DNA of 64,000 nt. Source: Myxococcales bacterium (GTDB lineage Bacteria > Myxococcota_A > Polyangia > Polyangiales > Polyangiaceae). Within the stretch, counting starts at the first letter, position 1; the number at the start of each line of letters is the position of its first letter. The notes under the pieces are model-generated. The model had not been told where the DNA came from. It made no database searches and worked only from the letters and a program-made list of their open reading frames with translations. The stretch is taken from positions 26,487-90,486 of the forward strand of contig JACRDA010000497.1 in the NCBI GenBank assembly GCA_016212965.1. Reading direction: 5' to 3'. Positions 1 through 64,000 of the stretch are shown piece after piece. Both the position numbers and the translations under genes were made by a program.

Positions 1-760
1 CGTCGAGCGCACCGGAGTCCGCGGCACCCACGTCGGCGGGGGTCGTGCGCGGCACCTCGGCGAGCACCGGCTCGTGGAAGCGCAGGGCGAGGCCGGCGGG
101 CGCCCAGTGGGACGCGGCTGCTGCCAGGCCCTCGTCGAGGAGAGCGCCGCCGAGGGAGGTGGCGTCGGCGAGGGCGAGGGGCGCCGCCACGTACACCGAG
201 ACCGCGAGCGTGCGGCCTGCGCCGAGCGCGAAGGCGCCCACCTCCACGGTGGCCCGCAGGCGTGCACGCTCCGCCTCGCTCGGGGCGAGCGGCGTGCGCG
301 TCGCGCAGTCGCGGAGCGCCACGCGGGCGTCGAGGCCGGTGACCTCCGCCGGCAGGTCGACCCCGTCGTTGGGAAAGACGTAGAGCCCGGCACCGATTGC
401 GGAGAACACCCGCTGCGCGCAGTCGTGGCACGCGAGCCCCCAGGTGTCCGGTGACGCACCGTCGCTCACCCAGCGCGCGCCGTTCGAGGCCACGACGTCG
501 ACGAGCTGCAGGCAGTAGGGTCCGCCGAGCGCGGCCTCGGTGCCGAGCCGAACGCGGAGCGCCAGGGTGTCCGTGCCCGGGGGACGGACGACCTGAAAGG
601 TGTCGCTCTCTCCGTCGGCGTCGAAGCGGAGCTCGGCGAGCGGGGCGAACGCGCCGCCGCTAGCCGGTTCCGAGGTCGGCTGGACGCCGGGCGGTGCACA
701 CGCCGCGAGCGCGGAAGGCGCCGCGAGCAGGAGAGCCCAGCCGCGCCCCCGGAAGCGCAC
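1..760 (-). CDS. Hypothetical lipoprotein; the 3' end runs off the left edge of the window
   Basis: Absent from the ORF track because it has no stop inside the window. I translated the minus strand by hand from GTG at 760-758, giving MRFRGRGWALLLAAPSALAAC-APPGVQPTSEP..., which is a signal peptide plus lipobox. I checked every in-frame triplet down to position 2 and found no stop. Third positions are GC-rich. There is a 1-nt gap after the stop of the upstream gene (762-764), suggesting one operon. Confidence 0.5.
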   Translation of the reverse strand, partial: MRFRGRGWALLLAAPSALAACAPPGVQPTSEPASGGAFAPLAELRFDADGESDTFQVVRPPGTDTLALRVRLGTEAALGGPYCLQLVDVVASNGARWVSDGASPDTWGLACHDCAQRVFSAIGAGLYVFPNDGVDLPAEVTGLDARVALRDCATRTPLAPSEAERARLRATVEVGAFALGAGRTLAVSVYVAAPLALADATSLGGALLDEGLAAAASHWAPAGLALRFHEPVLAEVPRTTPADVGAADSGALD

Positions 761-761
761 G

Positions 762-2711
762 TCACATGGCACCGGCGAGCTCCAGCGCGGTCACGTACCG
801 GCCGATCAGGGCCCTCAGCGCCGTGAGTGGCTCCACGGCGTAGTGCGCGATCAGCGCAGTCCTGGCGCTCGGATCCTCCTTCGCCACGGAGCCGAGGAGC
901 AGGATGGCGAGCGCACGCACCTGCGCCACCTCGGACCCGAGCCGGAGTATCGTCCCTGCGACGTCCACCTCGACCTGGGCGACGTTGTCCGACACGAGCT
1001 GGGCCACGGTGTCGCGCGCCCCCGGGTCCGCGAAGCCCTCGAGGGCGCCGAAGAGCTCCTCCGAGGCCGGCAGGCTGCCCATCTTGGCGAGCGTCCGGAA
1101 CGCCGCCGTCGTCACGATGGCGCTCTCGTCACGCAGGTGCTCCCGCACGCGGGCGGCGTAGCGGGCATCGCGGCTGTTGCCGATGGCGTCGAGCGCCAGT
1201 GACAGATCGGACGGGGCGCGGGCCTCGTCGAGCGCCTCACCGAGCCGCGCATGCACTTTCTCGCGACCGACCGCGCCGAGGGCGGCGTTGTCGGCGAGCG
1301 CCCCGACGCCGAGGTGGGCGCTACGCCGCACGTCCTCGGCGCCCGCGCCGTCACCGGCGGTACGCGAGGCCGCGACGACGCTCTCGGCCACGTCGTCCGT
1401 CGGGTCGGGCACCGACGAAAGCGCCACCACGGCGCGCAAGCGGTTCTCGCCGGACAGCGCCGGATCGTGCGTCGCCTGCGCGAGCGCCGCGTGCGCCTCG
1501 GCGCCGCCGGCGGCCTGGAGTCCGAAGAACGCCAGCCGGCAGAACTCGTCGGAGGCGCCGCCCGCGCGGACCACGGCGACCAGCGCGGCCGCCGCCTCGG
1601 GCCGCGCGCGCAGGTACTGCACGAGCAGCTCCGTGGCCGCGCGGAGATCGCCGCCGGCGAGGAGCGCCGAGACGTCGCCGAGAACGCCGTCGAGCTCGCG
1701 CGCGCCGAGCCCGGCGACGGGCGGGCGATCCGCGTAGGGCAGCGCCGAGAGCGGCTCGAGCGCGTCGCTGTCGCGGCGCCACGCGACGCTCGGCACGGCG
1801 AGCGAGTGGAAGGCCGCACGGGCCCTCGCCAAGTCGATGACGCGCAACCGGCCACGTGTGTCCGCCTCGCCGAGCAGCGTGCCGCCGCGCTTCAGGCGCA
1901 GGTGCTCGCGGACCGCGGTCGCGGCGAGCCACTTGCCGCGCGGATGGAAGGTGGCCGTGGCGAGGCTGTGGACGATGTGCGCGCGCGGCGCCTGCTCGCC
2001 GGCGCGCAACGGCTCGGCGCCGAGGACCCCCAGGTAGTCGAGCCGGCGACGCTCGAGGCGCGGCGCGCCCTCGACCGGCAGGCGGCGGTACTCGCTCAGG
2101 TACGTACCGGTCGCGTCGGTGCCCTCGGCCCGCCAGCTCGCGGCGCCCGCGCCGCTGCCCTCGAGGTCGAACTCGAGCAGCTGCCACAGGAGCAACCACT
2201 CGTTGTGCACGGCAGGGCCGAGCGCCGCGTCGCAGCCGAGGGCCGTGAGCCTGCCGTGCTGGTCGAGCTCGAAGCGGCTCGGAACCCCGAGACCTCGCTC
2301 GAGCTCACCGAGCGAGCGCTCGTCCTCGGTGAGCCGCACCGGCCGCAGCAGGGCCGTGCCGCGGTAGGCACGGCCTGCCGGCTCCTCGGCGACCACGTCG
2401 ATCCGGAGGAGCAGCTCGCCGGTGAGGTGGCGGCGCCCAGCGACCTCGGCCCCGGAAGGGCCTGCGCTCGGGTTGGTACGAAACAGGGTGTCGATCTCGA
2501 GCTCGTACGCCAGGAGATCGCCCTCGTCGAGCTCGAGGCCAAGGGCTCCGTGCATGGCCGGAGCCCCCGCCGGACCGGCGGCGACGCCCGCGGGGGCGGG
2601 GCGCAGCGCCAGGAAGGCACCGAGCGCCCCGGCCACCAAGAGGACCGCGCCCAACAGGGCGCCGAATGCCCTCTTGCGCCGCGCCGCCTGCCTCGAAGCT
2701 CGCGCTTTCAT
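762..2711 (-). CDS. Membrane-anchored HEAT/armadillo-like repeat protein (hypothetical)
   Basis: This is the real part of ORF 762..2960(-). ATG at 2711 gives MKARASRQAARRKRAFGALLGAVLLVAGALGAFLAL (basic N-terminus plus one TM). The C-terminal half is Ala/Leu-rich helical repeats (..AAALVAVVRAGG.., ..NRLRAVVALSSVPDP.., ..LDAIGNSRDARYAARVREHL..) typical of PBS-lyase/HEAT-like repeats. It starts 12 nt after the stop of 2723..5035. Confidence 0.6.
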   Translation of the reverse strand: MKARASRQAARRKRAFGALLGAVLLVAGALGAFLALRPAPAGVAAGPAGAPAMHGALGLELDEGDLLAYELEIDTLFRTNPSAGPSGAEVAGRRHLTGELLLRIDVVAEEPAGRAYRGTALLRPVRLTEDERSLGELERGLGVPSRFELDQHGRLTALGCDAALGPAVHNEWLLLWQLLEFDLEGSGAGAASWRAEGTDATGTYLSEYRRLPVEGAPRLERRRLDYLGVLGAEPLRAGEQAPRAHIVHSLATATFHPRGKWLAATAVREHLRLKRGGTLLGEADTRGRLRVIDLARARAAFHSLAVPSVAWRRDSDALEPLSALPYADRPPVAGLGARELDGVLGDVSALLAGGDLRAATELLVQYLRARPEAAAALVAVVRAGGASDEFCRLAFFGLQAAGGAEAHAALAQATHDPALSGENRLRAVVALSSVPDPTDDVAESVVAASRTAGDGAGAEDVRRSAHLGVGALADNAALGAVGREKVHARLGEALDEARAPSDLSLALDAIGNSRDARYAARVREHLRDESAIVTTAAFRTLAKMGSLPASEELFGALEGFADPGARDTVAQLVSDNVAQVEVDVAGTILRLGSEVAQVRALAILLLGSVAKEDPSARTALIAHYAVEPLTALRALIGRYVTALELAGAM

Positions 2712-2722
2712 GCTCGCCAAGC

Positions 2723-5035
2723 TCAGAACAGGGTGAGCTGCGCGTTCTGGCTGAAGAGGTTGTAGCTGTAGTTGAGGCCAGCCCACTCGGCGATGTTCTT
2801 GTTGAACACGTCGGCCCAGTCGCTGCACGGCCACCAGCCGCACATGCTCGGCTGCCAGGCCTTCACCCAGACGTTGATGCTCCCCTGCAGCAACGTGAGG
2901 GAGAGGTCGAGGCTCGCCGCGCCGGTCACCACGAGCGAAGGCCCGGACACGAGGCCCCACTTCAGATCGCCCACGGCCGGCACGCGCAGACTCACGAGCG
3001 TGATGTCGCCGGTGGCGCCGCCCTTCAGCGCCGCGAGGTCGGCGTAGGCCGACGCCTGCGCGGTGATCTGGGCGTAGGGCGTGACCGTCAGGGTGGCCTG
3101 GCCGATCTTGGTCGACTGGTCGAAGGGAGGATTACCCGCCCCGGTCGCGGCGTTGATCGTGGCCTCGGCGTCGATCCCGGCCGACCCGCCCGCGCACAGC
3201 TTGACGTTCAAGCCTAGGCCGGCGACGCCGTAGTTGTACGTCATGCAATACTCGCGCTGGAAGCTGACGTTCCAGGTCTGGTGGTACGAGGGCACCTCGT
3301 CGGCGACCCCCCAGAGCTTGACCCCGAAGACCTCGACGCCCGCGTCGTAGCCCGAGCCGACGATCGACACGTTGGCGTTGGCCTTGGCCCAGAGGTTCAC
3401 GACGGGGAACGAGAACCAGCCGCCGACGTTGGCGACGGCGTAATTGTTGGTCGAGGCGCCGGAGAGGTTGAGGTAGTTCTGGGTGCCGAGTGCCAGGTTG
3501 GCCGAGACGACGTCGTTGCCCGTCGAGGTGCCCCAGTCCTTGACCATCTCCAGGTTCGACGCCCCCTGCTCGGGGAAGCTCCCAGGGATGAGCTGCACCT
3601 GCTTGACGATGCAGTTGTTGGCGTCGTGATCCCCGTGGTGGCTGTCTTCCGTGAAGCCCTCCGGCACGGCGCACACGCGCAGGTTGAAGAGGCCGTAGTC
3701 GCGCCAGCCTCCGAGGTAGGCGCTGCAGGCCGCGGTGCCGTCCTCCACGAAGATCTTGTGATGGAAGTGATGCGGCTCGCCCGCCGGCAGATCCGCGAAG
3801 TCGTCCGAGGGGACGAGCGGTGCCTGCTGCGGCCCCCAGGTGCCTGCGTGGCTCTCGCAGTCGGCCTGGGTGGTGTAGGCCGGGTTGCTGCACACGAAAT
3901 CGGCGTGCTCCGTGCTCGCGAGCAGGAGCGGCACGTAGCTCTCGCCGGCGACGCAATCGTAGGCGTCGCCCACCTTCTCGGCCGGACAGAAGTCGTAGAA
4001 GATGCGCAGCTTCGCGTCGGGGCCGAAGGTGTCGAGCACGTCGGGCTGCACGGGACCTTCCGTCACGCCGTCGTGGGCCTCCGCCCCGAAGAGCGTGAAG
4101 CTGCCGTCGACCTCGAGCACGGGCGCACCGTGATCCGTGTCGCACAGCTCGGTGGCGAGCTGCCACAGCTGCCCGGCCGCGAGGCAGTCGGCCTCGGTGA
4201 GGCTCACGCCGTCGTCGCAGGCGTAGCTGCCCTGGCGCGGCACCACGCCGATCTCGGTCTCGAGCTCGAACTCCTCGAACTCGACGTCGAGGCCGGGGCT
4301 CGCGTGCACCTCGAGGTCGACGATGCAGCCTTGGCCGGTCTGGCCGGCGAGATCGAGGTAGCACTCCGCGTTCCGATTCTCGCCCTCGGTGTCGGTGAGG
4401 TTGACGTCGAAGAACTGCGTGTTGTGCGAGCTCTCGGGGATGCCGGCGTGGTCGCCCTCCTCGGCGTGCGTGGGGTCGATGGCGACCCAGACGTTGAACG
4501 TCTGGACGGCGTCGCCCTCCCGCAGGCAGTCGTTGGGGATGATGAACTTGTGGCTGAACTCGACGGGTGCCGGAACGGCCTGGTCCGAGGCGAGGAGCTC
4601 GACCTCGAAACTCCCGAGCTGGCAGGTGTGCTGCGTGCTCTCGTCCTGCCCCGGCTCGAGCGCCTCGATGAGGCCGACCTGGATCGTGTGCTGGTGGTTG
4701 CCGTGCTCCGGGAGCAGCCAGAGGTGCACGGTGACCGGGTGGTGCTGGGCGAAGCTCGTCGCCACGTTGTCCTGGTTGTCCTTCACCGCCAGGGACACGA
4801 TCTTCGCGAGCTCCACCTCTGCGGGCGGGGGTGGCTCGAGGCTGCTGGCGTCGACGCAGAGGTCGGAAAGGCACGTGAGCCCCGTGTCGCAGGCGCCGTC
4901 GACGCACGCGCCGCCGACGGACCCCGCGCTCGGGTCGGTCGAGCAACCCGCGAGCGCCGCAGCCACGAGCGCGAGGCCACCGTGGTGCGCGCGCCCTGAG
5001 GAGCGGCCAGTGAAACGAGCAAACCAACTCGACAT
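2723..5035 (-). CDS. Large secreted lipoprotein with a Cys-rich N-terminal module and a beta-rich C-terminal domain ending in Phe (no family recognised)
   Basis: From ORF 2723..5047(-). ATG at 5035 is preceded by GGAGG with a 5-nt spacer (ttGGAGGtctacATG on the minus strand). The N-terminus MSSWFARFTGRSSGRAHHGGLALVAAALAGC is a signal peptide plus lipobox, followed by CVDGACDTGLTCLSDLC. The last ~270 aa are rich in N/S/T/G/W/Y with an alternating hydrophobic pattern and end ...NLFSQNAQLTLF. Confidence 0.7.
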   Translation of the reverse strand: MSSWFARFTGRSSGRAHHGGLALVAAALAGCSTDPSAGSVGGACVDGACDTGLTCLSDLCVDASSLEPPPPAEVELAKIVSLAVKDNQDNVATSFAQHHPVTVHLWLLPEHGNHQHTIQVGLIEALEPGQDESTQHTCQLGSFEVELLASDQAVPAPVEFSHKFIIPNDCLREGDAVQTFNVWVAIDPTHAEEGDHAGIPESSHNTQFFDVNLTDTEGENRNAECYLDLAGQTGQGCIVDLEVHASPGLDVEFEEFELETEIGVVPRQGSYACDDGVSLTEADCLAAGQLWQLATELCDTDHGAPVLEVDGSFTLFGAEAHDGVTEGPVQPDVLDTFGPDAKLRIFYDFCPAEKVGDAYDCVAGESYVPLLLASTEHADFVCSNPAYTTQADCESHAGTWGPQQAPLVPSDDFADLPAGEPHHFHHKIFVEDGTAACSAYLGGWRDYGLFNLRVCAVPEGFTEDSHHGDHDANNCIVKQVQLIPGSFPEQGASNLEMVKDWGTSTGNDVVSANLALGTQNYLNLSGASTNNYAVANVGGWFSFPVVNLWAKANANVSIVGSGYDAGVEVFGVKLWGVADEVPSYHQTWNVSFQREYCMTYNYGVAGLGLNVKLCAGGSAGIDAEATINAATGAGNPPFDQSTKIGQATLTVTPYAQITAQASAYADLAALKGGATGDITLVSLRVPAVGDLKWGLVSGPSLVVTGAASLDLSLTLLQGSINVWVKAWQPSMCGWWPCSDWADVFNKNIAEWAGLNYSYNLFSQNAQLTLF

Positions 5036-5358
5036 GTAGACCTCCAACGAACGTCGCCTGCCCGACGGCGCGACGATCGCCCTTCATCCGTCTTCTTGTT
5101 GTTCAGGCGCGCGCCGAGCCCGCCGCGCCGAGCGATCGCCGCGGTTCCGTGCTCGCGAAGATGGTGCCAGTCATGCGTCCATTGCTCCGACGTCGCTTCC
5201 CACCCTCGCAGCGGCCGTCGCGCATTCCGCCCAGAGTGCCGCAGGGCAGCGCCGGTCGCCATGATGTGTTCCCGTCATTTTGCTGATTCGTCTCGCCGGA
5301 ACGAGACGGCTCCTGTACTGGGGAAGCTGGCGGATTTCAGTGCACACACGGCAGGGAC

Positions 5359-6021
5359 ATGCGCGTCGGACAGGTTCAAGAGCTGGTAGCGAGCACGGCG
5401 GACGCGGCCTTCGCGATCGACGCCCAGGGCATCGTCGTCGCCTGGAACGACGCCTGTGCTGCGCTCTTCGGCGTGCCCGCGGTGAAAGCGCTGGGCGAGG
5501 TTTGCGGGCCGCTCGTCGGCGGCGTGGACGAGTGCGGTCCCGTGTGCTCACCGGAGTGCTGCGTGCTGCAGGCCGCTGGCGCGCGCCGGCCGATCGGCAA
5601 CTTCGACCTGCAAGTCAGGACCGCGGCCGGCATGCGCTGGTGCAACTGCTCCGTGCTGCTCGTGGGAGCGCGCGGCGCGGCGCGGTCGTGGTCGGTCCAC
5701 GTGCTGCGCAACGTCGACCTCAGGAAGCGCCTCGAGGTGCTGGTGCGCGACTTCGTCGTGTCGTCGACCGGTCTCGCCGCCGCCGACGCCGCGAACGTGC
5801 TCGCCGTACGCCGCTCGCCCGTCCAGACCGCGCGTCTGACGGCCCAGGAGCTCGCCGTCCTGCGGCTCGTGGCGAAGGGCAGCTCGACGGCGGCGATCGC
5901 CGTCACGCTCGGCATCGCACCAGTCACCGTCACCAACCACGTGCAAAACGTGCTGCGTAAGCTCGACGCTCACAGTCGGCTCGAGGCGGTGAGGCGCGCC
6001 GAACTCGCCGGGCTCTTGTGA
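5359..6021 (+). CDS. PAS-domain LuxR/GerE-family transcriptional regulator
   Basis: ORF 5359..6021 with an ATG start. The N-terminal region is PAS-like (AFAIDAQGIVVAWNDACAALFG). The C-terminus is a LuxR-type HTH (LTAQELAVLRLVAKGSSTAAIAVTLGIAPVTVTNHVQNVLRKLDAHSRLEAV). Confidence 0.8.
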   Translation: MRVGQVQELVASTADAAFAIDAQGIVVAWNDACAALFGVPAVKALGEVCGPLVGGVDECGPVCSPECCVLQAAGARRPIGNFDLQVRTAAGMRWCNCSVLLVGARGAARSWSVHVLRNVDLRKRLEVLVRDFVVSSTGLAAADAANVLAVRRSPVQTARLTAQELAVLRLVAKGSSTAAIAVTLGIAPVTVTNHVQNVLRKLDAHSRLEAVRRAELAGLL

Positions 6022-6197
6022 CCGCGGCGAACGGCACCGGCGCGAGGGTTCGCGGCGGCCGGTCGCGGCGGCGGCCCGAGCACCACACCTAGCCGGCGAC
6101 CGTGTTCCGTGCGAACACGGTATCTTGCTCGCCACCGCAGCGGCACACGCCGCTGCCTCCCTGCTGTGTGGTAAAGGAGGGCCGACGCAAAGCTGCC

Positions 6198-7361
6198 ATG
6201 AGCGATGGACACGAGGTGGGGGGGCCGGCGTGGCTCAGGGCACACCGGGCCTGCATGGACGCGGTCGCCGAGCCGCTCCTGGCGATCGGGCCGCGCTACG
6301 AGATCCTTGCCGCCAACCAAGCGTTCGTCGAGCAGACCGGACACACGGAAGCCGAGGTGGTCGGGCGGCGGTGCCACGTCGTGAGCCACCGGTCCGAGGT
6401 GCCGTGCTGGGCCGACGGGGCCACGTGCCCGCTCGAGGCAGTATTGCAGAACCGGCGCCCCTGCGCGGTGACGCACGTGCACCTCGATGCCGAGGGCCGC
6501 CGGCGTGTCGTCGAGGTTGCCGCCGCACCGGTCCGTGATGCCCGCGGGGAAATCGTGGCCGTCATCGAGTCGCTGCGTGACGTGACGGCCGAGGTCGAGT
6601 TGCGGGAGGAGCTCGCGCGCCAGAACGCCGAGCTCGAGCAGGCGCGGCTGCGGCGCGAGCAGCACACGAGCGCCGTGTGCCACGAGCTCGGGAACATCCT
6701 GAGCTGTGTGCGGCTGAACGCCGAGGCGCTCCTCACCCGGGCCGCCTCGCCGCAGGCGAGCGCGCACGCCTCGTTCATTCTCGACGAGACCGTTCGCTTC
6801 GGCCGCCTGCTCGAGGACCTGCGCGACGCAGCGGCGATGGAGACACAGCGCTTCACGTTGCGGTGCATGCCCTGCGATCTCGTCGAGATCGTTCGCGATG
6901 CGGTCGCGGAGCACCGGGCGATCGTCGGCGACCGGCTCGTCACGGAGCTCGGTGAGCCGGGCGTGGCGGGGCGCTGGGACGGGGTGCGCCTGCGACAGGT
7001 GCTCGACAACCTCATCGGAAACGCCGCGAAGTTCTCCGAAGCGGGCGGCGCGATCCGCGTCCGCCTCGAGCGCACGGCCTCCGGCGTGCTCGTTTCGGTG
7101 GAAGATCGCGGCTCCGGTATCCCGCCGGAGCGCATGGCGCACCTCTTCCAGCCGTACGCCCGTGCGCACGCAGGCGTTGCGGGCCTGGGGCTCGGCTTGT
7201 ACCTGAGCCGCGGCATCGTCGAGGCGCACGGCGGCCGGATCTCGGCTTCGAGCACCTGGGGCGAGGGGACGACCGTGACCTTCTCGCTGCCGTGCAGCGC
7301 GGATGCCGAGCATGCGGCCGGCGCACACGATGCAACCGAGGCTGGGGCGCACCCGCAGTGA
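6198..7361 (+). CDS. PAS sensor histidine kinase
   Basis: Part of ORF 6102..7361. ATG at 6198 (MSDGHEV) lies downstream of AAGGAGG. Domains seen are PAS (LLAIGPRYEILAANQAFVEQTGHTEAEVVGRRCH), an H-box (AVCHELGNIL), an N-box (QVLDNLIGNAAKF) and G-boxes (DRGSGIP, GLGLGLYLSRGIVEAHGG). Confidence 0.8.
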   Translation: MSDGHEVGGPAWLRAHRACMDAVAEPLLAIGPRYEILAANQAFVEQTGHTEAEVVGRRCHVVSHRSEVPCWADGATCPLEAVLQNRRPCAVTHVHLDAEGRRRVVEVAAAPVRDARGEIVAVIESLRDVTAEVELREELARQNAELEQARLRREQHTSAVCHELGNILSCVRLNAEALLTRAASPQASAHASFILDETVRFGRLLEDLRDAAAMETQRFTLRCMPCDLVEIVRDAVAEHRAIVGDRLVTELGEPGVAGRWDGVRLRQVLDNLIGNAAKFSEAGGAIRVRLERTASGVLVSVEDRGSGIPPERMAHLFQPYARAHAGVAGLGLGLYLSRGIVEAHGGRISASSTWGEGTTVTFSLPCSADAEHAAGAHDATEAGAHPQ

Positions 7362-7417
7362 ACGCGGCTCGCCTGCTGGGGCCACGGGTCGGCGCGGTGA
7401 CGCTCTCGGGCGGCTCC

Positions 7418-8551
7418 TCAGTCGAGCCCGGCGGTCGGGCTCGCCGCGACGAGGTCGCGCAGCGCGTCGAGCTCGCCTTGGGGGATCGCGAGGAAGGCGT
7501 CGGCGCAGGCCGGATCGAGCTGGGTGCCGCGCGATTTCTCGATCTCGGCGCGCGCCGCCTCGGCCGACAGCGCCTTGCGGTACGGTCGGTCCGTCGTCAT
7601 GGCGTCGTAGGTGTCGATGACGCCGAAGATGCGCGCGCCGAGCGGGATGGCGCTGCCCGCGAGCCCGTCGGGGTAGCCCTTGCCGTCGAAGCGCTCGTGG
7701 TGCGAGCGCACCATGTCCCGCGCGCCGCCCAGGAAATCGACGCCGGCGAGGATGTGGTAGCCGTGCAGGGAGTGCTTGCGCATCTCGACCCACTCTTCGT
7801 CGGTCAGCTTGCCGGGCTTCAACAAGATGGTGTCGCTGACGCCGATCTTGCCGACGTCGTGGAGCAGCGCCCCGCGCTCGATCTCGAGCACGAGGCGCGG
7901 CTCGAGGGCGAGCTGCTCGGCGTGCCGGCGCGCGTAGAGCGCGACGCGGCGCGAGTGCCCCTGCGTCTCGGTGTCGCGAAAATCGAGGGCGTTGATGAGG
8001 CCGAGCAAGAGCGCCGTCGTGCGCCCCTGGACCTCGGCGTCGAGCACGCGCGTCAGGTCTTGGAGCTCGACGTTGCGGTCGGCCAGCAGGGCGGAGAAGC
8101 GGCGGTGCTCGAGCCGCATCCGGTACTGCTCGGCCGCGTCCTTCACCGCGGCCCGGAGGTCCGAGCGCTCCCACGGCTTCGTGAGGAAGCGGAAGACGTT
8201 CGCGCGGTTGATCGCCTCGGCCGCCACGCTGAGGTCGGCGTGGCCGGTCACGAGGACGCAAGCAGTGTCCGCCGAGACCTCGCGCACGTGCCGGCAAAGC
8301 TCGATGCCGTTCATGCCGGGCATGGCGTAGTCCGCCACCACGACCGCGTAGTTGCGGCGCATGAGCAGGCCGAGCGCGTCCGCCGCGGTCTCGCACGCGT
8401 CGACCGTCCAGTCGGGCTGCCCGAGCGCGCGCGCCGTGGCCTTGAGCATGGCCGGATCGTCGTCGACCACGAGGATGCGCGCCGGCGACCTCGCGGAAAC
8501 CACCTTGTCGTCCGCAGCGCCCGGCGCCGCACCCTCTCCCAGCTCCGGCAT
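7418..8551 (-). CDS. Response regulator with HD-GYP output domain (RpfG-like c-di-GMP phosphodiesterase)
   Basis: From ORF 7418..8560(-). ATG at 8551 (MPELGEG); an alternative GTG lies at 8560. The REC domain shows ILVVDDDP...VVVADYAMPGMNG...TKPW. The HD-GYP domain shows HDVGKIGV...HHERFDGKGYPDGL. Confidence 0.85.
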   Translation of the reverse strand: MPELGEGAAPGAADDKVVSARSPARILVVDDDPAMLKATARALGQPDWTVDACETAADALGLLMRRNYAVVVADYAMPGMNGIELCRHVREVSADTACVLVTGHADLSVAAEAINRANVFRFLTKPWERSDLRAAVKDAAEQYRMRLEHRRFSALLADRNVELQDLTRVLDAEVQGRTTALLLGLINALDFRDTETQGHSRRVALYARRHAEQLALEPRLVLEIERGALLHDVGKIGVSDTILLKPGKLTDEEWVEMRKHSLHGYHILAGVDFLGGARDMVRSHHERFDGKGYPDGLAGSAIPLGARIFGVIDTYDAMTTDRPYRKALSAEAARAEIEKSRGTQLDPACADAFLAIPQGELDALRDLVAASPTAGLD

Positions 8552-8646
8552 CGCCCTCACCCTTCCGAACGGTTGGCCGCGAGTATGTCACTCGTTCACG
8601 GTCGCGGCAAACGGCGCGGACATCCTCGTAGGATACCCGAGCAGTC

Positions 8647-11600
8647 TCAAGCGTCGAGCACTGCGCGCACCTTCTGCGCCAGCGCTTCGGCCGAGAAGGG
8701 CTTCGGGATGAAGTGCGCCCCCGGGCCGAGCGCGCCCCACTCGGTCAGGGTGTCGTCGGCGTAGCCCGACACGAAGAGGATGCGCAGGTTCGGGACGACC
8801 GTCGCCAGGCGACCGGCGAGCTCGGGGCCGCTCATGAGCGGCATCATCACGTCGGTGACGAGGAGGCGGATCGCCCCGCGATGGCGCTCGCACAGGAGGA
8901 TGGCCTCGCCGCCGTTCGCCGCCGCCAGCACGTGGTACCCGGCACCGCGCAGGATGCGCACGGCTGCGCGCCGGACGCCCTCTTCGTCCTCGACGACGAG
9001 CACGGTCTCGGTGCCCCTCGCCCTGTCGCTGCCGCGCGGCAGGTCCGCGCCGGGCGCGGTCGCGGCCGCGAGCGCGAGCGCGTCGGTGCGCGGCAGGAAG
9101 ATCTCGACGCGCGCGCCGACGCCGGGCTCGGTCCACAGGTCCACGCTGCCGCCGCTCTGCGTGACGATGCCGTAGACGCTCGAAAGGCCGAGGCCGGTGC
9201 CCTTGCCCTTGTCCTTCGTCGTGAAGAACGGCTCGAAGGCCCGCTCGCGCACGGCCGGCGTCATGCCGCGGCCCGTGTCGCCGACCGCGAGCCGGACGAA
9301 GCGCCCGCTCCGGGCGCGGGCGGGACGCAGGGGGTCGCGCTCGTCGAGCTCGACGTTCGCCGTCTCGATGGTCAGGGTGCCGCCGCTCGGCATGGCGTCG
9401 CGCGCGTTGACCGCCAGGTTCATGAGCACCTGCTCGAGCTGCCCGCGATCGGCCTCGACGCGCCCGGTGTCGGGCGCGCACGTGACGACGAGCTCCACGT
9501 GCTCGCCGGCGAGTCGGCCGAGCATGGCCCGGCAGCCCTCGATGACCTCGGGCAAGAGCAGCGGTACCGGCTGCAGCACCTGCTTGCGGCTGAAGGCGAG
9601 GAGCTGGCGCGTCAGGGCGGATGCGCGCTCGGCGGCGCGCTGGATCTCGAGGACGTCCTCGCGCGCCGGGTGGCCCTGCTCCACGCCGTCGAGCGCGAAG
9701 CCCGCGTTCGTCAGGATCACGGCCAAGAGGTTGTTGAAGTCGTGCGCCACGCCGCCCGCGAGGTGACCGATGCCGTCGAGCTGCTGCGCCTGCGCGAGGC
9801 GTTCCTGGGCGCGGCGCTCCGCGGTCACATCCTCGGCGTGCAGCACCACGAGCGCGCCCGGAACGAGCCCGTAGCTGAGGATGAGGTTGCGCGTGCCATC
9901 CGCGCCCGGCAGGCGGCACTCGACCTCGCGCCGGACCGTGGCGCGCGCCTCGAGGCAGGCGGCGACGTCGGCCGCGAGCGACGGACCGAGGCGCGCGAGC
10001 TCGCCACCCGCTGCCACGCGCCCGGCGGCCGACACGGGCTCGAGCGTGGCCCGCGCGGCCTCGTTCCAGTCGGCGAGGACGAGCTCACCGTCGCGGTGCT
10101 CCCAGACGAAGGTGGCGCTCGGCAGGTGATCGTAGAGCGCGCGCGCGCGCGCCCGGCTCTCTTCGAGCTCGGCGAGCACGCGCACGTTCTCCATGGCGAC
10201 GGCGGTGGAGTCGGCGAGGGCCTGCAGCACCCCGAGCTCCTCTTCGGTCGCCGGGTGCTCGGCGGCCCAGTAGACGCCGATCGCCGCGAGCGGCCCGTCC
10301 GCGCGCACGGGTGTCATCACGAGGCTCTCGACGAAGGTCCCGCGGTAGGCGTCCTGCGGGATGCGGTCGTCGTCCCGAACGCGCTCGATGGCCACCTGCT
10401 CCTGCCGCAGCATGGCCCAGCCCGAGATGCACGCGGACAGCGGGAACTTTCGCCCCTTCCAGAGCGGCGCCACGGCGTCCTCGTCGAGGTAGTGACAGAG
10501 CGCTCCCTCCGCCACGACGAAGGTTGCGCCGTCGGCGCCGACGAGGGTGCGTGCCGCCTGGCGCACGACGTCCCCGACGGCCGCCGTCGAGCGCGCCCGC
10601 GACAGGTCCTGGATGGCCCGCGCCAGCGCGGCCATGCGCTCGGCGTGGCGCGCGCGCTCCTGCTCGGCGGCCTTGCGTGCGGTGACGACGTCGAAGACCG
10701 CGACGAAGTGGCCCGGGCTCGGGCAGTACGCCGAGACCTCGAACCACTGCCCGAGCGCCGCGACCCGGTGCTCGAAGTGCTCGGCGCGTCCGGAGCGCGC
10801 CACGCGCCCGTAGATCTCGAAGAGCTCCGGATCCGACGCGCGGATGCCGGGGATGAGCTCCGACACGCGCTTGCCGGCCGCGTCGCGGAGCCCGGTCTGG
10901 CGCTCGAACGCCGGGTTGACCTCGAGGTACTCGAAGTCGACCGTGCGCCCGTCCTCCTCGATGACGCGGCAGTAGGCGAGCCCCTCGGTCATACTCTCGA
11001 AGAGCGCGCGGTAGCGCCGCTCGCTGTCGCGCAGGGCGAGCTGGGTGCGCCACTCCGCGCGCCGCAGATCGCGGGAGCGGAGCGCGAACGCAAGATCTTG
11101 CGCGACCTCGGCGAGCAGGCTCGTCTCCTCGTCGGTCGCGAGCGACTCCGCCATCGAGACGAGCAGAGCGCCGTACACCGCGCCGTCGCACTCGAGGCGC
11201 GCCACCAGGGTACTGCGGTCGGCCGGGAAGCCCTCGCTCACGGGGCACGCGGGGCAGTCCGTCGCGGGTCGCCGGCAGATCACGGCAGCGTCGCGAAGTG
11301 CGGCGTGGAGGCACGCCGGCACCTCGCCCCGCCCGAGCACGCGCGCGATGCGCTCGAGCTTCTCGACCTCGCCGGCCTCGGCGGCGAGCTCGAGGCTTGT
11401 CCCGCGCTGCCGCACGATCGCGCACGTCGCGAAGCCCCGGGACTCGACCATGAGCTCCGCCGCGCGGGCGAGCAGCTCCGGGGAGTCGTGCTCGCGTGCG
11501 ATGAGTTGGTTGACGTTGCGGATCGCCCGGAGGACGGCGTTCAGGTGCTCGATGCGCGCGTCGGCGCGCCGTGTGGCGGTCAGCTCGACGGACAGGATGG

Positions 11601-11955
11601 CCACCCCGTCCGGAACGGGCACGAAGCGGAGCTCGAAGGTGCCGCGCGAGCCGTCCGGGAAGACGAAGTCGTTGTCGAGGCGGCGAGGCACGCCGTCGCC
11701 GAGGCAGGCCCGGAGCTCCGCGAACATCGCCGTCTGCTCGATCCCCGGGTAGCACTCCATCATGGTGCGGCCGAGGAGCGCCGCGCGTGTCGTCCTTCCG
11801 TGGAGGGTCGTCGCGTCGTTGACGTAAAGGTAGCGGAAGTCGGGGCCGATGATCTGGCAGCCCTCGAGCAGGCTGTCGACGAGGCCGCGAGGCAGCCCGC
11901 TCGTCGCACCTGGGTCGCGTGGCACGCTGAGCGATGGAGGCGCCGGTTCGGGCAT
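8647..11955 (-). CDS. Hybrid sensor histidine kinase (PAS-GAF-PAS-GAF-PAS-HisKA-HATPase-REC)
   Basis: This is the real part of ORF 8647..12435(-), starting at ATG 11955 (MPEPAPPSLS). Upstream of that the translation turns Arg/Gly-rich and junk-like. Motifs seen are GGVAHDFNNLL (H-box), QVLMNLAVNARDAM, DTGRGM, GTGLGLSSVYGIV, and a C-terminal REC (VLVVEDEE...LLVTDVMMP...PKPF). It ends 86-95 nt upstream of the HD-GYP regulator start on the same strand. Confidence 0.8.
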   Translation of the reverse strand: MPEPAPPSLSVPRDPGATSGLPRGLVDSLLEGCQIIGPDFRYLYVNDATTLHGRTTRAALLGRTMMECYPGIEQTAMFAELRACLGDGVPRRLDNDFVFPDGSRGTFELRFVPVPDGVAILSVELTATRRADARIEHLNAVLRAIRNVNQLIAREHDSPELLARAAELMVESRGFATCAIVRQRGTSLELAAEAGEVEKLERIARVLGRGEVPACLHAALRDAAVICRRPATDCPACPVSEGFPADRSTLVARLECDGAVYGALLVSMAESLATDEETSLLAEVAQDLAFALRSRDLRRAEWRTQLALRDSERRYRALFESMTEGLAYCRVIEEDGRTVDFEYLEVNPAFERQTGLRDAAGKRVSELIPGIRASDPELFEIYGRVARSGRAEHFEHRVAALGQWFEVSAYCPSPGHFVAVFDVVTARKAAEQERARHAERMAALARAIQDLSRARSTAAVGDVVRQAARTLVGADGATFVVAEGALCHYLDEDAVAPLWKGRKFPLSACISGWAMLRQEQVAIERVRDDDRIPQDAYRGTFVESLVMTPVRADGPLAAIGVYWAAEHPATEEELGVLQALADSTAVAMENVRVLAELEESRARARALYDHLPSATFVWEHRDGELVLADWNEAARATLEPVSAAGRVAAGGELARLGPSLAADVAACLEARATVRREVECRLPGADGTRNLILSYGLVPGALVVLHAEDVTAERRAQERLAQAQQLDGIGHLAGGVAHDFNNLLAVILTNAGFALDGVEQGHPAREDVLEIQRAAERASALTRQLLAFSRKQVLQPVPLLLPEVIEGCRAMLGRLAGEHVELVVTCAPDTGRVEADRGQLEQVLMNLAVNARDAMPSGGTLTIETANVELDERDPLRPARARSGRFVRLAVGDTGRGMTPAVRERAFEPFFTTKDKGKGTGLGLSSVYGIVTQSGGSVDLWTEPGVGARVEIFLPRTDALALAAATAPGADLPRGSDRARGTETVLVVEDEEGVRRAAVRILRGAGYHVLAAANGGEAILLCERHRGAIRLLVTDVMMPLMSGPELAGRLATVVPNLRILFVSGYADDTLTEWGALGPGAHFIPKPFSAEALAQKVRAVLDA

Positions 11956-12123
11956 ACGGGCGTGCGCGTCGTGGCTGCGACACGCGAATCGGGCCGAGCA
12001 TACCACTCGGGCCGGCCTGCATGCGTCGATTGCGACGAGCGACCGCGCCTGACTCCGCACCGCCACCGTGCTAACTTGCCAATCGCCACGGCGCCGGTTG
12101 CGCGTGGCACACACAGGGGGCCA

Positions 12124-14505
12124 TTGGACGACAGGCACGACACCTCGGGTGGCGATCCGTCCGGTCTTGCGTCGCCGACCGTCGGCGTAGCCGCCGGCGG
12201 GGCGCCGGTCCTCGCCTCGGCACTCGATTCCCGGGCCTACGAGCTCCTCGGTCGGGCGCTCGCCGGCTCGCCCGACCGTGCGGTGGCGCTGGTCGAGCGC
12301 GGCGGCGTCCTGCGCTTCGTCAATGCCGCGGCTGCGCGGCTCCTCGACAGCGTGCCGGAGCAGCTGGCGGGTCGCCCGCTCGCGGAGCTCCTCGGCGCCG
12401 AGCGCGCCGACGTGATGGTGCGGTCGATCGAGCACGTGCTTGCGACCGGGCAGAGCGTACAGGGCGTCGACGAGGTACGCCTTCCCGGCGGCCCGGTGTG
12501 GCTCGACTCGACGGTGGCGCCGTTCCGCGACGGGCCGGGCGCGAGCTCCGTCGCGCTCGTCATCGCCAAGGACGTGAGCGCGCGGATGCGCGCCGAGGAG
12601 CTACACCGCGCCATCCTCCAGACGGCCGTGATCGGCGTATGGCTCGTGGAGGTCGTGGACGGCGTCTCCCGCCTGGTCGAGGTGAACGACACCTACTGCG
12701 CCATGTCGGGCTACGGCCGCGACGAGCTCGTGGGCCAGCCCGCGTCGTTGCTCGACGGTGGCGACACGCCGACGCCGATCCCCGCGCCCCAAGCCTGGTC
12801 GTGTGCGGGCTGCGCGCGTTTCGAGGCGCGCCATCGGCGCCGGGACGGCTCGCGTTTCGAGGTCGAGGTGAGCGTCCAGCCGCTCGGCCGGACCGGGCGG
12901 ACGGTCCATTTCATCCATGACGCGAGCGAGCACCGCCGCGCGGTCCGCGAGCTTCAGGCCTCGAACCACGAGATCGAGGTGGCGCGGCGCTACTGGCAGC
13001 AGACCTTCGACTCGATGGGCGACGCCGTGACGATCCACGATGCGGGCTTTCGCATCCGGCACGCGAACCGCGCGGCGCTGACGCTGCTCGCGGGCGACGA
13101 GGCGTCCGTGCTCGGCCGGCACTGTCACGAGCTCTTCCATGGCCTGGCAGACGGCCCCGTGTCGGGGTGTCCCGGGCGCGAGGTGCTCGCGGCCGGCCAA
13201 TGCCACAGCTTTCGCCTCCACGAGCCGCACCTCGGCCGGTGGCTCGACGTGACCTGCGCTCCGCTCCGCGACGCCCAGGGCAAGCCGGAGCTCGTGCACG
13301 TCGTTCGCGACGTGACCGAGAAGCGGCGGCTCGAGCAGCAGTTCCAGGCGGCGCAGCGCATGGAGGCGGTCGCGCGGCTCACGGCCGGGGTGGCGCACGA
13401 CTTCAACAACCTGCTCGGGGTCATCCTGGGTGCCGCGAGCACCGAGGCGGAGACGGCCGAGGAGCGCAGCGAGGCCAGCCTTGCGATTCTTCACGCCGGC
13501 CGCCGCGCCGCGGAGCTCACGCGCCAGCTCCTGGCGTTCTCGCGGCAGCAGGTTTTCCGCATGGATCGGCTGGACGTGCGCGACGTCGTGCGCGACGTCG
13601 CGCGCCTGCTCGTGCACGTGGTGGGCGCGAGCGTCGCCGTCGAGGTCGCGGTCGCCGACGAGAGCTGCGTCGTCCTCGGCGACCGCGCCCAGCTCGAGCA
13701 GGTGCTCATGAACCTCGCGCTCAACGCCCGCGACGCCATGCCGGCGGGCGGACGGCTCGTGCTCTCCGCGCGCCGCGGTCACGTGCCGCCGGGCCGGTGC
13801 GCGGAGCTGCCCGAGCGCCTCGCGGGTCAGGTCGTGGTGCTGACCGTCGTCGACACCGGCACCGGCATGGACGCCGAGACGCTTGCGCTCGCGTTCGAGC
13901 CCTTCTTCACGACCAAGGAGCCCGGTCGGGGCACCGGGCTCGGCCTCGCCGCCGTGCACGGGATCGTGCACCAGCACGAGGGCCTCGTGAGCGCCGAGAG
14001 CGAGCCCGGCCGAGGCACGTGCTTCACGATCTTCCTGCCGCTGGCGCCGGAGGGGGTGTCGGTCTCGAAGCCCGCCCCTCGCACGGCGCGGCCGCCGCAG
14101 CCGGCGAGGCTCCGCGTCCTGGCCGTCGAGGACGAGCCGGACCTCCGACGGCTCGTCGAGCGGATCCTCGCGCGGGCGGGCTGGGAGCCGACGGTCGCGG
14201 CCGACGGCGCGGCCGCGCTCGCGCGCGCGCGCAGCGCCGCCGAGCCCTTCCACGTCCTCGTGACCGATCTCCGCCTGCCCGACATGACGGGCCTCGACCT
14301 CGCCGAGCGCCTGCTCGCCGTGCAACCGGACCTGCGCGTCGTGCTCACGACCGGCTTCACCGATGCGGCGCCGGACTGGTCGCGGCTCGGCGACGCGCCC
14401 ACCTGCTTCCTCGCGAAGCCGTGGACGGCCCAGGAGCTCGTCGAGGCCATCACGAAGACGGCCGCGGACGACACCGCCCCCGTGAGCAGCACCCCCCGGG
14501 TCTGA
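12124..14505 (+). CDS. Hybrid sensor histidine kinase (3x PAS-HisKA-HATPase-REC)
   Basis: This is the real part of the 8713..14505(+) ORF, whose first 3.4 kb is antisense to the previous kinase. There is no ATG. The best start is TTG at 12124 and the start is uncertain, because a later GTG at 12283 would truncate PAS1. Motifs seen are AGVAHDFNNLLGVIL, QVLMNLALNARDAM, DTGTGM, GTGLGLAAVHGIV, and REC (VLAVEDEP...VLVTDLRLPDM...AKPW). Confidence 0.7.
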   Translation: MDDRHDTSGGDPSGLASPTVGVAAGGAPVLASALDSRAYELLGRALAGSPDRAVALVERGGVLRFVNAAAARLLDSVPEQLAGRPLAELLGAERADVMVRSIEHVLATGQSVQGVDEVRLPGGPVWLDSTVAPFRDGPGASSVALVIAKDVSARMRAEELHRAILQTAVIGVWLVEVVDGVSRLVEVNDTYCAMSGYGRDELVGQPASLLDGGDTPTPIPAPQAWSCAGCARFEARHRRRDGSRFEVEVSVQPLGRTGRTVHFIHDASEHRRAVRELQASNHEIEVARRYWQQTFDSMGDAVTIHDAGFRIRHANRAALTLLAGDEASVLGRHCHELFHGLADGPVSGCPGREVLAAGQCHSFRLHEPHLGRWLDVTCAPLRDAQGKPELVHVVRDVTEKRRLEQQFQAAQRMEAVARLTAGVAHDFNNLLGVILGAASTEAETAEERSEASLAILHAGRRAAELTRQLLAFSRQQVFRMDRLDVRDVVRDVARLLVHVVGASVAVEVAVADESCVVLGDRAQLEQVLMNLALNARDAMPAGGRLVLSARRGHVPPGRCAELPERLAGQVVVLTVVDTGTGMDAETLALAFEPFFTTKEPGRGTGLGLAAVHGIVHQHEGLVSAESEPGRGTCFTIFLPLAPEGVSVSKPAPRTARPPQPARLRVLAVEDEPDLRRLVERILARAGWEPTVAADGAAALARARSAAEPFHVLVTDLRLPDMTGLDLAERLLAVQPDLRVVLTTGFTDAAPDWSRLGDAPTCFLAKPWTAQELVEAITKTAADDTAPVSSTPRV

Positions 14506-14508
14506 CCG

Positions 14509-15582
14509 ATGTCCACGAGCGACCAGGGCGGCCCCGAGCGCCGCAAGCCACTCGAAGCGCGCTTCGTCCCCCGCGCGGCGGTGGCGCTCGCGGCCGAGCT
14601 GCGGCTCGGAGACGCGGTGCTCGCTGGACGCGTCGAGAACCTGTCCGTGGGCGGAGCGTTTCTATGTGTCCCGGCGGACGCGCGTGCCGACGTGCCGATG
14701 GGGGCTCGCGTGGAGCTCCGGGTGGAGCTACCCGACGGGTCGCTCGCGGCACCGGCCCGAGTCGTGTGGCTGCGCGCCGACCGTGGCGCGAGCGAGCGTG
14801 GGATCGCGCTCGGCTTCGAGGATCTCCGCGAGGAGGCGGCCCTGCGGATCCACCGCGTCGTCGAGGCGCTCGAGCCGATGGCCTGGGAGGGAGCGCGGTC
14901 CGAGCGCGCCCTGCCGCGCGAGGTCGCCGCGCGCTTCGTCCCGGTGCTGCGCCGCATGGCGGCGCGGCTCGCGGGGTCGCGCCCGTCGAGCCGGACGAGT
15001 CCGGACGATCTCGTGGGCGCCGGCTTCCTCGGGCTCGTGGAGGCGCACCGGCGCTGGCCGTCGCGCACGCTCGCGGGGTTCGAGCCGTACGCTCTCGTCT
15101 GCATGCGCGGCGCCATGGTCGACGAGCTCCGCCGGGCCGATCCGTTGACGCGGCGGCAGCGGCGCCGCGCGCGCGAGATGGAGCTCGCGAGCGCGCGGCT
15201 CTGGACGGGGCTCGGCCGTCCGCCCGACGACGTCGAGGTGGCCGACTACCTCGGTCTCGGCCTCGACGAGTACCACGCCTGCCGCCGCGAGCTCGCCTCG
15301 GCGCAGACCGTCGCCTGGGTCGACGGGGCCGACCAGGTGGCGGCTCCGGCCTTCGACGCGCGCCCCGACGAGCACGTGATCGAGCGCGAGTCGCGCGCCG
15401 CGATCGAGGTCGCCTTGGCGGCCCTGCCCGAGCGCCTGCGTCGCGTGCTCGAGCTCTACTACGGCGACGAGCTCACGCTGCGCGAGATCGGCAACCTGCT
15501 CGGCGTGAGCGAGTCGCGCATCAGCCAGCTCGTCGGTCAGGCGGTCGCCACCCTGCGCAGTCGCGTGACCGACGCCGGCTGA
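14509..15582 (+). CDS. PilZ-domain / sigma-70-family (FliA/WhiG sigma-28-like) fusion protein
   Basis: ORF 14509..15582, with ATG 4 nt after the kinase stop. The N-terminal ~110 aa is PilZ-like (ERRKPLEAR...VENLSVGGAFL...ARVVWLR). The C-terminal part has sigma regions 2-4 (DLVGAGFLGLVEAHRRW, YALVCMRGAMVDELRR, LPERLRRVLELYYGDELTLREIGNLLGVSESRISQLVGQAVATLR). Confidence 0.75.
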   Translation: MSTSDQGGPERRKPLEARFVPRAAVALAAELRLGDAVLAGRVENLSVGGAFLCVPADARADVPMGARVELRVELPDGSLAAPARVVWLRADRGASERGIALGFEDLREEAALRIHRVVEALEPMAWEGARSERALPREVAARFVPVLRRMAARLAGSRPSSRTSPDDLVGAGFLGLVEAHRRWPSRTLAGFEPYALVCMRGAMVDELRRADPLTRRQRRRAREMELASARLWTGLGRPPDDVEVADYLGLGLDEYHACRRELASAQTVAWVDGADQVAAPAFDARPDEHVIERESRAAIEVALAALPERLRRVLELYYGDELTLREIGNLLGVSESRISQLVGQAVATLRSRVTDAG

Positions 15583-15641
15583 AGAGGCGCGATTCCCCTC
15601 AAGGTCGGCCGGCGGCGGCCGTTCGTGAGGGAGGAGCCCTC

Positions 15642-16820
15642 ATGAAAGCCGTCCGTCTCCGCCCCCGCCCCCGCCACGACCGCCGCGCGTCGCGCGTCGC
15701 GTGCGCCGCTTCGTTTGCCGCGGTGATGCTCGGCGCGGGGGCCGCGCGCGCGCAGCTCGGTTACGGGTTTCACGCCGAAGGGGCGGCGGCTCGCATGGTC
15801 GGCGAGCCGAAGTCGTCGCAGTTCGGCTGGGGCGGTGCCGGCCTCGTCGCGCCCGAGCTCACGGTGGCGGGGCGCGTCGGCTTCGAGGCGGCGCTCGGGG
15901 CGGTGGGCCTGTCGGACGGCGCCGTCGACGAGGCCGGGCTCGCCCCCACGGGCGCGGGTGCCGCGTTCCTGCTGCTGCCCGGCGTGCGGGTGCATCCCTT
16001 CGGCCAGCCGAGCGACCCCGGCCTCGCGGAGGCCCATGGCCTGTGGCTAGGGGGCGGGGGCGGCCTCGCCGTGACCGGCGGCTCGTCCCGGCCGGCCCTC
16101 GACGCGCGGCTCGGTTACGACCTCGACACCGGCCCGCTCCTCGTGGGCCCCTTCGCCGGGTACGTGCACATCGTCGAGCCGAACGACTCGGTGCGCCCCG
16201 CGGACGGGCGCGTCGCGCTGTTCGGGATCCACGTCGCGTTCGCGTCCCCTGCTCCGACGCCCGCGTCCGCGCCGGAGTCGACCGAGCCCGAGCACCGCGT
16301 GGCGAGCGTCCCGCCCGCCCCGGCGCGGGCGCGCGACGCGGACGGCGAGGGCGAGGTCGAGCTCGACGACCTCTGCCCGGCCGACGAGGAGACCGTGAAC
16401 GGCTACGCCGACACGGACGGCTGCCCGGACGAGCGCGAGGTGCGCGTCGTGGGCAGCGAGATCGTGCTCGACGAGCGCGTGCACTTCGCGGTGAACGGGG
16501 CGGCGGTCGAGGTGCGGAGCTGGCCCTTGCTCGCGCGGGTCGGGCGCCTCCTGCGCGACAACCCCCAGTACGCGCTCGTGCGCATCCAGGGGCACGCCGA
16601 CGACACGGGCGAGGAGAGCTACAACCAGCGCCTCTCGGTCGCACGCGGCCAGAGCGTGCGCGAGCTCATCGTGCGGACGGGCGTCTCCGACGCGCGACTG
16701 GTCGTCGAGGGCTTCGGCGAGACCCGGCCCGAGGCCGAGGGCCAGACGGAGCTCGCGCGCCGGAAGAACCGGCGGGTCGAGCTCCACATCCTCGAGCGCA
16801 GCGAGGCAGGCGATGAATGA
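15642..16820 (+). CDS. OmpA-family outer-membrane protein (N-terminal beta-rich domain plus C-terminal OmpA/peptidoglycan-binding domain)
   Basis: In frame with the tail of ORF 13167..16820. ATG at 15642 is preceded by GGGAGGAG. There is a signal peptide (AASFAAVMLGAGAARAQ). The C-terminus carries the OmpA_C signature (VHFAVNGAAV...IQGHADDTGEESYNQRLSVARGQSV...GFGETRP...NRRVEL) and thrombospondin-type-3-like DxDxD motifs (ADTDGCPDE). Confidence 0.8.
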   Translation: MKAVRLRPRPRHDRRASRVACAASFAAVMLGAGAARAQLGYGFHAEGAAARMVGEPKSSQFGWGGAGLVAPELTVAGRVGFEAALGAVGLSDGAVDEAGLAPTGAGAAFLLLPGVRVHPFGQPSDPGLAEAHGLWLGGGGGLAVTGGSSRPALDARLGYDLDTGPLLVGPFAGYVHIVEPNDSVRPADGRVALFGIHVAFASPAPTPASAPESTEPEHRVASVPPAPARARDADGEGEVELDDLCPADEETVNGYADTDGCPDEREVRVVGSEIVLDERVHFAVNGAAVEVRSWPLLARVGRLLRDNPQYALVRIQGHADDTGEESYNQRLSVARGQSVRELIVRTGVSDARLVVEGFGETRPEAEGQTELARRKNRRVELHILERSEAGDE

Positions 16821-17832
16821 CCTCACGCGCCGCGCGACGGTCGCGGCGGCCCTGTGCCTGTCCGCGGGCTGCGATCCGCTGGTGGGTGGCGAGTGCGCCG
16901 CCGGCCTCGCGCCGGTCGACCAGGTGTGCGTGCCCGTCGAGACCGTGGCCGCGTCGGGTGGGCAGGGGGGCTCCGGCGCCACGACGGCCGGGGGCGCCGG
17001 CGGCTCCGTGCTCGGTACGGGTGGCGCAGGAGCCTCCGAGGGCGGCGCGGATGCGTGCCCCTCGCCCCTCGCGGTGTGCGACGGCGCCTGCGTCGATCTC
17101 GGGACGAGCCCGCTCCACTGCGGCGCCTGCGGCCACGCCTGCCCGACCGAGGTGTGCGTGGAGGGTAGCTGCACGGGCGAGCCCGTGGGTCACGCCATCG
17201 TGCTCGGCGTCGACTACCGGCAGGTGGCGCTCGCCTCGCCGTCCGCGGTGCTGCTCGGCAACGCGGTGTTCATGACCGCCCACGACCCGGTGCGCCTCGT
17301 CGACTACCGCAAGCACGCCAGCGCTCTCGCGACCGCGCGGGTCGACGCGATCCTCGCCGCGGAGGCCGCCGCCCGCGGGCGCGGACTCGTGATCGAGCAC
17401 CTCGCGGACGCCGACGCCCTCGCCTCGTGCGTGGCGAACTCCACCTGCGACGCCGTGCTCGTGCATCACCAGACGGTGCTCTCCGGGCTCGCTTCGTCGC
17501 CGGGCGGCGCGTGGGCGGCTCCGCTCGCCGCCCTGGTCGATGCGGGCGGCGTCGCCGTCGTCCTCGCGAGCGCCACGGGCTCGAAGTCCGCCACGGCGGC
17601 GTTCGTGGACGCGCTCGGCCTCGTGCCGGCGACGGCCATCACGCCCGTCGGCGGGCAGCTCGTCTACCACGAGGGCTGGCTCGACGTGCTCGGGCAGGGC
17701 GTGCTCGCTCCCTTCCTCGCGCCGCCCGGCAGCGGCAGCTTCGTCACCGACGCCGAGCCCGGCGCGACCCTCTCGTTCGTGCTGCGGAGCGCGTCCGGCG
17801 AGCCCATCGCCATCCATCGCGCCTACCCCTGA
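16813..17832 (+). CDS. Lipoprotein with a Cys-rich motif and an alpha/beta C-terminal domain (hypothetical)
   Basis: ORF 16813..17832. The ATG overlaps the OmpA stop by 8 nt (ATGAATGA). Lipobox is LCLSAGC. It carries CDGACVDLGTSPLHCGACGHACPTEVCVEGSC, the same D..T.P.HCG.CG..C unit that is repeated in 41683..43884. Confidence 0.65.
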   Translation: MNDLTRRATVAAALCLSAGCDPLVGGECAAGLAPVDQVCVPVETVAASGGQGGSGATTAGGAGGSVLGTGGAGASEGGADACPSPLAVCDGACVDLGTSPLHCGACGHACPTEVCVEGSCTGEPVGHAIVLGVDYRQVALASPSAVLLGNAVFMTAHDPVRLVDYRKHASALATARVDAILAAEAAARGRGLVIEHLADADALASCVANSTCDAVLVHHQTVLSGLASSPGGAWAAPLAALVDAGGVAVVLASATGSKSATAAFVDALGLVPATAITPVGGQLVYHEGWLDVLGQGVLAPFLAPPGSGSFVTDAEPGATLSFVLRSASGEPIAIHRAYP

Positions 17833-17898
17833 CGGCTCCTTGCGGCGCGGCCCGATCTTTTCGCTCAAGTCCCGGGCCGCTCGGCCGTTGGTAGCGAC

Positions 17899-18579
17899 AT
17901 GAACGCGCCCCGCGAGACCACGACCTGGCTTTCCACCTTCGGTGCCGTCGCGCTCCTCGCCACCGTGTCCGGCACGACCGCGTGCTCGTCCGCGTGGTCC
18001 GGGCGGATGGCGGCGCACGGCTCGCACGACTGGGATCGCAGCCACCCGACGCAGCTCTGCGCCGAGGACTCCGTTCGCGCGCAGCGCGCGCCCCTGCCCG
18101 AGGGCGCCCCGGCGGAGCTCGCCGCCACCTGCGAGACCGGCGACGCGCGCGCCTGCAGCGTGCTCGGCGTGATGTACGAGGTCGGTCGCGGTGCCCCGAT
18201 GGATCGGGCACGGGCCGCGACGCTCTTCGGCTGGGCGTGCGAGCAGGGCAACCTGTGCGGCTGCGTGAACCTCGGGCGCCTCGAGCTCTTGGAGGGCACG
18301 ACGAACGAGGCGCTCGTGGCCACCACCCGGCGCTTCGACGCGATCTGCCAGCAGGGCAGCGCCGAGGCCTGCTACTGGCTCGGTCTCGTCAAGCGCGCGA
18401 GCGCGACGGAGCCCGCCGAGCGCGCGGTCGCGGAGCTGCTCTTCACGCGCAGCTGCGCGGCGGGCTACTCGGACGCGTGCTTCGAGCTCGGCCTCTTGCA
18501 CGACCACATCGACTCGGTCGCGAGCCGCGACGTGACGACGGTGGTCGCGCACTGCCCGGGCGGCCGCTGCGGCGAGTGA
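17899..18579 (+). CDS. Sel1-like (SLR/TPR-family) repeat lipoprotein
   Basis: ORF 17899..18579. Lipobox is LLATVSGTTAC. Repeats look like Sel1 units (CETGDARACSVLGVMYEVGRGAPMDRARAATLFGWACEQGNLCGCVNLG; CQQGSAEACYWLGL; CAAGYSDACFELGLL). Confidence 0.7.
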   Translation: MNAPRETTTWLSTFGAVALLATVSGTTACSSAWSGRMAAHGSHDWDRSHPTQLCAEDSVRAQRAPLPEGAPAELAATCETGDARACSVLGVMYEVGRGAPMDRARAATLFGWACEQGNLCGCVNLGRLELLEGTTNEALVATTRRFDAICQQGSAEACYWLGLVKRASATEPAERAVAELLFTRSCAAGYSDACFELGLLHDHIDSVASRDVTTVVAHCPGGRCGE

Positions 18580-18719
18580 GAGCCTGAGCAGCACCTGGCG
18601 TGCGAACCGGTCGTTGTGAAGTCTGTGATCGAGGGGACGAGGTTGAGCCCGAGCGAGCGCTGGAGCCTTGGCCTCTGAGCAGGCGGCATCCGGACCTGAC
18701 TTTTCCCCTCACCCCCCGG

Positions 18720-18743
18720 CCCCCTCTCCCGGAGGAGAGGGGG
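18720..18743. other. Perfect 10-bp GC-rich stem-loop inside a larger inverted-repeat element
   Basis: The sequence is ccccctctcc-cgga-ggagaggggg. I checked 18720-18729 pairing with 18734-18743 base by base. No U-tract follows, so it is not a classical intrinsic terminator. Confidence 0.5.
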
Positions 18744-18920
18744 TGGTCCCAGTCGGGGACTTCCGTCGTTGGCTCGGTTGCGGGCCCTCGAAATCCGCCG
18801 CGGATTGTCGGCTCGTCCTGATGCCGCCTGCTTCTCGGCAACGGTCCAGGGCCACTCGATCCGCGCCTCGCCACCGCCGCGCGAGCACCCGGGCGCCCGG
18901 CTGCGCTATGCTCCGCGCCG

Positions 18921-19532
18921 ATGCTCCCGAAGACGCTGCTCTTGCTCTGCGCCGCCGCGCTCGGCGCGTGCCACGAGACGCCCCCGCCCGGAGGCCACCC
19001 GCCGTCGAGCGGCCACCCCACCGCGCCGCCGCCGACCGGCACCGGCGCGGCCCCCACGGCCACGGCGCCCGGCACGGTGCAGCCGACCGCCGCTCCGACG
19101 CCCACGACTGCTGCGAGCGGTGCCGTCCCGGACAAGCTCGAGGGCCCGTACCTCCTCACGTACAACCAGACGGGCGGCATCGCGGGCCTGCACATGACCT
19201 TCGTGCTCGACACGAACAAGCGGACCGCGACCTACTCGGGCTTGCGCGGCGGCTCGCCCGAGACGAAGGACGTGACCGCCGCCGAGATCGCCGCCATCAC
19301 GCAGGCCCTCGAGGCGGCGCGGCCGTCGACCTTCGCCCCGGTCAAGGGTCCTGCCGTGCCCGACGCCTTCACCTACGCCGTCGCGCTCGACTACGGCGGC
19401 AAGCTCGCGCTCGCCACCTGGTCGGACGGCACGCCGGCGCCCGAGCAGCTCGTGACCCTGCGCGAGGCCATCGTGAAGCTGCGCGACGCGAAGTTCCCGG
19501 CACGGCCGCCGGTGAGTGGCCCGAAGCAGTAG
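18921..19532 (+). CDS. Hypothetical lipoprotein with a Pro/Thr/Ala-rich linker
   Basis: ORF 18921..19532 with an ATG start. Lipobox is LLLLCAAALGAC. This is followed by a PT-rich linker and a ~130-aa globular part (GPYLLTYNQTGGIAGLHMTF...). Confidence 0.6.
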   Translation: MLPKTLLLLCAAALGACHETPPPGGHPPSSGHPTAPPPTGTGAAPTATAPGTVQPTAAPTPTTAASGAVPDKLEGPYLLTYNQTGGIAGLHMTFVLDTNKRTATYSGLRGGSPETKDVTAAEIAAITQALEAARPSTFAPVKGPAVPDAFTYAVALDYGGKLALATWSDGTPAPEQLVTLREAIVKLRDAKFPARPPVSGPKQ

Positions 19533-19550
19533 CGCCTGGGGCAGTCGGCT

Positions 19551-21782
<2,232 letters not shown>

Positions 21783-21956
21783 CGGCGCTCTCCCAGCGGT
21801 GCCGGGCAGGCTCCCGTCCGGCCCCGCTCCGCAACCCCTGAGTCCTAGCTGTATCGCGCGGCGGCGACCGTCGCAAGGCGCGCCCGAGAACGAGCCGCCC
21901 GCCTGCTCCGGTCGAGAGCCTTCGCGCCCGTGCGGGATCGAGGCTAAGGCCGGCGC

Positions 21957-22775
21957 ATGCATCCGCCTCCACCGGCCTTCCACGCTCGCTACGGTCGCGT
22001 CGCGCTCGTCGCGGGCGGCTCGGAGGGCCTCGGCGCCGAGCTCGCGCGTGGGCTCGCCGCGCGCGGGCTCGACCTCGTGCTCGCGGCGCGGCGCGCGGAG
22101 CCCCTGTCCGCTCTCGGCGCCGAGCTCGCGCGCGCGCACGGCGTGTCGGTGCGCTCCGTCGCGGCCGACCTCGCCGAGCCCGACGGCGTCGCCGCGGCCG
22201 TCGCCGCGACCGAGGGGCTCGAGCTCGGGCTCGTCGTGTGCAACGCGGCGCTCGCGCCCGTCGGTCGCTTCCTCGCCGAGCCGGCGGCGCGGCACGAGCG
22301 CGTCCTCGCCCTCAACTGTCGCGCACCGGCGCTGCTGATCCACGCGCTCGCCCCGCGCCTCGTCGCGCGTGGGCGCGGCGGCGTCGTCGTGTGCTCCGCG
22401 CGGGCCGGCCATCGGGGAACGGCGCTCGTCGCACACTACGCGGCGACGAAGGCCTACCTGCGGGTGCTCGCGGAGGGGCTCTGGCAGGAGCTGCGCCCGC
22501 ACGGCGTGGACGTGCTCGCCTGCTGTCCGGGGCCGGTCGAGACGCCGACGTTCCGCAAGGACGAGCCCGCGACCGCAGGCTGGCTGTCGCTGCCCCCGAT
22601 GGACCCCGCCGCGGTGGCCGAGCAGACGCTGCGCGCGCTCGGCCGCGGGCCGGTGGTGGTCCCCGGGCTCCGGCCCGCGCTCGCGAGCGCACTCGTGACG
22701 CGCCTGTTGCCGCGGCGCCTCGCGATCGCGCTCGCCTCGGCGGGCACGCGCGCGATGTACGCGCGGCGCACGTAG
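21957..22775 (+). CDS. Short-chain dehydrogenase/reductase (SDR) family oxidoreductase
   Basis: ORF 21957..22775. It has a Rossmann motif (VALVAGGSEGLGAELARGLAARG), a catalytic YxxxK (YAATKAY) and NAAL. Its stop TAG (22773-75) abuts the stop CTA (22776-78) of the convergent ERG2-like gene. Confidence 0.8.
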   Translation: MHPPPPAFHARYGRVALVAGGSEGLGAELARGLAARGLDLVLAARRAEPLSALGAELARAHGVSVRSVAADLAEPDGVAAAVAATEGLELGLVVCNAALAPVGRFLAEPAARHERVLALNCRAPALLIHALAPRLVARGRGGVVVCSARAGHRGTALVAHYAATKAYLRVLAEGLWQELRPHGVDVLACCPGPVETPTFRKDEPATAGWLSLPPMDPAAVAEQTLRALGRGPVVVPGLRPALASALVTRLLPRRLAIALASAGTRAMYARRT

Positions 22776-23453
22776 CTAGCCGCGCGGAATCTCGTTCGTC
22801 CAGGGTCGCGGCGTGAACAGGCTCGCGAGCGGTGGGCCGACGAGCGAGGGAAGGATGCCGGCGAGCCGCTTGATGGGCCGCAGGAGCGGCGAGCCCGGGG
22901 CGTCCGGATTGCGCCAGTGCCGGCCAATGCACGCGGTGTAGACCGCGAGGGTCTGCGCCGCGGTGAGGCCATCGAGCGCGGACAGCGACACGTCCGCGAG
23001 TCCGAACGGGATCGAGAGCGGCAACGGGCCGCGCTCGTACTCGAGCGCCCACACGCCGTTCGTGAAGTTCATGCCGACCGCCTGGCCGGCGCCCACGTAG
23101 ATGCGGTCGCCGGGCTTGAAGATGCGCGGCTCGAACACGCCCTCGGCGTAGTACCAGGTCTCGCCGTCGAGCACCGTGTCCCAGAACCCGCAGGCGTGGC
23201 GGCCCGAGTGGCCCTCCGACCCGATCGGCGTCCCCCAGATCATGATGTACTCGAACAGGGACGCGAAATAGAGCTTCATCTGGATCATCGCGCCGCCCGC
23301 GATGCTGTAGAGCCAGGGCAGGCTGCGATCGATGTGGCTCGGATAGTGCGACTCGAGCGCGCTCGCGACGGCATCGAACAGCTCGGGCTTCGGCTTGCCG
23401 AGACCGGCGAGCGCGCACTCGTGGACGACGTCGGGGTCGAAGACGTACTGCAC
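22776..23453 (-). CDS. ERG2 / sigma-1-receptor family protein (C-8 sterol isomerase-like), without the N-terminal TM helix
   Basis: This is the C-terminal 225 codons of ORF 22776..24527(-). GTG at 23453 is preceded by GGAGGAA with an 8-nt spacer. From memory it aligns with human SIGMAR1:
- GGAMIQMKLYFASLFEYIMIWGTPIGSEGHSGRH vs [34 protein letters not shown]
- FWDTVLDG vs EISDTIISG (Asp126 equivalent present)
- WALEYERGPLP vs WMVEYGRGVIP (Glu172 equivalent present). Confidence 0.75.
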   Translation of the reverse strand: MQYVFDPDVVHECALAGLGKPKPELFDAVASALESHYPSHIDRSLPWLYSIAGGAMIQMKLYFASLFEYIMIWGTPIGSEGHSGRHACGFWDTVLDGETWYYAEGVFEPRIFKPGDRIYVGAGQAVGMNFTNGVWALEYERGPLPLSIPFGLADVSLSALDGLTAAQTLAVYTACIGRHWRNPDAPGSPLLRPIKRLAGILPSLVGPPLASLFTPRPWTNEIPRG

Positions 23454-23495
23454 GTAGGTGATTCCTCCGATGGGGGGTGGCCGGGCCGCTCGTCG

Positions 23496-23600
23496 GTGCG
23501 GGTGCGGGCGGGCGTGTGCGGGTGCGGGTGCGGGTGCGGGTGCGGGCGCGGGCGCGGGTGCAGGGGCGGGCGCGAGGGCGGGGGCGAGGGCGGGGGCACC
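23496..23600. repeat. Degenerate tandem hexanucleotide repeat (GTGCGG/GCGCGG/GGGCGA)n, about 17 units, G-rich on the + strand
   Basis: Read directly from the sequence: gtgcgg gtgcgg gcgggc gtgtgc..., then five perfect gtgcgg units at 23516-23545, then gcgcgg x2, gtgcag, gggcgg, gcgcga, gggcgg, gggcga, gggcgg, gggcac. It lies between the stop of 23624..23947 and the start of the ERG2-like gene. Confidence 0.85.
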
Positions 23601-23623
23601 CGTCGGCGGGCGCCGACGGGGTC

Positions 23624-23947
23624 TCAGCGTGGCAGCATCGCCATGACGCGCCGGCGCTCCCCTTCGAGGATCTCGATCGCGCGCCCGAGTCCGATCTCGC
23701 CCGCGACGGCGAGTAGGAGCGCGCCGGCCCCGGAGGTCGCGCCGCCCTTCGCAGCCACGCCGCTGCGGGCGCGGTCCGCGTCGCGTTGCTTGCGGGCGCG
23801 CGCCACGGAGCGGATCGTGTAGACGTACTTCTCGGTGAGGGCGAGCCCGACGGCCTTGCCCTTGGCGACGATCTCCTTCGCCATCAGATCCGGGTGCTCG
23901 AGGATGAAGTCGGACTTGTTCTGCGTCGTCTTCTTCTGCTTCGCCAT
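23624..23947 (-). CDS. Small basic hypothetical protein (107 aa)
   Basis: ORF 23624..23947(-). ATG at 23947 is preceded by AAGGAG about 10 nt upstream. It begins MAKQKKTTQNKSDFILEHPDLMAKEIVAKGKAVGL..., a composition unlike the GC-artefact ORFs. No family recognised. Confidence 0.55.
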   Translation of the reverse strand: MAKQKKTTQNKSDFILEHPDLMAKEIVAKGKAVGLALTEKYVYTIRSVARARKQRDADRARSGVAAKGGATSGAGALLLAVAGEIGLGRAIEILEGERRRVMAMLPR

Positions 23948-24305
23948 GGGGGTCCTGCTCCTTTGCGGCCCACGCTAGCATCATCGAGATCTCGGACGCA
24001 CCCCCCGCGGTCCCGCGGGAGCGCAAGCGCCAGCGCGCGTCCGAGCCCGTGCCGCGCCGCGGCGACCTGCCGCCGACCGCTCCCGACCCGCCGGCCCGGC
24101 GGCCCCTCGCGCTCGTGGCCGCGTTCGTGGCCGCGCTCGGCCTGCTCGTGCTTCTGGCGGTCGTCTCGCGACTGTGAGACACCGGGGACGCCGCGCTGCC
24201 AGCGTGGCGCGGCGTCCCTGCCACCTTGCGGGGGCGCCGCGGTGCCGGTCGACGCGTCGGGCAGCCCGCACCGGCGCAGAGCCGCACAACCCCGTGAGCG
24301 AAGAA

Positions 24306-26666
24306 ATGACCAAGGACCGCAGGGGGTCGACGCATCCCGAGAGCACGCACGGACGACGCGGCGTGCGACAGCGCTTGTTTCGCCGCATCGTCGCCTGGCG
24401 CTGGCTCGTCGTCGCCTTCTGGGTCGTCGTCAGCGTCCCGTGCGCCTTCTTGGCGACCCGCGTGGGGAACGACAGCTCGGTCGACGGCATCATCGACCCG
24501 AACGACCCCGGCATCGTGCAGAGCCACGCGTTCGCTGCCGTCTTCGGGCGCGGCGAGATGGCCGTCCTCATCCTCGAGGCCGACGACCCCTATGCGCCGC
24601 CGGTGCTGGCGCGCGCGGACGCGCTCGTCCAGGCGCTCGCGGCGGTCCCCGGCGTCACGGCCACGTCGATCGTGACCACGTTCCGCGAGGCGAAGGCGGG
24701 CTTCGACCCGCAGAAAGACGGCGAGCGGCTGCGGCGCTTCGCCACCGGCACGAGCTTCTTTCGCGAGCAGGGCCTCGTCGGCGACGACTTCCTCGTCGTG
24801 GCGCTCGTCCTCGACACCGAGCCCGGGGCGGAGCGCGACGACACGCTCGATGCCGTCGACCGCGCGCTCGACGAGGTCGGCACGGCCGGGCTTCGCCAGC
24901 TGCGGCGCGTCGGCAAGCCCTACGTGAACCGCTACTTCGACGCGGCGCAGAAGCGCTCGGGCCCGATCTACTTCGGGCTCTTCATGGCGTTCGTCGTGGT
25001 GCTGACGGTCGCGCTTTTCCGCTCGTGGCGCACCCTGTGCGCCATCCTGCTGACGCTCGGGGTGTGCCTCGCGGTCTCGATGGGCTTCATCGGCCTACTG
25101 CGGGGCAAGTTCACCCTCGTGTCGCCGATGGTGCCCATGACGATCCTCGTCACGGCGACGGCCACGCTCGTCTACCTGCACGCGCGCTTCGTCGACAAGC
25201 CCGACGAGCGCAGCGTCGAGGACCACCAGATCTTCGCCCTCGGCAACAAGTTCCTCGCCTGCACCGCCTCGATCTTCGCCGCGGCCGTGGGCTTCGCCGC
25301 CCTCTTCGTTTCCCACATGAAGGCGATCCGCGACATGGGCGTCTGGGTGGCCGGGGGTCTGTTCTTCACCTGGCTCGTGGCGTTCACGCTCTTCCCGGCC
25401 CTGCAGCGGCTGCTGCGCACCCCGACGCGCAGCGCGCGCAAGGCGACGGCGAGCTCCTGGTTCGCGGCGCTCGCGCGGGTGCTGCCCGGTTTCACGTACC
25501 GCTTTCGCTGGCCGCTGGTGCTCGGCGCGCTCGTGCTCTCGGCGGGCGGCGTGGTCGCCGTGTTCGGTGCCGGTCGGGCGCTCTCGCCGATGACGCCGCT
25601 CACCGAGCCCATCGAGTACGTGAGCCGCGACTCCGACGTGTACCGCGACACCGTGCGGGCGCGCGCCATCCTGCCGGGGCTCAGCATCACCCAGGTGTGG
25701 ATCAAGGGCGACGCCAAGGTGAATCTCGCCGATCCGCCCATGCTCTCCGGCCTCGAGCGCTTCGAGCGGGCGCTCGCCGCCGACGAGGAGGTCGGGTCGG
25801 TCGTCGGCTTGCCGAGCATCCTGCGCATGGTCCTCTACGCCGGCGACCGGGGCGACAAGTGGCCAGGCGACGACGAGGGGCTCGAGGAGCTCGCCGAGAT
25901 GCTCGAGTCGCTCAGCGTGGCGAAGCCGCAGGCGGTGCGCGCCTTCGTCGACCGGGGCCTGACCCAGACGCAGTTCACGGTCATCAACGGCGCGACGGAG
26001 CACGAGGCCTTCGCGCGCCTGCAGGCCCGCATCGATCACCACTGGCAGGAGGCCACGGCGGCACACCCGGCGCTCGCCAAGCTCGAGCTGTCGACCGTGG
26101 GCCTCGGGCCGCTGCAGGCCAAGATGAGCCAGAGCCTCGTCCCGACGCTGGTCGAGAGCTTCGCCCTCACGGCGGGCATCATCTTCGTCACGTTCCTCAT
26201 CGTCTTCCGCAGCGGCGCGGCGCGCATCATGACGATGCTGCCGTCGCTCTTCGCGATCCTCGTGATGTTCCTCGTGATGCGCATCACGGGCATGGCGCCG
26301 AACGTGGCGACCATCCTCATCGCCTCGACCGTGCTCGGCACCTCCGAGAACGACCAGATCCACTTCTTCTACCACTTCCAGGAGGGCCGGCGCCGCGGCA
26401 CGGTGCAGCAGGCGCTCGAGCACACCTTCCTCGTGGCCGGCCGCGCCGTCTTCTTCGCCACCATCATCAACGCCGGCGGGTTCCTCGCCTTCGCCTTCGC
26501 CGAGGTGCGCCCGATGCAGCAGTTCGGCGGCCTCACCGCGCTCGCGCTCGGGCTCTCGATGGTCGCCGACTTCACGGCCCTGCCCGCGGCGCTGTGGCTC
26601 GTGTTCCGCGCCAAGCCCGACGCGGTCGCGCCCGCCCCCGCCGCCGCGACCGCGCCAGAGGCGTAG
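24306..26666 (+). CDS. RND-superfamily / MMPL-type transporter (HpnN-like lipid exporter architecture)
   Basis: This is the real part of ORF 24174..26666, starting at ATG 24306 (MTKDRRGS). It has two TM bundles of about 6 helices, each preceded by a large soluble loop. The TM bundles (GLFMAFVVVLTVALFRSWRTLCAILLTLGVCLAVSMGFIGLL...; ALTAGIIFVTFLIVFRSGAARIMTMLPSLFAILVMFLVMRITG...) are typical of MMPL/SSD-containing RND proteins. Confidence 0.8.
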   Translation: MTKDRRGSTHPESTHGRRGVRQRLFRRIVAWRWLVVAFWVVVSVPCAFLATRVGNDSSVDGIIDPNDPGIVQSHAFAAVFGRGEMAVLILEADDPYAPPVLARADALVQALAAVPGVTATSIVTTFREAKAGFDPQKDGERLRRFATGTSFFREQGLVGDDFLVVALVLDTEPGAERDDTLDAVDRALDEVGTAGLRQLRRVGKPYVNRYFDAAQKRSGPIYFGLFMAFVVVLTVALFRSWRTLCAILLTLGVCLAVSMGFIGLLRGKFTLVSPMVPMTILVTATATLVYLHARFVDKPDERSVEDHQIFALGNKFLACTASIFAAAVGFAALFVSHMKAIRDMGVWVAGGLFFTWLVAFTLFPALQRLLRTPTRSARKATASSWFAALARVLPGFTYRFRWPLVLGALVLSAGGVVAVFGAGRALSPMTPLTEPIEYVSRDSDVYRDTVRARAILPGLSITQVWIKGDAKVNLADPPMLSGLERFERALAADEEVGSVVGLPSILRMVLYAGDRGDKWPGDDEGLEELAEMLESLSVAKPQAVRAFVDRGLTQTQFTVINGATEHEAFARLQARIDHHWQEATAAHPALAKLELSTVGLGPLQAKMSQSLVPTLVESFALTAGIIFVTFLIVFRSGAARIMTMLPSLFAILVMFLVMRITGMAPNVATILIASTVLGTSENDQIHFFYHFQEGRRRGTVQQALEHTFLVAGRAVFFATIINAGGFLAFAFAEVRPMQQFGGLTALALGLSMVADFTALPAALWLVFRAKPDAVAPAPAAATAPEA

Positions 26667-26788
26667 CGTCCACCGCGGGCGTCCTCGGCCGCACGCGTGC
26701 CCGTTGCTCGGCGCGGCGGGCGGAGGCATAAGGTGCCCCGAGCACCGCGCCACTGGGCCGGGCGGTTCGGGGGTCGAGGGCAAAGACC

Positions 26789-29017
26789 ATGGACACCGAG
26801 ACCGACATCACCCACCTCGCCGCGGGCCTCGACGCCATCCTCCGACCGCGCTCGGTCGCGGTCGTCGGCGCGAGCCGGCGCGAGGGCAGCCTCGGCCACG
26901 GCGTGGTGCAGAACCTGCTCGGCTTCGGCTTCCAGGGGCCCGTGTACCCGGTCCACCAGAAGGCCGACCACGTGGCGTCGATCCGCGCCTACCCCACGGT
27001 CGACGCGATCCCGGACCCGGTCGATCTGGCGGTCGTGGTGGTGCCGCGCACCGAGGTCGTGAGCGTCGTCGAGGCCTGTGCGAAAAAGGGCGTGCGCGGC
27101 CTCGTCGTCATCACGGCCGGCTTCCGCGAGGTCGGCCTCGAGGGGGCGACCGAGGAGGCACGCCTGCAGGAGATCGTGCGCCGCCACGGCATGCGCATGA
27201 TCGGCCCCAACTGCATGGGCATCCTCAACACCGACCCGAAGTACCGGCTCAACGCGTCGTTCTCGGCCACCAGGCCGCGCCACGGCAACGCGGGCTTCGC
27301 GAGCCAGTCGGGCGCGCTCGGCGAGGTCGTGCTGGCGACGGCCTGCGCCGTCGGCCTCGGCGTCAGCCAGTTCGTGTCGCTCGGCAACAAGGCCGACGTG
27401 TCGGGCAACGACCTCCTGGCGTACTGGGCGAACGACCCGCAGACCGAGGTCATCCTGCTCTACCTCGAGAGCTTCGGCAATCCGCGGCGCTTCGCGACCC
27501 TCGCGCGTCACATCACGCGCGTGCGCGGCAAGCCCATCCTGGTCGTCAAGAGCGGTCGCACGGCGCAGGGCGCGGCCGCGGCGAGCTCCCACACGGGCTC
27601 GCTAGCGGGCAGCGATCAGGCCGCGAGCGCCATGCTGTCGAGCTGCGGGGTCATCCGCTGCGACACCGTGATGCAGCTGTTCGACTTCGCGCTCGGCTTC
27701 TGCAACCAGCCGCCGCCCGGAGGCTCGCGCGTGGCCGTGCTCACGAACGCGGGCGGCCCGGGCATCATGGCGACCGATGCTTCCATCCAGGCCGGGCTCA
27801 CGCTCGCCGACCTCGCGAGCGCGACGGAGCAGGCGCTCGGCGCCGCGCTCCCGCCCGAGGCCTCGGTGCGGAATCCGGTCGACATGATCGCCTCGGCGGG
27901 CGCCGAGCAGTACCGGCGCTGCGCCGCGACGCTGCTCGCCGACGACGCGGTCGACGCCCTGCTCGTCATCTTCGTGAGCCCGGTCGTCATGGACCCGCCG
28001 GCGGTCGCGCGCGGCATCGTGGCGGGTGTGACCGAGGGGCTCCTGCGCGCCGGCCGGCCGAAGACGGTGCTCGCCTGCTTCATGGGACGCGACCTCGACG
28101 ACCGCGGCATCGCGATCCTGAGCGAGGCCAAGATCCCGAACTACCCCTTCCCCGAGGCCGCCGTGCGCACGCTCGAGGCGATGACGCGCTTCCAGAGCTG
28201 GCGCGCGCAGGCGCCCGGGCGCGAGGTGCGCTTTGCGGTCGACGCGCAGGCGGCGCGCCGCCTGGTCGACAAGGTGCAGGCCGACGGACGCACCTGGCTC
28301 TCGGGCATCGAGGCGATGGAGCTGCTGCAGGCCTACGGCATCCCGACGGCCCCGAGTCAGCGCGTGAGCGGACCGGACGAGGCCATCGCGTTCGCCGACG
28401 AGGTCGGCTACCCGGTGGTGCTGAAGCTCGACGCCGCGAGCGTGCTCCACAAGTCCGACGTGGGCGGCGTGAAGATCGATCTGCGCTCGCCGGGCGAGAT
28501 CAAGGGCGCCTTCTGGGACATGCAGGCGAGCGTGCAGAAGGGCGCGGTCGCGGACGCGCGCTACCTCGTGCAGAAGATGGTGACCGACGGCACCGAGACC
28601 ATCATCGGCGCGGCGCAGGACGCGCACGTCGGTCACCTCCTCATGTTCGGGCTCGGCGGCATCTACGTGGAGCTCATGCGCGACGTCGCCTTTCGCATCC
28701 ACCCCATCACGGACGCGGACGCCGAGCGCATGACGCGCGAGATCAAGGGCGCCCCGCTGCTCGACGGCCACCGCGGGGCCGAGCCCGTGGACCGGCAGCG
28801 CCTCACGGAGGTGCTGCTGCGCGTGAACCAGCTCATCGCCGATTTCCCGATGATCGCCGAGATGGATCTCAACCCCTTCATGGCCCAGCCGCGCGGCCGC
28901 GGCGGCGTCGTGGTCGACGCGCGCGTGCGCCTCGAGCCCGAGGAGCTCGAGCCACCCATCGCGAGCCTGCGCGGGCTCCCGTCGCGGCGCGGGCTCTCGT
29001 CGCGGCCGGGCGAGTAG
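26789..29017 (+). CDS. ADP-forming acetyl-CoA synthetase / NDP-forming acyl-CoA synthetase (CoA-binding plus ATP-grasp fusion)
   Basis: ORF 26789..29017. It has a CoA-binding/succinyl-CoA-synthetase-like N-terminus (SVAVVGASRREGSLGHGVVQNL, MIGPNCMGI, SQSGALG, and the phospho-His region SSHTGSLAG). The C-terminus is ATP-grasp (GYPVVLKLDAASVLHKSDVGGVKIDL). Confidence 0.85.
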   Translation: MDTETDITHLAAGLDAILRPRSVAVVGASRREGSLGHGVVQNLLGFGFQGPVYPVHQKADHVASIRAYPTVDAIPDPVDLAVVVVPRTEVVSVVEACAKKGVRGLVVITAGFREVGLEGATEEARLQEIVRRHGMRMIGPNCMGILNTDPKYRLNASFSATRPRHGNAGFASQSGALGEVVLATACAVGLGVSQFVSLGNKADVSGNDLLAYWANDPQTEVILLYLESFGNPRRFATLARHITRVRGKPILVVKSGRTAQGAAAASSHTGSLAGSDQAASAMLSSCGVIRCDTVMQLFDFALGFCNQPPPGGSRVAVLTNAGGPGIMATDASIQAGLTLADLASATEQALGAALPPEASVRNPVDMIASAGAEQYRRCAATLLADDAVDALLVIFVSPVVMDPPAVARGIVAGVTEGLLRAGRPKTVLACFMGRDLDDRGIAILSEAKIPNYPFPEAAVRTLEAMTRFQSWRAQAPGREVRFAVDAQAARRLVDKVQADGRTWLSGIEAMELLQAYGIPTAPSQRVSGPDEAIAFADEVGYPVVLKLDAASVLHKSDVGGVKIDLRSPGEIKGAFWDMQASVQKGAVADARYLVQKMVTDGTETIIGAAQDAHVGHLLMFGLGGIYVELMRDVAFRIHPITDADAERMTREIKGAPLLDGHRGAEPVDRQRLTEVLLRVNQLIADFPMIAEMDLNPFMAQPRGRGGVVVDARVRLEPEELEPPIASLRGLPSRRGLSSRPGE

Positions 29018-29022
29018 GCGCG

Positions 29023-30465
29023 TCAGTGGGCCGGACCGAGCTCGCGCACGAGCTCGAGCCGGCCACCCGCCGCGCGCAGGCAGGTCCGGCGCTCGCCGCC
29101 GGCCGGCAAGAGCTGGTCCAGCGTCGGCGCGTCGCGCGCGAGGTTCGGCCAGATGCGCGCGAACGCGATGGGATACGCGGTCCACCCGGCCTCCTTGACG
29201 TGCTCGAGGCGCTCGCGGGGTCGAGCGTAGTCGGGGCCAGGGTCGCCGAAGGCCGCGCAGAGCGGCGCGAAGCGCGCGCTCGCGGCCCCGGCGCCGTCGG
29301 CGCAGCGCTCCGTTCCGAAGGCCGCCTCGACCTCCGCGCGCGCCGGTGGCGCGAGGGTCCAGCTCGCGCGCACGGTCGCGCCCGGGATCCCGGCCGTCGT
29401 GGTCAGCGCGACGCTGCCGTCGTCGAGCAGGCGCCGCGCGGGCGCCGCGAGCTCGAGGTTGCGCGCCGCCTCGTCGCGACCCGCCTCGAGCAGGACCTTT
29501 CGCTCTGTCGGCGCGATCCCCGCCGTCATGACGGCGTAGGCGGTCTTGCCCCAGCCGACCGCGGCGCCGAGCTCGGCCGTCCGATCGGCGTCGACGCAGA
29601 GCGCGGCCCCGGCCGACGGCGCGACCGCGCAGCGCCCCGGCGCGGGTCCGCCGCCCGGCGCGCCCGCGAAGGCCACGAGCGCCCGCACCCCGGACGGGTC
29701 CGCGCCCGACGTGTAGAGCGGCAGCGCCAGATCGAGCTCGGCCCACCCGTCGCGCAGGCGCAGGGCGAGCGCGACGTGGCGGGCGGTCGCCACGGCCACC
29801 AGGTCGGGGACGCCCGCGGGGCAGCCGCGCGCGGTGCCGGCGCCCGGGCAGCGCAGCACGTGCACGTCCGGGTCGGCGGCGAGCGAGCGCTCGAGCGCCC
29901 CGACGAGGTCGGCGCCCGGGCGCGGGCGGGTGCGCAGGCGCACGAGCGCGGCGACGGCCGGCTCGTCGGCTCGGGGCTCGGGCGGCGGTGCGCCCGCGAT
30001 GAGCGCGTCGAGGTGGGCGCGCGCCTGCTTCACCGCGGGCGGCAGGACCGCGAAGTACACGGCCTCGCCCGCCGCGACGCCGAAGGGCGCGAAGGCCGCC
30101 GCGAGCGTGCCCTGCCGGCCGAGCCACGCGGTCAGCTCGGCGCGCATCTCCGGCCCGTCCGGCACGAGCGCCGCGAGCGCATCGAGCGCGGCGGGCCGCA
30201 CCCATCCGTAGAACGCGGCGTCGCGCGGGAGCGCCGCGAGGTCGGCCTGCGCCGTCGGGGGCGGCGCCAGGAGCTCCTCGCCGGCAGCTGCGGTCGCGTC
30301 CGCGCCCGCACTCGGGACGAGCGCCACCGCGGCAGACGCCGTGGGCGTGGGGGGTGGCGGAGCGGCGGCCGTGGTGCCGGTCGGCGGTCCGCCGCCCGCG
30401 CACGCCGCGAGCGCGAGGAGCGAGAGGAGTGAGAGAGGCGAGGTCACGTGATCCCGGGGTCGCAT
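29023..30465 (-). CDS. Hypothetical lipoprotein
   Basis: ORF 29023..30465(-) with ATG at 30465. Lipobox is LSLLSLLALAAC. It starts 10 nt after the stop of the upstream membrane-protein gene, suggesting an operon. Confidence 0.6.
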   Translation of the reverse strand: MRPRDHVTSPLSLLSLLALAACAGGGPPTGTTAAAPPPPTPTASAAVALVPSAGADATAAAGEELLAPPPTAQADLAALPRDAAFYGWVRPAALDALAALVPDGPEMRAELTAWLGRQGTLAAAFAPFGVAAGEAVYFAVLPPAVKQARAHLDALIAGAPPPEPRADEPAVAALVRLRTRPRPGADLVGALERSLAADPDVHVLRCPGAGTARGCPAGVPDLVAVATARHVALALRLRDGWAELDLALPLYTSGADPSGVRALVAFAGAPGGGPAPGRCAVAPSAGAALCVDADRTAELGAAVGWGKTAYAVMTAGIAPTERKVLLEAGRDEAARNLELAAPARRLLDDGSVALTTTAGIPGATVRASWTLAPPARAEVEAAFGTERCADGAGAASARFAPLCAAFGDPGPDYARPRERLEHVKEAGWTAYPIAFARIWPNLARDAPTLDQLLPAGGERRTCLRAAGGRLELVRELGPAH

Positions 30466-30474
30466 GGGACGAGC

Positions 30475-32805
30475 CTATACACGAGTGCGACGCCGCCGGA
30501 GTGCGGCGAGCCCGCCGCCCGCGACCGACGCCATCCCGACGAGGGCGAGTCCGGCGGCTCCGAGCCCGACGCCGTAGCCCGGCGGGGAGCCCACGGTGGC
30601 CTCGACGCGATGCGCGCCGCCCGGAACCGTCACACCGACGAAGCCGGGGGCCACGAGAAACGGCTCGGCCTCCGCTTGGTCGACGCGCACGCGCCACCAC
30701 GGCACGTACGTCGCGCGCAGGACCACCACGGCCTCGGCCGGCCCGTCCGTGGTCGCGACCCAGTGGCCCGCCTCCCGTGACACGATCTCGACCCGCGTCG
30801 CGTCGGCCCGGCACGGGCCCGGGTCCACGCGCTCGCGGCGCAGGGGCCCCTCGGACGGCGCGAGTCGCACGAGCGCCTCCGGCTCGAGGGTCTCGGCGCC
30901 GCCGAGGGCGAGATCGTCGAGCATGGCCCGGCGCAGCGCGGCGCGCGAGCCGTGCCAGATCGCGCGCACGCACCCGACGCCCACGTCGTCGCGACCGCCG
31001 ACGCGGCGGGACAGCGCCGCGTCCTCCGCCGCGGCCACCGAGTGCCACGCTCCGGGCGGCTCGAGCGCGGTCGTGCGCCGGTGCAGCAGCGTCCGCACAC
31101 CGAGCGCCTCCGCGCGGCGCGCGCCGCCGGCCGCGTCGGCGCGGAGCACCCGAAAGGCCTCGAACAGCAGGCCGACCTGGGAGCCCGGACCGGCGGTCCC
31201 CTGGCCGAGCGGGCGGGCACTTTCGAGCTCCACGCCGGCCATGACCGGGCAGGGGGTCTGCGGCGCGCCCTGGTACACGACGAAGCGACCCGCGTCCTCG
31301 TGGCGCAGGCGGGTGCGGATCGAGTCCGCGTCGAAGCCCGACCAGCCCGAGCTCCGACAGCGCCCGGCCTCGGCGACGGCGATCGACCGCACCCGCCCGT
31401 GGAGGCGCCGGGAGGCTGCCGGCCCGGCGACGAGCGCGACGGCGGCGACGGCGCAGAGCTCGGCGGGGCGCAGCGCGCGCCAGGCGCGACCGGGGCTGCC
31501 CGTGCCGAGCGAGGCCAGGCGCGCCGACACCTGCGTGAGCGCCACGCACACGACGGCCGCCGCGGCGAGCGGCACGAGCGACAGCACGCGCACCGGCGAG
31601 AACACCTCGACGATGCGCGCCCCGACCGAGCCCAGGCTCGCCACGAGCGGCCCCGTGAGCACCACGCCGAGGGCGGTCGCGAAGCAGAGGAGCGCGCCAC
31701 GGCTCGCCCGGCTGCGCCACGTGAGCCCGAGGACCACGAGCCCGAGCCACAGGAGCGCGCTCGTCACGGGCGCGCGTCCCACGTCGAGCAGCCGCCCCTC
31801 GAGCAGCCACGCCAGGACGTCCTCGGGCGGGAACCCCGCCACGCGGAAGCTCGGGACCTTGGGCCAGCCGAAGGGCAGCGAGAACGACACGAGGCCCGGA
31901 CCGTAGAGCGCGGCCCCGAGGACGAGCGCTCCGGCGCAAGCCCAGCCAAAACGCCGCCGCGCCTCCGGGGGGGCACACGTGAGGACGGCCGGAGCGCTCA
32001 CGAGGAAGGCGCCCACGCCGAGCTGCGCGTGAGCGGCGGCGAGGCACGCGCCGAGCAGCGGCGCCGCGGCGGCCGGCAAGCCGCCCAGCACGGCCGCGGC
32101 GGTGAGCAGCAGCAGCGGCGTGGCGACTGCCTGGGACACGAGACCGTCGTTGAGGACGACCCAGGGGCCGCCCATGTACGAGTAGGCGGGCACCACCCAG
32201 GCGAGCAGGAGCGCGCCCGTGAGCGCCGCGCCCGGTGCGGCGCCGGCGCGCCGCGCGACGAGCACGAAGAGCGGTGGGACGAGGACGAGCGAGCCGAGCC
32301 CGACGAGCAGCGTGGCCGAGGCGGCCTCGAGGCCGGCCCGCACGAGCGCGGCCGTCACCAGCCGCGCCAACGGCTGGTAGTGCGGCCCGAGCGGGAACCC
32401 GCCGCTGTACGACTCGATCCAGCCCTGCCCGAGGCCCCCGAGGGCGATCTCGGACGACACCCGCGCGTGCGCAGCGGCGTCTCCGGGCAAGAGCGGCCGC
32501 CCGGCGCCGACCTCCACGAGCGCCGCGAGCAGGGGGGCGCAGGCCACGAGCGCCAGGCCCGCCAGGGCCTGGTCGAGGCGTCGCGCCCGTCGCGAGCGCG
32601 TCGCGGCCGTGCGCCAGCGCGCCGGGCGATCCGCGCGACCCGTGCGCCGCAGCCACACGAGCCAGCCGAGCGCGAGCCCGAGCGTCGCGACGAGCGTGAG
32701 CAGGAGCGCGCCGAGGTCGGCCTCCGCCAGGCTGCTCACGGCGCGCTCCCGGGCCTGCTCGTCATACGAAGCCCACCAAGACGCCAGGTCCCGCTCGGCT
32801 GTCAA
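30475..32805 (-). CDS. Polytopic integral membrane protein with a C-terminal extracytoplasmic domain and terminal TM (hypothetical; glycosyltransferase-39/YfhO-like topology)
   Basis: ORF 30475..32805(-). There are at least 10 hydrophobic helices in the first ~430 aa, then a soluble ~300 aa, then GLGAAGLALVGMASVAGGGLAALRRRRTRV. The start is uncertain: TTG at 32805, with an alternative GTG at 32739. Confidence 0.6.
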   Translation of the reverse strand: MTAERDLASWWASYDEQARERAVSSLAEADLGALLLTLVATLGLALGWLVWLRRTGRADRPARWRTAATRSRRARRLDQALAGLALVACAPLLAALVEVGAGRPLLPGDAAAHARVSSEIALGGLGQGWIESYSGGFPLGPHYQPLARLVTAALVRAGLEAASATLLVGLGSLVLVPPLFVLVARRAGAAPGAALTGALLLAWVVPAYSYMGGPWVVLNDGLVSQAVATPLLLLTAAAVLGGLPAAAAPLLGACLAAAHAQLGVGAFLVSAPAVLTCAPPEARRRFGWACAGALVLGAALYGPGLVSFSLPFGWPKVPSFRVAGFPPEDVLAWLLEGRLLDVGRAPVTSALLWLGLVVLGLTWRSRASRGALLCFATALGVVLTGPLVASLGSVGARIVEVFSPVRVLSLVPLAAAAVVCVALTQVSARLASLGTGSPGRAWRALRPAELCAVAAVALVAGPAASRRLHGRVRSIAVAEAGRCRSSGWSGFDADSIRTRLRHEDAGRFVVYQGAPQTPCPVMAGVELESARPLGQGTAGPGSQVGLLFEAFRVLRADAAGGARRAEALGVRTLLHRRTTALEPPGAWHSVAAAEDAALSRRVGGRDDVGVGCVRAIWHGSRAALRRAMLDDLALGGAETLEPEALVRLAPSEGPLRRERVDPGPCRADATRVEIVSREAGHWVATTDGPAEAVVVLRATYVPWWRVRVDQAEAEPFLVAPGFVGVTVPGGAHRVEATVGSPPGYGVGLGAAGLALVGMASVAGGGLAALRRRRTRV

Positions 32806-32873
32806 GCCTCACCTCGACGCCGCGCCGCGCCCTTGACGCGCCGGCCTGCCGCACCGACAACCCTGCGCCTGCG

Positions 32874-33875
32874 ATGAGTGGCCACGGCGGCAATCCCAAG
32901 AAGGTCGTGCGCGCGGCGCTCGTGGCGAACCTCGCGATCGCGATCGCGAAGTTCGTGGCGGCGGGCCTCTCGGGCAGCACGACCATGCTCGCCGAGGCGG
33001 TGCACTCGCTCGCCGACACCGCGAACCAGGCCCTGCTGTGGGTCGGGATGGCGCTCTCGGAGCGCCGGCCCGACGACCGCTTTCCCTTCGGGCGCGCCTC
33101 GGAGTCGTACTTCTGGTCGTTCGTGGTGGCGCTCCTGCTCTTCTTCCTCGGCGGCGTCTTCGCCATCTACGAGGGCATCCACAAGCTCGGCAGCACGGAG
33201 CCGCCCGGTGCGCCGTGGGCGCCGCTCGTCGTGGTCGGGGTCTCGCTCGTGATCGAGTCGGCGAGCTTCGTGGTCGCCTGGCGCGAGTTCAAGAAGACGC
33301 GCGGCGACAAGAGCTACCGGGAGGCGCTCTTCGAGGGCAAGGACCCGGTCATCCCGGTCGTGCTGCTCGAGGACTCGGGCGCCGTCTTGGGCCTGGCCGT
33401 CGCGTTCGTCACCATCCTCGTGACGTGGCTCACGGGCAGCGACATCCCCGACGGCATCGGGTCGATCACCATCGGCGTCCTGCTCTGCACGGTCGGGCTC
33501 TTGCTCGCGCGCGACACGCGCAGCCTGCTCATCGGCGAGGGTGTGACCCGCGAGGTGCGCGTGCGCGCCATCGAGCTCGCCGAGCAGACGCCCGGCGTCG
33601 AGAGCGTGCGCCAGTTCCTGAGCCTGCACCTCGGCCCCGACACGGTGCTCCTCGCCCTCAAGGTGCGCTTCGCGCGCGGCCTCGCGCTCGCGGACATCGA
33701 GCGCGTCACCGACGAGCTCGAGGCCAACGTCCGCGCGGAGCTGCCGATGATGAAGCGCATCTTCGTCGAGCCCGACAGCGACTACGAGGCGGCTCGCGAC
33801 GCCGACGCGGTCCCGCTCGGCGCGCCTGCGCCGACGGCGCCCGCACACCCGGAGCGCACCCGGCCGCAAGACTGA
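32874..33875 (+). CDS. Cation diffusion facilitator (CDF) family metal-efflux transporter
   Basis: ORF 32874..33875. The signature is ALVANLAIAIAKFVAAGLSGSTTMLAEAVHSLADTANQ, with a C-terminal cytoplasmic domain (VESVRQFLSLHLGPDTVLLALKVRF). Confidence 0.85.
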   Translation: MSGHGGNPKKVVRAALVANLAIAIAKFVAAGLSGSTTMLAEAVHSLADTANQALLWVGMALSERRPDDRFPFGRASESYFWSFVVALLLFFLGGVFAIYEGIHKLGSTEPPGAPWAPLVVVGVSLVIESASFVVAWREFKKTRGDKSYREALFEGKDPVIPVVLLEDSGAVLGLAVAFVTILVTWLTGSDIPDGIGSITIGVLLCTVGLLLARDTRSLLIGEGVTREVRVRAIELAEQTPGVESVRQFLSLHLGPDTVLLALKVRFARGLALADIERVTDELEANVRAELPMMKRIFVEPDSDYEAARDADAVPLGAPAPTAPAHPERTRPQD

Positions 33876-33927
33876 GAGCCCGTCGCGGCGCGGCGACGCA
33901 CGCGCGCGCCCCGTGTAAGCTCGGACG

Positions 33928-35214
33928 ATGAAGCTGGGATGGCCGATCGGGCTGGTGGCGGTCGTGTGGCTCCTCGCCCCGGCGTGCAGTTCCGAGCCGG
34001 CGCAGAGCGCGGGTAGCGGCGGCAGCGGTAGCGGCGCGGCGGGCGGCAGCGGCGGCGTCGCGCCCGGCCCGAGCGACGCCTGCGGCAGCGTGCGGCTCAC
34101 CTCCTACACGGCGGCGCCGGGCGGCTGGTGCGAGTTCGACCGCACCGCGCCGATCCTGCCGAGCTCCGTGCTCGCCGGCCTCACGCTCGCCGTCGCCGAG
34201 CCCTACGACGGAAGCTCCTACGGTGGCGAGCCCGGCGAGGCCTGCGGCGAGTGCTGGGAGATCGACACCATCACCGACACCCGCATCGTGATGGTGCACG
34301 ACCTCTGCCCCATCCAGGGCAACCCGCTCTGCGCCGGCGGCCACTTCCACTTCGATCTCTCGACCGAGGCGGCCCAGGCCCTGCACGGCGGCGGCCTCGA
34401 CGAGGGGCAGGCGCGCCGCGTGCCGTGTCCCGTGACGGGCAACGTCCACGTGCAGGTGAACGACCGCAACGAGTGGGGCTACCTGCGGCTCGCCTTCCTG
34501 AACCACCGCATCCCGATCCGGTCGGCCGAGTACCGCGCCGTGGGCGACGCCGTGTGGCACTCGGTGACGCGCAGCGGCGGCGCCTTCCACGTGCTCGACG
34601 ACGGCGTGACCTTCGCGGCGGCGGGGCCCGGCGGCGTGTTCCGCCTGACGAGCGCACAGGGCGAGGTGCTCGAGCTGCCGAACGCGCTCGACTACGGCGT
34701 CGGGACCGGCACGACCTTCGACCTCGGCGCGCAGCTGACGGACCAGGCGCCGGGCGGCGGGAGCTGCGTCTTCGTGCCGCCGGCCGAGGTGTACGGCGAC
34801 GGCTTCGGCGGCATCGACGAGGTGCGCTGGGCCGTGAACCCGTGGGGCGAGGCGGTGGCCTCCGAGACGACCGACGGCTGCGACGGCGGGACGGGCTCGT
34901 GCCTGCGCATCGATTCGCTCGGTCAGTACAGCGGCTTTCACCTCTACTACCGGCAGCCCTTTCCGACGGCCACCTTCGCCAGCGTGTCTCTGCGTCTGCG
35001 CGCGCTCTCCGGCTCGGGCAGCGTGATCGTGGCGCCCAGCCTCGACGGCACGCGCTGCGGCGAGACGAGCGTCCCGGTCGGGCCCGACTTCGGCGGCGTG
35101 ACCGTCGACCTCGCGAGCGTGTGCGCCGGACAGACCGAGCTCAACGCGCTCACGGTCGACAACCCGGGCAATCCCCTCGTGCTCCTCGTGGACGAGGTCC
35201 GCTTCGGGCCCTGA
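33928..35214 (+). CDS. Expansin-like lipoprotein (DPBB/GH45-like D1 plus CBM63-like D2 plus an extra C-terminal beta domain)
   Basis: ORF 33928..35214. Lipobox is LLAPAC. D1 has [10 protein letters not shown]...IVMVHDLCP...[16 protein letters not shown] (the HFDLS motif of expansins). D2 has [39 protein letters not shown]...[11 protein letters not shown]. Confidence 0.65.
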
Positions 35215-35353
35215 CTCGATTTTCCGCCGGGCGGTGCGATTCCGCACGAATGCAGTGCGGAATCGCACGCGCTCGGGGCGTCGGGCCCGGCATTCGTCGT
35301 CGCGCCGCATGCGAGCGATGACACGCGTGCCATCCTTCGTGTACCCCGGGAGC

Positions 35354-36994
35354 ATGGCACGCAGCATCTCGAGGTGGGGCTCCGTCGGTATCGTCGTCGC
35401 GCTCTGCGCGGCCTGCAGCGATTCGGGCGAGGAATCGATCGTCACGCCCGGCACGGGCGGCAGCGGCGCGACGACCGGGACCGGCGGCGCAGGCGGGCAG
35501 GCGACGGGTGGCGGCGGCGGCGCCGGCGTGTGTCAGCCGAATCCGTGTCTGCACGGCGGCAGCTGCCACGACGCCGGCGCGACCTTCACCTGCGAGTGCC
35601 TGGCCGGGTACTCCGGCGACAGCTGCGAGGTGGACATCGACGAGTGCACGCCGAACCCCTGCGTCAACGGCGGCCAGTGCGTGGACGGCGTGGCGAGCTA
35701 CACCTGCCAGTGCCCGGCCGGCTACGGCGGCACGAATTGCGAGCTCAACATCGACGACTGCACGCCGGATCCCTGCCAGAACGGTGGCACCTGCATCGAC
35801 GGCGTCGACTCGTACGGCTGCGACTGCCTGCCCGGCTACACCGGCGCGAACTGCGAGACGGTGGCGAGCGGCTGCACGCCCAATCCGTGTCTCAACGGCG
35901 GCACCTGCAACGACCTCGGCGGCGGCAACTACGATTGCAGCTGCCTGCCCGGCTACACCGGGAACAACTGCGCGATCAACATCGACGACTGCACGCCGAA
36001 TCCCTGCCAGAACGGCGGGGGATGCGTCGACGGAGTGAACGGCTACGGCTGCAACTGCGTGAACGGCTACAGCGGCACCAATTGCGAGGTCGCGCCGGTG
36101 CCGACCTACTGCGACGTGACCTACGTCGTCGGCAGCGGGGCCTGCGGCGCGCCGACCGAGAACGGTCGCTTCCACAACATCAAGACCGGCTTCGGCGGCA
36201 TGAACGTCTACTACGGCGTCGGCCTCAACTGCACCACGCCGAAGCGCGGCACGGGCAACGGGACGGCCGTCGCGTCGCCGTTCACACCCGCCCTCTTCCC
36301 GCGCGGCTACCTGCGGCTGCGGTTCCCGACGAGCGGCGGCGTGCCGGTCGCGGGCGCGGTCTCGCTCGTCGAGTACTACCTACCCATCGAGTTCACGGTG
36401 AACGGCCTGCTCAACACCAACGTGACGACCGACGTCGACCACAGCGCCGGGCTCCTGCACCACGAGACGGCCGGCTGCCCCGGCGGCTACACGGGCTGTC
36501 TCACCGGCGTGTCCGACTCGGTCGCTCCGACCCTCGAGCGGCCCTGCACCGCGGTGGCGGCCGGGACCTTGAACGGCACGACGCTCACCTGGGGCAGTTG
36601 CGGCCTCACCCCGCCCGGCCCCTGCCTCGGGGTCGGCTGCACGCCGACCAACGCGCAGCTCAACTGGACCGGGGCGAGCTCGCAGATCGACACGTCCGTG
36701 AACCCTGGCTGCGTCGCGAACGTGACCTCCTGGGGCGGCGTGTGGTGCACGTCGGGCCTGTGCAACGCCGTGCCCGGCACGAACGCGCCCTCGAACGACA
36801 CCTGGGATCACGAGTTTCCGAGCCTGACCTTCAGCTCGACCGCCTACGCCACGGCGGGCACGACGGTGACCCTCACCGAGAGCGTCGTGCCGGACGGCTA
36901 CGCCGACGTGTACTCGGGCACCGAGGTGGTCACGGCGAGCTACGCCGCGATCGAGTGCGGCACGCTGCCGCAGCTCACCTGCGACGAGCAGTAG
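35354..36994 (+). CDS. Lipoprotein with five tandem EGF / calcium-binding-EGF repeats and a ~300-aa C-terminal domain of unknown function
   Basis: Part of ORF 35234..36994. ATG at 35354 gives [21 protein letters not shown] (lipobox); alternative ATGs at 35309/35318 are possible. The repeats follow C.PNPC.NGG.C.DG...Y.C.C..GY.G.NCE, with D-I-D-E/D-C linkers, and span 35531-36088. Confidence 0.7.
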
Positions 36995-37014
36995 ACGGAC
37001 GAAGCGCGGGCGCT

Positions 37015-37208
37015 CTCAGTCTGGATTTCGCGCTGCGCGCGAGGCTTCGGGCTCCAGGCTCCAGGCTTCAGGCGGGATTCGGTCTTGCCGACCCATTCCG
37101 AGCTTGCCCGGTAGGTGACTTCGCGGCGGTCGACTCGGCGCGGATTCCTCCCTGAAGCCCGTAGCCGGTAGTCTGGAGCCTTCGCGCTCGCGCGAAATCG
37201 AGGCTCAG
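37015..37208. repeat. Long imperfect inverted repeat filling a convergent intergenic region (bidirectional terminator or MITE/REP-like element)
   Basis: The left arm (~37015-37085) and the reverse complement of the right arm (~37139-37208) share ordered blocks: GATTTCGCGC (37024-37033 vs 37190-37199), GCGCGA, GGCTCCAG, GGCTTCAGG and GGATT/GGAAT. There is also a short direct repeat, ggctccaggctccaggcttcagg. The right arm overlaps the stop codon of 37205..40720. Confidence 0.6.
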
Positions 37209-40200
37209 TCCGCGCGGCTCGGGACGTCGCTCTCCGGCAGGAGCTCGGCGTCCGGCACGGCGCTCTGGCCGATCCGCTCGCTGAGCGGCGCCATGTCGGC
37301 CACGTGGATCGCGCCCTCCTCGCCCGCGAGCTCGGCGCGCGCCGCGGCGAGCAGCGTGTCGCTCTTGCGCAGCCGGTCGTTGAGGACGCGGATGACGCCC
37401 ACGGCGAGCTCCGAGCTGGCGCGCACGGCGTCCTGGAACTCCTCGGTAGCCACGCGCAACAGGCGCACTTCCTCGCGTGCGGTGGCCGTGACGCCGCGCG
37501 CCTGACGCTCGAAGATGGACAGCTCGCCGAAGGCCTCGTTCGGACCGAGCACGGCGATCTCGCGCCCGTCGACGTCGAGCCCGACCGCGCCCGAGATGAT
37601 GAAGTAGAGCGCCGCGCCCATGGCGCCCTGGCGGAATACGACCTCGCCGCGGCCGAGGTCCACGACCTGGGCGCCGCGCGCCAGCTCCACGAGGTCCTCG
37701 CCGGCGACCTTCGCGAACACCGGCACCCGCTGCAGGAACAGGACCTTCTCGACGGTGGTGAACATGGGCGTCTCGACCGGGGGGGGTGTCGGGGGTGTGG
37801 CGTTCGACCCCGCGTCCGCATTGTGCAGCGCACGGCGCGCCCAGGCCAACACCACGGGGTCGGCGTCGCGACTCAGGGTGTCGAGGCAGCCGCGCGCGCC
37901 GTCCGGGCGCAGGCGCGCGAGGGCGAGGACGGCGTTCTCGCGCACGAGCGGGTGCGGATGGAAGGTCGCCTCGAGCGCGTAGGGTCCGACGTCGTAGAGG
38001 GCGTGGTGAGCGGCGGCCTCGAGCGCGAGGGCCGTCCGGTAGGGGATGCCGCCCTCGATCTCCTGCGACAGGAAGGTGACGGCGTAGGCGGCGCGCGGTC
38101 CGAGTGGCGGCTCCGGGAAGCGCCCGGCCACGAGCTCGGCGAGGCGCTCGGCCATGCGGACGAAGCGCTCGCCGAGGGCGCGATCGAGCAGGGCCGTCAG
38201 GAGCTCGATGGCGTTGGCGCGCCGGGCCGGCTCGGCGTCGAAGAGGCGCGCCCGCACCGAGGCGATGGCCTCGCGCGGGTAGCCGAGCTCGCACAGGCGC
38301 AGCGCGCGGACGAGCGCGCGGCGCAGCCGGTCGAGCACGTGCGCCTCGAGCAGCGGACGCAGGACCAGCGGCCGCACCTCGAGGTACTCCTCGCACAGGC
38401 GCTCGTGGCACGCGAGCTCGCGCAGGATGCGCGGCCGCAGTGGCGCGAGGGGCACGCGCGGCAGGGCGAGCGCGCGGCGCGCCCGCGAGGCGGCCGCCAC
38501 CACCCGCCCGCGCACGAGCTCGTCCTCGACGTCGACGTGGCGCAGCAGGGCGTCGAAGGCGCTGCGATGGTCGATGCGCCCGAGCACGCGGGGAACCGCC
38601 AGGCGCAGGCCGGGCGCCGCGTCGGGGTCGGCGAGCTCCCGCTCGAGGGCGGGGACGGCCTCGGAGCCGAGGGCGGCGAGCGCGAGCTCGGCCTCGCGCC
38701 GCAGCGCCGGCTCGCCGAGGGCGCGCAGCATCGAGGCGAGCAGGCGCGCCGGTCGCACGCGCACCGCGGCCGCGAGCGCGGCACGCCGCACCTCGCGCTC
38801 GGGGTCGTCGCACAGCGGCGCGAGCGAGCGCACGAGCGAGCCCTTGCCCACCATGCCGAGCACGTGCGCGGCCGAGATGCGCTCGGACGCGAGGGGGCTG
38901 TGGAGCAGGGCGGCGAGGCGCGGCGCCCCGAGCAACATGCCGTCGAGCCCGCAGTGCAAGAGCAGCTCGGCGGTCGCGGTCTCGCGCAGGGCCGGGTCGT
39001 CGTCCCGCGCCGCGAGCGCCTCGAGCTCGCCGAGCACGTCCTCGTGCCGGCAGGTCGCGAGCGCCTCGATGGCGCGGCGCCGCACCTCGACGTCGGGGTC
39101 CGTGAGCGCGGCGCGCGCCAGCTCCGGGGCGGCCTCGTGATCGAGCTCGCGCGCGAGCCCGAGGGCGAGGGCGCGCACGCGCGGCGCCGCGTGGCGCGCG
39201 AGCTTCGGGACCGCGGCGCGCAGGCTCGGCGGGTCGAGCTCCCGTAGCTTCTGGGCGGCGAAGCCCACGCGCAGGGCGTCGTCGCTGGCGAGCGCCTCGC
39301 AGAGGCCCGCGAGGGCGGTGCGGTCGAGCTCGCCGTCGCCTCCGACGTCGTGGCGCATGAGCGAGCGGCGCATGGCGTCGAGGTAGCCGCGTCGCAGGGC
39401 GGGCATGAGCCCGAGCACGCCGAGGCCGAGCGGCACCGTCACGAGGGCGAGCAGCGAGACCTCGGTCACGAGCTCCGGTCCCGGGGCTGCGTCGGCGCCC
39501 GGCGCGAGCAGCACGAGCGCGAGCCCGCCGAGCCCGTAGCCGAGCGGCTTCACGATGCCGGCGAGCAGGGTCCGGACGCGCGAGCGCTGCTCGCTCGGGT
39601 AGGGGAAGAGCAGCATCTGCAGCGAGGCCTCGTGGACCGTGAACTGCAGCCCGTTGTCGCTGCCCTTCATGACGGCTGCGAGCCCGAGGCTCGGGTAGAG
39701 CCCGACGGCCGCGCTCGCGAGCGTGAACACGAGCGGCACGAGCACCATGCCCGCCATCACGCCGAAGCGCTCGAGCAGGCGCGGCGCCACGACGAGCTGC
39801 ACCACCACGGCCGCCGCCCCGAGCACGCCGTAGAACAGGCCCATGAAGCTCGCGAGCGCGTCGCGGTCGGGCAGGGCGCTCCGGGCAATGGCCTTCCACT
39901 GGTAGTCGCCCACCGTGAGGATGGCGAAGAGCACGAGCGTCGCGAGCGCGATGGTGCGCGCGTAGCGCGAGCGCAGCACCGGCAGGCGGCGCAGCCGCGC
40001 CTCGATGACCCCCTCGCCCGCCGCCCGCGGCTCGGGCAGGCGGCTGCCCCGCGCCAGCAGCCACACGAGCGCGCCGAAGAGCGCGAAGGCCGCCATGAGC
40101 ACGTAGAACAGGTCGAGCGTGCCGACGGCGTGCGCGAGCGCGCCAGTGAGAAAGCCGCTCACGGTCATGCCGACCACGCGGCCGGTCGCGATCCAGCCGA

Positions 40201-40720
40201 ACGCGCGCCGGGCGCTGCGCGCATCGTGGAGGTCCTGTGCCAGCGTCCAGCCGACGACGGCCATGAGGTTCGCGACGACCTCGCTCCACACGTAGAAGAC
40301 GACGTAGGCCCACGCGACGTCGAGCCCGATGAGGATGCGGAGCACGCCGTAGCTCACGCAGCCGACGGCCGCGAAGCCGAGCGCGAAGCCGCGCCGCGGC
40401 AGCCGGTCGGCGAGGCGCGCGTAGCCGACGGCCACGAGCCCCGCGACCGCCGCGTACGCGATCCACATCGGCGCGACCCACCGCACCGGGAAGCGGGTGA
40501 GGAAGAGCGCGTCGCGCGCCGCGCGCCCCACGACGAGCACGAGCGCCGCGAGGAAGAGCAAGAGGAAGAGCAGCGCCGTGCGCGTGGCCGCGTCGAGCTC
40601 ACGCTCCGGGCCCCGGGTGCCGTCCGGCCCGCCACCCTCGGCGGCCGCGTCGAGCGCGAGGTGCGGCGGGCGCCCGACCGCGTCCTCGGCGGCGAGCGGA
40701 TCCGGGCTCTCGTCCTGCAT
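37205..40720 (-). CDS. Fusion protein: 12-TM MFS/ATP:ADP-antiporter-like (TLC/Npt-type) transporter domain + HEAT repeats + C-terminal cyclic-nucleotide-binding domain
   Basis: From ORF 37205..40738(-). ATG at 40720 (MQDESPD), with an alternative GTG at 40738. The N-terminal ~430 aa is polytopic (LFLLLFLAALVLVVGRAARDALFLTRF..., as in nucleotide-transporter/MFS families). The middle has repeated ..DPD.EVRRRAIEAL.. and ..DDPEREVRRAAL.. HEAT/PBS-lyase units. The C-terminus is cNMP-binding (FLQRVPVFAKVAGEDLVELA...GEVVFRQGAMGAALYFIISGAV...GPNEAFGELS). Confidence 0.75.
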   Translation of the reverse strand: MQDESPDPLAAEDAVGRPPHLALDAAAEGGGPDGTRGPERELDAATRTALLFLLLFLAALVLVVGRAARDALFLTRFPVRWVAPMWIAYAAVAGLVAVGYARLADRLPRRGFALGFAAVGCVSYGVLRILIGLDVAWAYVVFYVWSEVVANLMAVVGWTLAQDLHDARSARRAFGWIATGRVVGMTVSGFLTGALAHAVGTLDLFYVLMAAFALFGALVWLLARGSRLPEPRAAGEGVIEARLRRLPVLRSRYARTIALATLVLFAILTVGDYQWKAIARSALPDRDALASFMGLFYGVLGAAAVVVQLVVAPRLLERFGVMAGMVLVPLVFTLASAAVGLYPSLGLAAVMKGSDNGLQFTVHEASLQMLLFPYPSEQRSRVRTLLAGIVKPLGYGLGGLALVLLAPGADAAPGPELVTEVSLLALVTVPLGLGVLGLMPALRRGYLDAMRRSLMRHDVGGDGELDRTALAGLCEALASDDALRVGFAAQKLRELDPPSLRAAVPKLARHAAPRVRALALGLARELDHEAAPELARAALTDPDVEVRRRAIEALATCRHEDVLGELEALAARDDDPALRETATAELLLHCGLDGMLLGAPRLAALLHSPLASERISAAHVLGMVGKGSLVRSLAPLCDDPEREVRRAALAAAVRVRPARLLASMLRALGEPALRREAELALAALGSEAVPALERELADPDAAPGLRLAVPRVLGRIDHRSAFDALLRHVDVEDELVRGRVVAAASRARRALALPRVPLAPLRPRILRELACHERLCEEYLEVRPLVLRPLLEAHVLDRLRRALVRALRLCELGYPREAIASVRARLFDAEPARRANAIELLTALLDRALGERFVRMAERLAELVAGRFPEPPLGPRAAYAVTFLSQEIEGGIPYRTALALEAAAHHALYDVGPYALEATFHPHPLVRENAVLALARLRPDGARGCLDTLSRDADPVVLAWARRALHNADAGSNATPPTPPPVETPMFTTVEKVLFLQRVPVFAKVAGEDLVELARGAQVVDLGRGEVVFRQGAMGAALYFIISGAVGLDVDGREIAVLGPNEAFGELSIFERQARGVTATAREEVRLLRVATEEFQDAVRASSELAVGVIRVLNDRLRKSDTLLAAARAELAGEEGAIHVADMAPLSERIGQSAVPDAELLPESDVPSRAD

Positions 40721-40777
40721 CGGCCCGCATTGGACCACGTTCGTGCACCCGGCGCACGAAGGTGCCCGGCGCGCCCG

Positions 40778-41506
40778 CTACGCCCCGCGATCCGTTGCGT
40801 CCGGCGCAAGAGCGCGCGCCACACCGGCCACCGACGCGAGCGTCTCGCGAAACGCCATGGCGCCGCGCGTGCGGCCCGCGGCGACGAAGCGAAACGCGCG
40901 CGTCGGCCCGAGCCGCGCGGAGCCGCTCGCCAGGAAGGCGTCGACGGCGGCGCGGGCGTCCTCGGGGAGCGCCGCGAGCCACGCTTCGGCCGCGGCGCGG
41001 TCGTCGGCCACGAGGCGACCTCCCGGCGGCAGGAGCGCACTCGCGACCCCGTCGTCCGGCGCGGGCGGCCCGACGAAGCGCACCCCCGGCGCGAGCCCCG
41101 GCGCGTCGAGCGCAAGGGGCGCGGCGGCGAGCCAGGCGATGGCTCCCGGGCGACCGCCGACGGCGCGGCCGAGGACGAGCTCGACCTCGACGCCGTCGAT
41201 GCGGCCGCGGAAGGCTTGGGTGACGGCCTCGCAGGGGTAGCCGCGCGCCGGCCCCTCCGCCGCGCCGTCGCGCACGAGGCCGAGCTCCTGCGCCGCGGCG
41301 TGGGCCGCGAGCTCGACCGCCCGCGTCGCCCGCAGCCCCTCGGTGCCGAGCCACAAGAGGACACCGAGCAGCGCGAAGTTGCCGAGCACGACGACCGGCA
41401 GGAACGCGTCGGCCGCGAGGGCGAGCGCGAGGAGAGCGAAGAGGCCGAGCGCTACCACCGGCAGGAACCAGCGCTTTCGGCCGACGTCCGCGACGCTCCT
41501 CGCCAT
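40778..41506 (-). CDS. Hypothetical membrane protein (2 TM plus soluble domain)
   Basis: This is the last 242 codons of ORF 40778..44071(-), starting at ATG 41506 (MARSVADVGRKRWFLPVVALGLFALLALALAADAFLPVVVLGNFALLGVLLWL...). GC3 is high. No family recognised. Confidence 0.5.
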   Translation of the reverse strand: MARSVADVGRKRWFLPVVALGLFALLALALAADAFLPVVVLGNFALLGVLLWLGTEGLRATRAVELAAHAAAQELGLVRDGAAEGPARGYPCEAVTQAFRGRIDGVEVELVLGRAVGGRPGAIAWLAAAPLALDAPGLAPGVRFVGPPAPDDGVASALLPPGGRLVADDRAAAEAWLAALPEDARAAVDAFLASGSARLGPTRAFRFVAAGRTRGAMAFRETLASVAGVARALAPDATDRGA

Positions 41507-41682
41507 GGCATCTCGCGCTCTACGACGGGGGCGCGCGGCTGTCGAACGCCTGGGCACTCCCGACGGCGAGTGCCCCGGCAAGCTCGTGTGCAGCGGCCAG
41601 GGGCGCGCCTGCATCGAGTGGCAGGGCGTGCTGCCCGAGGAGCCGTGGCCGAAGTGAGCGGGCCGTGCAGGGGACGCCGTGC

Positions 41683-43884
41683 CTACGGGCAGCGCGCGAC
41701 CCAGCCGACCGCGTTCGTGACGAGCCGCTGGACGTTGGCGTTGGTCCAGCCGTTCGGCGCGTAGTTGCCCGCGTGGGCGAGGTGGACGACGCGTCCGACG
41801 CCCGTGTTCCGGATGGCGACGGCGTCGATGGCCTGCGGGCTGCCGGCGATGCGGAGCACGCTCGGCGCGAACTTGGTGACCCCGACGTTGGACGTCGAGG
41901 CGAAGGTGAAGCTCCCGGGCAGGCCCGCCCACAGCGGGTGGGACGCGAAGGCCGCGTCGACGGTGTACGTGACCTGCCCGCTGTAGGCGACGGTGCGCTG
42001 CAGGAGCACGAGCGGCTTGACCGTTTGCCAGCGGTTCTGCGCCACGTGGTAGGCCGCCCACTCGGTCAGGACGACGCCGCCGCCCGCGAGGTTCGCGAAG
42101 TCGACGAGCGCCTGCTGTCCGGCGACCGGCATGTCCGTGGTGAACGACGCGCCCGGTCCCCCGGCGAGCACGAGCACCGCGCCGAAGCCCGCGAGCGCCG
42201 GGTTCGCGCCGTTGTACTGGTACGACGGCGTGGGGCTCGTCGTGACGGTGTAGCCCGCGGCGCCGAGGGCCGTGGCGAGCACGGCCGTACCCGTGTCGCT
42301 GTCGTCCTTGATGACGAGCACCGTCTTCTCGCACACGCAGGCGGCGTTGACACACGAGCCGGAGTGGCACTTCACGCCGCAGCCGCCGCAGTTGTTCGGG
42401 TCGGTGAGCGTGTCGAACTCGCAGCCGTCGGCCGGGTCGTCGTTGCAGTCCGAGAAGCCGGGGTTGCACGCCGCGAGGCCGCACACGCTGCCCACGCACG
42501 ACGGCGTGGCGTTCGGCGGGACCGGGCACACGTTGTTGCAGATGTTGCAGTGGGCGACGTCGGTGGTCGTGTCCACCTCGCAGCCGTCCGCCGGCAGGAC
42601 GTTGCAGTCGGCGCGCCCCACGACGCACGACGCGACGCCGCACGTGCCCTGGTCGCAGCCGCGCTGCCCGAAGGGCACCGCGGGGCAGACGTTGCCGCAG
42701 GAGCTGCAGTGGGCGACGTCGTTCATGAGGTTCGTCTCGCAGCCGTCGCCGGCGCCGCCGGTGCAGTCGTCGAAGCCGACGGCGCACGAGCCGATGCCGC
42801 ACGCGAAGCCCGTGCACGACGGCGTGCCGTTCGCGATGGCGGGGCAGGCGTTGAGGCAGGCGCCGCAGTGCTGTACGTCGTTCGCCAGATCGACCTCGCA
42901 GCCATCGGCGACGAGGCCGTTGCAGTCGGCGTAGCCGGACTCGCAGCCGCCGATCTCGCAGGCGCTGTTCACGCACGCCGGGTAGGAGTGCGGCATCGTC
43001 GCGCAGGGTGAGCCGCAGAGGCCGCAGTGCTCCGAGTCGGTCGCGAGGAAGGTCTCGCAGCCGTCGAAGGTGGACGCGTCGCAGTCGTCGTAGCCGAGGT
43101 CGCAGCTGCCGATGACGCAGGCCGCCCCGACGCAGTCGGGGGTCGCGTGCGGCAGGGGCGGGCAGACGTAGCCGCACGCCGCGCAGTTCTGCGCGTCCGT
43201 CGTCAGATCGACCTCGCAGCCGTCGAGCGGGATGTCGAGGTTGCAGTCGCCGAAGCCGAACAGGCAGCCGCCGAAGGTGCAGTTGCCCGCGAGGCAGTCG
43301 GGCTCGGCGTTCGGGGGCGCGACGCAGGCATTGCCGCAGGTCGTGCAGTTGAGCGGATCGGTGCCGAGGTTCACCTCGCAGCCGTCGGCGAGCACGTCGT
43401 TGCAGTCGTCGAAGCCCTGCACGCACGCGAGGATCCCGCACTGCCCGGAGACGCACGCGGGGGTCGCGTGCGCGAAGAGGCACAGGGTGTCGCAGTCGCC
43501 GCAGTTCGTCACGCCGCTGGCGAGGTCGGCCTCGCAGCCGTCCTCCGACAGGCCGTTGCAGTTGTCGAAGCCGAAGGCGCACTCGAGCGCGCACTCCCCC
43601 GCGACGCAGATCCCGCTCGCGTTGTTGCCTCCGTTGCAGTCGATGCCGCAGTCGCCGCAGTTCGCGGCGTCGCTGTCGAGGTCGGAGCAGAAGCCGTCGC
43701 AGCACACCTCGTCGACGGCGCACCCGACGTCGCAGCTCACGGCCGCCCCGCCGCCGCCCGCGGTGCCGCCCTGCCCGCCGTCCTCGCAGTCGACGCAGAA
43801 GGCGAGCGTCGTGCAGCCGTGGACCGAGGCCGCGCCGCCGAGCAGCAGGGCCGCCGCCCCGAGGGCGAGGGTCACGCGGCTCAT
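41683..43884 (-). CDS. Secreted protein with ~10 tandem Cys-rich ~42-aa repeats fused to a C-terminal ThuA-like (class-I glutamine-amidotransferase-fold) domain
   Basis: From ORF 41683..43920(-). ATG at 43884 (MSRVTLALGAAALLLGGAASVHGC) has GAGGAGG upstream. The repeat unit is C..GF.DCN....DGCE..L.TD..NCG.CG..C.......C..G.C and spans 42328-~43750. The C-terminal 214 aa (41686-42327) reads VLVIKDDSD...VVLTEWAAYH...HPLWAGLP.SF.F...GRVVHLAHAGN...GWTN..VQRLV.NAVGW, matching the ThuA pattern as I recall it. Confidence 0.7.
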   Translation of the reverse strand: MSRVTLALGAAALLLGGAASVHGCTTLAFCVDCEDGGQGGTAGGGGAAVSCDVGCAVDEVCCDGFCSDLDSDAANCGDCGIDCNGGNNASGICVAGECALECAFGFDNCNGLSEDGCEADLASGVTNCGDCDTLCLFAHATPACVSGQCGILACVQGFDDCNDVLADGCEVNLGTDPLNCTTCGNACVAPPNAEPDCLAGNCTFGGCLFGFGDCNLDIPLDGCEVDLTTDAQNCAACGYVCPPLPHATPDCVGAACVIGSCDLGYDDCDASTFDGCETFLATDSEHCGLCGSPCATMPHSYPACVNSACEIGGCESGYADCNGLVADGCEVDLANDVQHCGACLNACPAIANGTPSCTGFACGIGSCAVGFDDCTGGAGDGCETNLMNDVAHCSSCGNVCPAVPFGQRGCDQGTCGVASCVVGRADCNVLPADGCEVDTTTDVAHCNICNNVCPVPPNATPSCVGSVCGLAACNPGFSDCNDDPADGCEFDTLTDPNNCGGCGVKCHSGSCVNAACVCEKTVLVIKDDSDTGTAVLATALGAAGYTVTTSPTPSYQYNGANPALAGFGAVLVLAGGPGASFTTDMPVAGQQALVDFANLAGGGVVLTEWAAYHVAQNRWQTVKPLVLLQRTVAYSGQVTYTVDAAFASHPLWAGLPGSFTFASTSNVGVTKFAPSVLRIAGSPQAIDAVAIRNTGVGRVVHLAHAGNYAPNGWTNANVQRLVTNAVGWVARCP

Positions 43885-43916
43885 GACGGCGGGGCGGCCT
43901 CCTCGCTCCGGGCGCG

Positions 43917-46900
43917 TCACCGGTCACCCCGACTCGGCTGGCTCGGCTCCGCGCCGGCGCCGCGACGACGCCGGCGCGCGAGCACGAGGCCGAGCGCCGA
44001 CAGAGCCGCCACGAGCGCCGCCTCGGAGTCCCGGTCGTCACCCGCGAGCACGCAGGCGCAGCCGCCTCCACCGGTCGCGAGCCGCCAGTCGCCCGCCGGT
44101 GCGTGGCCGTTGCCCGTGCCGCCCTGGCCCGTGCCGCCGTGGCTCGTGCCGCCCGTGGGCGGGCTGCCGCCGGCGCTCTGCCCGCCGCCGCCGGTCGGGG
44201 CCGAGCCTCCGGTGCCGCTGCCGCCGGCGCCGCCAGTGCCCTGATCCTCGCACAGGCCGTTCACGCAGGTCTGCCCCGACGGGCACACCGTGTTGGCGCA
44301 GCTGATCGGTACGCAGTGCCCGTCGTAGCATTGCTGTCCGGCCGGACACGGGAACTCGCCGGGCGAACAGGGCGCCACGCACTGGCCCCACAGGCAGATG
44401 TCGGAGGGCGAGGGGCAGTTGCCCGGGAGGTCGACGATGCCGTTGCAGTCGTTGTCCGCTCCGTCGCAGACCTCGAGCCCGGGCTTGACCGCACCGACGC
44501 AGTCGAACTGCCCGTTGACGCACACGAGCTGACCCGGCTGGCAAGGCGCCTGGTCGTAGGGCGACTGGGGCACGTCACACGGCTGGCCGACCTGCGGATC
44601 GTTCGGCGTGCAGCAGGTCGGATCGTCGAGGTGCTGGCAGGTCCCGCCGGGCCCGGTGCAGCTGTCGGTCGTGCACGGGTCGCCGTCGCTGCAGTCGGGG
44701 TCGACGTTGCAGCACCCGAGCGGCTTGAGGTCCACGAGCGTGCACGTGCCCGACAGGATCTCGCAGCCGTTCTGCGTGCAGAGATCGTCGGGGTTCTCCC
44801 GGCAGTCGGCGTCCACGGTGCAGCAGCCCGGGGTCGGGGTGTGCTGACACAGGTTGTTCGGCGGGCAGACGTCGACGCTGCAGCCGTTGCCGTCGTCGCA
44901 GTCGGCGTCGGTCTGGCAGCAGCCGCTGATCGGGGTCGACGTGCAGGTCCCGCCCGGCCCCGAGCACTGGTCGACGGTGCAGAACACGCCGTCGTCGCAG
45001 TTCGAGCTCGAGTTGCAGCAGTTCGGCACCGGCGCGTGGTTGCACGCGTTGATCGCGACGTTGCACGTGTCGGTGGTGCACAGGTCGGAATCGTTGCAGT
45101 CGGGATCCTGGGCGCAGCAGTCGAACACGGGCGCGTGCTGGCACTGGCCGCCGGGGGTCGGACACACGTCGGCCGTGCACGGGTTGCCGTCGTCGCAGTC
45201 GGTGTTCGAGATGCAGCAGCTCTGGTCGATGGGGTCGCACGGGCCGACGACCGTCACGTCGGACAGCACCGACGTGACCCAGCCCGGGCCCTTGAGGTTG
45301 GTGCGCACCTGCACGTAGCGGCCGGCGATGCCGGCGAGCGGCGCGCCGTTGACGGCCGGCGCGTACGCCGCCTGGCCCAGGGCCGCGAGCGTGTTGGCCG
45401 CGCGCACGTTGACGGTGAGCGAGGTCAGGGCCGGCACCGCGCCCTGCGGCTCGAGGTTCCAGCGGACCGTCGACCACGGGATGTCGTCTGCGCCGCCGTC
45501 GTAGCCCGAGGAGTCCCAGCTGCCGAGATAGGTGTACGGTGCCTGGCGATCGATCTGGACGCCGGTGAAGTCGCTGTAGAGGTAGGGCCCGTAGTTGTAC
45601 GCGTTCTGCCCCGGGGGCATCGGCACGGCGCCGCGATCGATGGGGTAGGCGGTGCGGCCGCAGTTCGCAGCGGTCTGGACCGGATCGAAGCGCACCAGGT
45701 GGTTGGGCCCGTCCTGCACCGACCAGATGAAGCCGTCGAAGTCGACCGACAGGCCGTGCGGGTTGGCGCCGCCCGTCGGGCAGGTGGCCTCGATGACATT
45801 GGTCGTCGGGTTGATGCGGTAGACGTTGTTGCTGCTGTACCCCGAGGCCCAGATCTTGCCGTTGAGGTCGTAGGTCACGGCCGTGACCTGGCTCGGCACG
45901 GAGACGCAGGTGCAGGTGGGTGGGCTGGCGTCGAAGTCGACCTTGTAGACGCCCGTGCCCGAGTAGCCGCCGGCCCACGCCTTGTGGGTGCCCGGGATGG
46001 CCACGAGGCCGTACACGCTGCCGCAGGTGCCGACGCCGCCGCCGCACGTGACCGAGTCGGCCTGGGCGATGTTGTTGATGTGGATGCGGATGATCTGCCC
46101 GGTGTTGCCAACGCCCGACCAGCCCGGGTTCGACGTGAGGTAGATGTAGTCGTCCGCCGTCGCCGCCGAGTAGAACCAGGCCGTGGTCGGCCAGCCGAAG
46201 GCGGGTGTGAAGACGCGCGACGTCTCGAGCGCGACCGGCTCGTTCGGGTTGAAGCGGTAAACGGTGTGGCCTTGCCAGTTCGCGACCCAGATCTTGCCCT
46301 CGCGATCGACCGCCACCGCGCGGGGAATGTCCCCGACCGCGCCGACGGGAATGGTCGTGAGGATGCACTCGTCGGCCTGCGCGTAGTACTCGACCTCGGC
46401 CGCGGGGGTGCCGAGGGCGGGAGTCTTGTACGGGTCGACGATGCCGTCGCCGTTGGCGTCGTGCGAGGTGTCGATGACGCCGTTGTTGTTGCGATCGATG
46501 CAGTGGGCGAGGTTGCCGGAGAACTTCGAGAGGCTGCCCTGCTTCGCGCCCTCGTAGTAGGCGCGGTTGGCGATCCACACGTCGCCGTTGGTGTCGACCG
46601 CGACGCGGCCCGGGTTGTTGCCCGACGTCGAGGCGCCCGTCGGCAGACCGTTGATGGAGGTGAGCACCGAGTCGAAGCGCGCGGTCTGCCGGCCGAGCGT
46701 GGGGCCGAGGGTCGTGTCGATGCGCACGAGCCAGCCGGGGCTGAGCGGCGTCGGCGCCGTGCCGCCCGGCGAGGTGTTGCTGACCCAGACGAGCCGGGTC
46801 TTCGAGACCGCCGTGCGGCCGAGCACGAGCTGGTCGTTGACGGGGGCGTGCCGGACGTTGTCGAGGATGCCGAGGTCGAAGTCGGCGTTGGTGGTGAACG

Positions 46901-46985
46901 TCCTTTGCTGTGCGGAGGCGGTCCCGTCGAGCAAGGCGGCCACGGCGAAGAAAGAGGCTCGGAGCCAAAGCTTGCAGGCGTTCAC
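43917..46985 (-). CDS. Secreted beta-propeller (NHL/SMP-30-like) protein with a CC..DC.DGN.CT.D.C repeat module, a MopE-like DNDC motif and a MYXO-CTERM-type sorting tail
   Basis: This is the real part of ORF 43917..48473(-). GTG at 46985 is preceded by GGAGGG with a 6-nt spacer, and gives MNACKLWLRASFFAVAALLDGTASAQQ (signal peptide). Propeller-like repeats include GRVAVDTNGDVWIAN, AVAVDREGKIWVANW, TYDLNGKIWASGY and LSVDFDGFIWSV. The Cys-rich module spans 44247-45242. The tail is GGGGCACVLAGDD...ALVAALSALGLVLARRRRRG. Confidence 0.7.
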   Translation of the reverse strand: MNACKLWLRASFFAVAALLDGTASAQQRTFTTNADFDLGILDNVRHAPVNDQLVLGRTAVSKTRLVWVSNTSPGGTAPTPLSPGWLVRIDTTLGPTLGRQTARFDSVLTSINGLPTGASTSGNNPGRVAVDTNGDVWIANRAYYEGAKQGSLSKFSGNLAHCIDRNNNGVIDTSHDANGDGIVDPYKTPALGTPAAEVEYYAQADECILTTIPVGAVGDIPRAVAVDREGKIWVANWQGHTVYRFNPNEPVALETSRVFTPAFGWPTTAWFYSAATADDYIYLTSNPGWSGVGNTGQIIRIHINNIAQADSVTCGGGVGTCGSVYGLVAIPGTHKAWAGGYSGTGVYKVDFDASPPTCTCVSVPSQVTAVTYDLNGKIWASGYSSNNVYRINPTTNVIEATCPTGGANPHGLSVDFDGFIWSVQDGPNHLVRFDPVQTAANCGRTAYPIDRGAVPMPPGQNAYNYGPYLYSDFTGVQIDRQAPYTYLGSWDSSGYDGGADDIPWSTVRWNLEPQGAVPALTSLTVNVRAANTLAALGQAAYAPAVNGAPLAGIAGRYVQVRTNLKGPGWVTSVLSDVTVVGPCDPIDQSCCISNTDCDDGNPCTADVCPTPGGQCQHAPVFDCCAQDPDCNDSDLCTTDTCNVAINACNHAPVPNCCNSSSNCDDGVFCTVDQCSGPGGTCTSTPISGCCQTDADCDDGNGCSVDVCPPNNLCQHTPTPGCCTVDADCRENPDDLCTQNGCEILSGTCTLVDLKPLGCCNVDPDCSDGDPCTTDSCTGPGGTCQHLDDPTCCTPNDPQVGQPCDVPQSPYDQAPCQPGQLVCVNGQFDCVGAVKPGLEVCDGADNDCNGIVDLPGNCPSPSDICLWGQCVAPCSPGEFPCPAGQQCYDGHCVPISCANTVCPSGQTCVNGLCEDQGTGGAGGSGTGGSAPTGGGGQSAGGSPPTGGTSHGGTGQGGTGNGHAPAGDWRLATGGGGCACVLAGDDRDSEAALVAALSALGLVLARRRRRGAGAEPSQPSRGDR

Positions 46986-47099
46986 GGGAAGCCCTCCAGT
47001 CTCCGTCAGAGTAGGGGAGCTTGACGCAGGCCACAAGGCTGGCGGACGCTCGCGACCCGCCCGACCCGCTCCTCGCGCTCCACGCCCCCGCCTCGTCGC

Positions 47100-48182
47100 A
47101 TGCGTCGCAAGAGCAAGACCCAGCTCGTGTTCCCGGCCCTCGGCGCGGCCGGGCTCGCCCTCCTCGTCCTCGCGCTCTTCCTCGTCGTTCCGGGCCGGGG
47201 AGCCCGCGGGCGCGAGGTCCGCGTCCTCACCGACCGCACCGAGTCGCACCTGGCTCCGCTCTTCCTCGCCTTCGAGCACGCCACGGGCATCACCGTCCGG
47301 GCGGTCTACCTCGAAAAGGGGCTCCTTGCCCGGCTCGAGAGTCGACCCGACGAGGCGGACGTCGTCATCACCAAGGACGCCGATCTGCTCGAGATCGCCA
47401 GGCACAAGGGGCTGCTCCAGCCGCTGTCCTCCGCCGCGATCGAGGAGGCCGTGCCCGAGCGCTTTCGCGAGCCCTCGGGCGCCTATTTCTCGGACTCCTA
47501 CCGTGCGCGGGTCATCTTCTACGCGCGGGATCGAGTCGCGCCCGAGGAGCTGTCGACCTACGAGGCGCTCGCCGAGCCGAAGTGGAAGGGCCGCGTCTGC
47601 ATCCGGTCGGGCTACCACGACTACAACCTGAGCCTCTTCGGCCAGATGATGAGCGTGATCGGGCCCGAGCGGACGCGCGCCTTTCTCGAGGGGCTGCGGG
47701 CGAACCTCGCCCGTACGCCGGGCGGTGACGACCGCGGTCAGGTGCGCGCCATCTACGAGCGCAAGTGCGACGTGGCCATCGCCAATTCCTACTACATGGG
47801 GATCATGCTCTCGTCGGCCGAGCAGCGGCCGTGGGGGCTCGCGTCGGCCGTGTTCTTCCCCGACCAGAGCGAGGGCGGCAGCTTCATCCTGCGCAGTGGG
47901 CTCGCGCTGACCCGTGCCGGCGACAACGTCGCAGCGGCCACGCGGCTGCTCGAGCACCTGGTGTTGCCGGAGACGCAGGACCTGATGGCCAACCTGACCT
48001 TCGCCTATCCCGTGGCCGGACGGGCCACGTTGAACGAGGTCAACCAGGAGCTCGGAGCGGGCCAGCCGGGGATCGAGCGCGGTGCGTTCGAGGTGCACAG
48101 CGTGCCGCTCGCCGATATCGTGCGAAACCGGGAGGCGGTGCTCCGCATGCTCGATGCGATTGAGTTCGACCAGCCGCGCTGA
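47100..48182 (+). CDS. fbpA: Fe(3+) ABC transporter substrate-binding protein (FbpA/HitA/AfuA family)
   Basis: ORF 47100..48182 with a signal/anchor (LVFPALGAAGLALLVLALFLVV). It closely resembles Haemophilus/Neisseria FbpA as I recall it: KGRVCIRSGYHDYNLSLFGQMM, EGLRANLARTPGGDDRGQVRAI, and ANSYYMG carrying the two iron-liganding Tyr. Confidence 0.85.
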   Translation: MRRKSKTQLVFPALGAAGLALLVLALFLVVPGRGARGREVRVLTDRTESHLAPLFLAFEHATGITVRAVYLEKGLLARLESRPDEADVVITKDADLLEIARHKGLLQPLSSAAIEEAVPERFREPSGAYFSDSYRARVIFYARDRVAPEELSTYEALAEPKWKGRVCIRSGYHDYNLSLFGQMMSVIGPERTRAFLEGLRANLARTPGGDDRGQVRAIYERKCDVAIANSYYMGIMLSSAEQRPWGLASAVFFPDQSEGGSFILRSGLALTRAGDNVAAATRLLEHLVLPETQDLMANLTFAYPVAGRATLNEVNQELGAGQPGIERGAFEVHSVPLADIVRNREAVLRMLDAIEFDQPR

Positions 48183-49725
48183 GCGGGCGGCGCGCGCCGC
48201 GCCCCTCGTGCTCGTCCTCGCCGTCGTCGCGCTCCCGGTGGTGACGCTGCTCGCGGTCGCGTTCGCGCACGCGACCCCGGCCTCGGCGGAGCTCCTCGGC
48301 CACCTGCTCGGCACGGTCGTCCCCGCGCAGACGGCACAGGGGCTCCTCGCCGCGGGCGGCGCGGCGCTCCTCGGGGCCGCGCTCGCGGCGGGTGGGCTCG
48401 CGGCCGCGCTTTTCGACTTTCCCGGCCGCGCCGTGCTCGAGCGCGCGCTCCTCGTGCCCCTGTTGCTCCCCACGTGGTTCGTCGCGGTCGTCCATCGCGA
48501 GGTCCTCGGCGCGCGGGGCGTCGGGTGGCTCGGCTTGTGCCTCGGTGTCGGAGCGGCGCCGCTGTTCCACCTGCTCGGCAGCGCGGCGCTCCGCGCGCTC
48601 CCCGGCGCCTACGTCGAGGTCCTGCGGCTCGCCGGACGCGCGCGCGGGCTCGCCGTCGCGCGCCACCTCGTGCCGCTCGCTCTTCCGGCGCTCGGCGCGG
48701 CGGCCGCGCTCGCCGCGCTCACCGGCTGGGCCGATGCGCCGACGGCCCGTGTCCTCGCCGTTCCCACGCTGGCCGTGGGCATGCTCGATCAGTGGTCCGC
48801 CCGCGAGGACGCCTCCGCCGGGGCGCTGCTCGGCCTCGGGGTCGCCTCCGTCAGCATGCTCGGGGCCTGGGCGCTGCTCCACGCGCTCGGGCGCATCCGC
48901 TGGCAGGACGACGCGCGGCTCGGGGCGTCGCGCGCACGGCGCGTCCGCCTCCGGGGGATCTCGGCAGCGGTCCCGTGGTTGCTCGCCGCCCCCCAGCTCG
49001 TGCTCGGGCTGGTTCTGCCGTGGGCAGCCATCGCCGGCTGGGCGGCGGAGCGGTTCGAGCGCGCGACGCTCGCCACGCTCGGCGGCGACGCTGCCCGCAC
49101 GCTCCTCTGCGCCGCCGCCGGCACGCTGCTCGCCGCCGCCCTGGCGCTGCCGATCCTCCACGCCCGGGCCTTCGCGCCCGCGGGCCGCCTCGGCAGGGCC
49201 GCCGCGGCGCTCGCGCTCGTGCCGTTCGCGCTCCCCGCCGCGGTGCTCGCCGCCGCCGTCCTGTGGATGTCTCCGAGCGGTGCCCGCTCGGGCCCCGCCG
49301 CGGCGTTCAACGCCACGCTCCTGCCCCTCGTGATGGCGCTCGGCGTGCATCTCTGCGCGGTCTTCGTCGCGGCCGGCCTGGCTGGCCTCCGGCGTCAGGG
49401 GCGCGAGCACGTGGCGTTGCTCCTGCTCCTCGGGCACACTCGGGTGAGGTCGCTCGGCCTGCTCCGGCCGTTTCTGTCGCGCCCCGTCGCGGCGGCGGCG
49501 GCCTTCGTGTTCCTCGAGTGCATCAAGGACGTGCAGCTCACGACCGTGCTCTCGCCCTTCGGCTTCTCCTCGATCTCGGCTCGCGTGCTCGAGCTCGCCC
49601 AGACGGAGCGCATGCGCGACTGCGCGGTCTGGATGCTGGGCCTCGGCCTCATCGGGCTCTACCCGCTCATGACGCTCGCGCGCACCGCGCGCGACCCCGA
49701 GGAGCCCGAGACCGAGCCATGCTGA
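48154..49725 (+). CDS. fbpB: Fe(3+) ABC transporter permease (two-domain FbpB-type)
   Basis: Part of ORF 48082..49725. ATG at 48154 overlaps the end of fbpA by 29 nt; an alternative TTG lies at 48160. It is about 12 TM, Ala/Leu-rich, with a duplicated permease architecture. Confidence 0.75.
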   Translation: MRLSSTSRAERAARAAPLVLVLAVVALPVVTLLAVAFAHATPASAELLGHLLGTVVPAQTAQGLLAAGGAALLGAALAAGGLAAALFDFPGRAVLERALLVPLLLPTWFVAVVHREVLGARGVGWLGLCLGVGAAPLFHLLGSAALRALPGAYVEVLRLAGRARGLAVARHLVPLALPALGAAAALAALTGWADAPTARVLAVPTLAVGMLDQWSAREDASAGALLGLGVASVSMLGAWALLHALGRIRWQDDARLGASRARRVRLRGISAAVPWLLAAPQLVLGLVLPWAAIAGWAAERFERATLATLGGDAARTLLCAAAGTLLAAALALPILHARAFAPAGRLGRAAAALALVPFALPAAVLAAAVLWMSPSGARSGPAAAFNATLLPLVMALGVHLCAVFVAAGLAGLRRQGREHVALLLLLGHTRVRSLGLLRPFLSRPVAAAAAFVFLECIKDVQLTTVLSPFGFSSISARVLELAQTERMRDCAVWMLGLGLIGLYPLMTLARTARDPEEPETEPC

Positions 49726-50732
49726 CCGTCGACGATCTCCGGATCCGGCTCGGCACGGGCTTCGCGCTCGACGGCGTCTCCTTCGCCGTCGCGCCGGGCG
49801 AGATCTTCGCCGTCCTCGGCCCGAACGGCAGCGGCAAGTCGACCCTGCTGCGGCTCCTCGCCGGGCTCGTGGCTCCGGCGGGCGGATCGATCGCGTGGTG
49901 CGGGGCGAAGCTCTCCGAGGGGCGGCGCGTGCTCGTGCCCCCCGCGCGGCGCGGGGTCGGCCTGCTGCTGCAGGAGGGCGTGCTCTTTCCGCACCTCGGG
50001 GTGCGCGCGAACGTGGCGCTCGGGCTCGGACCCGGGCGCTCGGACGACGAGACCGAGCGCCGGGTGTCCGAGGCGCTCGCCACGGCCCGGATCGGCCACC
50101 TCGGTGCGGCGCGGGTCGCGCGCTTGAGCGGCGGCGAGGCCCAGCGCGTGGCCCTCGCGCGCGCGCTGGTGCAGAGTCCTACCGTGATGCTCCTCGACGA
50201 GCCGTTCCACAGTCTCGACACCGAGGTGAAGACCGCCATCATGCGCGAGATCCGGGCCCTCGTGGCGGACCGGCGCCTCGCGGCCGTGCTCGTCACCCAC
50301 GACGCCGACGAGGCGAGCGCGCTCGCCGACCGGGTCCTGCTCCTCTGCGCCGGGCGCAAGATCCAGGAGGGTACGCTCGACGAGCTCTACCGCGCCCCCG
50401 CCGACGCCTGGGTCGCGCGCTTCCTCGGCGAGGTCGAGTCGGTCGACGCCGCGACGGCTGCCGCGGCGGGCATCGCCCTGCCGGAGCACGCCGGCGGCAC
50501 GCTCTCGTTCCGGCCCGACGCCCTCTTGCTCGAGCGCTCGGATGGCGAGGGCGGCCTCGAGGTGACCGCCGTGCGCCGGTGCCGGCAAGTCACCGAGGTG
50601 AGCGTGGCCTTGCCCGGCGGCCGAGTCCTCGTCGGCCGGTGCGCGGCGGAGCCGTTGCCGACGGTCGGCGAGCGCGCCCGCGCGCGCCTCGCGTGGCTCT
50701 TGCCGCCGAGCGCGGAGCAGGACGCCGCATGA
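49719..50732 (+). CDS. fbpC: ABC transporter ATP-binding protein (FbpC-type, with C-terminal regulatory/TOBE-like domain)
   Basis: In frame with the tail of ORF 48474..50732. ATG at 49719 overlaps the permease stop (ATGCTGA). Motifs are Walker A GPNGSGKST, signature LSGGEAQRV, Walker B MLLDEPF and the H-loop THD. Confidence 0.85.
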   Translation: MLTVDDLRIRLGTGFALDGVSFAVAPGEIFAVLGPNGSGKSTLLRLLAGLVAPAGGSIAWCGAKLSEGRRVLVPPARRGVGLLLQEGVLFPHLGVRANVALGLGPGRSDDETERRVSEALATARIGHLGAARVARLSGGEAQRVALARALVQSPTVMLLDEPFHSLDTEVKTAIMREIRALVADRRLAAVLVTHDADEASALADRVLLLCAGRKIQEGTLDELYRAPADAWVARFLGEVESVDAATAAAAGIALPEHAGGTLSFRPDALLLERSDGEGGLEVTAVRRCRQVTEVSVALPGGRVLVGRCAAEPLPTVGERARARLAWLLPPSAEQDAA

Positions 50733-51052
50733 GGATCCTGCGCATTCGCCGCGGTTTCACGACCAACTCGTCCGGCGCCAACGAGTTCCTCCCCGACGGC
50801 GGCGTCGTCATCTACGACGGCGGCACGCCCCGCGACGGCGGGACGCTGCCGGGCCCCAGCCCCGCGCCGGTGCTCACCGGCGTGCGGCCGTGGGAGCCCG
50901 AGCCCCCGCCCCCCGCGGGCTGCACGCCGTCGAGCAACGCGACGGCCCTCGGCGTGGTCTCGCTCGTGGTCGCCGGCGCGTTTCTCGTGGTCCCGGTGGT
51001 ACGCCTGCTGCGGCGCCGCAAGCGCAAGGAGCGGCACGACGATGAGACCTGA
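50729..51052 (+). CDS. Small protein (107 aa) with a Pro-rich middle, a single Cys in a GCTPSS motif, a C-terminal TM helix and a poly-basic tail
   Basis: In frame with the tail of ORF 49895..51052. ATG at 50729 overlaps the fbpC stop (ATGA). Nearly every third codon position is G/C. The sequence is MRILRIRRGFTTNSSGANEFLPDGGVVIYDGGTPRDGGTLPGPSPAPVLTGVRPWEPEPPPPAGCTPSSNATALGVVSLVVAGAFLVVPVVRLLRRRKRKERHDDET. There is no N-terminal signal peptide. Confidence 0.55.
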   Translation: MRILRIRRGFTTNSSGANEFLPDGGVVIYDGGTPRDGGTLPGPSPAPVLTGVRPWEPEPPPPAGCTPSSNATALGVVSLVVAGAFLVVPVVRLLRRRKRKERHDDET

Positions 51053-52313
51053 GGGGCGAGGCGACAGGCCGGCCCAGCCCCTCGTGCTGCGGCGCGAGGT
51101 CTTCGGCGGCATCCTGTTCGACCCCGTCGATGGCACCCACCTCGAGCTCGACGCCGCCGGCTTCGAGGTCGTGCGCGGCTGGCTCGTCGACGGGCGCGAG
51201 CCGACCACGTCGGAGGCGCGCGACTTCGTCGCGAGCGTGCGCCGCGAGATGCCCACCCTCGGCCCGGGCGCGCGCCGCGTGCGCGCACGGCTCGAGCTCC
51301 CGGCCATGCCGGAGGCGCGGCACGCCAGCGTGCTCGCCTCACCCACGCTCGTCGATCTGCAGGTGACGCGCCGCTGCACCATGGGTTGCCCACAGTGCTA
51401 CGCCTCGTCCGAGCCCGAGGGCGCGCACATGGCCCTGTCCGACGCCGCGCGGGTCCTCGGCGAGGTCGCCGCGGCGGGGACGTGCCAGCTCGCCATCGGC
51501 GGTGGCGAGCCCCTGCTGCACCCCGACATCGTGCCGATCCTCGAGCTCGCGCACGACCTCGGGCTGGTCCCCAACCTGACCACGACCGGGCTCGGGCTCA
51601 CGCCGCACGTGCTCGACGCTCTGGCGCGCTCGTGCGGGGCCGTGGCCCTCAGCCTCGAGGACGTCGGCGCGGGCTTTCGAGAACGCCGCAAGGCGGGCTT
51701 CGCCTTCTTCGAGGCGTCGCTCGCGAAGCTCCGCGCGCACGCGATCCGCACCGTCTTCCAGGTGACGCTGAGCGGCGAGAACCTGCCGCGCCTGCCGGCC
51801 ATCGTCGACTACTGCCTCGGGGTCCCCGAGCTCTACGGCGTCATCTTCCTCGCGCACAAGCCGGTCGGGCGGGGCGAGGGCTACGACACGCCGCTCTCGG
51901 CCGTCCACCCCGACGAGCTCTACCCCTGGCTGCGCGAGGCCTTCCTGCGCCTCGTCGGGCACACCAAGGTCGGCTACGACTGCTGCCTCACCCCGGGCAT
52001 CGCCGGCATCGACGTGGAGCTCGGCTTCGGCGAGCGCGAGCAGCTCGAGGGCTGCTCGGCGGCGCGCTCGAGCGTGGGCGTGAGCACCGACCTCGACGTG
52101 GTGCCGTGCACCTTCTTGACCCACCGACCGCTCGGCAACCTGCGGAGCCGATCCTTGCTCGACATCTGGCAGGGCCCCGAGGCGACCGCCTTCCGCGCGG
52201 AGCTCGACGCCCTCGGCGACGGGAACGCGGCCTGCCGGACCTGCCGGCTGCGCGACGCCTGCCTCGGAGGATGCCCGGAGTGGGACCTCGTGCGCTGCAC
52301 GCGCGACGGTTGA
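51042..52313 (+). CDS. Radical SAM / SPASM-domain enzyme with an N-terminal PqqD/RRE-like extension
   Basis: ORF 51042..52313. The ATG overlaps the small gene by 11 nt. N-terminal residues ~15-70 read LRREVFGGILFDPVDGTHLELDAAGFEVVRGWLVDG, which is PqqD/MftB-like. The rSAM cluster motif is CTMGCPQC, with a GGGEPLL SAM motif. The SPASM part has CSAARSSVGVSTDLDVVPC and then CRTCRLRDACLGGC, which fits C-x2-C-x5-C-x3-C exactly. Confidence 0.85.
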   Translation: MRPEGRGDRPAQPLVLRREVFGGILFDPVDGTHLELDAAGFEVVRGWLVDGREPTTSEARDFVASVRREMPTLGPGARRVRARLELPAMPEARHASVLASPTLVDLQVTRRCTMGCPQCYASSEPEGAHMALSDAARVLGEVAAAGTCQLAIGGGEPLLHPDIVPILELAHDLGLVPNLTTTGLGLTPHVLDALARSCGAVALSLEDVGAGFRERRKAGFAFFEASLAKLRAHAIRTVFQVTLSGENLPRLPAIVDYCLGVPELYGVIFLAHKPVGRGEGYDTPLSAVHPDELYPWLREAFLRLVGHTKVGYDCCLTPGIAGIDVELGFGEREQLEGCSAARSSVGVSTDLDVVPCTFLTHRPLGNLRSRSLLDIWQGPEATAFRAELDALGDGNAACRTCRLRDACLGGCPEWDLVRCTRDG

Positions 52314-52326
52314 GTTCGTCACCGGC

Positions 52327-53214
52327 TCAGCGCTTCTCGAGCTTGCCGTCGGCGCCGAGCCCGAAGCGCTCGTCCACGTCCGCGCCGGAGAGCTCCCGGT
52401 TGGAGATCCGGTCCCGCACCGAGCGGCGCCCCGTGACGCGCAGGCCGTCGGCGAGGATCTCGAGCCGGCCGAGGAAGTAGACGACCCCGTTCGGGTCGCG
52501 GGCGTCCGTCTCCGACAGGGAGATCTCGCCGACGCGCTCGAGCGGCGGCGCGAGGCGCATCACGACGAGGCTCTCGCCCGTCCACTGCCGGCTCCGGATC
52601 CAGTGGCTCCAGGCGAGCACGATGGGGCGCTCGTCGAGGGCGACGACCCGGACCTCGGAGAGCGCGGGGACGGTCGAGCCGTGGACGACGCCCGCCTCGA
52701 GCTCGGCGATCGGACAGTCGGGCTGCCAGCAAGGCACGTAGGCGAGCAGCGTGCTCTCCGTGGCGACCGTGCGGCGCAAGCGGTCGGCGCACTCCGAGGC
52801 GGAGACGGAGCGACCGAGGGCCATGCGCGGGCAGAGCCACGCGGCCGTGGGCACGTCGGCCTCGAGGAAGTCCGCGTCGAAGGCGAAGCGCGGCGCGTCC
52901 GTCGCCGTGCGGACGAGCTCGACGAGCCCGGTGCGCTGCTCGATCCGCCCCTCGAACTGGCCCGCCCACGCGAGCTCGGGCCGGCGGGCGCGGACGAAGT
53001 ACGCCTCGCCCCACGTGACGGCGCGGTCGGCGTTCGCGCGCGGGAGGGGCTCGGAGAGCGCCGGCGCGGAGGCCACCCTGGTCACGAGGAGCTTCTCGGT
53101 GGCGACGCCCTCGCGCTCCGGCCGCTCGCTCCGGCAAGCGCCGGCCGAGAGCGCCGTCGAGCCGAGCGCGAGGCCGAGCGCGAGGCGCGAGATCGCCCGG
53201 TCGAGGCGGAGCAC
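52327..53214 (-). CDS. Hypothetical lipoprotein
   Basis: Part of ORF 52327..53394(-). GTG at 53214 gives MLRLDRAISRLALGLALGSTALSAGAC (lipobox). Upstream of that the translation is Ser/Thr/Arg-rich and junk-like. The start is uncertain because there is no clear RBS. Confidence 0.5.
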   Translation of the reverse strand: MLRLDRAISRLALGLALGSTALSAGACRSERPEREGVATEKLLVTRVASAPALSEPLPRANADRAVTWGEAYFVRARRPELAWAGQFEGRIEQRTGLVELVRTATDAPRFAFDADFLEADVPTAAWLCPRMALGRSVSASECADRLRRTVATESTLLAYVPCWQPDCPIAELEAGVVHGSTVPALSEVRVVALDERPIVLAWSHWIRSRQWTGESLVVMRLAPPLERVGEISLSETDARDPNGVVYFLGRLEILADGLRVTGRRSVRDRISNRELSGADVDERFGLGADGKLEKR

Positions 53215-53263
53215 GCCGGCATCTTGCAGCGCTCGGGTCGCGGGCTCAAGCGGCGCAGGGGAG

Positions 53264-54070
53264 TCAGTCGCAGCGCGCGGCCCAGCCGACCGCGTTGGCC
53301 ACGAGCCGCTGGAGGTCGATGTTGGTCCAGCCGTGAGCCACGTGGTTGCCCGCGTGCGCGAGGTGCACGACCCGGCCGGCCGGCGGCAGGTCACGGATGG
53401 CCACCACGTCCTGCGCCTGGGGGCTCCGGGCGATGCGGGCCACGCCCGGCGCCGGGCGGATCGCGCCGACGTTCGAGGTCGACGTGAAGGAGAAGGATGC
53501 CGGCAGGCCGGCCCAGAGAGGGTGCGAGGCGAACGCCGGCTCGACCTCGTAGGTCACCTGTCCGCTGTGACCACCCGTCCGGCCGAGCAGCACCAGCGGC
53601 GCGAGGGTCTGCCACCGCGGCGTGCCTTCGGCAGCGACGTGGAACGCGGCCCACTCCGTGAGGACGAGCCCGTGCCCCGCCGCGACGAAGTCGACGATCG
53701 CCTGCTGTCCCTCGAGGGGCATGTCGGGGTGCGGCGTGCGCGCCTGGCCTCCCGAGAGCACCACCACGGCGTCGGGCGCGAGCTCGCCCGCGAGCGCCGG
53801 ACTGCCGGCGTACGCGCTCGCGGCGACGTCCGAGGTGGTCACGCGGAAGCCCGCGGCGGTGAGCGCGACCGCGAGCGGCGCTGCGCCGCCCGGTACCTCG
53901 TCGACGAGGATGAGCACCTTCTTCGGGCAGCCGGCCGCGGTGCCGGCGGCAGGCTCGGCGGCGCCGCCGTCACAGGCTGCGATGGTGGCGGTGAGCGCAG
54001 CGAGCAACCCGAGCCGGGCGGTCGTCGGAGCCGAGCGCCTCACGCCTCGCACGGTGGAGGACTCTAGCAC
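53264..54070 (-). CDS. ThuA-like domain lipoprotein; stand-alone paralogue of the C-terminal domain of 41683..43884
   Basis: ORF 53264..54070(-). Lipobox is LLAALTATIAAC. It is collinear with the 41686-42327 domain at the protein level (VLTEWAAFH, HPLWAGLPASFSFTSTSNVG, GRVVHLAHAGNH, LQRLVANAVGWAARC). The similarity is also visible at the nucleotide level (53267-53380 vs 41691-41800). Confidence 0.7.
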   Translation of the reverse strand: MLESSTVRGVRRSAPTTARLGLLAALTATIAACDGGAAEPAAGTAAGCPKKVLILVDEVPGGAAPLAVALTAAGFRVTTSDVAASAYAGSPALAGELAPDAVVVLSGGQARTPHPDMPLEGQQAIVDFVAAGHGLVLTEWAAFHVAAEGTPRWQTLAPLVLLGRTGGHSGQVTYEVEPAFASHPLWAGLPASFSFTSTSNVGAIRPAPGVARIARSPQAQDVVAIRDLPPAGRVVHLAHAGNHVAHGWTNIDLQRLVANAVGWAARCD

Positions 54071-54484
54071 GCGGCGCGGAGCCGCCGCTCACGGCGCCAC
54101 GGTCCGGATCTGGCCCTGGGTCGCGAAGTACGCGCGCTCGGCCCAGACGAGATGGGCGCCGTCGACCGCCAACCCCGCGACGAACGACTGATTCGTCGCG
54201 AGCGGGACGCTGGTCCCGCCGCCGACCGGAACGCGCAGCACCTTGGAGAGCTTCAAGAACTCGTGCCCCGAGACCTCGGACCCACCCCGAGCTACGGCCG
54301 CTTCGACGCGTCGTCCGGGGGCGATACGTCGGTCCCCGCACGAGCGATCGGCCCCATGCTAGGCCACCGGAGGCGCAAGGTTCTCGGCAAATCTGCTCCC
54401 CCGTCCTGGCCCAGACTGGCACGGGTGACCTTAGGGAATATAAGTAATGGCAATGATTCCGAATTGTTGGACTCTTGCCGGCTG

Positions 54485-54501
54485 TGGCATGCGGCCTGCT
54501 T
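54485..54501 (+). promoter_or_regulatory. Candidate sigma-54 (-24/-12) promoter upstream of the Gly-rich lipoprotein pair
   Basis: The site is TGGCAT-gcggc-CTGCTT. GG at 54486-87 and GC at 54498-99 are separated by exactly 10 nt, against the consensus TGGCAC-N5-TTGCW. It lies ~45 nt upstream of ATG 54545 and just downstream of an unusually AT-rich patch. Confidence 0.3.
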
Positions 54502-54544
54502 ATCTCGCTGGGAGCTGCTACCTCTGCCACCCAGGACGCACGCC

Positions 54545-54967
54545 ATGACCCTCCGCCAATCGAAGCCGCGCCCCCGTACCGCGATCACCGCCCCGAGCTA
54601 TCCCCGCGCGCTCGGGCTGGTCGCGCTCGGCATGTTGACCGCGTGTGCCGGAACGGTGCAGGTCGAGGGCGAGACGACCGCGTCCGACCCGATCGTGACG
54701 GGCAGCGGCGGTAGCGGCGCGGGCGGCTACGGCGTGGGCGGTGGGCTCGACGGCGGTATGCCCGAGCCCTTCGGCGGCTCCGGCGGAGCCGGCGCGACCG
54801 CGGGAGCGGGCGGCGCGGGCGCGAGCGCCGGGGCGGGCGGCGTCGGCGCGGGTGGCTACGGCGACGGCGGCTACGGCTACGGCGGTGGCCTCGACGGTGG
54901 CATCGGCGAGTCTTTCGGCGGAGCCGGCGGCGCGGGTGCGGCGGGTGGAGCCGGAGGCGCGCCATGA
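54545..54967 (+). CDS. Gly-rich lipoprotein (copy 1 of a tandem pair)
   Basis: This is the real part of ORF 54152..54967, starting at ATG 54545. It begins MTLRQSKPRPRTAITAPSYPRALGLVALGMLTAC (lipobox), followed by TVQVEGETT and G/A-rich tracts containing two (E)PFGG(S/A)GGAG motifs. Confidence 0.6.
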   Translation: MTLRQSKPRPRTAITAPSYPRALGLVALGMLTACAGTVQVEGETTASDPIVTGSGGSGAGGYGVGGGLDGGMPEPFGGSGGAGATAGAGGAGASAGAGGVGAGGYGDGGYGYGGGLDGGIGESFGGAGGAGAAGGAGGAP

Positions 54968-55362
54968 CCCTGCGCCAGGCGAAGCCGCGGCCGCGGACCG
55001 AGATCGTCGTTCCGCGCTATCCCCGCGCCCTCGGGCTGGTGGCGCTCGGCATGCTGACCGCGTGCGCCGCGACGGTGCAGGTCGAGGGCGAGACCACGAG
55101 CTCGACCGACACGGGCACCGGCGCGAGCGGTCCCGCGGGGGGCATCGCCGAGCCGTTCGGCGGCTCCGGCGGCGGCGGCGCGAGCGCGACCGCGGGAGCG
55201 GGAGGTGCGGGTGCGGGTGGCGCGGGCGCGAGCGCCGGAGCGGGCGGCGTCGGCACGGGTGGCTACGGCTACGGTGGCGGGCCCGACGGCGACATCGGCG
55301 AGCCCTTCGGCGGAGCGGGCGGAGCGGGCGCGAGCGGCGGAGCGGGCGGCGCCGCGCCGTGA
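54964..55362 (+). CDS. Gly-rich lipoprotein (copy 2 of a tandem pair)
   Basis: ORF 54964..55362. The ATG overlaps the stop of copy 1 (ATGA). It begins MTLRQAKPRPRTEIVVPRYPRALGLVALGMLTAC, and its first ~130 nt are visibly very similar to copy 1. Confidence 0.6.
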   Translation: MTLRQAKPRPRTEIVVPRYPRALGLVALGMLTACAATVQVEGETTSSTDTGTGASGPAGGIAEPFGGSGGGGASATAGAGGAGAGGAGASAGAGGVGTGGYGYGGGPDGDIGEPFGGAGGAGASGGAGGAAP

Positions 55363-55370
55363 GAGCCTGA

Positions 55371-56789
55371 CTACGGCACGAGCCGCACGACGAGGTCGTA
55401 CGGCTTGTGCGCCGTCTGGAACCAGCTCGAGGCGAAGACCTCGACGAGGTAGCTCGTGCTCGCGGCGACGGCGCCGCTCGTGAGCTCGTCGAGGTAGGCG
55501 GCATCGTCGCTCGGACCGGCGAAGAGGTTCTGTCCGTTGGCGGACCAGATGGCCACGACGGTGTCCGTGTAACGGTCCATGCCGACGGTCTGGACGCGCA
55601 GCTTCAGACCCGCGTCGCCCGCGCCGGTCGTGACGCGGAAGTAGTCGTGGTCGTCGACGTTCTGCAGGGTCGCGCCGCGGACCACGTGCGGCAGCGACGC
55701 GAGCACGTCCGGCGTCGTCGGGTTGCCGTTCGGGACGTCCGCCTCGACGCTGCCGGCCGCGCTCGTCTCGGCGAGGGCGAGACCCGCCGTGTAGCCGGCG
55801 ACGCCGCCGCCGTCGACGAAGAGGGCGTAGTAGGGGTCGGTGGAGTCGATGGCCATCGTCATGGCCGGGGCGTAGCTGAAGAAGTCGAGCACCTTGCCGC
55901 TCATGGGCAGAAAGTAGGCGGCCGGCGTGGCGTCCGTCGCCGGGGTCGCGCTCGCCGTGAAGTCCACGATGCGCAGGCCCGCCGTCGGCGTGTAGCCGAA
56001 GAGCACGCTGTCGCCGACCTCGGCGAGCGTCGCGGAGCCGGGGGTCGCCGGCGTGACGGCGATGGGCGCCCGCGCCGCGAGCTCGCGGGCGGCCGGGGCG
56101 GGGAACGAGACGGTGCTGCCCGCGGGACCGCTCTCGATCGTGAGGTCGAGCGGCCCGGGGGTGGCCCCGACGTCGGGCAGGAGCAGGTAGTCGATCTCGT
56201 ACTCGCCGACGCTGTTCAGCTGCACGTCCACACCGTCGAGCACGGGCAGCGCGATGTTCGTGTAGACGATGGGCGTGAAGAAGCCGTCGCCCGTGTAGGT
56301 CGCGTCGAAGGGCGTCGCGAAGTCGAGGTTGCGCGCCTTGACGGCGATGAGGCTACCCTGCGCCAGGCTGCCCGACGCGGTGATGTGGAGCGGCGAGCCG
56401 ACGTCGAACACGCCGGCGAGCACTTGCGGGGCGCCCGAGCCGTCCGTGACCGTGATGTCGCGCGCGCCGACGGGCGCGTCGGGCGCGATGGCGAGCGTGA
56501 CCTCGAGCGCGGTCGGGCTCGCGACCGACACCGCCGTCACGTCGATGCCGGCGCCGAAGTCGACGGTCGTCGCATCGCTCCAGCTCGTCGCGTAGCCGCT
56601 CACGAGCACGTCGAGCGTGCGCCCGAGGAACGCGGCTGTCGGCGCGACGCCGCTCACGCTCGGCGTCCCGTTCGCGGAAGCGCCCGGGGCGCCCGCCTCG
56701 CCCGGATCGCCCTTGCAGCCGGGCAGGCCCGCGGCGCCGAGCGCCGCCACCAGGTAGAGGAGGGACCGGTTCTTCGCGAAGGCTCGCAT
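55371..56789 (-). CDS. Lipoprotein with an IPT/TIG-like N-terminal domain and a pre-peptidase C-terminal (PPC)-like domain
   Basis: This is the real part of ORF 55371..57215(-), starting at ATG 56789. It begins MRAFAKNRSLLYLVAALGAAGLPGC (lipobox). The C-terminus (...NVDDHDYFRVTTGAGDAGLKLRVQTVG...DTVVAIWSANG...YLVEVFASS) resembles PPC domains. Confidence 0.6.
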   Translation of the reverse strand: MRAFAKNRSLLYLVAALGAAGLPGCKGDPGEAGAPGASANGTPSVSGVAPTAAFLGRTLDVLVSGYATSWSDATTVDFGAGIDVTAVSVASPTALEVTLAIAPDAPVGARDITVTDGSGAPQVLAGVFDVGSPLHITASGSLAQGSLIAVKARNLDFATPFDATYTGDGFFTPIVYTNIALPVLDGVDVQLNSVGEYEIDYLLLPDVGATPGPLDLTIESGPAGSTVSFPAPAARELAARAPIAVTPATPGSATLAEVGDSVLFGYTPTAGLRIVDFTASATPATDATPAAYFLPMSGKVLDFFSYAPAMTMAIDSTDPYYALFVDGGGVAGYTAGLALAETSAAGSVEADVPNGNPTTPDVLASLPHVVRGATLQNVDDHDYFRVTTGAGDAGLKLRVQTVGMDRYTDTVVAIWSANGQNLFAGPSDDAAYLDELTSGAVAASTSYLVEVFASSWFQTAHKPYDLVVRLVP

Positions 56790-56895
56790 GGCCACGAGCC
56801 TACACCGTCCACCGCGGCGCCGGACAGCCGCGCGCGCCGCCGCAACCGCCCCGCGTCGTGTATCATCGCCGTGTTCCCTTTTCGCGGAGGTTCCC

Positions 56896-58860
56896 ATGGG
56901 TCGCGCCACGGCTTTTCTTGGTCTCGGAGGCGTGCTCCTCGGCGCGCTCGCGCTCGTCGACTGCGACGACGGCGGTGAGGTCGTCGAGACGCCGACCGGC
57001 ACGACGACCGGCACGGGTGGCAGCGGCACCGGCGGTGGCGCCGGCGGCGGGATCGGCGGCTTCAACGTCGGCAACTCCGGCGGCTCGGCGGGAGAGGTGA
57101 ACGGCGGCGGGGGGCAGGGCGGCGGCCCCGGGCCGGCGTGCGGCGACGCGGCGATCGATCCGGGCGAGCAGTGCGACGACGCCAACACCGCGTCGGGCGA
57201 CGGCTGCAGTGGCAACTGCCAGGTCGAGAGCGGCTACGCTTGCCCGGTACCCGGCGCGCCGTGCGTGTACACGGTCGTGTGTGGCGACCACGTCATCAAC
57301 GGCGCCGAGACTTGCGACGACGGCAACGCGACCCCGCTCGACGGCTGCGATGCGAGCTGCCACGTGGAGCTCGGCTGGCAGTGCCTGAGCCCGGGCGTGG
57401 CCTGCATCGCCGCGGCGTGCGGCGACTCCCTCGTGGCGGGCCAGGAGCAGTGCGACGACGGCAACGGCGGTGGCGGCGACGGCTGCAGCGCGACCTGCCA
57501 GCTCGAGGCGGGCTTCAAGTGCCCGACGCCCGGCCAGCCGTGCGTGCCCACGGTGTGCGGCGACGGCCTCGCCGAGGGCACCGAGCAGTGCGACGACGGG
57601 GACCACGACATGGGGGACGGCTGCTCGCCCTTCTGCGTGAAGGAGCCCGACTGCACGCAGGGCGCGTGCACCTCGGCGTGCGGCGACGGCATCAAGCTCC
57701 CGAACGGCCCGGAGGCGTGCGACGACGGCAACACGAAGAGCGGCGACGGCTGCAGCGCGACCTGCGAGCTCGAGCCGGGCTACGCGTGCATCGACGCGCT
57801 CTTCGACCCGGATCCGCTCCTCTTGCCCATCGTTCTCCGCGACTTCCAGGTCGCCCACCCCGATTTCGAGGGCCCGTGCTGCGGCGTCGACAACGGCATC
57901 ACGACCGGCCTGCTCGGCCTCGACGGCAAGCCGGTCTACGCCAACCCGGGCGGCACCACGCCGATGACCACGGGCCAGGCGAACTTCGACGAGTGGTATC
58001 GCGACGTCGCCGGCGTGAACCTGACCCTGCTGCAGACGCTGTCGCTCGCCAAGCAGGGCAACGGCTCCTACCGCTACTCGAACGGCAGCTTCTTCCCCGT
58101 CGACAACCAGGGCTTCGGCAACGAGGGCAACGCCCACAACTTCCACTTCACGAGCGAGGTCCGGTACTGGTTCGCGTACCAGGGCGGCGAGTCCCTGCAG
58201 TTCACGGGCGACGACGACGTCTGGGTGTACGTGAACAAGCAGAAGGCGGTCGATCTCGGCGGCGTGCACGGCGCGCTCTCGGCGGGGGTCGTGCTCGACG
58301 CCGCCGCGGCCGCGACCTACGGCCTCGCGGTCGGCGGCATCTACGAGATCGTGGTGTGGCAGGCCGAGCGGCACACGACGCAGTCGAGCTACACGCTGAC
58401 GCTCGGGCAGTTCACCCACTACAAGACGGGCTGTCAGAGCGTGTGCGGCAACGGCGTCAAGACGCCCGACGAGGCGTGCGACGACGGCGTCAACGACGGC
58501 AGCTACGGCGGCTGCAACCCGGACTGCACGCTCGCGCCGTACTGCGGCGACGCCGCGGTGCAGGTGCAGTTCGGCGAGGAGTGCGACGACGGCGCGAACC
58601 TGAGCCCCTACGGCGGCTGCGCGCCCGGCTGCGTGCTCGGGCACTTCTGCGGCGACGGCATCGTCGACGGGCTCTTCGGCGAGGCGTGCGACGATGGCAT
58701 CAACGTCGGCGGCTACGGCGAGTGCGAGCCCGATTGCTCGCTCGGCCCGCGCTGCGGCGACGGCGTCGTCCAGACGACCTTCGGCGAGCAGTGCGACGAC
58801 GGCAACACGACCAGCAACGACGGCTGCGACGCCGTCTGCCACGCCGAGGTGCCGCAGTGA
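56896..58860 (+). CDS. Secreted protein: Myxococcus-type Cys-rich repeats (CGDG..GE.CDDGN...GDGCS..C) flanking a fibro-slime / PA14-like domain
   Basis: This is the real part of ORF 56788..58860. ATG at 56896 is preceded by GGAGG with a 5-nt spacer. The signal peptide is MGRATAFLGLGGVLLGALALVDC. There are six repeats N-terminal and four to five C-terminal. The central domain is FFPVDNQGFGNEGNAHNFHFTSEVRYWFAYQGGESLQFTGDDDVWVYVNKQKAVDLGGVH. Confidence 0.75.
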   Translation: MGRATAFLGLGGVLLGALALVDCDDGGEVVETPTGTTTGTGGSGTGGGAGGGIGGFNVGNSGGSAGEVNGGGGQGGGPGPACGDAAIDPGEQCDDANTASGDGCSGNCQVESGYACPVPGAPCVYTVVCGDHVINGAETCDDGNATPLDGCDASCHVELGWQCLSPGVACIAAACGDSLVAGQEQCDDGNGGGGDGCSATCQLEAGFKCPTPGQPCVPTVCGDGLAEGTEQCDDGDHDMGDGCSPFCVKEPDCTQGACTSACGDGIKLPNGPEACDDGNTKSGDGCSATCELEPGYACIDALFDPDPLLLPIVLRDFQVAHPDFEGPCCGVDNGITTGLLGLDGKPVYANPGGTTPMTTGQANFDEWYRDVAGVNLTLLQTLSLAKQGNGSYRYSNGSFFPVDNQGFGNEGNAHNFHFTSEVRYWFAYQGGESLQFTGDDDVWVYVNKQKAVDLGGVHGALSAGVVLDAAAAATYGLAVGGIYEIVVWQAERHTTQSSYTLTLGQFTHYKTGCQSVCGNGVKTPDEACDDGVNDGSYGGCNPDCTLAPYCGDAAVQVQFGEECDDGANLSPYGGCAPGCVLGHFCGDGIVDGLFGEACDDGINVGGYGECEPDCSLGPRCGDGVVQTTFGEQCDDGNTTSNDGCDAVCHAEVPQ

Positions 58861-58914
58861 GGGGAGCCGGCGACCCCTTCGCGCGCGCGCGAAAACGGGG
58901 CTAGGCTTGCCGCC

Positions 58915-59388
58915 ATGCAGAGCGATACCGAAGAGCCCGGCACCGCGCAGCTCGTGTGTCCCCGTGACGGAGCCCCGCTCCGCGTCGAGAAGTACGAGGC
59001 CAACATCGAGGTCGACGCCTGCCCGGCGTGCCGCGGCATGTGGCTCGACAAGGGCGAGCTCCTTGCCATCGAGCGCTCGAGCGAGAACGACTACGGCAAG
59101 GCCCTCGAGGAGCGCGCCGGCACCGAGCCGCGGCGCATCGCGGACCTCGAGCAGGAGTCCCGGCGCGGGCCCATTGCCTGCCCGAAGTGCGGCGGGCCCG
59201 CCGAGGCGCGCGAGTACGGCATGGCCTCGCGCGTCACCATCGACACCTGCGTCGACGGCTGCGGCGTGTGGCTCGACGCGGGCGAGATCCAGGAGCTCGA
59301 GGAGTTCTTCGAGCGCAACCGCGGCAACGTGACCCTGCCGTTGCGCTGGCGCCTGTGGGCGAGCGTGCTCAGGGTGCTGAAGCGCTGA
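58915..59388 (+). CDS. Zinc-ribbon protein with two CPxC...W(L/F)D.GE(L/I) units (zf-TFIIB-like family)
   Basis: ORF 58915..59388. Unit 1 is CPRDGAPL...CPACRGMWLDKGELLAIE. Unit 2 is CPKCGGPA...CVDGCGVWLDAGEIQELE. Confidence 0.7.
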   Translation: MQSDTEEPGTAQLVCPRDGAPLRVEKYEANIEVDACPACRGMWLDKGELLAIERSSENDYGKALEERAGTEPRRIADLEQESRRGPIACPKCGGPAEAREYGMASRVTIDTCVDGCGVWLDAGEIQELEEFFERNRGNVTLPLRWRLWASVLRVLKR

Positions 59389-59418
59389 CGCGCGCCCCAC
59401 CGGACGCAGAGCCACTCC

Positions 59419-60921
59419 ATGTCGGCCTACGGCGATTGGGAGCCCGTCATCGGGCTCGAGGTGCACGCCCAGCTCTTCACGGAGACGAAGCTCTTCTGCG
59501 GCTGCGCCACGAGCTTCGGCGACCCTCCGAACACCCACACCTGCGCGGTGTGTCTGGGCCTGCCGGGGGCGCTGCCGGTCCTCAACGGCGAGGCCCTGCG
59601 CCTGGCCGTCACCGTGGGTCTCGCGCTCGGCTGCCGCATCGCCCGGCGCAGCATCTTCGCGCGCAAGAACTACTTCTACCCGGATCTGCCGAAGGGCTAC
59701 CAGATCAGCCAGTACGAGGAGCCGCTCTGCCTCGACGGCGCGCTCGAGATCGAGGGCGACGGCGGCCCGAAGCGCGTGCGCATCCGGCGCGCCCACGTCG
59801 AGGAGGACGCCGGCAAGAACCTGCACGGCGCGTCCGCGCTCGCCCTGGCCGGCGGCGCGGCGGACGGCGCGGAGTCGATCGTCGACCTCAACCGCGCCGG
59901 CACGCCGCTCGTCGAGATCGTGAGCGAGCCCGACCTCCGGAGCCCTGCCGAGGCGCGCGACTACCTGAAGCGCCTGCGCGAGCTCTGCGTCTTCGTGGGG
60001 GTCAACGACGGCAACCTCGAACAGGGCAGCTTCCGCGCGGACGCCAACGTGTCGGTGCGCCGCCGCGGCGACGAGGCGCTCGGCACGCGCGTCGAGCTCA
60101 AGAACCTGAACTCCTTCCGCTTCGTCGAGGACGCCATCGACGGCGAGGTGCGCCGCCAGATCGCGCTCCGCGAGCGTGGCGAGGCGGTGCGCCTAGAGAC
60201 GCGCGGCTACGCCGCCGACAAGAAGCAGAGCTACCTCCTGCGCGACAAGGAGGGCGACGCCGGCTACCGCTATTTCCCGGAGCCCGATCTGCCGCCGCTG
60301 TCGGTGGACGAGCTCTTCGTGGCCCAGGTGCAGGCCACGCTGCCCGAGCTGCCCGACCGCAAGCGCGCGCGCTTCGTCGAGGAGTACGGCCTCACGCCGC
60401 AGGCCGCGGCGGTGATGACCGGCCACCCGCGCCTCGCGGCGTTCTTCGAGGAGGCCGTGCTCTCGGGCGGCAGTCACGCCGAGCTCGAGGGCAACGCGGT
60501 CGCGACCGCGAACTTCATCCAGAGCGAGGTCCTGCGCGCCGCCGTCTTCGAGGGCCTCGACGCGCGCCTGCCCGTGACCGCGCGCCAGGTTGCGGACCTG
60601 CTCCGCCTCGTCGCGGACCACCGCATCAGTGGCAAGCAGGCCAAGGAAGTGTACGCGGCTCTCTGCGGCACCGACCGCACGGCCGAGTCCGTCGTGACCG
60701 AGCGCGGCCTGGAGGTCGTGGGCGACCGCGGGGCGCTCGAGAAGCTCGCGCGCGAGCGCGGGCGCGAGCACGCCGGGCAGGCCGACAAGTACCGGAAGGG
60801 CAAGACGGCTCTGCTCGGCTTCTTCGTCGGGCAGCTCATGAAGCAGACGCGCGGCAGCGCCGACCCGGCGCTCGCCAACGAGGTCGTCAAGGCGTGTCTA
60901 GACGAGCCGCCGGGGGACTGA
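59419..60921 (+). CDS. gatB: Asp-tRNA(Asn)/Glu-tRNA(Gln) amidotransferase subunit B
   Basis: ORF 59419..60921. It carries canonical GatB blocks: WEPVIGLEVHAQL, KLFCGC, CAVCLGLPGALPVLN, FARKNYFYPDLPKGYQISQY, EEDAGK, DLNRAGTPLVEIVSEPD, RADANVSVR, ELKNLNSFRF, YRYFPEPDLPP, and a C-terminal YqeY-like tail. Confidence 0.95.
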   Translation: MSAYGDWEPVIGLEVHAQLFTETKLFCGCATSFGDPPNTHTCAVCLGLPGALPVLNGEALRLAVTVGLALGCRIARRSIFARKNYFYPDLPKGYQISQYEEPLCLDGALEIEGDGGPKRVRIRRAHVEEDAGKNLHGASALALAGGAADGAESIVDLNRAGTPLVEIVSEPDLRSPAEARDYLKRLRELCVFVGVNDGNLEQGSFRADANVSVRRRGDEALGTRVELKNLNSFRFVEDAIDGEVRRQIALRERGEAVRLETRGYAADKKQSYLLRDKEGDAGYRYFPEPDLPPLSVDELFVAQVQATLPELPDRKRARFVEEYGLTPQAAAVMTGHPRLAAFFEEAVLSGGSHAELEGNAVATANFIQSEVLRAAVFEGLDARLPVTARQVADLLRLVADHRISGKQAKEVYAALCGTDRTAESVVTERGLEVVGDRGALEKLARERGREHAGQADKYRKGKTALLGFFVGQLMKQTRGSADPALANEVVKACLDEPPGD

Positions 60922-60928
60922 CGCCAAG

Positions 60929-61813
60929 ATGAACCGCCCTCCGGACCTCGCGGCCGAGCTCAGGCTCGCGGCGCGCAGCGCGGCCGCGCTCGCGACGACT
61001 CTCGCGCTCTGGGGCGCGCTCGACGTCGAGACCGCCGCGCGCGCGCTCGTGCGGGCTCGTGCGCTCCCCGGTCCGGCGCCCGCCCCCTCCGAGCCCGCGG
61101 CCACGCCCGAGCCGTGGCGGCGCATCCTCACCGAGGCGCGCACCGGGCGCTGGGCGCGCCTGCTCTGCCGCATGCTCGGCGTGCACGTGTCGGGCGGCGG
61201 CCCCTTCGTCGAGCACGGCGTGCGCTACCCCGCCACCGGCCCCGGCGGTGTCGGCCGGCTGTTCGTCATGAACCACCGCTCCGGGCTCGACATCCTCGTG
61301 TGCCTCGCCGCGCTCGAGGCGAGCCTCGTCAGCCGCGCCGATCTCGGCGACTGGCCCGTGGTCGGGCGCGGGGCGCGGCGCATCGGCACCTTGTTCGTCG
61401 ACCGCGACGACGCCCACAGCGGCCTCGCCGTCCTGTCCGACATCTCCCAGCGGCTGCGCTCCGGGCGCGCGGTCGTCATCTTTCCGGAGGGCACGGCCTT
61501 CGACGGCGACCTCGTACGCCCCTTCAAGCCGGGGGCTTTCCTCGCGGCGCGCCGCACGAAGAGCGAGGTCGTGCCGCTCGGCATCGCCTACCGCGAGCGC
61601 GAGGTGGTGTTCGGCGACGAGGGCTTCGTCTCGCACATGCGGCGCGTCGTCGGCCTGCCGGCGGTGCACCTCGCGCTCGAGGCGGGCGAGCCGCTCGACG
61701 TCGGCACGGGCCGCGCAGCCGAGGTCGCCGAGCGCGCGCGCGCCCGCGTCCAGGCACTGGTCGAGCGCGCCCGTGCCCGCGTCGGCCTTGGCGCCGGGCC
61801 CGGGCCCGGATAG
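60929..61813 (+). CDS. 1-acyl-sn-glycerol-3-phosphate acyltransferase family (PlsC-like) protein
   Basis: ORF 60929..61813. The HX4D box is VMNHRSGLDI, followed by FVDR and IFPEGT motifs. Confidence 0.8.
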   Translation: MNRPPDLAAELRLAARSAAALATTLALWGALDVETAARALVRARALPGPAPAPSEPAATPEPWRRILTEARTGRWARLLCRMLGVHVSGGGPFVEHGVRYPATGPGGVGRLFVMNHRSGLDILVCLAALEASLVSRADLGDWPVVGRGARRIGTLFVDRDDAHSGLAVLSDISQRLRSGRAVVIFPEGTAFDGDLVRPFKPGAFLAARRTKSEVVPLGIAYREREVVFGDEGFVSHMRRVVGLPAVHLALEAGEPLDVGTGRAAEVAERARARVQALVERARARVGLGAGPGPG

Positions 61814-61822
61814 CGTCGGGCC

Positions 61823-62776
61823 ATGAAGCTCGACGGCCTGGCGCAACGGCTCGCAGATCGTGGTCGCATCGGCTTGAGTGCCCCGCTCGCCGACAAGCTC
61901 GGCATCGGGACCACCGAGCAGCTCCGGGCGCGGCTCATGGCCGAGGCGGAGGACGATCGCGGCCACCTCGGCGTGTATTTCCTGGCCTGCTACGTGGTCG
62001 ACGACACGGACTTCTGGGGCGACGGCGAGATCTACTGGTGGAGCATTCCGGCGCTCGTGGACGACGCGGGCCGCGTGGAGAAGGATGCCGTGCACGGCCT
62101 GCCCACCGGCGCGCCGCCGCACAAGTGCGGCGACCACGAGTGGATGACGAACCTCTCGCTGCGCGAGCCGCCGCTGCTCGCCGTCATCCCGCCGGATGCG
62201 AGCGTGAGCGCGTGCAGCATCCGGCTCGGCCTCTACGACGACGACGGCGCCGCGGCGGACATGCCGACCGCGATGACGGCCGGCCTCGAGGCCTTCCTCG
62301 CGCTCGGCAAGGAGCCGCTCTCCGGTGCCTCGCAGCTCGTGACCCCGGTGCGCCAGGCCATCTGGGACAGTTTGAAGGCCGACGAGGACGACATCCTCAT
62401 CGAGCAAGATCTCGTGCTGCGCCGCGGCGAGGTGAGCCGCTTCGGCGTCGGCATGGTGGGCTCGGTCATGAACGCGATGGCGCGCGCCTACTACTTCGTG
62501 CGCGACGAGGCGCGCACGCAGCAGTTCGGCCCCATCACGCTGCACAAGGGCCAGAGCGAGATGGTGCGCTTCGACACGCCCTTGAAGGCGCCCGGCAAGA
62601 TCGCGATCTTCGCGCGCGGTGCCGACGTGAGCTGCCCGGCCTTCGGCGATCTGTCGACCGACATGGCGTTCATCAACCGCGTGCTCGAGCCCCGGCAGGA
62701 GCCGAGCCTCGCGACCGGCTTCCCGGTCGTGGGCACCGGCCCCGCGAAGCTCATCGCGTTCTACACGCCGGGCTGA
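61823..62776 (+). CDS. Hypothetical cytoplasmic protein (no family recognised)
   Basis: ORF 61823..62776 with an ATG start. Its composition is balanced and unlike the artefact ORFs (MKLDGLAQRLADRGRIGLSAPLADKLGIGTTEQLRARLMAEAEDD...). GC3 is high. Confidence 0.6.
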   Translation: MKLDGLAQRLADRGRIGLSAPLADKLGIGTTEQLRARLMAEAEDDRGHLGVYFLACYVVDDTDFWGDGEIYWWSIPALVDDAGRVEKDAVHGLPTGAPPHKCGDHEWMTNLSLREPPLLAVIPPDASVSACSIRLGLYDDDGAAADMPTAMTAGLEAFLALGKEPLSGASQLVTPVRQAIWDSLKADEDDILIEQDLVLRRGEVSRFGVGMVGSVMNAMARAYYFVRDEARTQQFGPITLHKGQSEMVRFDTPLKAPGKIAIFARGADVSCPAFGDLSTDMAFINRVLEPRQEPSLATGFPVVGTGPAKLIAFYTPG

Positions 62777-62801
62777 TCCGGTCTCGCAGGCAGCGCCCGA
62801 C

Positions 62802-63791
62802 TCACTGCACGACGTCGGCCATGCTGCGCGGATAGATCTCCTTGAACTTCGGCCCCGACGGCGGCGGCACGAAGAGGCCGAACACGCCCGTCACCGACAC
62901 GAAGGCGATCTGTCCGCCCCCGAGGCCCGTGAAGACGGCGTTCGGGAGGAAGAAGGGGCTGAGACTCACGACCTCCGAGATGCCCGCGTCGCTGAACTGT
63001 CCCGTCTCCCAGAGCCCGAAGGTCTCGAGCGGCAGGCCCGGTGTCCCGGACACCGTGTCGACCTGGATCAAGAGCGGTCCCACGTCCTGCTCGTAGGCCT
63101 GCACCGTCAGGTCCGCGAGCGTGACGCCGGTGATCGGCTGGGCCGGCAGGTTGCCGACCGTCTTGGCGCAGCCCCGGAGCTGGCTGTTCACCTGCAGGAG
63201 CAGCTCGTTCTGGGTGTCGAGGTTGTAGCGCCACGCGTGGGCGAGCACGTCGACGACGTCGTCGACCCCGACACCGGTGAAGTACTGCGCCGTCGGCCCC
63301 GAGACGAAGAGCTTGATGCCGTGGTGCGCGCCCGCGGCGAGGCTCGCGTAGCTGCTGTCGGCCTGGAGGAAGATCTGGCACGCCTGCCCGGCCACGCAGC
63401 CGTCGCGGCTCACCGCCGTCACGATGGCGTCGTTCACCCAGACCTCGGTCGGCGTCGCCGGATCGGCCTGCCAGATCTCGGGGATGGTGAGTGTCGCCAC
63501 GCCGCCGGGCTGCGCATCGCAGGTCGGCCAGGCCGCGCCCGCGCCGCCGGTGCCGCCGGCGCCACCCGGCGCGCTGCCGCCCGACGTGGTGGTCGAGCTC
63601 GTCGTCGTGCCGCCCGCGCCGCCCGTCTGGGTCGTGCTCGAGGTCGTCGTGGTCGTGGTGGTGGTCCCCGTGCTCGAGCTGTCGCTCGAGCACGCGGCGA
63701 CGAGCGCGCCGCCCGCGGCGAGACCGGCGGCGAGCGCACCGAGCAGGGCGCGGAGGCGAAGGCGAGAGGGCATGGAATTCGGGGCAGTCAT
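62802..63791 (-). CDS. Hypothetical lipoprotein with a Thr/Ser/Gly-rich linker
   Basis: ORF 62802..63791(-). It begins MTAPNSMPSRLRLRALLGALAAGLAAGGALVAAC (lipobox), followed by TTTTTTTTSSTT.. and then a ~230-aa globular domain. Confidence 0.6.
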   Translation of the reverse strand: MTAPNSMPSRLRLRALLGALAAGLAAGGALVAACSSDSSSTGTTTTTTTTSSTTQTGGAGGTTTSSTTTSGGSAPGGAGGTGGAGAAWPTCDAQPGGVATLTIPEIWQADPATPTEVWVNDAIVTAVSRDGCVAGQACQIFLQADSSYASLAAGAHHGIKLFVSGPTAQYFTGVGVDDVVDVLAHAWRYNLDTQNELLLQVNSQLRGCAKTVGNLPAQPITGVTLADLTVQAYEQDVGPLLIQVDTVSGTPGLPLETFGLWETGQFSDAGISEVVSLSPFFLPNAVFTGLGGGQIAFVSVTGVFGLFVPPPSGPKFKEIYPRSMADVVQ

Positions 63792-63881
63792 GGGTACCTC
63801 GGCGAACGGCGAAGCGGCGGGCCGCTGGCGACATCCTACGCCAAACGCGCGCTGCGCGGAGGGCGGTGATAGCCTCGAGGC

Positions 63882-64000
63882 ATGGTGCGGCTCGACGCGG
63901 CGTGTGCTTCGTTCGTGCTCGCAAGCGCGCTCTCGGGCGCGGCCCTCGGGGCGGACCCCCCGGCGCCCGTGGTCGCGTCCCCGGCAACTGCGCTGCGCGA
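63882..64000 (+). CDS. Possible secreted protein, 5' fragment only
   Basis: ATG at 63882 gives MVRLDAACASFVLASALSGAALGADPPAPVV..., which is signal-peptide-like and open to the window end. It is too short to judge further. Confidence 0.3.
   Translation, partial: MVRLDAACASFVLASALSGAALGADPPAPVVASPATALR

Follow-up and report, generated by a model that had tools for sequence, protein, structure and literature searches.

Cyclic di-GMP is known to act on transcription by way of repressors and activators (BldD, FleQ, VpsT, MrkH) and of a single anti-sigma factor, RsiG. MrkH is the precedent for a PilZ domain in transcription control, as an activator that works with the sigma-70 holoenzyme and acts on DNA directly. 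Fused domains that regulate a sigma factor in cis are also described, namely region 1.1 of sigma-70 and C-terminal extensions of the ECF41/ECF42 type, and these are not known to be second-messenger receptors. The RsiG-(c-di-GMP)2-sigma-WhiG switch has been described in Streptomyces and Rubrobacter (PMC7005675, PMC8325347; PDB 6pfv, 7lq4), and it is the nearest analogue of the protein presented here, for which we likewise propose a c-di-GMP-dependent sigma-28-family factor and whose sigma part has WhiG among its best solved relatives (9.8e-34, and by Foldseek). The two differ in that the nucleotide is held there by a separate coiled-coil anti-sigma factor, RsiG, with its own motif, whereas here a PilZ barrel is fused to the N-terminus of the sigma factor; the lineages are Actinomycetota and Myxococcota, respectively. 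Since the receptor is the fused PilZ domain, the gene would work like the RsiG-WhiG switch without being a member of it.

The window, i.e., the whole stretch of 64,000 nucleotides that was analysed, carries this PilZ-sigma-28 fusion gene at 14509..15582 on the plus strand, as a single ORF of 357 amino acids running without interruption from ATG 14509 to the TGA ending at 15582. It was defined from the ORF and its translation together with Pfam and NCBIfam matches, and its architecture is common to 39 homologues. The product is one polypeptide in which a short conserved linker connects a canonical PilZ barrel to sigma regions 2-4. Our main reading, to which we assign a probability of about 65%, is that it represents a sigma-28 paralogue whose own N-terminal PilZ domain binds c-di-GMP and thereby sets its activity in cis. 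Given that metagenome assemblies can in general contain errors of assembly or sequencing, two neighbouring genes might have been joined artificially, and nothing beyond this general possibility speaks for it. The reading frame is unbroken across the gene and the third-position GC stays at 0.84-0.96 all across the PilZ/sigma domain boundary, so that the coding signal is continuous. Moreover, at least 39 independent sequences, obtained from different samples and produced by different assemblers, show the fusion and its conserved linker, and the artefact is already refuted by this family survey.

The first-pass annotation, made from the sequence of the locus, had described one continuous ORF with a PilZ-like N-terminus and a sigma-28-like remainder, and domain searches bear this out for both parts. 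PF07238 (PilZ) matches residues 21-118 with 47.5 bits, compared to a Pfam cut-off of 22.5, and the beta-barrel with its C-terminal helix occupies residues 21-121 (14569..14871, plus strand) as judged from AF2 and Foldseek. The AF2 model contains six strands (22-103) and a helix at 108-121; across residues 21-120, the pLDDT of its 10-residue blocks is 76-96. Foldseek matches this part to the PilZ domains of MotI, YcgR, CeSA, Alg44, MapZ and PA0012, with target-normalised TM-scores of 0.62-0.81 against the single-domain PilZ chains (CeSA, Alg44, MapZ, PA0012). The top fold matches are c-di-GMP-bound PilZ domains (MotI, YcgR, Alg44, MapZ, PA0012), MotI being the best match in both sequence and fold. 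The protein shares the canonical PilZ fold and both binding motifs with MotI/YpfA, YcgR, MapZ, Alg44 and MrkH; those, however, act on motors, enzymes or DNA, and none of them is a sigma factor.

The first of the two motifs had initially been read as ERRKPLEAR, in which no clean RxxxR is found, and nucleotide binding had been doubted for that domain, possibly repurposed. The true motif is R18-F-V-P-R22 (14560..14574, plus strand), which is clean and aligns with the RxxxR of Bacillus subtilis MotI/YpfA in a profile alignment. The [D/N]xSxxG motif N44-L-S-V-G-G49 (14638..14655, plus strand), the one recognized from the start, aligns there with its counterpart in MotI. The second motif begins 21 residues after R22 (family range 20-22). 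Alignments A1, A2 and A3 show no substitution of R18 or R22; R18, R22, S46 and G49 are the same in 39 of 39 family members, and position 44 is always N or D. The combination of RxxxR, a gap of 20-22 residues and [DN]xSxxG is hence present in every member, with an overall identity of 30-46% outside the clade of the window, and strict purifying selection acts on both of these c-di-GMP-binding motifs.

This conservation bears on a reading in which the PilZ domain is independent of any ligand, serving as a permanent autoinhibitory or anti-sigma-like domain, as the first-pass annotation had offered for a fallback, or as a structural adaptor. PilZ domains that do not bind c-di-GMP have lost the RxxxR and [DN]xSxxG motifs, whereas here both are invariant among 39 sequences only about 30-46% identical, and enzymes of c-di-GMP metabolism are repeated neighbours of the genes (see below). 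Non-binding PilZ domains do exist: PilZ proteins of Xanthomonas and Pseudomonas are found among the weaker matches, and Myxococcus xanthus Pkn1 is predicted not to bind c-di-GMP (PMC8316039). Because both motifs are canonical and invariant, we consider a repurposed, non-binding domain very unlikely and retain the main reading of a c-di-GMP receptor.

The sigma part begins with region 1.2/2 at residues 137-211 (14917..15141, plus strand), where Sigma70_r2 scores 34 bits, above its Pfam cut-off, and the sequence aligns with Pseudomonas aeruginosa FliA and Streptomyces venezuelae WhiG. Region 3 lies at about residues 215-271 (15151..15321, plus strand), where AF2 places helices; Sigma70_r3 remains below threshold at 20.9 bits (Pfam cut-off 25.3), and for several homologues the precomputed Pfam annotation includes this region. 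Region 4 and its helix-turn-helix motif, at about residues 297-355 (15397..15573, plus strand), match Sigma70_r4 with 59.3 bits, again above cut-off. With regions 2 and 4 above their Pfam cut-offs, region 3 modelled and FliA/WhiG closest, the assignment to sigma-28-like regions 2-4 is upheld. The top-scoring NCBIfam models, by a wide margin, are FliA NF005413 (174.3 versus a cut-off of 201) and FliA_WhiG TIGR02479 (158.3 versus 189.6). Since both scores are below the curated cut-offs, the sigma part is a divergent relative of FliA/WhiG and not a curated member. Besides WhiG, its closest solved relatives are FliA of P. aeruginosa (2.6e-34) and of Escherichia coli (3e-31), while sigma groups other than sigma-28 match the protein at 2e-6 or weaker; the best Foldseek matches are sigma-28 structures as well.

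Compared to the FliA/FlgM system (PDB 1rp3, 9wsf, 9wsm, 6pmi), regions 2-4 are 32-36% identical to FliA of P. aeruginosa and E. coli (Foldseek) and some members of the family are encoded in flagellar gene clusters. The differences are the additional 135 N-terminal residues of PilZ domain and linker, the scores under the FliA cut-offs, and the lack of flagellar neighbours for the copy in the window. N-terminal extensions as such occur elsewhere: in ten sigma-28 relatives with extensions of 70-130 residues, one contains a fragment of an acyl-transferase match and no other recognisable N-terminal domain was seen. Judging from these sequences, PilZ is the specific fusion partner.

The two parts are joined by a conserved linker, EPMAWEG...LP, at residues 122-136 (14872..14916, plus strand), with a near-invariant W126 and an invariant P136. 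W126 shows no exception in alignments A1 and A3, and in A2 its conservation is at least 90%. The pLDDT of the linker falls below 50 at residues 123-130 in the full-length AF2 model and at 126-130 in the model of residues 1-211, and canonical FliA/WhiG proteins can be aligned to the fusion only from residues 133-140 on. The linker contains a possible internal start, at MAWEG, which had been flagged in the first-pass annotation and from which a sigma-only protein would begin at M124 (ATG 14878), leaving the full-length form to act mainly as a c-di-GMP-regulated competitor or reservoir. The codon does have a GAGG 11 nt upstream, and closely related sigma-28 proteins that lack PilZ start just a few residues ahead of the LPRE motif. 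However, this Shine-Dalgarno-like sequence is weak and distant, M124 is not conserved, several members having T, I, L or V in its place next to the highly conserved W126, and the coding signal runs unbroken through the boundary. A second product from this start is highly improbable in our estimate.

Among 1.84 billion representatives, the survey of the architecture recovered 24 full-length clusters and two fragments at the 50% identity level; a search at the 90% level gave 19 clusters. All 13 genomic loci with the gene come from Polyangia-type MAGs, and at least 39 diverse sequences were obtained from Polyangia-type Myxococcota, so the recurrence in Myxococcota that the first-pass annotation left to be surveyed is established. 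The fusion is a genuine but rare family. In the literature searched, the coverage of which was incomplete, we found no description of it.

The gene context differs from member to member. Some members end a flagellar cluster (flgD, flgE, fliL, fliM/N, fliO, fliP, fliQ, fliR, flhB). In other cases the gene immediately follows a sigma-54 activator, with motA, motB and a flagellar rod/hook-family gene a few kb upstream. The association with flagellar genes is present at L004, L007, L012, L013 and L016, and the sigma-54 activator gene is directly upstream in L011, L012, L013 and L016; across the 64-kb window, no flagellar genes were found. Enzymes of c-di-GMP metabolism are encoded nearby, at most a few kb away, in eight related places: REC-HD-GYP in the window and directly upstream in L022, REC-EAL in L014, EAL and Pkinase-PilZ in L015, GAF-PAS-GGDEF in L010, REC-GGDEF in L004 and L007, and REC-GGDEF with Pkinase-PilZ adjoining P0010. 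In addition, proteins of 133-148 amino acids flank the gene in L001, L002, L014, L015 and L017. As they carry lipoprotein signal peptides and have no Pfam match, they are taken to be exported; they were rejected as anti-sigma factors and, from their sequences, look more like targets.

Within the clade of the window, a module is kept that consists of the REC-HD-GYP gene, the PilZ-sigma gene, an OmpA-family gene and two lipoprotein genes. Directly upstream of the sigma gene, a hybrid histidine kinase with multiple PAS domains followed by HisKA-HATPase-REC is encoded at 12124..14505 (plus strand, Pfam matches). Its TTG start at 12124 is preceded by AGGGGG and kept in the orthologous locus L006 (92%), and its TGA (14503-14505) is separated by a 3-nt gap from the ATG of the sigma gene, an arrangement identical in L006. 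The two genes are probably co-transcribed and translationally coupled; their immediate succession was already apparent in the initial reading, as was the HD-GYP regulator about 6 kb off, for which we obtain 5.9 kb. The latter is a c-di-GMP phosphodiesterase of the RpfG type (7418..8551, or 7421-8587 by a second delimitation, minus strand; HD_5 120 bits, Response_reg 88 bits) with intact HD and HHE...GYP motifs, and the gene found directly upstream in L022 is its orthologue, 77% identical. A second hybrid kinase, PAS-GAF-PAS-GAF-HisKA-HATPase-REC, is divergent from the operon (8647..11955, minus strand; Pfam, with a start near 11955 read from the sequence), so that the REC-HD-GYP gene of this genome adjoins two PAS hybrid kinases. 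Downstream of the sigma gene, an OmpA-family envelope protein with a signal peptide (15642..16820, plus strand; OmpA 59 bits, Shine-Dalgarno GGGAGGAG before the ATG) is found at the corresponding place in L006 and L022. It is followed by a Cys-rich lipoprotein with a weak Stig1 match (16813..17832, plus strand), whose start overlaps the end of the OmpA-family gene by 8 nt and which is also kept in both loci, and by a 226-aa lipoprotein with Sel1-like repeats (17899..18579, plus strand; no Pfam match, lipobox LLATVSGTTAC read from the sequence).

A conserved sigma-28-like promoter candidate stands in front of each envelope unit downstream of the sigma gene. The first, TCAAGGTC-N11-GCCGTTCG (15599..15625, plus strand), ends 16 nt ahead of the OmpA-family ATG; it is kept both in L006 and in L022, a more distant locus in which the remaining spacer differs. 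The second, TCAAGTCC-N11-GCCGTTGG (17865..17891, plus strand), ends 7 nt before the ATG at 17899; its boxes are identical in L006 and read TCAAGATC-N11-ACCGTTGG in L022. The pattern TCAAG-N14-GCCGTT occurs at two sites in the window compared to 0.04 expected, both just downstream of the sigma gene. Against canonical sigma-28 boxes of the TAAA-N15-GCCGATAA type, each candidate agrees at 5 of 8 positions, with GCCGTT for GCCGAT, and the AAG-N16-CGTT core also resembles promoters of the ECF type. Clearer T[AT]AAG-N14/15-GCCGA sites precede the lipoprotein genes adjoining the sigma gene in L001, L002 and L014. The best canonical sigma-28 match in the window, TAAAGGTA-N12-GCCGATGA at 11825 on the plus strand, precedes the kinase-sigma operon by about 300 nt. 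It was rejected as a chance occurrence, since it falls within the PAS-encoding portion of the divergent kinase gene and is not kept in L006. A promoter-like site at 18549 in L012 was discarded as well, as it lies inside a minus-strand ORF, and a scan of 11500-17000 for sigma-70 promoters found no sites.

Under the main reading, c-di-GMP would bind the N-terminal RxxxR loop and the PilZ barrel, and the liganded domain would occupy the place that region 1.1 has in sigma-70. Via the conserved EPMAW linker, it may then alter sigma region 2, and possibly region 4, at the step of engaging core RNA polymerase or of promoter opening. The nucleotide would thereby accomplish in cis what RsiG and c-di-GMP do to WhiG in trans. 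By analogy with the flagellar relatives and with RsiG-WhiG, we favour a direction in which high c-di-GMP inhibits the sigma factor. In the clade of the window, the conserved REC-HD-GYP protein probably controls the level of the messenger locally, and the probable output would be the adjacent envelope genes, i.e., the OmpA-family gene, the lipoprotein and the Sel1-like lipoprotein.

A docked state of the PilZ and sigma domains was sought by AF2, and no confident contact was obtained (pTM 0.39 with the whole protein, 0.54 with residues 1-211). Given this lack of a confident contact to sigma region 2 and the low pLDDT of the linker, docking in cis is unsupported by modelling of the apo form. The absence of a stable interface in the models is one of the points that agree with an action in trans, in which the liganded surface would recruit or release a partner, such as an RNA polymerase subunit, the neighbouring kinase/REC proteins, the HD-GYP enzyme, or a component of the cell pole or flagellum, and the sigma factor would be tethered, localised or sequestered. 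Precedents for a PilZ domain acting on a partner in trans are MapZ-CheR1 and MotI-MotA. The RxxxR loop is located at a free N-terminus, as in the single-domain adaptors Alg44, MapZ and MotI, whereas YcgR has it in an interdomain linker, and the EPMAW segment, conserved yet modelled with low confidence, looks like a short interaction motif. However, no conserved partner gene accompanies the family, its context being variable, and the fusion itself argues that nearness to the sigma domains matters. We therefore regard the action in trans as unlikely, though the most serious of the alternatives, and keep to control in cis.

Under control in cis, as with FleQ/FlrA, c-di-GMP would feed straight into the flagellar transcription hierarchy; in FleQ, however, the nucleotide is bound by the AAA+ domain and the level is that of sigma-54, whereas here the receptor is a PilZ domain and the level that of sigma-28. 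As with region 1.1 and the ECF41/ECF42-type extensions, an extra domain on the sigma polypeptide would modulate its activity without a separate anti-sigma factor, and the PilZ domain sits in the N-terminal position of region 1.1. A further-reaching proposal, which we put forward tentatively and at slightly below even odds, is that the protein would be the first sigma factor to serve as a cyclic-dinucleotide receptor in its own right, with PilZ-bound c-di-GMP directly gating holoenzyme formation or promoter opening in place of an anti-sigma factor. It would act as the flagellar sigma-28 in flagellated uncultured Polyangia, and in the lineage of the window it would have been re-deployed, with a dedicated HD-GYP enzyme, for a small set of envelope genes. 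If true, a sigma factor with a built-in PilZ domain would be the shortest possible path from a messenger to promoter selection, and a compact single-protein system for the control of a sigma factor by ligand binding from the position of region 1.1. The family provides concrete candidate promoters and target genes on which this can be tested. Polyangiaceae have traditionally been seen as non-flagellated gliders, and the family points to flagellar gene clusters in uncultured members of this group.

The frame at 14509-15582 (+) translates as a single ORF of 357 aa, to which Pfam assigns a PilZ domain at residues 21-118 (47.5 bits versus a cut-off of 22.5), followed by Sigma70_r2 (34 bits), a sub-threshold Sigma70_r3 (20.9 bits) and Sigma70_r4 (59.3 bits). 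The first-pass annotation had proposed that PilZ and a FliA/WhiG-type sigma factor are encoded in one uninterrupted ORF, and this holds: PilZ, Sigma70_r2 and Sigma70_r4 all lie above their cut-offs, and third-position GC stays at 0.84-0.96 over the entire ORF, domain boundary included (GC content of the window, 73.8%). Among NCBIfam models, FliA (174 bits) and FliA/WhiG (158 bits) score far beyond every other model, but neither reaches its curated cut-off (201 and 189.6, respectively). Residues 136-355 matched P. aeruginosa FliA (2.6e-34), S. venezuelae WhiG (9.8e-34), E. coli FliA (3e-31) and Aquifex FliA (1.6e-19), versus 2e-6 or weaker for sigma factors of other groups, and Foldseek ranked the sigma relatives identically. 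Since the alignment to canonical sigma-28 proteins begins only at about residues 133-140, residues 1-135 are an addition, occupying the position of region 1.1 in sigma-70. At the computational level, the PilZ domain is covalently joined to a sigma-28-type factor through a conserved linker, EPMAWEG...LP (pLDDT <50 in the AlphaFold2 model), in which P136 is invariant and W126 shows no variation across the full-length alignment and conservation of at least 90% across a wider N-terminal one. An internal start within this linker, at MAWEG, had also been named as a point to check; in the window gene, M124 (ATG 14878), with a GAGG 11 nt upstream, may serve as one, but this Met is not conserved among family members.

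The first PilZ motif had been read as an imperfect ERRKPLEAR. This reading was mistaken, as the true motif, R18-F-V-P-R22, comes immediately after it and is followed, 21 residues on, by N44-L-S-V-G-G49; the correction strengthens the finding. R18, R22, S46 and G49 are invariant in both the 19-sequence full-length and the 33-sequence N-terminal alignments, and 39 of 39 family members have both RxxxR and [D/N]xSxxG, with 20-22 residues between the two, those outside the window's own clade sharing only about 30-46% identity with the window protein. By computation, both binding motifs are under purifying selection. The best match of the N-terminal profile was B. subtilis MotI/YpfA (2e-8), with both motifs aligned, and the next were Alg44, BcsA and MapZ. 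AlphaFold2 models the PilZ part with high confidence as a six-stranded barrel with a C-terminal helix, which Foldseek matched to the c-di-GMP-bound PilZ domains of MotI, YcgR, CeSA, Alg44, MapZ and PA0012 (TM-scores up to 0.81). By its motifs and model, the domain is a canonical PilZ of binding type and is not degenerate.

The fusion represents a family and is no accident. Word-indexed searching across 5.8 billion proteins gave 19 clusters that combine PilZ and sigma domains; by source name these come from Polyangiaceae or Deltaproteobacteria MAGs, and their annotation goes no further than a generic sigma-70 family or FliA protein. When 1.84 billion representatives (clustered at 50% identity) were searched exhaustively with a profile, 24 full-length clusters and 2 fragments were retrieved, and the matches ranked beneath them span the sigma part only. 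Scanning one genome per GTDB species yielded 13 fused loci, all 13 in Polyangia-type MAGs (labelled Polyangiaceae, Polyangiales, Myxococcales or similar). Close relatives without PilZ were found too, and no recognisable N-terminal domain was present in 10 of 10 other sigma-28 relatives with a long N-terminus. One Polyangiaceae MAG, JBGAID01, holds three paralogues (loci L010, L011 and L018) in differing contexts: one after a sigma-54 activator, one before a GAF-PAS-GGDEF gene and one among unrelated genes. In a rough NJ tree, the window protein forms a clade, separate from the flagellar-context members, with those of the orthologous locus L006 and the more distant L022 in 60/60 replicates, its sister group not being settled.

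Directly upstream, as first noted, lies a hybrid kinase gene (multiple PAS, HisKA, HATPase and REC) that ends with TGA at 14503-14505, the ATG of the sigma gene following 3 nt later. This spacing suggests co-transcription and translational coupling; L006 (92% identical) has both the kinase and the spacing. The two ORFs also share a frame, with TGA-CCG alone between them, and stop readthrough at 14503-14511 would yield a kinase-REC-PilZ-sigma polyprotein; the shared frame is probably a coincidence (a 1-in-3 chance). The HD-GYP regulator reported about 6 kb away is indeed a REC-HD-GYP gene at 7421-8587 (-), 5.9 kb distant, with HD and HHE...GYP intact. L022 is the most informative locus here: its sigma factor shares 66% identity with that of the window, an orthologue of the window's REC-HD-GYP protein (77% identity) is encoded immediately upstream of it on the same strand, and the downstream order is that of the window (OmpA-family gene, Cys-rich lipoprotein gene, next gene). 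Therefore, the conserved module of the clade comprises HD-GYP, PilZ-sigma and envelope genes, and in the window two hybrid kinases are placed between the first two. PAS-LuxR(GerE) regulator and PAS histidine kinase genes (5287-7358, +) lie beside the HD-GYP gene, and the window from 5 to 15 kb is a dense signalling island with four sensor/regulator genes, a phosphodiesterase and the sigma factor.

Enzymes of c-di-GMP metabolism also adjoin other family members, as a REC-EAL gene about 1.2 kb upstream (L014), EAL and Pkinase-PilZ genes upstream (L015), REC-GGDEF and Pkinase-PilZ genes nearby (the P0010 locus) or a GAF-PAS-GGDEF gene directly downstream (L010). Eight of the related places examined have such a gene no more than a few kb away from the sigma gene, in addition to the window's own at 5.9 kb. 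In genomes of this kind there is one per several hundred kb (our estimate, not a computed value), and by this density the association is far beyond expectation. The kinase-PilZ genes just upstream in L015 (6762-8069) and at P0010 (6022-7338), unrelated loci, encode Ser/Thr kinases built like M. xanthus Pkn1, with PilZ at the C-terminus, and have EAL or GGDEF genes as neighbors.

The neighborhoods are of two kinds, the signalling and envelope type described above and, in other members, a flagellar one. In L004 (flagellar stretch 1-7433) and L007 (835-8017), the fusion gene comes after flgD, flgE, fliL, fliM/N, fliO, fliP, fliQ, fliR, flhB and a REC gene, with cheX-type genes and a REC-GGDEF gene downstream. 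In L012 (2964-5560) and L013 (2962-5557), motA and motB are located a few kb upstream; these two and L016 (3022-5613) have a gene of the flagellar rod/hook family at a distance of about 5 kb upstream and, like L011, a receiver-less sigma-54 activator directly upstream. The motA and motB genes of L012 have orthologous genes in L013 and L016. Flagellar genes are thus seen in MAGs labelled Polyangiaceae; myxobacteria are classically non-flagellated gliders. The flagellar-context members form one group in the rough NJ tree (58% bootstrap), and no flagellar genes were found in the 64-kb window.

Computationally, the family is associated with c-di-GMP enzymes and also with sigma-28-like promoter candidates. 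The window contains exactly two copies of TCAAG-N14-GCCGTT versus 0.04 expected, at 15599-15625 (+, TCAAGGTC-N11-GCCGTTCG), ending 16 nt before the OmpA-family ATG, and at 17865-17891 (+, TCAAGTCC-N11-GCCGTTGG), ending 7 nt before the ATG of a Sel1-like lipoprotein gene. The two sites persist in L006 and also in L022 (TCAAGGCC-N11-GCCGTTGG and TCAAGATC-N11-ACCGTTGG), though in the latter the remaining intergenic sequence has diverged. Their boxes agree with the canonical sigma-28 boxes at only 5/8 positions each, and the AAG-N16-CGTT core is also ECF-promoter-like. Small lipoproteins of one family (133-148 aa, with a conserved C.SYS[FY]ARER-like motif and unmatched in Pfam) are encoded next to the sigma gene in L001 (7520-7951), L002 (7475-7879 and 9056-9460), L014 (9259-9705), L015 (about 9477-9850, -) and L017 (10965-11366). 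Four of these genes (those of L001 and L014 and the two L002 copies) are preceded by T[AT]AAG-N14/15-GCCGA, close to the textbook sigma-28 TAAAGTTT-N11-GCCGATAA; the distance from second box to ATG is exactly 7 nt in all four, which suggests leaderless mRNAs from putative sigma-28-dependent promoters. The L002 copies (7475-9460, on a contig shared with L009) are 91% identical, each with its own promoter-like site, and bracket the fusion gene on the opposite strand, as either a local duplication or an assembly peculiarity. Each of the flagellar loci L004 and L007 has CTAAAG-N15-(G/T)CCGTT ahead of its REC-CheX gene, and a relaxed pattern, applied to 15 related loci as well as to the window, gave 14 matches versus 1.8 expected. 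The window's best canonical match, at 11825-11852 (+, TAAAGGTA-N12-GCCGATGA), was set aside as probably due to chance, being antisense within the PAS-coding 5' part of the divergent kinase gene and not conserved in L006.

Further genes of the window include a 1190-aa ORF at 37208-40777 (-) with an MFS/ATP:ADP-translocase-like membrane part, HEAT repeats and a C-terminal cyclic-nucleotide-binding domain, an unusual architecture for a transporter. A GAF-PtsP gene of the nitrogen-PTS enzyme I type (19554-22775, -), convergent to the envelope genes, has an open frame running about 345 codons upstream of the GAF domain, reflecting either an internal true start or an uncharacterised N-terminal region. 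Two large secreted-type repeat proteins are encoded at 43920-48608 (-) and 56758-58857 (+), one with weak Vgb_lyase, SGL and Dictyostelium CTDC repeat matches and the other with six DUF4215 repeats and a PA14 domain, and a radical-SAM/SPASM gene is found at 50733-52310.

Control of a sigma-28 by c-di-GMP has been described for RsiG (PMC7005675, PMC8325347), and both the parts, PilZ and sigma-28, and the c-di-GMP-to-sigma-28 logic are already known. The fusion is not described in a PilZ domain survey (10.1101/814665), the catalogue of M. xanthus PilZ proteins (PMC8316039), recent reviews or a 2026 WhiG comparative study, and a phrase search found no literature name for a PilZ-sigma or PilZ-FliA fusion; as literature coverage is incomplete, this silence is absence of evidence. 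We infer that c-di-GMP would bind the PilZ domain and that the liganded domain would alter, in cis, sigma engagement with core polymerase or DNA. Because AlphaFold2 predicts no fixed PilZ-sigma-2 interface for the apo protein (pTM 0.39 and 0.54), action of liganded PilZ in trans on another partner, as in MapZ and MotI, is a serious rival. Functionally, the cis switch would correspond to the control of WhiG by RsiG-(c-di-GMP)2, and, by analogy with flagellar systems and WhiG, the favoured direction is that high c-di-GMP would inhibit the sigma factor.

What the first reader, a model, noticed from the sequence alone, without database searches (positions are those of the whole stretch)
22776..26666. 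Bacterial ERG2 / sigma-1-receptor homologue next to an RND/MMPL lipid-transporter-type gene
The 225-aa product aligns along its length with the cupin-like body of eukaryotic ERG2/SIGMAR1. The two acidic residues that line the ligand/sterol site are conserved (D in FWDTVL, E in LEYERG). It starts right at the point where the eukaryotic proteins finish their N-terminal TM helix, so it would be a soluble or peripherally bound version.

Gene order and orientation around it:
- Upstream on the same strand lies a small basic protein, 23624..23947 (-).
- That small gene shares a 358-bp divergent promoter region (23948-24305) with an 786-aa RND/MMPL transporter, 24306..26666 (+). This is the architecture used by HpnN-type hopanoid exporters and by bacterial sterol transporters. 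The ERG2-like gene and the transporter are therefore neighbours on opposite strands, not a directly divergent pair.
- An SDR oxidoreductase abuts the 3' end of the ERG2-like gene, stop-to-stop.

Sterol synthesis is known in some myxobacteria, but the downstream tailoring and trafficking genes are poorly defined. This three-gene neighbourhood is a candidate sterol or cyclic-triterpenoid modification/transport module.
Basis: partly seen in the sequence, partly recalled or inferred. Interest (0 to 1): 0.7.

Follow-up and report, generated by a model that had tools for sequence, protein, structure and literature searches.

The report
Bacterial ERG2/sigma-1-like enzyme paired with reductase
This myxobacterial gene really does encode an anchor-less relative of the fungal sterol isomerase ERG2 and the human sigma-1 receptor, but its conserved partner across four bacterial phyla is the adjacent short-chain reductase, not the neighbouring membrane transporter.

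Summary
Gene 22776..23453(-) encodes a 225-aa ERG2_Sigma1R protein (Pfam E=1.4e-43). A confident model (pLDDT 92) superposes on sigma-1 receptor at 1.5 A. It has no N-terminal membrane helix and keeps the D/E pair.

- **Distribution:** this is a distinct, tightly conserved bacterial subfamily (56-98% identity) found in 137 species genomes of Myxococcota, Spirochaetota, Actinomycetota and Chloroflexota.
- **Partners:** 61 of 80 loci place it beside NAD(P) oxidoreductases. These are the orthologue of the window's SDR (40 loci), a 3beta-HSD-like enzyme (35), and a steroid 5alpha-reductase (26) about 60% identical to PbSRD5A, which reduces progesterone in vitro.
- **Transporter:** the RND gene and the small basic gene recur only in the sister genome. 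The RND scores far below the HpnN cut-off, and its orthologues elsewhere have unrelated neighbours.
- **Sterol synthesis:** no cyclase, epoxidase or CYP51 lies in the 64 kb.

Best reading: a peripheral-membrane double-bond isomerase working with the convergent SDR on a steroid-like lipid, probably tailoring rather than de novo synthesis. The substrate is inferred, not shown. I rate it a new variant of a known kind, of moderate interest.

The parts
22776..23453 (-). ERG2/sigma-1-receptor-like CDS (225 aa, GTG start). Residues 1-180 form a cupin barrel plus two helices. Residues 181-225 are a subfamily-specific tail with an amphipathic helix at 192-212.
   Evidence: Pfam PF04622 E=1.4e-43. PDB sigma-1 receptor E=5e-29. 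AF2 pLDDT 92 and Foldseek TM 0.75-0.80. pN/pS 0.07. Helix muH 0.47.
23463..23468 (-). Shine-Dalgarno GGAGGA, nine nt before the GTG start
   Evidence: Read directly from the sequence. Conserved in the sister genome L001.
21957..22775 (+). Classical SDR (272 aa), convergent with the ERG2-like gene and stop-to-stop with it. This is the conserved partner.
   Evidence: adh_short E=1.4e-34. Best NCBIfam hit is mycolate reductase, 138 bits against a cut-off of 380, so the protein is unassigned. The orthologue is adjacent in 40 of 80 loci. GxSxGxG, N, S and YxxxK motifs are conserved.
23495..23594 (.). Hexamer tandem repeat (GGTGCG, about 16 copies) in the spacer upstream of the ERG2-like gene. Its length differs between strains.
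   Evidence: TRF. The spacer is about 46 nt shorter in L001, mostly within the repeat.
23599..23620 (-). GC-rich hairpin (8-bp stem) just after the stop of the small gene. It may separate the two transcripts.
   Evidence: Read from the sequence. The arms are nearly conserved in L001, with one mismatch in the 3' arm. The consensus terminator scan did not call it, because there is no T-run.
23624..23947 (-). Small basic 107-aa protein. A lineage-specific neighbour, not part of the conserved module.
   Evidence: No Pfam or NCBIfam hit. Found only in L001 among 80 loci.
24306..26666 (+). RND transporter of the HAE3/MMPL type (786 aa from this ATG; 767 aa as called by NCBI). A bystander neighbour.
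   Evidence: MMPL 1.9e-22. HAE3 133 bits against a cut-off of 352, and HpnN 72 bits against 752. Adjacent to an ERG2-like gene only in L001. Orthologues elsewhere have unrelated neighbours.

Best explanation
The 225-aa protein is an anchor-less member of the ERG2/sigma-1-receptor fold family.

Shown:
- It has a closed cupin barrel with a buried Asp92/Glu138/Tyr69 cluster, capped by C-terminal helices.
- Its conserved genomic partner is the convergent SDR.
- The RND transporter and the small basic gene are not conserved partners.

Inferred:
- It sits on the cytoplasmic face of the membrane, held by its amphipathic C-terminal helices. These include an extra helix, 192-212, that replaces the missing N-terminal anchor.
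- It takes a polycyclic, steroid-like lipid from the bilayer and shifts a ring double bond by acid/base catalysis through the carboxylate pair. This would be ERG2-type Delta8 to Delta7 chemistry, or alternatively a Delta5 to Delta4 shift in a 3-ketosteroid.
- The adjacent SDR, probably NADP(H)-dependent, interconverts the 3-hydroxy and 3-keto group of the same substrate.
- In many other bacteria the same pair is extended by a 3beta-HSD-like dehydrogenase and an SRD5A-type 5alpha-reductase. Together these supply the four activities needed to turn a Delta5-3beta-hydroxysteroid into a 5alpha-stanol.
- The window carries the reduced two-gene form.
- The module more likely tailors sterols or steroid-like lipids that are acquired or made elsewhere than forms part of a de novo sterol pathway.
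For: Family and fold:
- Pfam, PDB and Foldseek all place it in the ERG2/sigma-1 family.
- E138, Y69 and the GHxGR motif are invariant across 29 diverse homologues. D92 is invariant within the subfamily.
- The sigma-1 pocket has been crystallised with progesterone and DHEA-S (PDB titles).

Partnership:
- 61 of 80 genome loci have at least one of the three oxidoreductases next to the gene. The split is SDR only 26, HSD+SRD 18, all three 8, SDR+HSD 6 and HSD only 3.
- The pair is flanked by unrelated genes in every lineage examined.
- In Dehalococcoidia the arrangement is SDR then ERG2-like, co-directional, with a gap of about 40 nt.
- Pairwise identities of the ERG2-like proteins and of the SDRs co-vary (Mantel r=0.77, 0 of 2000 permutations reach it).

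Steroid link:
- The SRD5A-like partner hits Steroid_dh at E=1e-53. It hits PDB 7C83 (PbSRD5A) at E=8e-89 and is 55-62% identical to it.
- PbSRD5A reduces progesterone to 5alpha-dihydroprogesterone in vitro (PMC7815742).
- In the sister clade, P0127 lies beside a 3Beta_HSD gene, a KshA-like Rieske gene and an F420H2-reductase gene. P0126 and P0235 are F420H2-reductase::ERG2 fusions.
- A 42%-identical Nostoc homologue ends a sterol-type gene cluster.
Against: - There is no biochemical evidence for any member of this subfamily.
- Sigma-1 receptor, the closest solved relative, is to my knowledge a ligand-binding protein without isomerase activity, so the fold does not guarantee catalysis.
- The window lacks the 3beta-HSD-like and SRD5A-like genes, so the strongest steroid evidence is indirect for this genome.
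- 12 of 73 informative loci have none of the partners.
- Classical SDRs are substrate-promiscuous, and this one has no equivalog.
- The Mantel correlation is also expected from shared phylogeny.
- Whether the source genome makes sterols or hopanoids could not be checked.
Confidence: 0.55

Rival explanations
1. One reading: a three-gene sterol or cyclic-triterpenoid modification-and-export module, in which the RND pump (HpnN/BstA-like) exports the lipid made by the ERG2-like enzyme and the SDR.
For: The genes are physically close. The RND has MMPL and Sterol-sensing Pfam hits and weak HpnN similarity. The same gene order is seen in L001.
Against: - The RND and small genes are absent from the other 79 loci.
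- L001 is essentially the same species (94-98% amino-acid identity).
- RND orthologues at 56-60% identity sit in unrelated contexts.
- HpnN scores 72 bits against a cut-off of 752, and the equivalog NF052374 scores 22 against 1100.
- The sterol-sensing-domain hit is common to many orthologues of this RND group. To my knowledge it reflects general RND/SSD homology.
Confidence: 0.07
2. It is the C-8 sterol isomerase of a de novo sterol pathway in a sterol-producing Polyangiales genome, with the cyclase and other genes located elsewhere.
For: Some Myxococcota make sterols, and bacterial ERG2 homologues have been linked to that (PMC2817430, PMC8237579). A Nostoc homologue lies in a sterol cluster. 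JGI annotates family members as 'C-8 sterol isomerase'.
Against: - The subfamily is a separate clade, 33-43% identical to the cluster-borne cyanobacterial, Pseudenhygromyxa and Capsaspora proteins.
- It occurs in Dehalococcoidia, Spirochaetia and Anaeromyxobacteraceae MAGs. These lineages are, to my knowledge, largely anaerobic, whereas sterol synthesis needs O2.
- No sterol-synthesis gene lies in the 64 kb or within +/-10 kb in about 85 loci.
Confidence: 0.12
3. It is a non-catalytic ligand-binding protein, a sigma-1-like lipid or steroid sensor or chaperone, perhaps presenting substrate to the SDR.
For: The closest solved relatives are sigma-1 receptors. The D/E pair sits in the sigma-1 register rather than in the register of the Capsaspora (eukaryotic ERG2-type) clade.
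Against: Persistent pairing with, and even fusion to, reductases is more typical of consecutive enzymes. The Nostoc-type proteins in sterol clusters share the same D/E register.
Confidence: 0.1
4. It isomerises a non-steroid hydrophobic substrate, such as a hopanoid or other triterpenoid, a polyprenyl chain, a carotenoid, or an unsaturated fatty or polyketide chain. The steroid-like partners would then act on that substrate instead.
For: To my knowledge, the SRD5A family also includes polyprenol and enoyl-CoA reductases. PDB 22of, an enoyl-CoA reductase, is a weak hit. The best NCBIfam hit for the SDR is a mycolate (lipid) reductase. A START/SRPBCC cyclase-like gene replaces SRD5A in Actinophytocola.
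Against: The SRD5A partner is far closer to the steroid-reducing PbSRD5A and human SRD5A2 (301 and 164 bits) than to the enoyl-CoA reductase (50 bits). The KshA-like and 3Beta_HSD associations also point to steroids.
Confidence: 0.16

Closest known systems
Sigma-1 receptor (SIGMAR1; PDB 5HK1, 7W2B, 8W4B)
   Same: Same fold: TM 0.75-0.80 and rmsd 1.5 A over about 180 residues, at 31-34% identity. The Asp/Glu pair and the Tyr are in the same register. The pocket of the receptor has been crystallised with steroids.
   Different: There is no N-terminal TM helix, and there is an extra C-terminal amphipathic helix and Pro-rich tail. It is bacterial, with genomic coupling to oxidoreductases. The receptor is, to my knowledge, not an enzyme.
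Fungal/eukaryotic ERG2 C-8 sterol isomerase (Pfam PF04622)
   Same: Same Pfam family, well above threshold. The Glu and the GHxGR motif are invariant. The proposed chemistry (double-bond migration in a sterol ring) is modelled on it.
   Different: - It is about 35-43% identical to the clade that contains the Capsaspora ERG2.
- That clade has Phe where this protein has Asp92, with acidic residues two positions earlier.
- There is no TM anchor.
- It is not embedded in a sterol pathway.
- Activity is untested.
Bacterial 'ERG2 family' proteins of sterol-producing bacteria (Calothrix/Nostoc sterol clusters; Pseudenhygromyxa; P. pacifica in PMC2817430; Methylotuvimicrobium C-8 isomerase in PMC13277303)
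   Same: They are also TM-less and about 190-205 aa (the sequences examined here), and the Nostoc/Calothrix type keeps the D/E pair. They are bacterial PF04622 members already noted in the literature.
   Different: They form a different clade (33-43% identity) and lack the 45-residue GRHW...IP tail. The Nostoc homologue examined here lies inside a sterol-type cluster (Rieske/KshA_C, EBP, methyltransferase, p450, FAD_binding_4). The window's subfamily sits beside SDR, 3beta-HSD and SRD5A genes, in hosts not known to make sterols.
PbSRD5A-type bacterial steroid 5alpha-reductase (PDB 7C83) and the plant campesterol-to-campestanol (DET2) route
   Same: In 26 of 80 loci the ERG2-like gene is linked to a protein 55-62% identical to PbSRD5A, together with a 3beta-HSD-like gene and in 8 of these also the SDR. 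From my own knowledge, this is the same set of activities as the stenol-to-stanol route.
   Different: The window itself has neither the SRD5A nor the 3beta-HSD gene. No physiological role for PbSRD5A-type proteins turned up in the passages read.
HpnN / HAE3 / MMPL RND lipid exporters
   Same: The neighbouring 786-aa protein has the RND/MMPL architecture.
   Different: It scores far below the HpnN and HAE3 family cut-offs. It has no hopanoid genes nearby and is not a conserved neighbour of the ERG2-like gene.

Membership tests
Pfam PF04622 ERG2_Sigma1R | Profile match above the curated gathering score | tested here: met
   149.2 bits against a cut-off of 21, E=1.4e-43, covering profile positions 21-200 of 210
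Pfam PF04622 ERG2_Sigma1R | Cupin-like beta-barrel capped by C-terminal helices | tested here: met
   AF2 model with pLDDT 92.1 and pTM 0.89. Foldseek to sigma-1 receptor gives E about 1e-17, TM 0.75-0.80 and rmsd 1.5 A.
Pfam PF04622 ERG2_Sigma1R | Buried acidic pair equivalent to sigma-1 D126/E172, plus Y103 | tested here: met
   D92, E138 and Y69 align with them. E138 and Y69 are invariant in 29 sequences, and D92 is invariant within the subfamily.
Pfam PF04622 ERG2_Sigma1R | N-terminal transmembrane anchor, as in eukaryotic ERG2 and sigma-1 | tested here: not met
   The protein starts at the residue that aligns with sigma-1 residue 35. All subfamily members start there. The maximum KD19 hydropathy is 1.29. 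Other bacterial members also lack the anchor.
C-8 sterol isomerase (EC 5.3.3.5) as an enzyme | Delta8 to Delta7 isomerisation of sterols; complementation of yeast erg2 | not testable with these tools
   Needs an enzyme assay or complementation
Bacterial de novo sterol biosynthesis locus | Co-location with oxidosqualene cyclase, squalene epoxidase, CYP51, or C-4 demethylation genes | tested here: not met
   The Pfam survey of the whole window found none. A motif scan found none in the window or in about 85 loci. Contrast the Nostoc locus L084.
Bacterial de novo sterol biosynthesis locus | The genome encodes an oxidosqualene cyclase | not testable with these tools
HpnN hopanoid transporter (TIGR03480 / NF052374) | Score above the curated cut-off | tested here: not met
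   72 bits against 751.85, and 22.4 against 1100
HpnN hopanoid transporter (TIGR03480 / NF052374) | Location in a hopanoid (hpn/shc) gene cluster | tested here: not met
   No squalene-hopene cyclase or hpn genes in the window
BstA-type sterol RND transporter | Orthology to BstA and co-location with BstB/BstC sterol-binding proteins | not tested
Nothing resembling a three-gene bst operon is next to the RND.
ERG2-like / SDR conserved pair (defined here) | An orthologous adh_short gene immediately adjacent (convergent, or co-directional upstream) | tested here: met
   In the window the stops abut at 22775/22776. The orthologue is adjacent in 40 of 80 loci from four phyla.
ERG2-like / SDR / 3beta-HSD-like / SRD5A four-gene module (defined here) | 3Beta_HSD-family and Steroid_dh genes behind the SDR | tested here: not met
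   tblastn with representatives of both families finds nothing in the 64 kb. Upstream of the SDR lies a PtsP-type gene.

The most novel reading that the evidence does not exclude
The ERG2/sigma-1-fold protein supplies the missing isomerase step of an oxygen-independent bacterial route that converts environmental Delta5 (or Delta7/Delta8) sterols into 5alpha-stanols. The four steps would be 3beta-HSD-like oxidation, ERG2-like double-bond shift, SRD5A reduction and SDR keto-reduction. The route would have spread by horizontal transfer among soil and peat Myxococcota, Spirochaetota, Actinomycetota and Chloroflexota. The window holds its two-gene core. If true, it would name genes for the anaerobic stenol-to-stanol conversion that geochemists use as a redox proxy (PMC7292411), and it would show enzymatic activity for a sigma-1-type D/E pocket.
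Probability: 0.2. Interest if true: 0.8.

Novelty: new variant of a known kind. Interest (0 to 1): 0.55.

Why it matters
Bacterial ERG2 homologues have so far been discussed only as parts of de novo sterol pathways and in arguments about the origin of eukaryotic sterol synthesis. This subfamily breaks that pattern in three ways:
- It is highly conserved across four phyla.
- It occurs in lineages that are unlikely to make sterols.
- It travels with an SDR, and often with a 3beta-HSD-like enzyme and a close relative of the crystallised, progesterone-reducing PbSRD5A. The papers read here describe no natural role for PbSRD5A.

If the module acts on steroids, it gives a genetic handle on sterol transformation in anoxic soils and peat. 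It also gives a soluble, easily expressed bacterial model of the sigma-1/ERG2 fold for structure-function work. For annotation, it warns against two errors: reading 'C-8 sterol isomerase' as evidence of sterol synthesis, and inferring lipid export from a merely adjacent RND gene.

Tried and rejected
- The first AF2 run, on 15 close homologues, gave pLDDT 59 and was discarded. A 29-sequence alignment that added the Nostoc-type clade gave pLDDT 92.
- Sigma-70 promoter and intrinsic-terminator scans found nothing in 21800-24500. This is uninformative at 74% GC.
- NCBIfam has no model for the ERG2-like protein or the small protein.
- A regex scan for the cyclase motifs DCTAE, DxDDTA and QW found nothing in the window or the loci. 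This is only a weak negative.
- Literature searches for this subfamily or module (PF04622; C-8 sterol isomerase with Anaeromyxobacter; sigma-1 bacterial homolog) found nothing specific.
- The supplement of PMC8237579, which discusses ERG2 phylogeny, is not held.
- Whole-word 'ERG2' is absent from PMC4919349 and PMC10202945.
- I checked whether PbSRD5A itself comes from one of the fetched loci. It does not; the best match is 62% identical.
- I considered the small basic protein as a regulator of the pair. I rejected this because it is not conserved outside the sister genome.
- I considered co-transcription of the small gene with the ERG2-like gene. This is unlikely, given the conserved hairpin and the 170-bp repeat-containing spacer.

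Full report
**The sequence and its source**

The window is about 74% G+C. Its nearest public relative is a Polyangiaceae MAG, SJ101 (locus L001). L001 has the same gene order and 90-98% amino-acid identity across the nine window genes compared. The RND protein is 100% identical to one from a 115-kb 'Myxococcales bacterium' contig.

**Checking the observation**

The ERG2-like gene runs 22776..23453 on the minus strand.
- It has a GTG start, with GGAGGA nine nt upstream.
- GC3 is 0.94. Against L001 it has 19 synonymous and 4 non-synonymous changes, so pN/pS is about 0.07 and the gene is under strong purifying selection.
- It matches Pfam ERG2_Sigma1R at E=1.4e-43.
- It matches sigma-1 receptor chains in the PDB at E=5e-29. 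Query residues 2-175 align with chain residues 35-210, so it begins where the receptor's single TM helix ends.
- The Asp of FWDTV and the Glu of LEYERG align with sigma-1 D126 and E172.

A first structure prediction from a shallow alignment was poor, with pLDDT 59. With 29 more diverse homologues the model reached pLDDT 92.1 and pTM 0.89. It superposes on Xenopus and human sigma-1 receptor with TM 0.75-0.80 and rmsd 1.5 A over about 180 residues.

Residues 181-225 have no counterpart in sigma-1 or ERG2. They form an amphipathic helix at 192-212 (muH 0.47), followed by a Pro-rich end. No segment is hydrophobic enough for a TM helix, since the maximum KD19 is 1.29.

- a small 107-aa gene with no family hit;
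- an RND gene with MMPL and Sterol-sensing hits;
- an adh_short SDR whose TAG abuts the ERG2-like stop.

**The family**

Across 1.84 billion representative proteins, only 637 clusters match at E<=1e-3 and 33 at E<=1e-30.

The window protein belongs to a tight subfamily.
- Members share 56-98% identity.
- All start at MxYxFDPD.
- All carry the tail motif GRHW..P..KR..G..GP..P..D.IP.

A rough NJ tree separates this subfamily from three other groups:
- a cyanobacterial clade (Nostoc, Calothrix);
- a clade that contains Pseudenhygromyxa and the eukaryote Capsaspora;
- clades whose members carry a hydrophobic N-terminal extension; no member of these was identified, but their lengths and offsets match eukaryotic ERG2/sigma-1 proteins.

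Glu138, Tyr69 and GHxGR are invariant across all of these. Asp92 is replaced by Phe in the Capsaspora-type clade.

A genome scan found the subfamily in 137 species genomes. These were Polyangiaceae, Anaeromyxobacteraceae and other Myxococcota, Spirochaetota, Actinomycetota (Rugosimonospora, Actinophytocola, Amycolatopsis, Labedaea) and Dehalococcoidia. Most are soil, peat or fen MAGs. About 65% identity across four phyla points to horizontal spread. This last point is inference.

**What travels with it**

tblastn of the window's neighbours against 80 genome loci gave a clear split.
- The RND, the small protein, PtsP and the emfourin-like gene are found only in L001. The ADP-forming acyl-CoA synthetase has two further, more distant matches (L058, L007).
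- The SDR has matches in 44 loci, mostly in the same position and orientation.

De novo clustering of all flanking ORFs then revealed two more recurrent neighbours behind the SDR.
- One is an extended SDR hitting Epimerase and 3Beta_HSD.
- The other is a Steroid_dh protein, E=1e-53.

The tally over 80 loci was as follows.

| Neighbours present | Loci |
|---|---|
| SDR only (all four phyla; the window's type) | 26 |
| HSD + SRD5A | 18 |
| SDR + HSD + SRD5A | 8 |
| SDR + HSD | 6 |
| HSD only | 3 |
| None | 12 |
| Too close to a contig end | 7 |

Pfam-annotated contigs confirm these arrangements.
- Anaeromyxobacteraceae have ERG2 convergent on a run of adh_short, 3Beta_HSD and Steroid_dh.
- Rugosimonospora has ERG2 convergent on 3Beta_HSD and Steroid_dh.
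- A probably spirochaete metagenome contig (L088) and another metagenome contig (L089) have the isolated ERG2/SDR pair.
- Dehalococcoidia have an SDR-then-ERG2 two-gene operon among housekeeping genes.
- The outer flanks differ between the lineages examined.

Pairwise identities of the ERG2-like proteins and of the SDRs co-vary (Mantel r=0.77). Shared ancestry would also produce this.

**The steroid link**

Several results tie the family to steroids.
- The SRD5A-like partner matches PDB 7C83 (PbSRD5A) at E=8e-89 and 55-62% identity.
- That protein reduces progesterone to 5alpha-dihydroprogesterone in vitro (PMC7815742).
- In the nearest sister clade, P0127 lies beside a 3Beta_HSD gene, a KshA-like Rieske oxygenase and an F420H2-dependent reductase. 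P0126 and P0235 are F420H2-reductase::ERG2 fusions.
- A Nostoc homologue, 42% identical in the phmmer search, closes a sterol-type cluster. That cluster contains Rieske/KshA_C, EBP, FAD monooxygenases, a methyltransferase, 3Beta_HSD, p450 and FAD_binding_4 genes.
- Sigma-1 receptor has been crystallised with progesterone and DHEA-S.

Bacterial PF04622 proteins are therefore repeatedly tied to steroid-type enzymes, and in particular to reductases.

**What is not there**

A Pfam survey of essentially every confident ORF in the 64 kb found mostly signalling proteins, transporters, repeat proteins and a few housekeeping genes. It found no squalene or oxidosqualene cyclase, epoxidase, CYP51 or C-4 demethylation gene. 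A motif scan agreed. Neither the 3beta-HSD-like nor the SRD5A-like gene is in the window.

The RND scores below every curated cut-off:
- 133 bits against the 352-bit cut-off of HAE3;
- 72 bits against 752 for HpnN.

Its 56-60% identical orthologues in Minicystis rosea and another MAG have unrelated neighbours.

**Mechanism**

Three things are shown: the fold, the conserved acidic cluster, and the conserved pairing with an SDR.

The rest is inferred.
- The protein would be a monotopic, cytoplasmic-face enzyme held on the membrane by its C-terminal amphipathic helices.
- It would shift a ring double bond in a steroid-like lipid through the Glu/Asp pair.
- The SDR would handle the 3-oxo/3-hydroxy group. 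It has the Gly-rich motif and the N-S-Y-K tetrad, and a mostly conserved pair of residues after strand beta2 (RR in the window) suggests NADP(H) use.
- The full four-gene version encodes exactly the four activities needed for converting a Delta5-3beta-hydroxysteroid into a 5alpha-stanol.
- A KSI-like Delta5 to Delta4 role for the Glu/Asp/Tyr cluster is an attractive but untested alternative to ERG2-type Delta8 to Delta7 chemistry.

Stanol/stenol ratios are used as markers of anaerobic microbial transformation (PMC7292411).

**Comparison with what is known**

Bacterial ERG2 homologues have been reported before.
- P. pacifica and mycobacteria: PMC2817430.
- Myxobacteria: PMC8237579.
- A C-8 isomerisation gene in the Calothrix sterol cluster: PMC10202945.
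- Methylotuvimicrobium: PMC13277303.

I found nothing on this subfamily or on its oxidoreductase module.

**Verdict**

The ERG2-like/SDR pairing and a steroid-type substrate are plausible. The transporter link and de novo synthesis are not supported.
- I classify it as a new variant of a known kind, with interest about 0.55.

Noticed in passing
window 23495-23594: A GGTGCG hexamer tandem repeat (about 16 copies) lies in the 170-bp spacer just upstream of the ERG2-like RBS. The spacer is about 46 nt shorter in the sister genome L001, mostly within the repeat. It is therefore a variable-number repeat in a putative promoter or 5' UTR.
   Followed up: partly
window 22773-22778, and loci L016, L033, L081: The convergent ERG2-like and SDR genes abut stop-to-stop (TAG|CTA) in the window. 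In other genomes they are 11 nt apart or their 3' ends overlap: by 1 nt in actinomycetes, and by about 160 nt in L081, where the ERG2-like tail is longer. This is an unusually tight convergent arrangement, kept across phyla.
   Followed up: partly
P0126, P0235 (metagenomic proteins); locus L085 7479-7946: Natural fusions of an F420H2-dependent quinone-reductase domain (PF04075) to an ERG2_Sigma1R domain. A separate PF04075 gene lies near a sister-clade ERG2-like gene.
   Followed up: partly
locus L090 5600-6037 (Actinophytocola MAG): A Polyketide_cyc2/SRPBCC (START-like lipid-binding) gene occupies the position that the SRD5A-like gene holds in other modules.
   Followed up: no
locus L084 (Nostoc sp. 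DSM 114161): A sterol-type cluster carries both an EBP-family gene and an ERG2_Sigma1R gene, so both non-homologous types of Delta8-Delta7 isomerase are present. The genome also holds a second ERG2 paralogue (P0408).
   Followed up: no
window 35528-36994: A 488-aa protein with five or more eukaryote-type EGF/hEGF repeats.
   Followed up: no
window 37205-40738: An 1177-aa protein that combines an MFS/TLC (ATP/ADP-translocase-like) membrane domain with HEAT repeats and a cyclic-nucleotide-binding domain.
   Followed up: no
window 14647-15582: A sigma-70-family protein with an N-terminal PilZ-domain hit, a possible c-di-GMP-responsive sigma factor.
   Followed up: no
window 18921-19532: An emfourin-like protein (a family of protein inhibitors of metalloproteases), conserved in L001.
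   Followed up: no
window 43917-46985 and 56896-58860: Large repeat proteins. One has NHL, SGL and Dictyostelium CTDC repeats. The other has seven DUF4215 repeats plus a PA14 domain.
   Followed up: no

Follow-up and report, generated by a model that had tools for sequence, protein, structure and literature searches.

A class III FbpABC-type iron importer operon joined to a conserved small-protein/radical-SAM gene pair, a candidate maturase and its target

Introduction

Several described systems pair a radical-SAM enzyme of the SPASM class with a genetically encoded target. The enzymes SuiB (of the SuiB/SuiA streptide system), SkfB and CteB share an RRE, a radical-SAM and a SPASM domain, and SuiB-type targets are short secreted leader/core peptides. 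In the PqqE/PqqD/PqqA, MftC/MftB/MftA and QhpD/QhpC systems a small gene product is the target of a SPASM enzyme and an RRE, and what they make serves cell physiology instead of acting as an antibiotic. The SPASM enzyme anSME acts on a protein rather than on a free peptide, and its target residue is a Ser or a Cys.

Iron importers of the FbpABC, FutABC and class III FbpA kind (M. haemolytica, Moraxella, Thermus, Synechocystis) use three Tyr ligands and N-lobe Arg residues for carbonate, and the FbpABC/FutABC systems combine a fused two-domain permease with an FbpC-like ATPase; we know of no fourth and fifth gene in the described Fbp and Fut operons. Methanobactin operons encode a modified peptide together with MbnE and MbnT. 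Here we analyse a window of 64,000 nucleotides from a Myxococcales bacterium, in which an FbpABC-type importer is encoded with a candidate radical-SAM maturase/target pair. We found no description of this combination: as an earlier sequence-only reading of this DNA had supposed, neither Pfam, NCBIfam nor the literature gave a curated family or a paper describing such a system.

Results

Five overlapping genes form one conserved unit

Five co-directional ORFs on the + strand occupy positions 47100-52313 and overlap at all four junctions; reading the sequence directly confirmed the five-gene unit first proposed. Gene 1 (47100-48182, +, 360 aa) encodes a class III FbpA-type binding protein, gene 2 (48154-49725, +) a fused two-domain FbpB-like ABC permease of uncertain start codon, gene 3 (49719-50732, +, 337 aa) an ABC ATPase of the FbpC/PotA/PhnT type, gene 4 (50729-51052, +, 107 aa) a small membrane-anchored protein, and gene 5 (51042-52313, +, 423 aa) an enzyme with RRE-like, radical-SAM and SPASM domains. 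The direct read gave ATGCTGA at the permease/ATPase junction (49719-49725), ATGA at the ATPase/small-protein junction (50729-50732), and an 11-nt overlap between the ATG at 51042 of the radical-SAM gene and the TGA at 51050-51052 of the small-protein gene. At the first junction, the binding-protein gene stops at 48180-48182 and the permease may start at GTG 48082, ATG 48154 or TTG 48160, the ATG giving an overlap of 29 nt. A start at GTG 48208 was disfavoured, since it would truncate the first hydrophobic, presumably transmembrane, stretch, which can be aligned with the 60%-identical permease of locus L001; thus this junction overlaps too, by at least 23 nt. In more distant orthologues it is a short gap without overlap.

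In all five genes, the small ORF included, GC content is 0.91-0.95 at the third codon position (0.94 in the small-protein ORF) against 0.46-0.58 at the second, as expected of coding DNA in a genome of 74% GC. Neither a credible internal promoter or terminator nor an Rfam element was found.

The five-gene order is kept in Myxococcota, Beta-, Gamma- and Alphaproteobacteria, Spirochaetota, Verrucomicrobiota, Lentisphaerota and Planctomycetota, and a Bdellovibrionota locus lacks the binding protein only, so that the set spans about nine to ten bacterial phyla. Among loci with a radical-SAM protein at least 44% identical and sufficient flank, order and strand are conserved in every case, with two partial exceptions: L009, where the binding protein is missing, and L013, where an icd gene has been inserted. 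L008 carries the small-protein/enzyme pair without the importer. The flanking genes differ completely between loci while the identity of the radical-SAM protein falls to 44%. The last two genes overlap by 11 nt in this operon, as they do in L001 and L004; the overlap is 8 nt in L003 and 4 nt in the CPR loci. The idea of a single coupled unit held: three of its four overlaps are beyond doubt, and gene order is conserved across phyla. The operon is made of two joined modules, the importer and the small-protein/enzyme pair, conserved as a unit.

Genes 1-3 encode a class III FbpA-type iron importer

Searched with phmmer against the PDB, the binding protein matched M. haemolytica FbpA (1q35, E=1e-58), as well as FutA1/FutA2 and the Bordetella, Moraxella and Campylobacter FbpA proteins. 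Its residues R46, R135, Y175, Y231 and Y232 align with R10, R101, Y142, Y198 and Y199 of 1q35, and the three Tyr and the two carbonate-holding Arg are invariant in 20/20 cassette orthologues; the ligand assignment follows the class III FbpA scheme (PMC10182148). The protein also matches Pfam SBP_bac_6, SBP_bac_1 and SBP_bac_11 and begins with a signal or anchor sequence. The permease of the window matched no Pfam model and gave a weak PDB match to 9j4r_A ('Iron ABC transporter permease', E=2e-4, residues 71-495). Orthologues further removed share 23-32% identity with it, and several of these (L003, L004, L005) carry Pfam BPD_transp_1. The ATPase matches Pfam ABC_tran (117 bits), FbpC 3fvq (E=2e-47) and the iron ABC ATPase 9j4r_B (E=3.5e-47), and has about 100 extra residues at its C-terminus, which in orthologues form TOBE_2. 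The FbpABC identity proposed from the letters alone was borne out by these matches, with all ligand positions kept. By homology, genes 1-3 encode an FbpA/FbpB/FbpC-type Fe3+ ABC importer with a class III FbpA and synergistic carbonate, which carries Fe3+ with carbonate from the periplasm to the cytoplasm.

Gene 5 encodes a three-domain radical-SAM/SPASM enzyme

The enzyme scored above the cut-offs of PF04055 (57 bits), PF13186 (42 bits) and TIGR04085 (38 bits). It reached the cut-off of no curated NCBIfam subfamily, scoring 71 bits for PqqE against a cut-off of 381 and 54 for MftC against 265. Both cysteine motifs previously noted are present: the CxxxCxxC radical-SAM cluster motif CTMGCPQC (C112/C116/C119; 51375-51398, +), invariant in 20/20 sequences, and, within the SPASM domain (52053-52298, +), C-x2-C-x5-C-x3-C at C398-C411 (CRTCRLRDACLGGC). 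All seven SPASM cysteines (C338, C356, C398, C401, C407, C411 and C419) are invariant in alignment A2, and the enzyme is predicted to require three [4Fe-4S] clusters.

The N-terminal extension had been likened to an RRE, and a structural model and a profile alignment place such a PqqD-fold-like domain at residues ~12-70 (51075-51251, +). In the AlphaFold model of the enzyme (pLDDT 83.9, pTM 0.87), this region forms a three-stranded sheet (14-19, 22-27, 32-36) and helices (38-48, 57-69) at pLDDT 85-93, and R17, E19, G22, G23 and D37 are invariant. The Pfam PqqD model found nothing in the N-domain, even at E=10. A profile alignment to SuiB joined profile positions 8-407 to chain residues 25-441, the N-domain included (E=1.6e-26), and the top Foldseek structures were SuiB, SkfB and CteB, SuiB again being matched over the entire enzyme with its N-domain (E=1.6e-17, ~450 aligned columns). 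Judged by sequence profile and model, the closest solved relatives of the enzyme are these peptide maturases with an N-terminal RRE.

Gene 4 carries a conserved N-terminal motif

A word-index search found 39 homologues of the small protein and an exhaustive HMM search extended the family to 186 clusters at 50% identity, with no family found in Pfam or NCBIfam. Gene 4 belongs to a genuine conserved protein family. Its single Cys, which the earlier description had stressed, exists (C65) but is not conserved in the family and is irrelevant.

The conserved element, absent from that description, is a 22-residue N-terminal motif (MRILRIRRGFTTNSSGANEFLP, residues 1-22; 50729-50794, +), which in the family reads M-[RK]-I-L-[RK]-x-[RK]-[RK]-G-[FY]-T-T-N-S-S-x-x-x-E-[WFY]-[LIV]-P. 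Its core is invariant across the 27 sequences of alignment A1 (M1, R5, R7, R8, G9, F10, T11, T12, N13, S14, S15, N18 and E19). A census of 185 sequences gave GFTTNSS in 131, GYTTNSS in 32, GFITNSS in 11 and GFSTNCS in 5. Ser14 is thus replaced by Cys in five cluster representatives; the one whose locus was examined, P0276 (L085), sits between the ATPase and radical-SAM genes. The motif is followed by a variable linker, mostly rich in Pro, Ala, Ser and Thr, then by a single hydrophobic helix assigned by hydropathy (ALGVVSLVVAGAFLVVPVVRLL, residues 73-94; 50945-51010, +), of mean Kyte-Doolittle value 2.6 over 19 residues and present in all bacterial members, and finally by a tail that is basic and then acidic (RRRKRKERHDDET; 51011-51049, +). 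Every bacterial family member has 2-6 Lys/Arg in the 8 residues past the helix.

The small-protein/enzyme pair exists without the importer

The small-protein gene lies directly upstream of the enzyme gene wherever the enzyme is at least 33% identical, and likewise in CPR loci that have no importer. In support of the suggestion that the 107-aa protein is the partner or substrate candidate, its conserved homologues therefore adjoin the enzyme in relatives. The motif accompanies the radical-SAM gene without an importer in CPR bacteria (L028, L029, L030, L032, L037) and Asgard archaea (L035, L038). In most CPR bacteria the pair stands alone, and in one it overlaps an MFS transporter gene; in the Asgard archaea the motif heads soluble proteins adjoining the enzyme gene, one of them with leucine-rich repeats (LRR), that have no membrane anchor. 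One Haliangium-like MAG also carries the pair away from any iron importer. These occurrences indicate that the importer is an add-on rather than the defining partner and, for CPR and Asgard, that the function of the pair need not concern iron. The pair is the older, two-gene module. Conserved adjacency shows the pairing of enzyme and small protein, which would act as maturase and target.

Discussion

Our results confirm what the sequence-only reading observed and partly support its interpretation. We give a probability of about 0.5 to the reading in which the enzyme recognises and modifies the small-protein motif, yielding a membrane-tethered importer accessory whose chemistry and iron link we infer. 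The RRE-like domain would bind the basic alternating segment of residues 2-8 (K/R-I-L-R-I-R-R), and the radical-SAM active site would then modify the adjoining G-[FY]-T-T-N-S-S...E-[WFY] segment. The best candidate site would be Ser14, since it alone is swapped for Cys in some family members. Such an exchange suggests chemistry on a CH2-OH or CH2-SH side chain, perhaps oxidation of the anSME type or an ether/thioether cross-link with an acceptor close by. As the helix lies at the extreme C-terminus, the protein would probably be completed before insertion, so that a cytoplasmic enzyme could act first. Held at the membrane by helix and flexible linker, the product may handle, accept or reduce imported iron, or control the pump. 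Note that this is not a canonical RiPP, since the operon has neither protease nor exporter, and what follows residue 22 is a linker, not a variable core. Several further findings count against this reading: the basic cluster past the helix predicts, by the positive-inside rule, that the C-terminus is cytoplasmic and the motif outside after insertion; the Pfam PqqD model misses the N-domain; upstream of 20 loci no Fur box was found; and the tie to the importer has its exceptions in L008, L009, L013, CPR bacteria and Asgard archaea. The reasons that the sequence-only reading offered for the iron link (Fe-S demand, an iron-responsive product, a metallophore) are conjecture.

Another possibility, which we regard as unlikely, is that the unmodified motif is simply a docking peptide for the RRE-like domain, holding the enzyme beside the transporter while it acts elsewhere, for example on a transporter subunit, a lipid, or a small molecule that has been imported or sits in the membrane. 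A motif at the very N-terminus, with a long flexible linker leading to an anchor, is typical tether design, the structural neighbours include SPASM enzymes with non-peptide substrates (GDGT-MAS, BtrN, DesII, BlsE), and the CPR pair coupled to an MFS transporter instead would fit as well. However, G9-S15 is near-invariant across bacteria, CPR and Asgard, small polar residues included, which exceeds the needs of a docking strand; the exchange of Ser14 for Cys is hard to explain in a pure docking site, and the Asgard proteins that carry the motif are soluble and anchorless.

It is quite improbable that the motif is modified in the cytoplasm and the N-terminal part then translocated (N-out, C-in) to work with the binding protein, as a modified tip on a Pro/Ala/Ser/Thr-rich stalk, such as a tethered iron-capturing group feeding FbpA. 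Linkers of this composition are frequent in extracellular proteins. By the positive-inside rule, a Lys/Arg cluster flanks the cytoplasmic side of a membrane helix, so the basic residues past the helix predict a cytoplasmic C-terminus, and once inserted the motif would lie outside. In our view helix and basic tail resemble C-terminal sorting signals, of which the sole trace is a match to the LPXTG-anchor Pfam model at E=7.9, far below threshold. Methanobactin is a precedent for a metal-binding modified peptide of the envelope. Bufferins are another (PMC12452194). Against this, the small protein has no signal peptide, the +3 to +4 charge of its N-terminus disfavours translocation of an N-tail of 70-150 residues, classic iron ligands such as Cys and His are missing from the motif, and the Asgard versions are soluble and anchorless.

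Very doubtful is a switch that senses iron or Fe-S status, in which the enzyme would be active only with sufficient iron and either the modification or binding of the holo-form would shut or tune the importer. Three [4Fe-4S] clusters and a regulatory-type C-terminal domain on the ATPase would suit such a role, and since neither a Fur box nor any further iron-regulatory signal was found upstream of the operon in 20 loci, there is room for post-translational control; but this scheme is purely inferential, an irreversible radical modification would be an odd regulator, and CPR bacteria and Asgard archaea have the pair without any importer. Finally, that the modules share no function, the importer supplying iron generally or the adjacency reflecting chance or co-transfer, is highly improbable: the link is lost in L008 and looser in L013 and L009, but about nine phyla retain order, strand and overlapping junctions despite divergence, and the iron demand of one enzyme is trivial.

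Compared with the known systems, gene 5 has the three-domain architecture of SuiB, SkfB and CteB, its best full-length matches in sequence profile and fold, although at only 15-18% identity. As in SuiB/SuiA, a small gene for the presumed target adjoins the enzyme gene; here, however, the target is membrane-anchored, its conserved part is the first 22 residues, and the operon has an importer in place of a protease or exporter. The structural neighbour anSME also acts on a protein, as we propose here, and its Ser/Cys target parallels the Ser14/Cys exchange; yet it has no RRE domain, its (C/S)-x-P-x-R target motif is absent from our small protein, and gene 5 belongs to no anSME family in NCBIfam or Pfam. 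The sequence neighbours of gene 5 include PqqE and MftC, with scores far below the family cut-offs. Like the Pqq, Mft and Qhp products, the product here would serve cell physiology, but the motif differs, other pathway genes are absent and the product stays membrane-anchored.

Methanobactin operons, with MbnE and MbnT, offer a comparable layout, an enzyme-modified ribosomal peptide encoded with components of metal transport or metal homeostasis. Bufferins offer another (PMC12452194). The methanobactin and bufferin enzymes are of the MNIO/DUF692 type, not radical SAM, and their peptides are secreted or periplasmic and Cys-based, unlike the Cys-free motif and signal-less protein found here; moreover, our binding protein is built for bare Fe3+-carbonate and not for a complex with a peptide. 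The importer itself shares with the FbpABC/FutABC and class III FbpA systems the Tyr ligands, the carbonate Arg, the fused permease and the FbpC-like ATPase, and departs from their operons in that a small anchor protein and a radical-SAM gene are translationally coupled to the ATPase gene.

Organization of the five-gene cassette

The region from 47100 to 52313 is filled by five co-directional ORFs on the + strand, in a window with a GC content of ~74%. Three of the four junctions were read directly on this strand: the permease stop and the ATPase start share ATGCTGA (49719-49725), the ATPase and small-protein genes share ATGA (50729-50732), and the small-protein gene overlaps the radical-SAM (rSAM) gene by 11 nt (ATG at 51042, TGA at 51050-51052). 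The binding-protein gene stops at 48180-48182, and since the possible permease starts (GTG 48082, ATG 48154 and TTG 48160) all lie before this stop, the first junction overlaps too. A later start, GTG 48208, was discarded because it would cut the first hydrophobic, presumably transmembrane, stretch in the alignment with the 60%-identical orthologue from L001, one of the orthologous loci that we fetched. The four overlaps proposed in the sequence-only reading are thus upheld, the first of them from the start-codon candidates and the L001 alignment. Third-position GC is 0.91-0.95 over all five genes, and 0.94 in the small ORF, as in true coding sequences of this genome. A scan gave no credible internal promoter or terminator in the cassette, and no Rfam elements were found in 44-54 kb of the window.

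Regulation of the upstream region by Fur, raised in the same reading, did not find backing. The scan covered 400 nt ahead of the binding-protein gene, both in the window and at 19 loci. Even the best sites departed from the 19-mer consensus at 6-10 positions and did not exceed each locus's own background, so the scan gives no evidence that Fur would control the cassette.

The neighbourhood was surveyed with one genome per species, by tblastn searches of every fetched locus with the five proteins of the window. Wherever the rSAM enzyme is at least 44% identical and the flank is long enough, the five genes keep their order and strand. This was seen in Myxococcota and well beyond: in Thiobacillus, Hydrogenophilales, Rhodocyclaceae, Sedimenticolaceae, Rhodobacterales, Spirochaetales, Verrucomicrobia, Lentisphaerales, Brocadiaceae and the Chromatiaceae Halochromatium glycolicum DSM 11080, Thiohalocapsa halophila DSM 6210 and Thiohalocapsa sp. 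ML1. Note that in Halochromatium the small gene is present and uncalled, starting MKILRIRRGFTTNSSSYTEWLPPPP. A single Pseudobdellovibrionaceae locus (L009, Bdellovibrionota) is without the binding-protein gene, in one Polyangiaceae MAG the ATPase and small genes are separated by a gene for isocitrate dehydrogenase, and a Haliangium-like MAG has the small-protein and enzyme genes without the importer, preceded by a thymidine kinase gene.

Genes outside the five differ entirely between loci and none is conserved with the cassette, in the window or elsewhere. Several are described here in their own right. Directly downstream of the H. glycolicum cassette, on the opposite strand, lies an ebo-type cluster (L003:9397-15813, - strand) encoding EboA, UbiA, TatD, AP_endonuc_2 and a phosphodiesterase; its position is probably coincidental, because it is absent next to the cassette elsewhere. 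The divergent upstream gene of the window (43917-46994, - strand) encodes a protein of ~1025 aa with beta-propeller matches (SGL, NHL, Vgb_lyase) and many Cys-rich repeats. Its C-terminus (a Cys-containing motif, a hydrophobic helix and RRRRR) resembles a MYXO-CTERM-type sorting signal, for which no NCBIfam model matched; a relative of this gene is also upstream of the cassette in L001. Finally, 54152-55362 (+ strand) holds two tandem paralogous ORFs, each with a lipoprotein-signal-like MTLRQ[SA]KPRPRT...LGMLTACA followed by Gly/Ala-rich low-complexity sequence, the second of which (54964-55362) had no family match.

The importer belongs to the class III Fbp systems

The assignment of the first three genes to an FbpABC importer was borne out. 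The binding protein (47100-48182) matches solved ferric-binding proteins, namely M. haemolytica FbpA (1q35, E=1e-58), 7li0 (E=2.8e-47) and 4elo (E=8e-18), together with Synechocystis FutA1 and FutA2 and the Bordetella, Moraxella and Campylobacter FbpA proteins. Its residues R46, R135, Y175, Y231 and Y232 align to the identical R10, R101, Y142, Y198 and Y199 of 1q35, which we take to be the ligand residues of that structure, and the five are invariant in 20/20 binding proteins from orthologous cassettes. In class III FbpA, Fe3+ is held by three Tyr of the C-lobe and the synergistic carbonate by Arg residues of the N-lobe (PMC10182148). Both the homology to solved members and these ligand positions place the binding protein in this class.

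The ATPase (49719-50732) is a standard ABC ATPase (ABC_tran, 117 bits), whose top-scoring solved relatives include FbpC 3fvq (E=2e-47) and 9j4r_B, the ATPase of an 'iron ABC transporter'. A Pfam search with the window permease (48154-49725) gave no match; the protein has homologous orthologues in which BPD_transp_1 is recognised, and its residues 71-495 weakly match the iron permease 9j4r_A. An ABC ATPase and a BPD_transp_1-type permease, the latter through its orthologues, make this a Type I ABC importer of the FbpBC kind. The NCBIfam matches to aminoethylphosphonate or thiamine systems are far under their cut-offs. A FbpABC-type ferric importer, with predicted Fe3+ binding, is therefore well supported by homology, and as judged from its sequence nothing sets the importer apart from other class III Fbp systems.

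The enzyme has the architecture of peptide maturases

The fifth gene (51042-52313) encodes a radical-SAM protein of 423 aa (PF04055, 57.4 bits against a cut-off of 29.5) with a SPASM domain (PF13186, 41.7 against 21.5; TIGR04085, 38.2 against 27). The motifs quoted in the sequence-only reading are exact: CTMGCPQC lies at C112-C119, and the SPASM Cx2Cx5Cx3C is CRTCRLRDACLGGC at C398-C411. In an alignment of 20 homologues (44-77% identity), the cluster cysteines C112, C116 and C119 are invariant (20/20), and so are the auxiliary-cluster cysteines C338, C356, C398, C401, C407, C411 and C419 and the N-domain residues R17, E19, G22, G23 and D37.

A PqqD-like RiPP recognition element (RRE) had also been proposed at the N-terminus. 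The Pfam model PF05402 did not match the whole enzyme at E<=0.01 or residues 1-103 alone at E<=10, so this part of the proposal has no sequence-model match, but at the level of fold it agrees. In the AlphaFold model of the enzyme (pLDDT 83.9, pTM 0.87), the N-domain (pLDDT 85-93) has strands at 14-19, 22-27 and 32-36 and helices at 38-48 and 57-69: a three-stranded antiparallel sheet and then helices, N-terminal to the rSAM barrel as in SuiB, CteB and SkfB. The family profile aligned to residues 25-441 of the SuiB chain, including its N-terminal recognition domain, and the top Foldseek ranks were SuiB, SkfB and CteB, all RRE/rSAM/SPASM peptide maturases, followed by anSME, PqqE and ChlB. These comparisons were made on full-length alignments, and they bear out the RRE-like/rSAM/SPASM architecture.

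The NCBIfam search did not place the enzyme in any characterised subfamily, a placement that could have pointed to a different substrate. It reaches the cut-off of none of the 49 subfamily models touched; the best is StsB (78 against 625 bits), with NirJ2 at 72 against 500, PqqE at 71 against 381 and MftC at 54 against 265. Membership of StsB, PqqE, NirJ/NirJ2, AhbC/AhbD, MftC, ScmE/ScmF, the GDL-motif and GeoRSP families and others was thus not found.

The small protein carries a conserved N-terminal motif

The 107-aa small protein (50729-51052) belongs to a conserved family adjoining the enzyme gene across phyla, as the search for its homologues revealed. A word-indexed search gave 39 homologues. 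An exhaustive profile search, with clustering at 50% identity, gave 186 representatives, of which almost all are 70-185 aa long and match the profile from residue 1 onward. A 44-column profile of the motif recovered only 10 proteins, a yield limited by the word index of that search. The family members are matched by no Pfam or NCBIfam model. By its codon pattern and conservation, the small ORF is a genuine gene and not a chance ORF.

In the family alignment the first 22 residues read M-[RK]-I-L-[RK]-x-[RK]-[RK]-G-[FY]-T-T-N-S-S-x-x-x-E-[WFY]-[LIV]-P. This motif is followed by a linker of 13-129 residues, which is rich in Pro/Ala/Ser/Thr in the majority of bacterial members, those of CPR excepted, then by one hydrophobic helix, a Lys/Arg cluster and acidic residues. 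The protein had been described as Cys-bearing; it does have one Cys, C65, but this residue is not kept across the family. A twin-arginine export signal, suggested by R-R-G-F in the motif, was rejected, since the motif is not followed by a hydrophobic stretch and some lineages lack the Arg pair.

Counted over 185 sequences, the core is GFTTNSS in 131, GYTTNSS in 32, GFITNSS in 11 and GFSTNCS in 5; the rest are single variants, including GFTSNSS, GYVTNSS, GFVTNSS and one TNFS. In the five GFSTNCS carriers (cluster representatives P0241, P0259, P0276, P0284 and P0293), the change of Ser14 to Cys is coupled with Thr11 to Ser relative to GFTTNSS, and the one such locus fetched, that of P0276 (L085:922-1431), keeps the ATPase/small protein/rSAM context. 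Judging from this pattern, the Ser/Cys exchange may mark the modified residue. A fusion of ATPase and small protein (P0171) would, had it been genuine, have given the motif a cytoplasmic location. The contig it comes from (L086) is frameshifted in the binding-protein, permease and rSAM genes, and the fusion is most likely an assembly artefact.

The motif protein and the enzyme occur without the importer

In five CPR (Patescibacteria) or CPR-like loci, an anchored motif protein starting MEILSVIKGFVTNSSSANYWL or similar overlaps by 4 nt the gene of an rSAM enzyme 33-38% identical to that of the window (small genes at L028:2253-2540, L029:604-984, L030:3270-3569, L032:3677-3916 and L037:5552-6001). 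The available flanks of these loci hold no Fbp-like genes. In the importer's place, the Saccharibacteria locus L037 has an MFS transporter gene (4332-5555) that overlaps the small gene by 4 nt. As a separate observation, L028 (1391-1897, - strand) and L030 (2503-2928, - strand) share another conserved gene, which lies upstream of the pair and divergent from it; its product is a small protein, secreted or in the membrane (...AAEKSSFHIFYERTFGPIGAIAGIIAM...), with no Pfam match.

In Asgard archaea, rSAM enzymes 27-29% identical, N-domain included, adjoin soluble proteins headed by the motif. Directly downstream of the rSAM gene, a Promethearchaeota locus encodes a 473-aa protein with C-terminal leucine-rich repeats (LRRs) that starts MKIIKFIDGFITNSSSVGTT (L038:7218-8639, + strand; motif MKIIKFIDGFITNSSS), and a Helarchaeota locus has a 153-aa motif protein beside the rSAM that starts MRILKIIDGFVTNSSSSS (L035:8059-8520, + strand; motif MRILKIIDGFVTNSSS). 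More Asgard-like fragments carry the motif. LRR genes flank the rSAM gene in L034 and L035. In two small-genome archaea, one a Woesearchaeota MAG and one unclassified, distant rSAM homologues with the N-domain are followed by a conserved protein of 180-194 aa (L058:1889-2431 and L063:4629-5213) with ...YEDYDWWN..., without the motif and with no Pfam or NCBIfam match.

Motif and enzyme thus stay associated although the motif heads three different kinds of protein. Of the arguments for recognition of the motif by the enzyme, this is the strongest here, and the pair is the core of the system. Its presence on unrelated Asgard bodies and on small anchored CPR proteins suggests an old, portable modification module.

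A proposed maturase and its candidate membrane-anchored substrate

We propose that the enzyme is the maturase of the small protein, and that the product is a membrane accessory of the importer, a reading to which we give a probability of about one half. The N-domain would bind the basic alternating strand of residues 2-8, the rSAM active site would modify the G-[FY]-T-T-N-S-S...E-[WFY] segment, and the product would remain at the membrane and serve the importer. With the helix at the very C-terminus, insertion would come only after the chain is complete, giving a cytoplasmic enzyme time to act beforehand. The best candidate for the modified residue is Ser14, since only Ser or Cys is accepted there, save in the one TNFS sequence. 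A Ser-or-Cys pattern is known for the target residue of anSME.

A wider form of this proposal we hold only tentatively: an unrecognised rSAM modification would act on G-[FY]-x-T-N-S-S at a protein N-terminus, a motif that bacteria, CPR bacteria and Asgard archaea have in common, and in bacteria the modified, tethered tip would be a so far unknown fourth component of Fbp importers. If so, the tip might for instance bear a group derived from the peptide that takes up or reduces Fe3+ on its exit from the permease.

Clearly less probable than the maturase reading is that the small protein is just a tether, docking or anchoring the enzyme while itself unmodified; the membrane helix suits such a role, and the near-invariant core with its Ser/Cys exchange points to modification. 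Periplasmic display of a modified motif we regard as unlikely. In its favour, the Lys/Arg cluster that follows the helix would keep the C-terminus in the cytoplasm, which would place the motif outside. Three features speak instead for a motif inside the cell: the N-terminus is charged, there is no signal peptide, and the Asgard versions are soluble. An iron-sensing switch seems to us more doubtful again; the negative Fur scan would leave room for control after translation. That the genes are unrelated neighbours, as the importer-free loci might suggest, is very improbable in view of the order kept across phyla.

The handling of Fe3+ arriving through Fbp/Fut-type importers is poorly understood, and an enzyme-matured membrane protein tied to the importer in many phyla would, if confirmed, add a new component to iron uptake in bacteria. 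For rSAM enzymology, the system offers an uncurated RRE/SPASM family with a well-defined, unusually conserved 22-residue candidate target. It should interest radical-SAM and iron-transport specialists alike, and it is directly testable in the three culturable Chromatiaceae carriers.

Comparison with known systems

In Pfam, NCBIfam and the searchable literature we found no description of the small-protein family and its motif, of its pairing with the enzyme, or of this pair joined to a binding-protein-dependent iron importer; the literature was queried for rSAM/SPASM enzymes in combination with FbpA, with transporters of the iron ABC type and with precursors that span the membrane, and for the motif sequence. 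A canonical RiPP cluster has a precursor with a leader and a variable, released core, and a protease and/or exporter. Here, the small protein beyond residue 22 is a low-complexity linker and a membrane anchor, with no released core, and the conserved five-gene set of the loci compared has no protease or exporter gene; the system is therefore not a canonical RiPP cluster. The enzyme presumably works as the RRE/rSAM/SPASM maturases do, yet it falls outside every curated subfamily. As for anSME, its target motif in sulfatases, (C/S)-x-P-x-R, does not occur in the small protein, and NCBIfam and Pfam place the enzyme in no anSME family; anSME itself is without an RRE, whereas the enzyme described here carries an N-terminal RRE-like domain.
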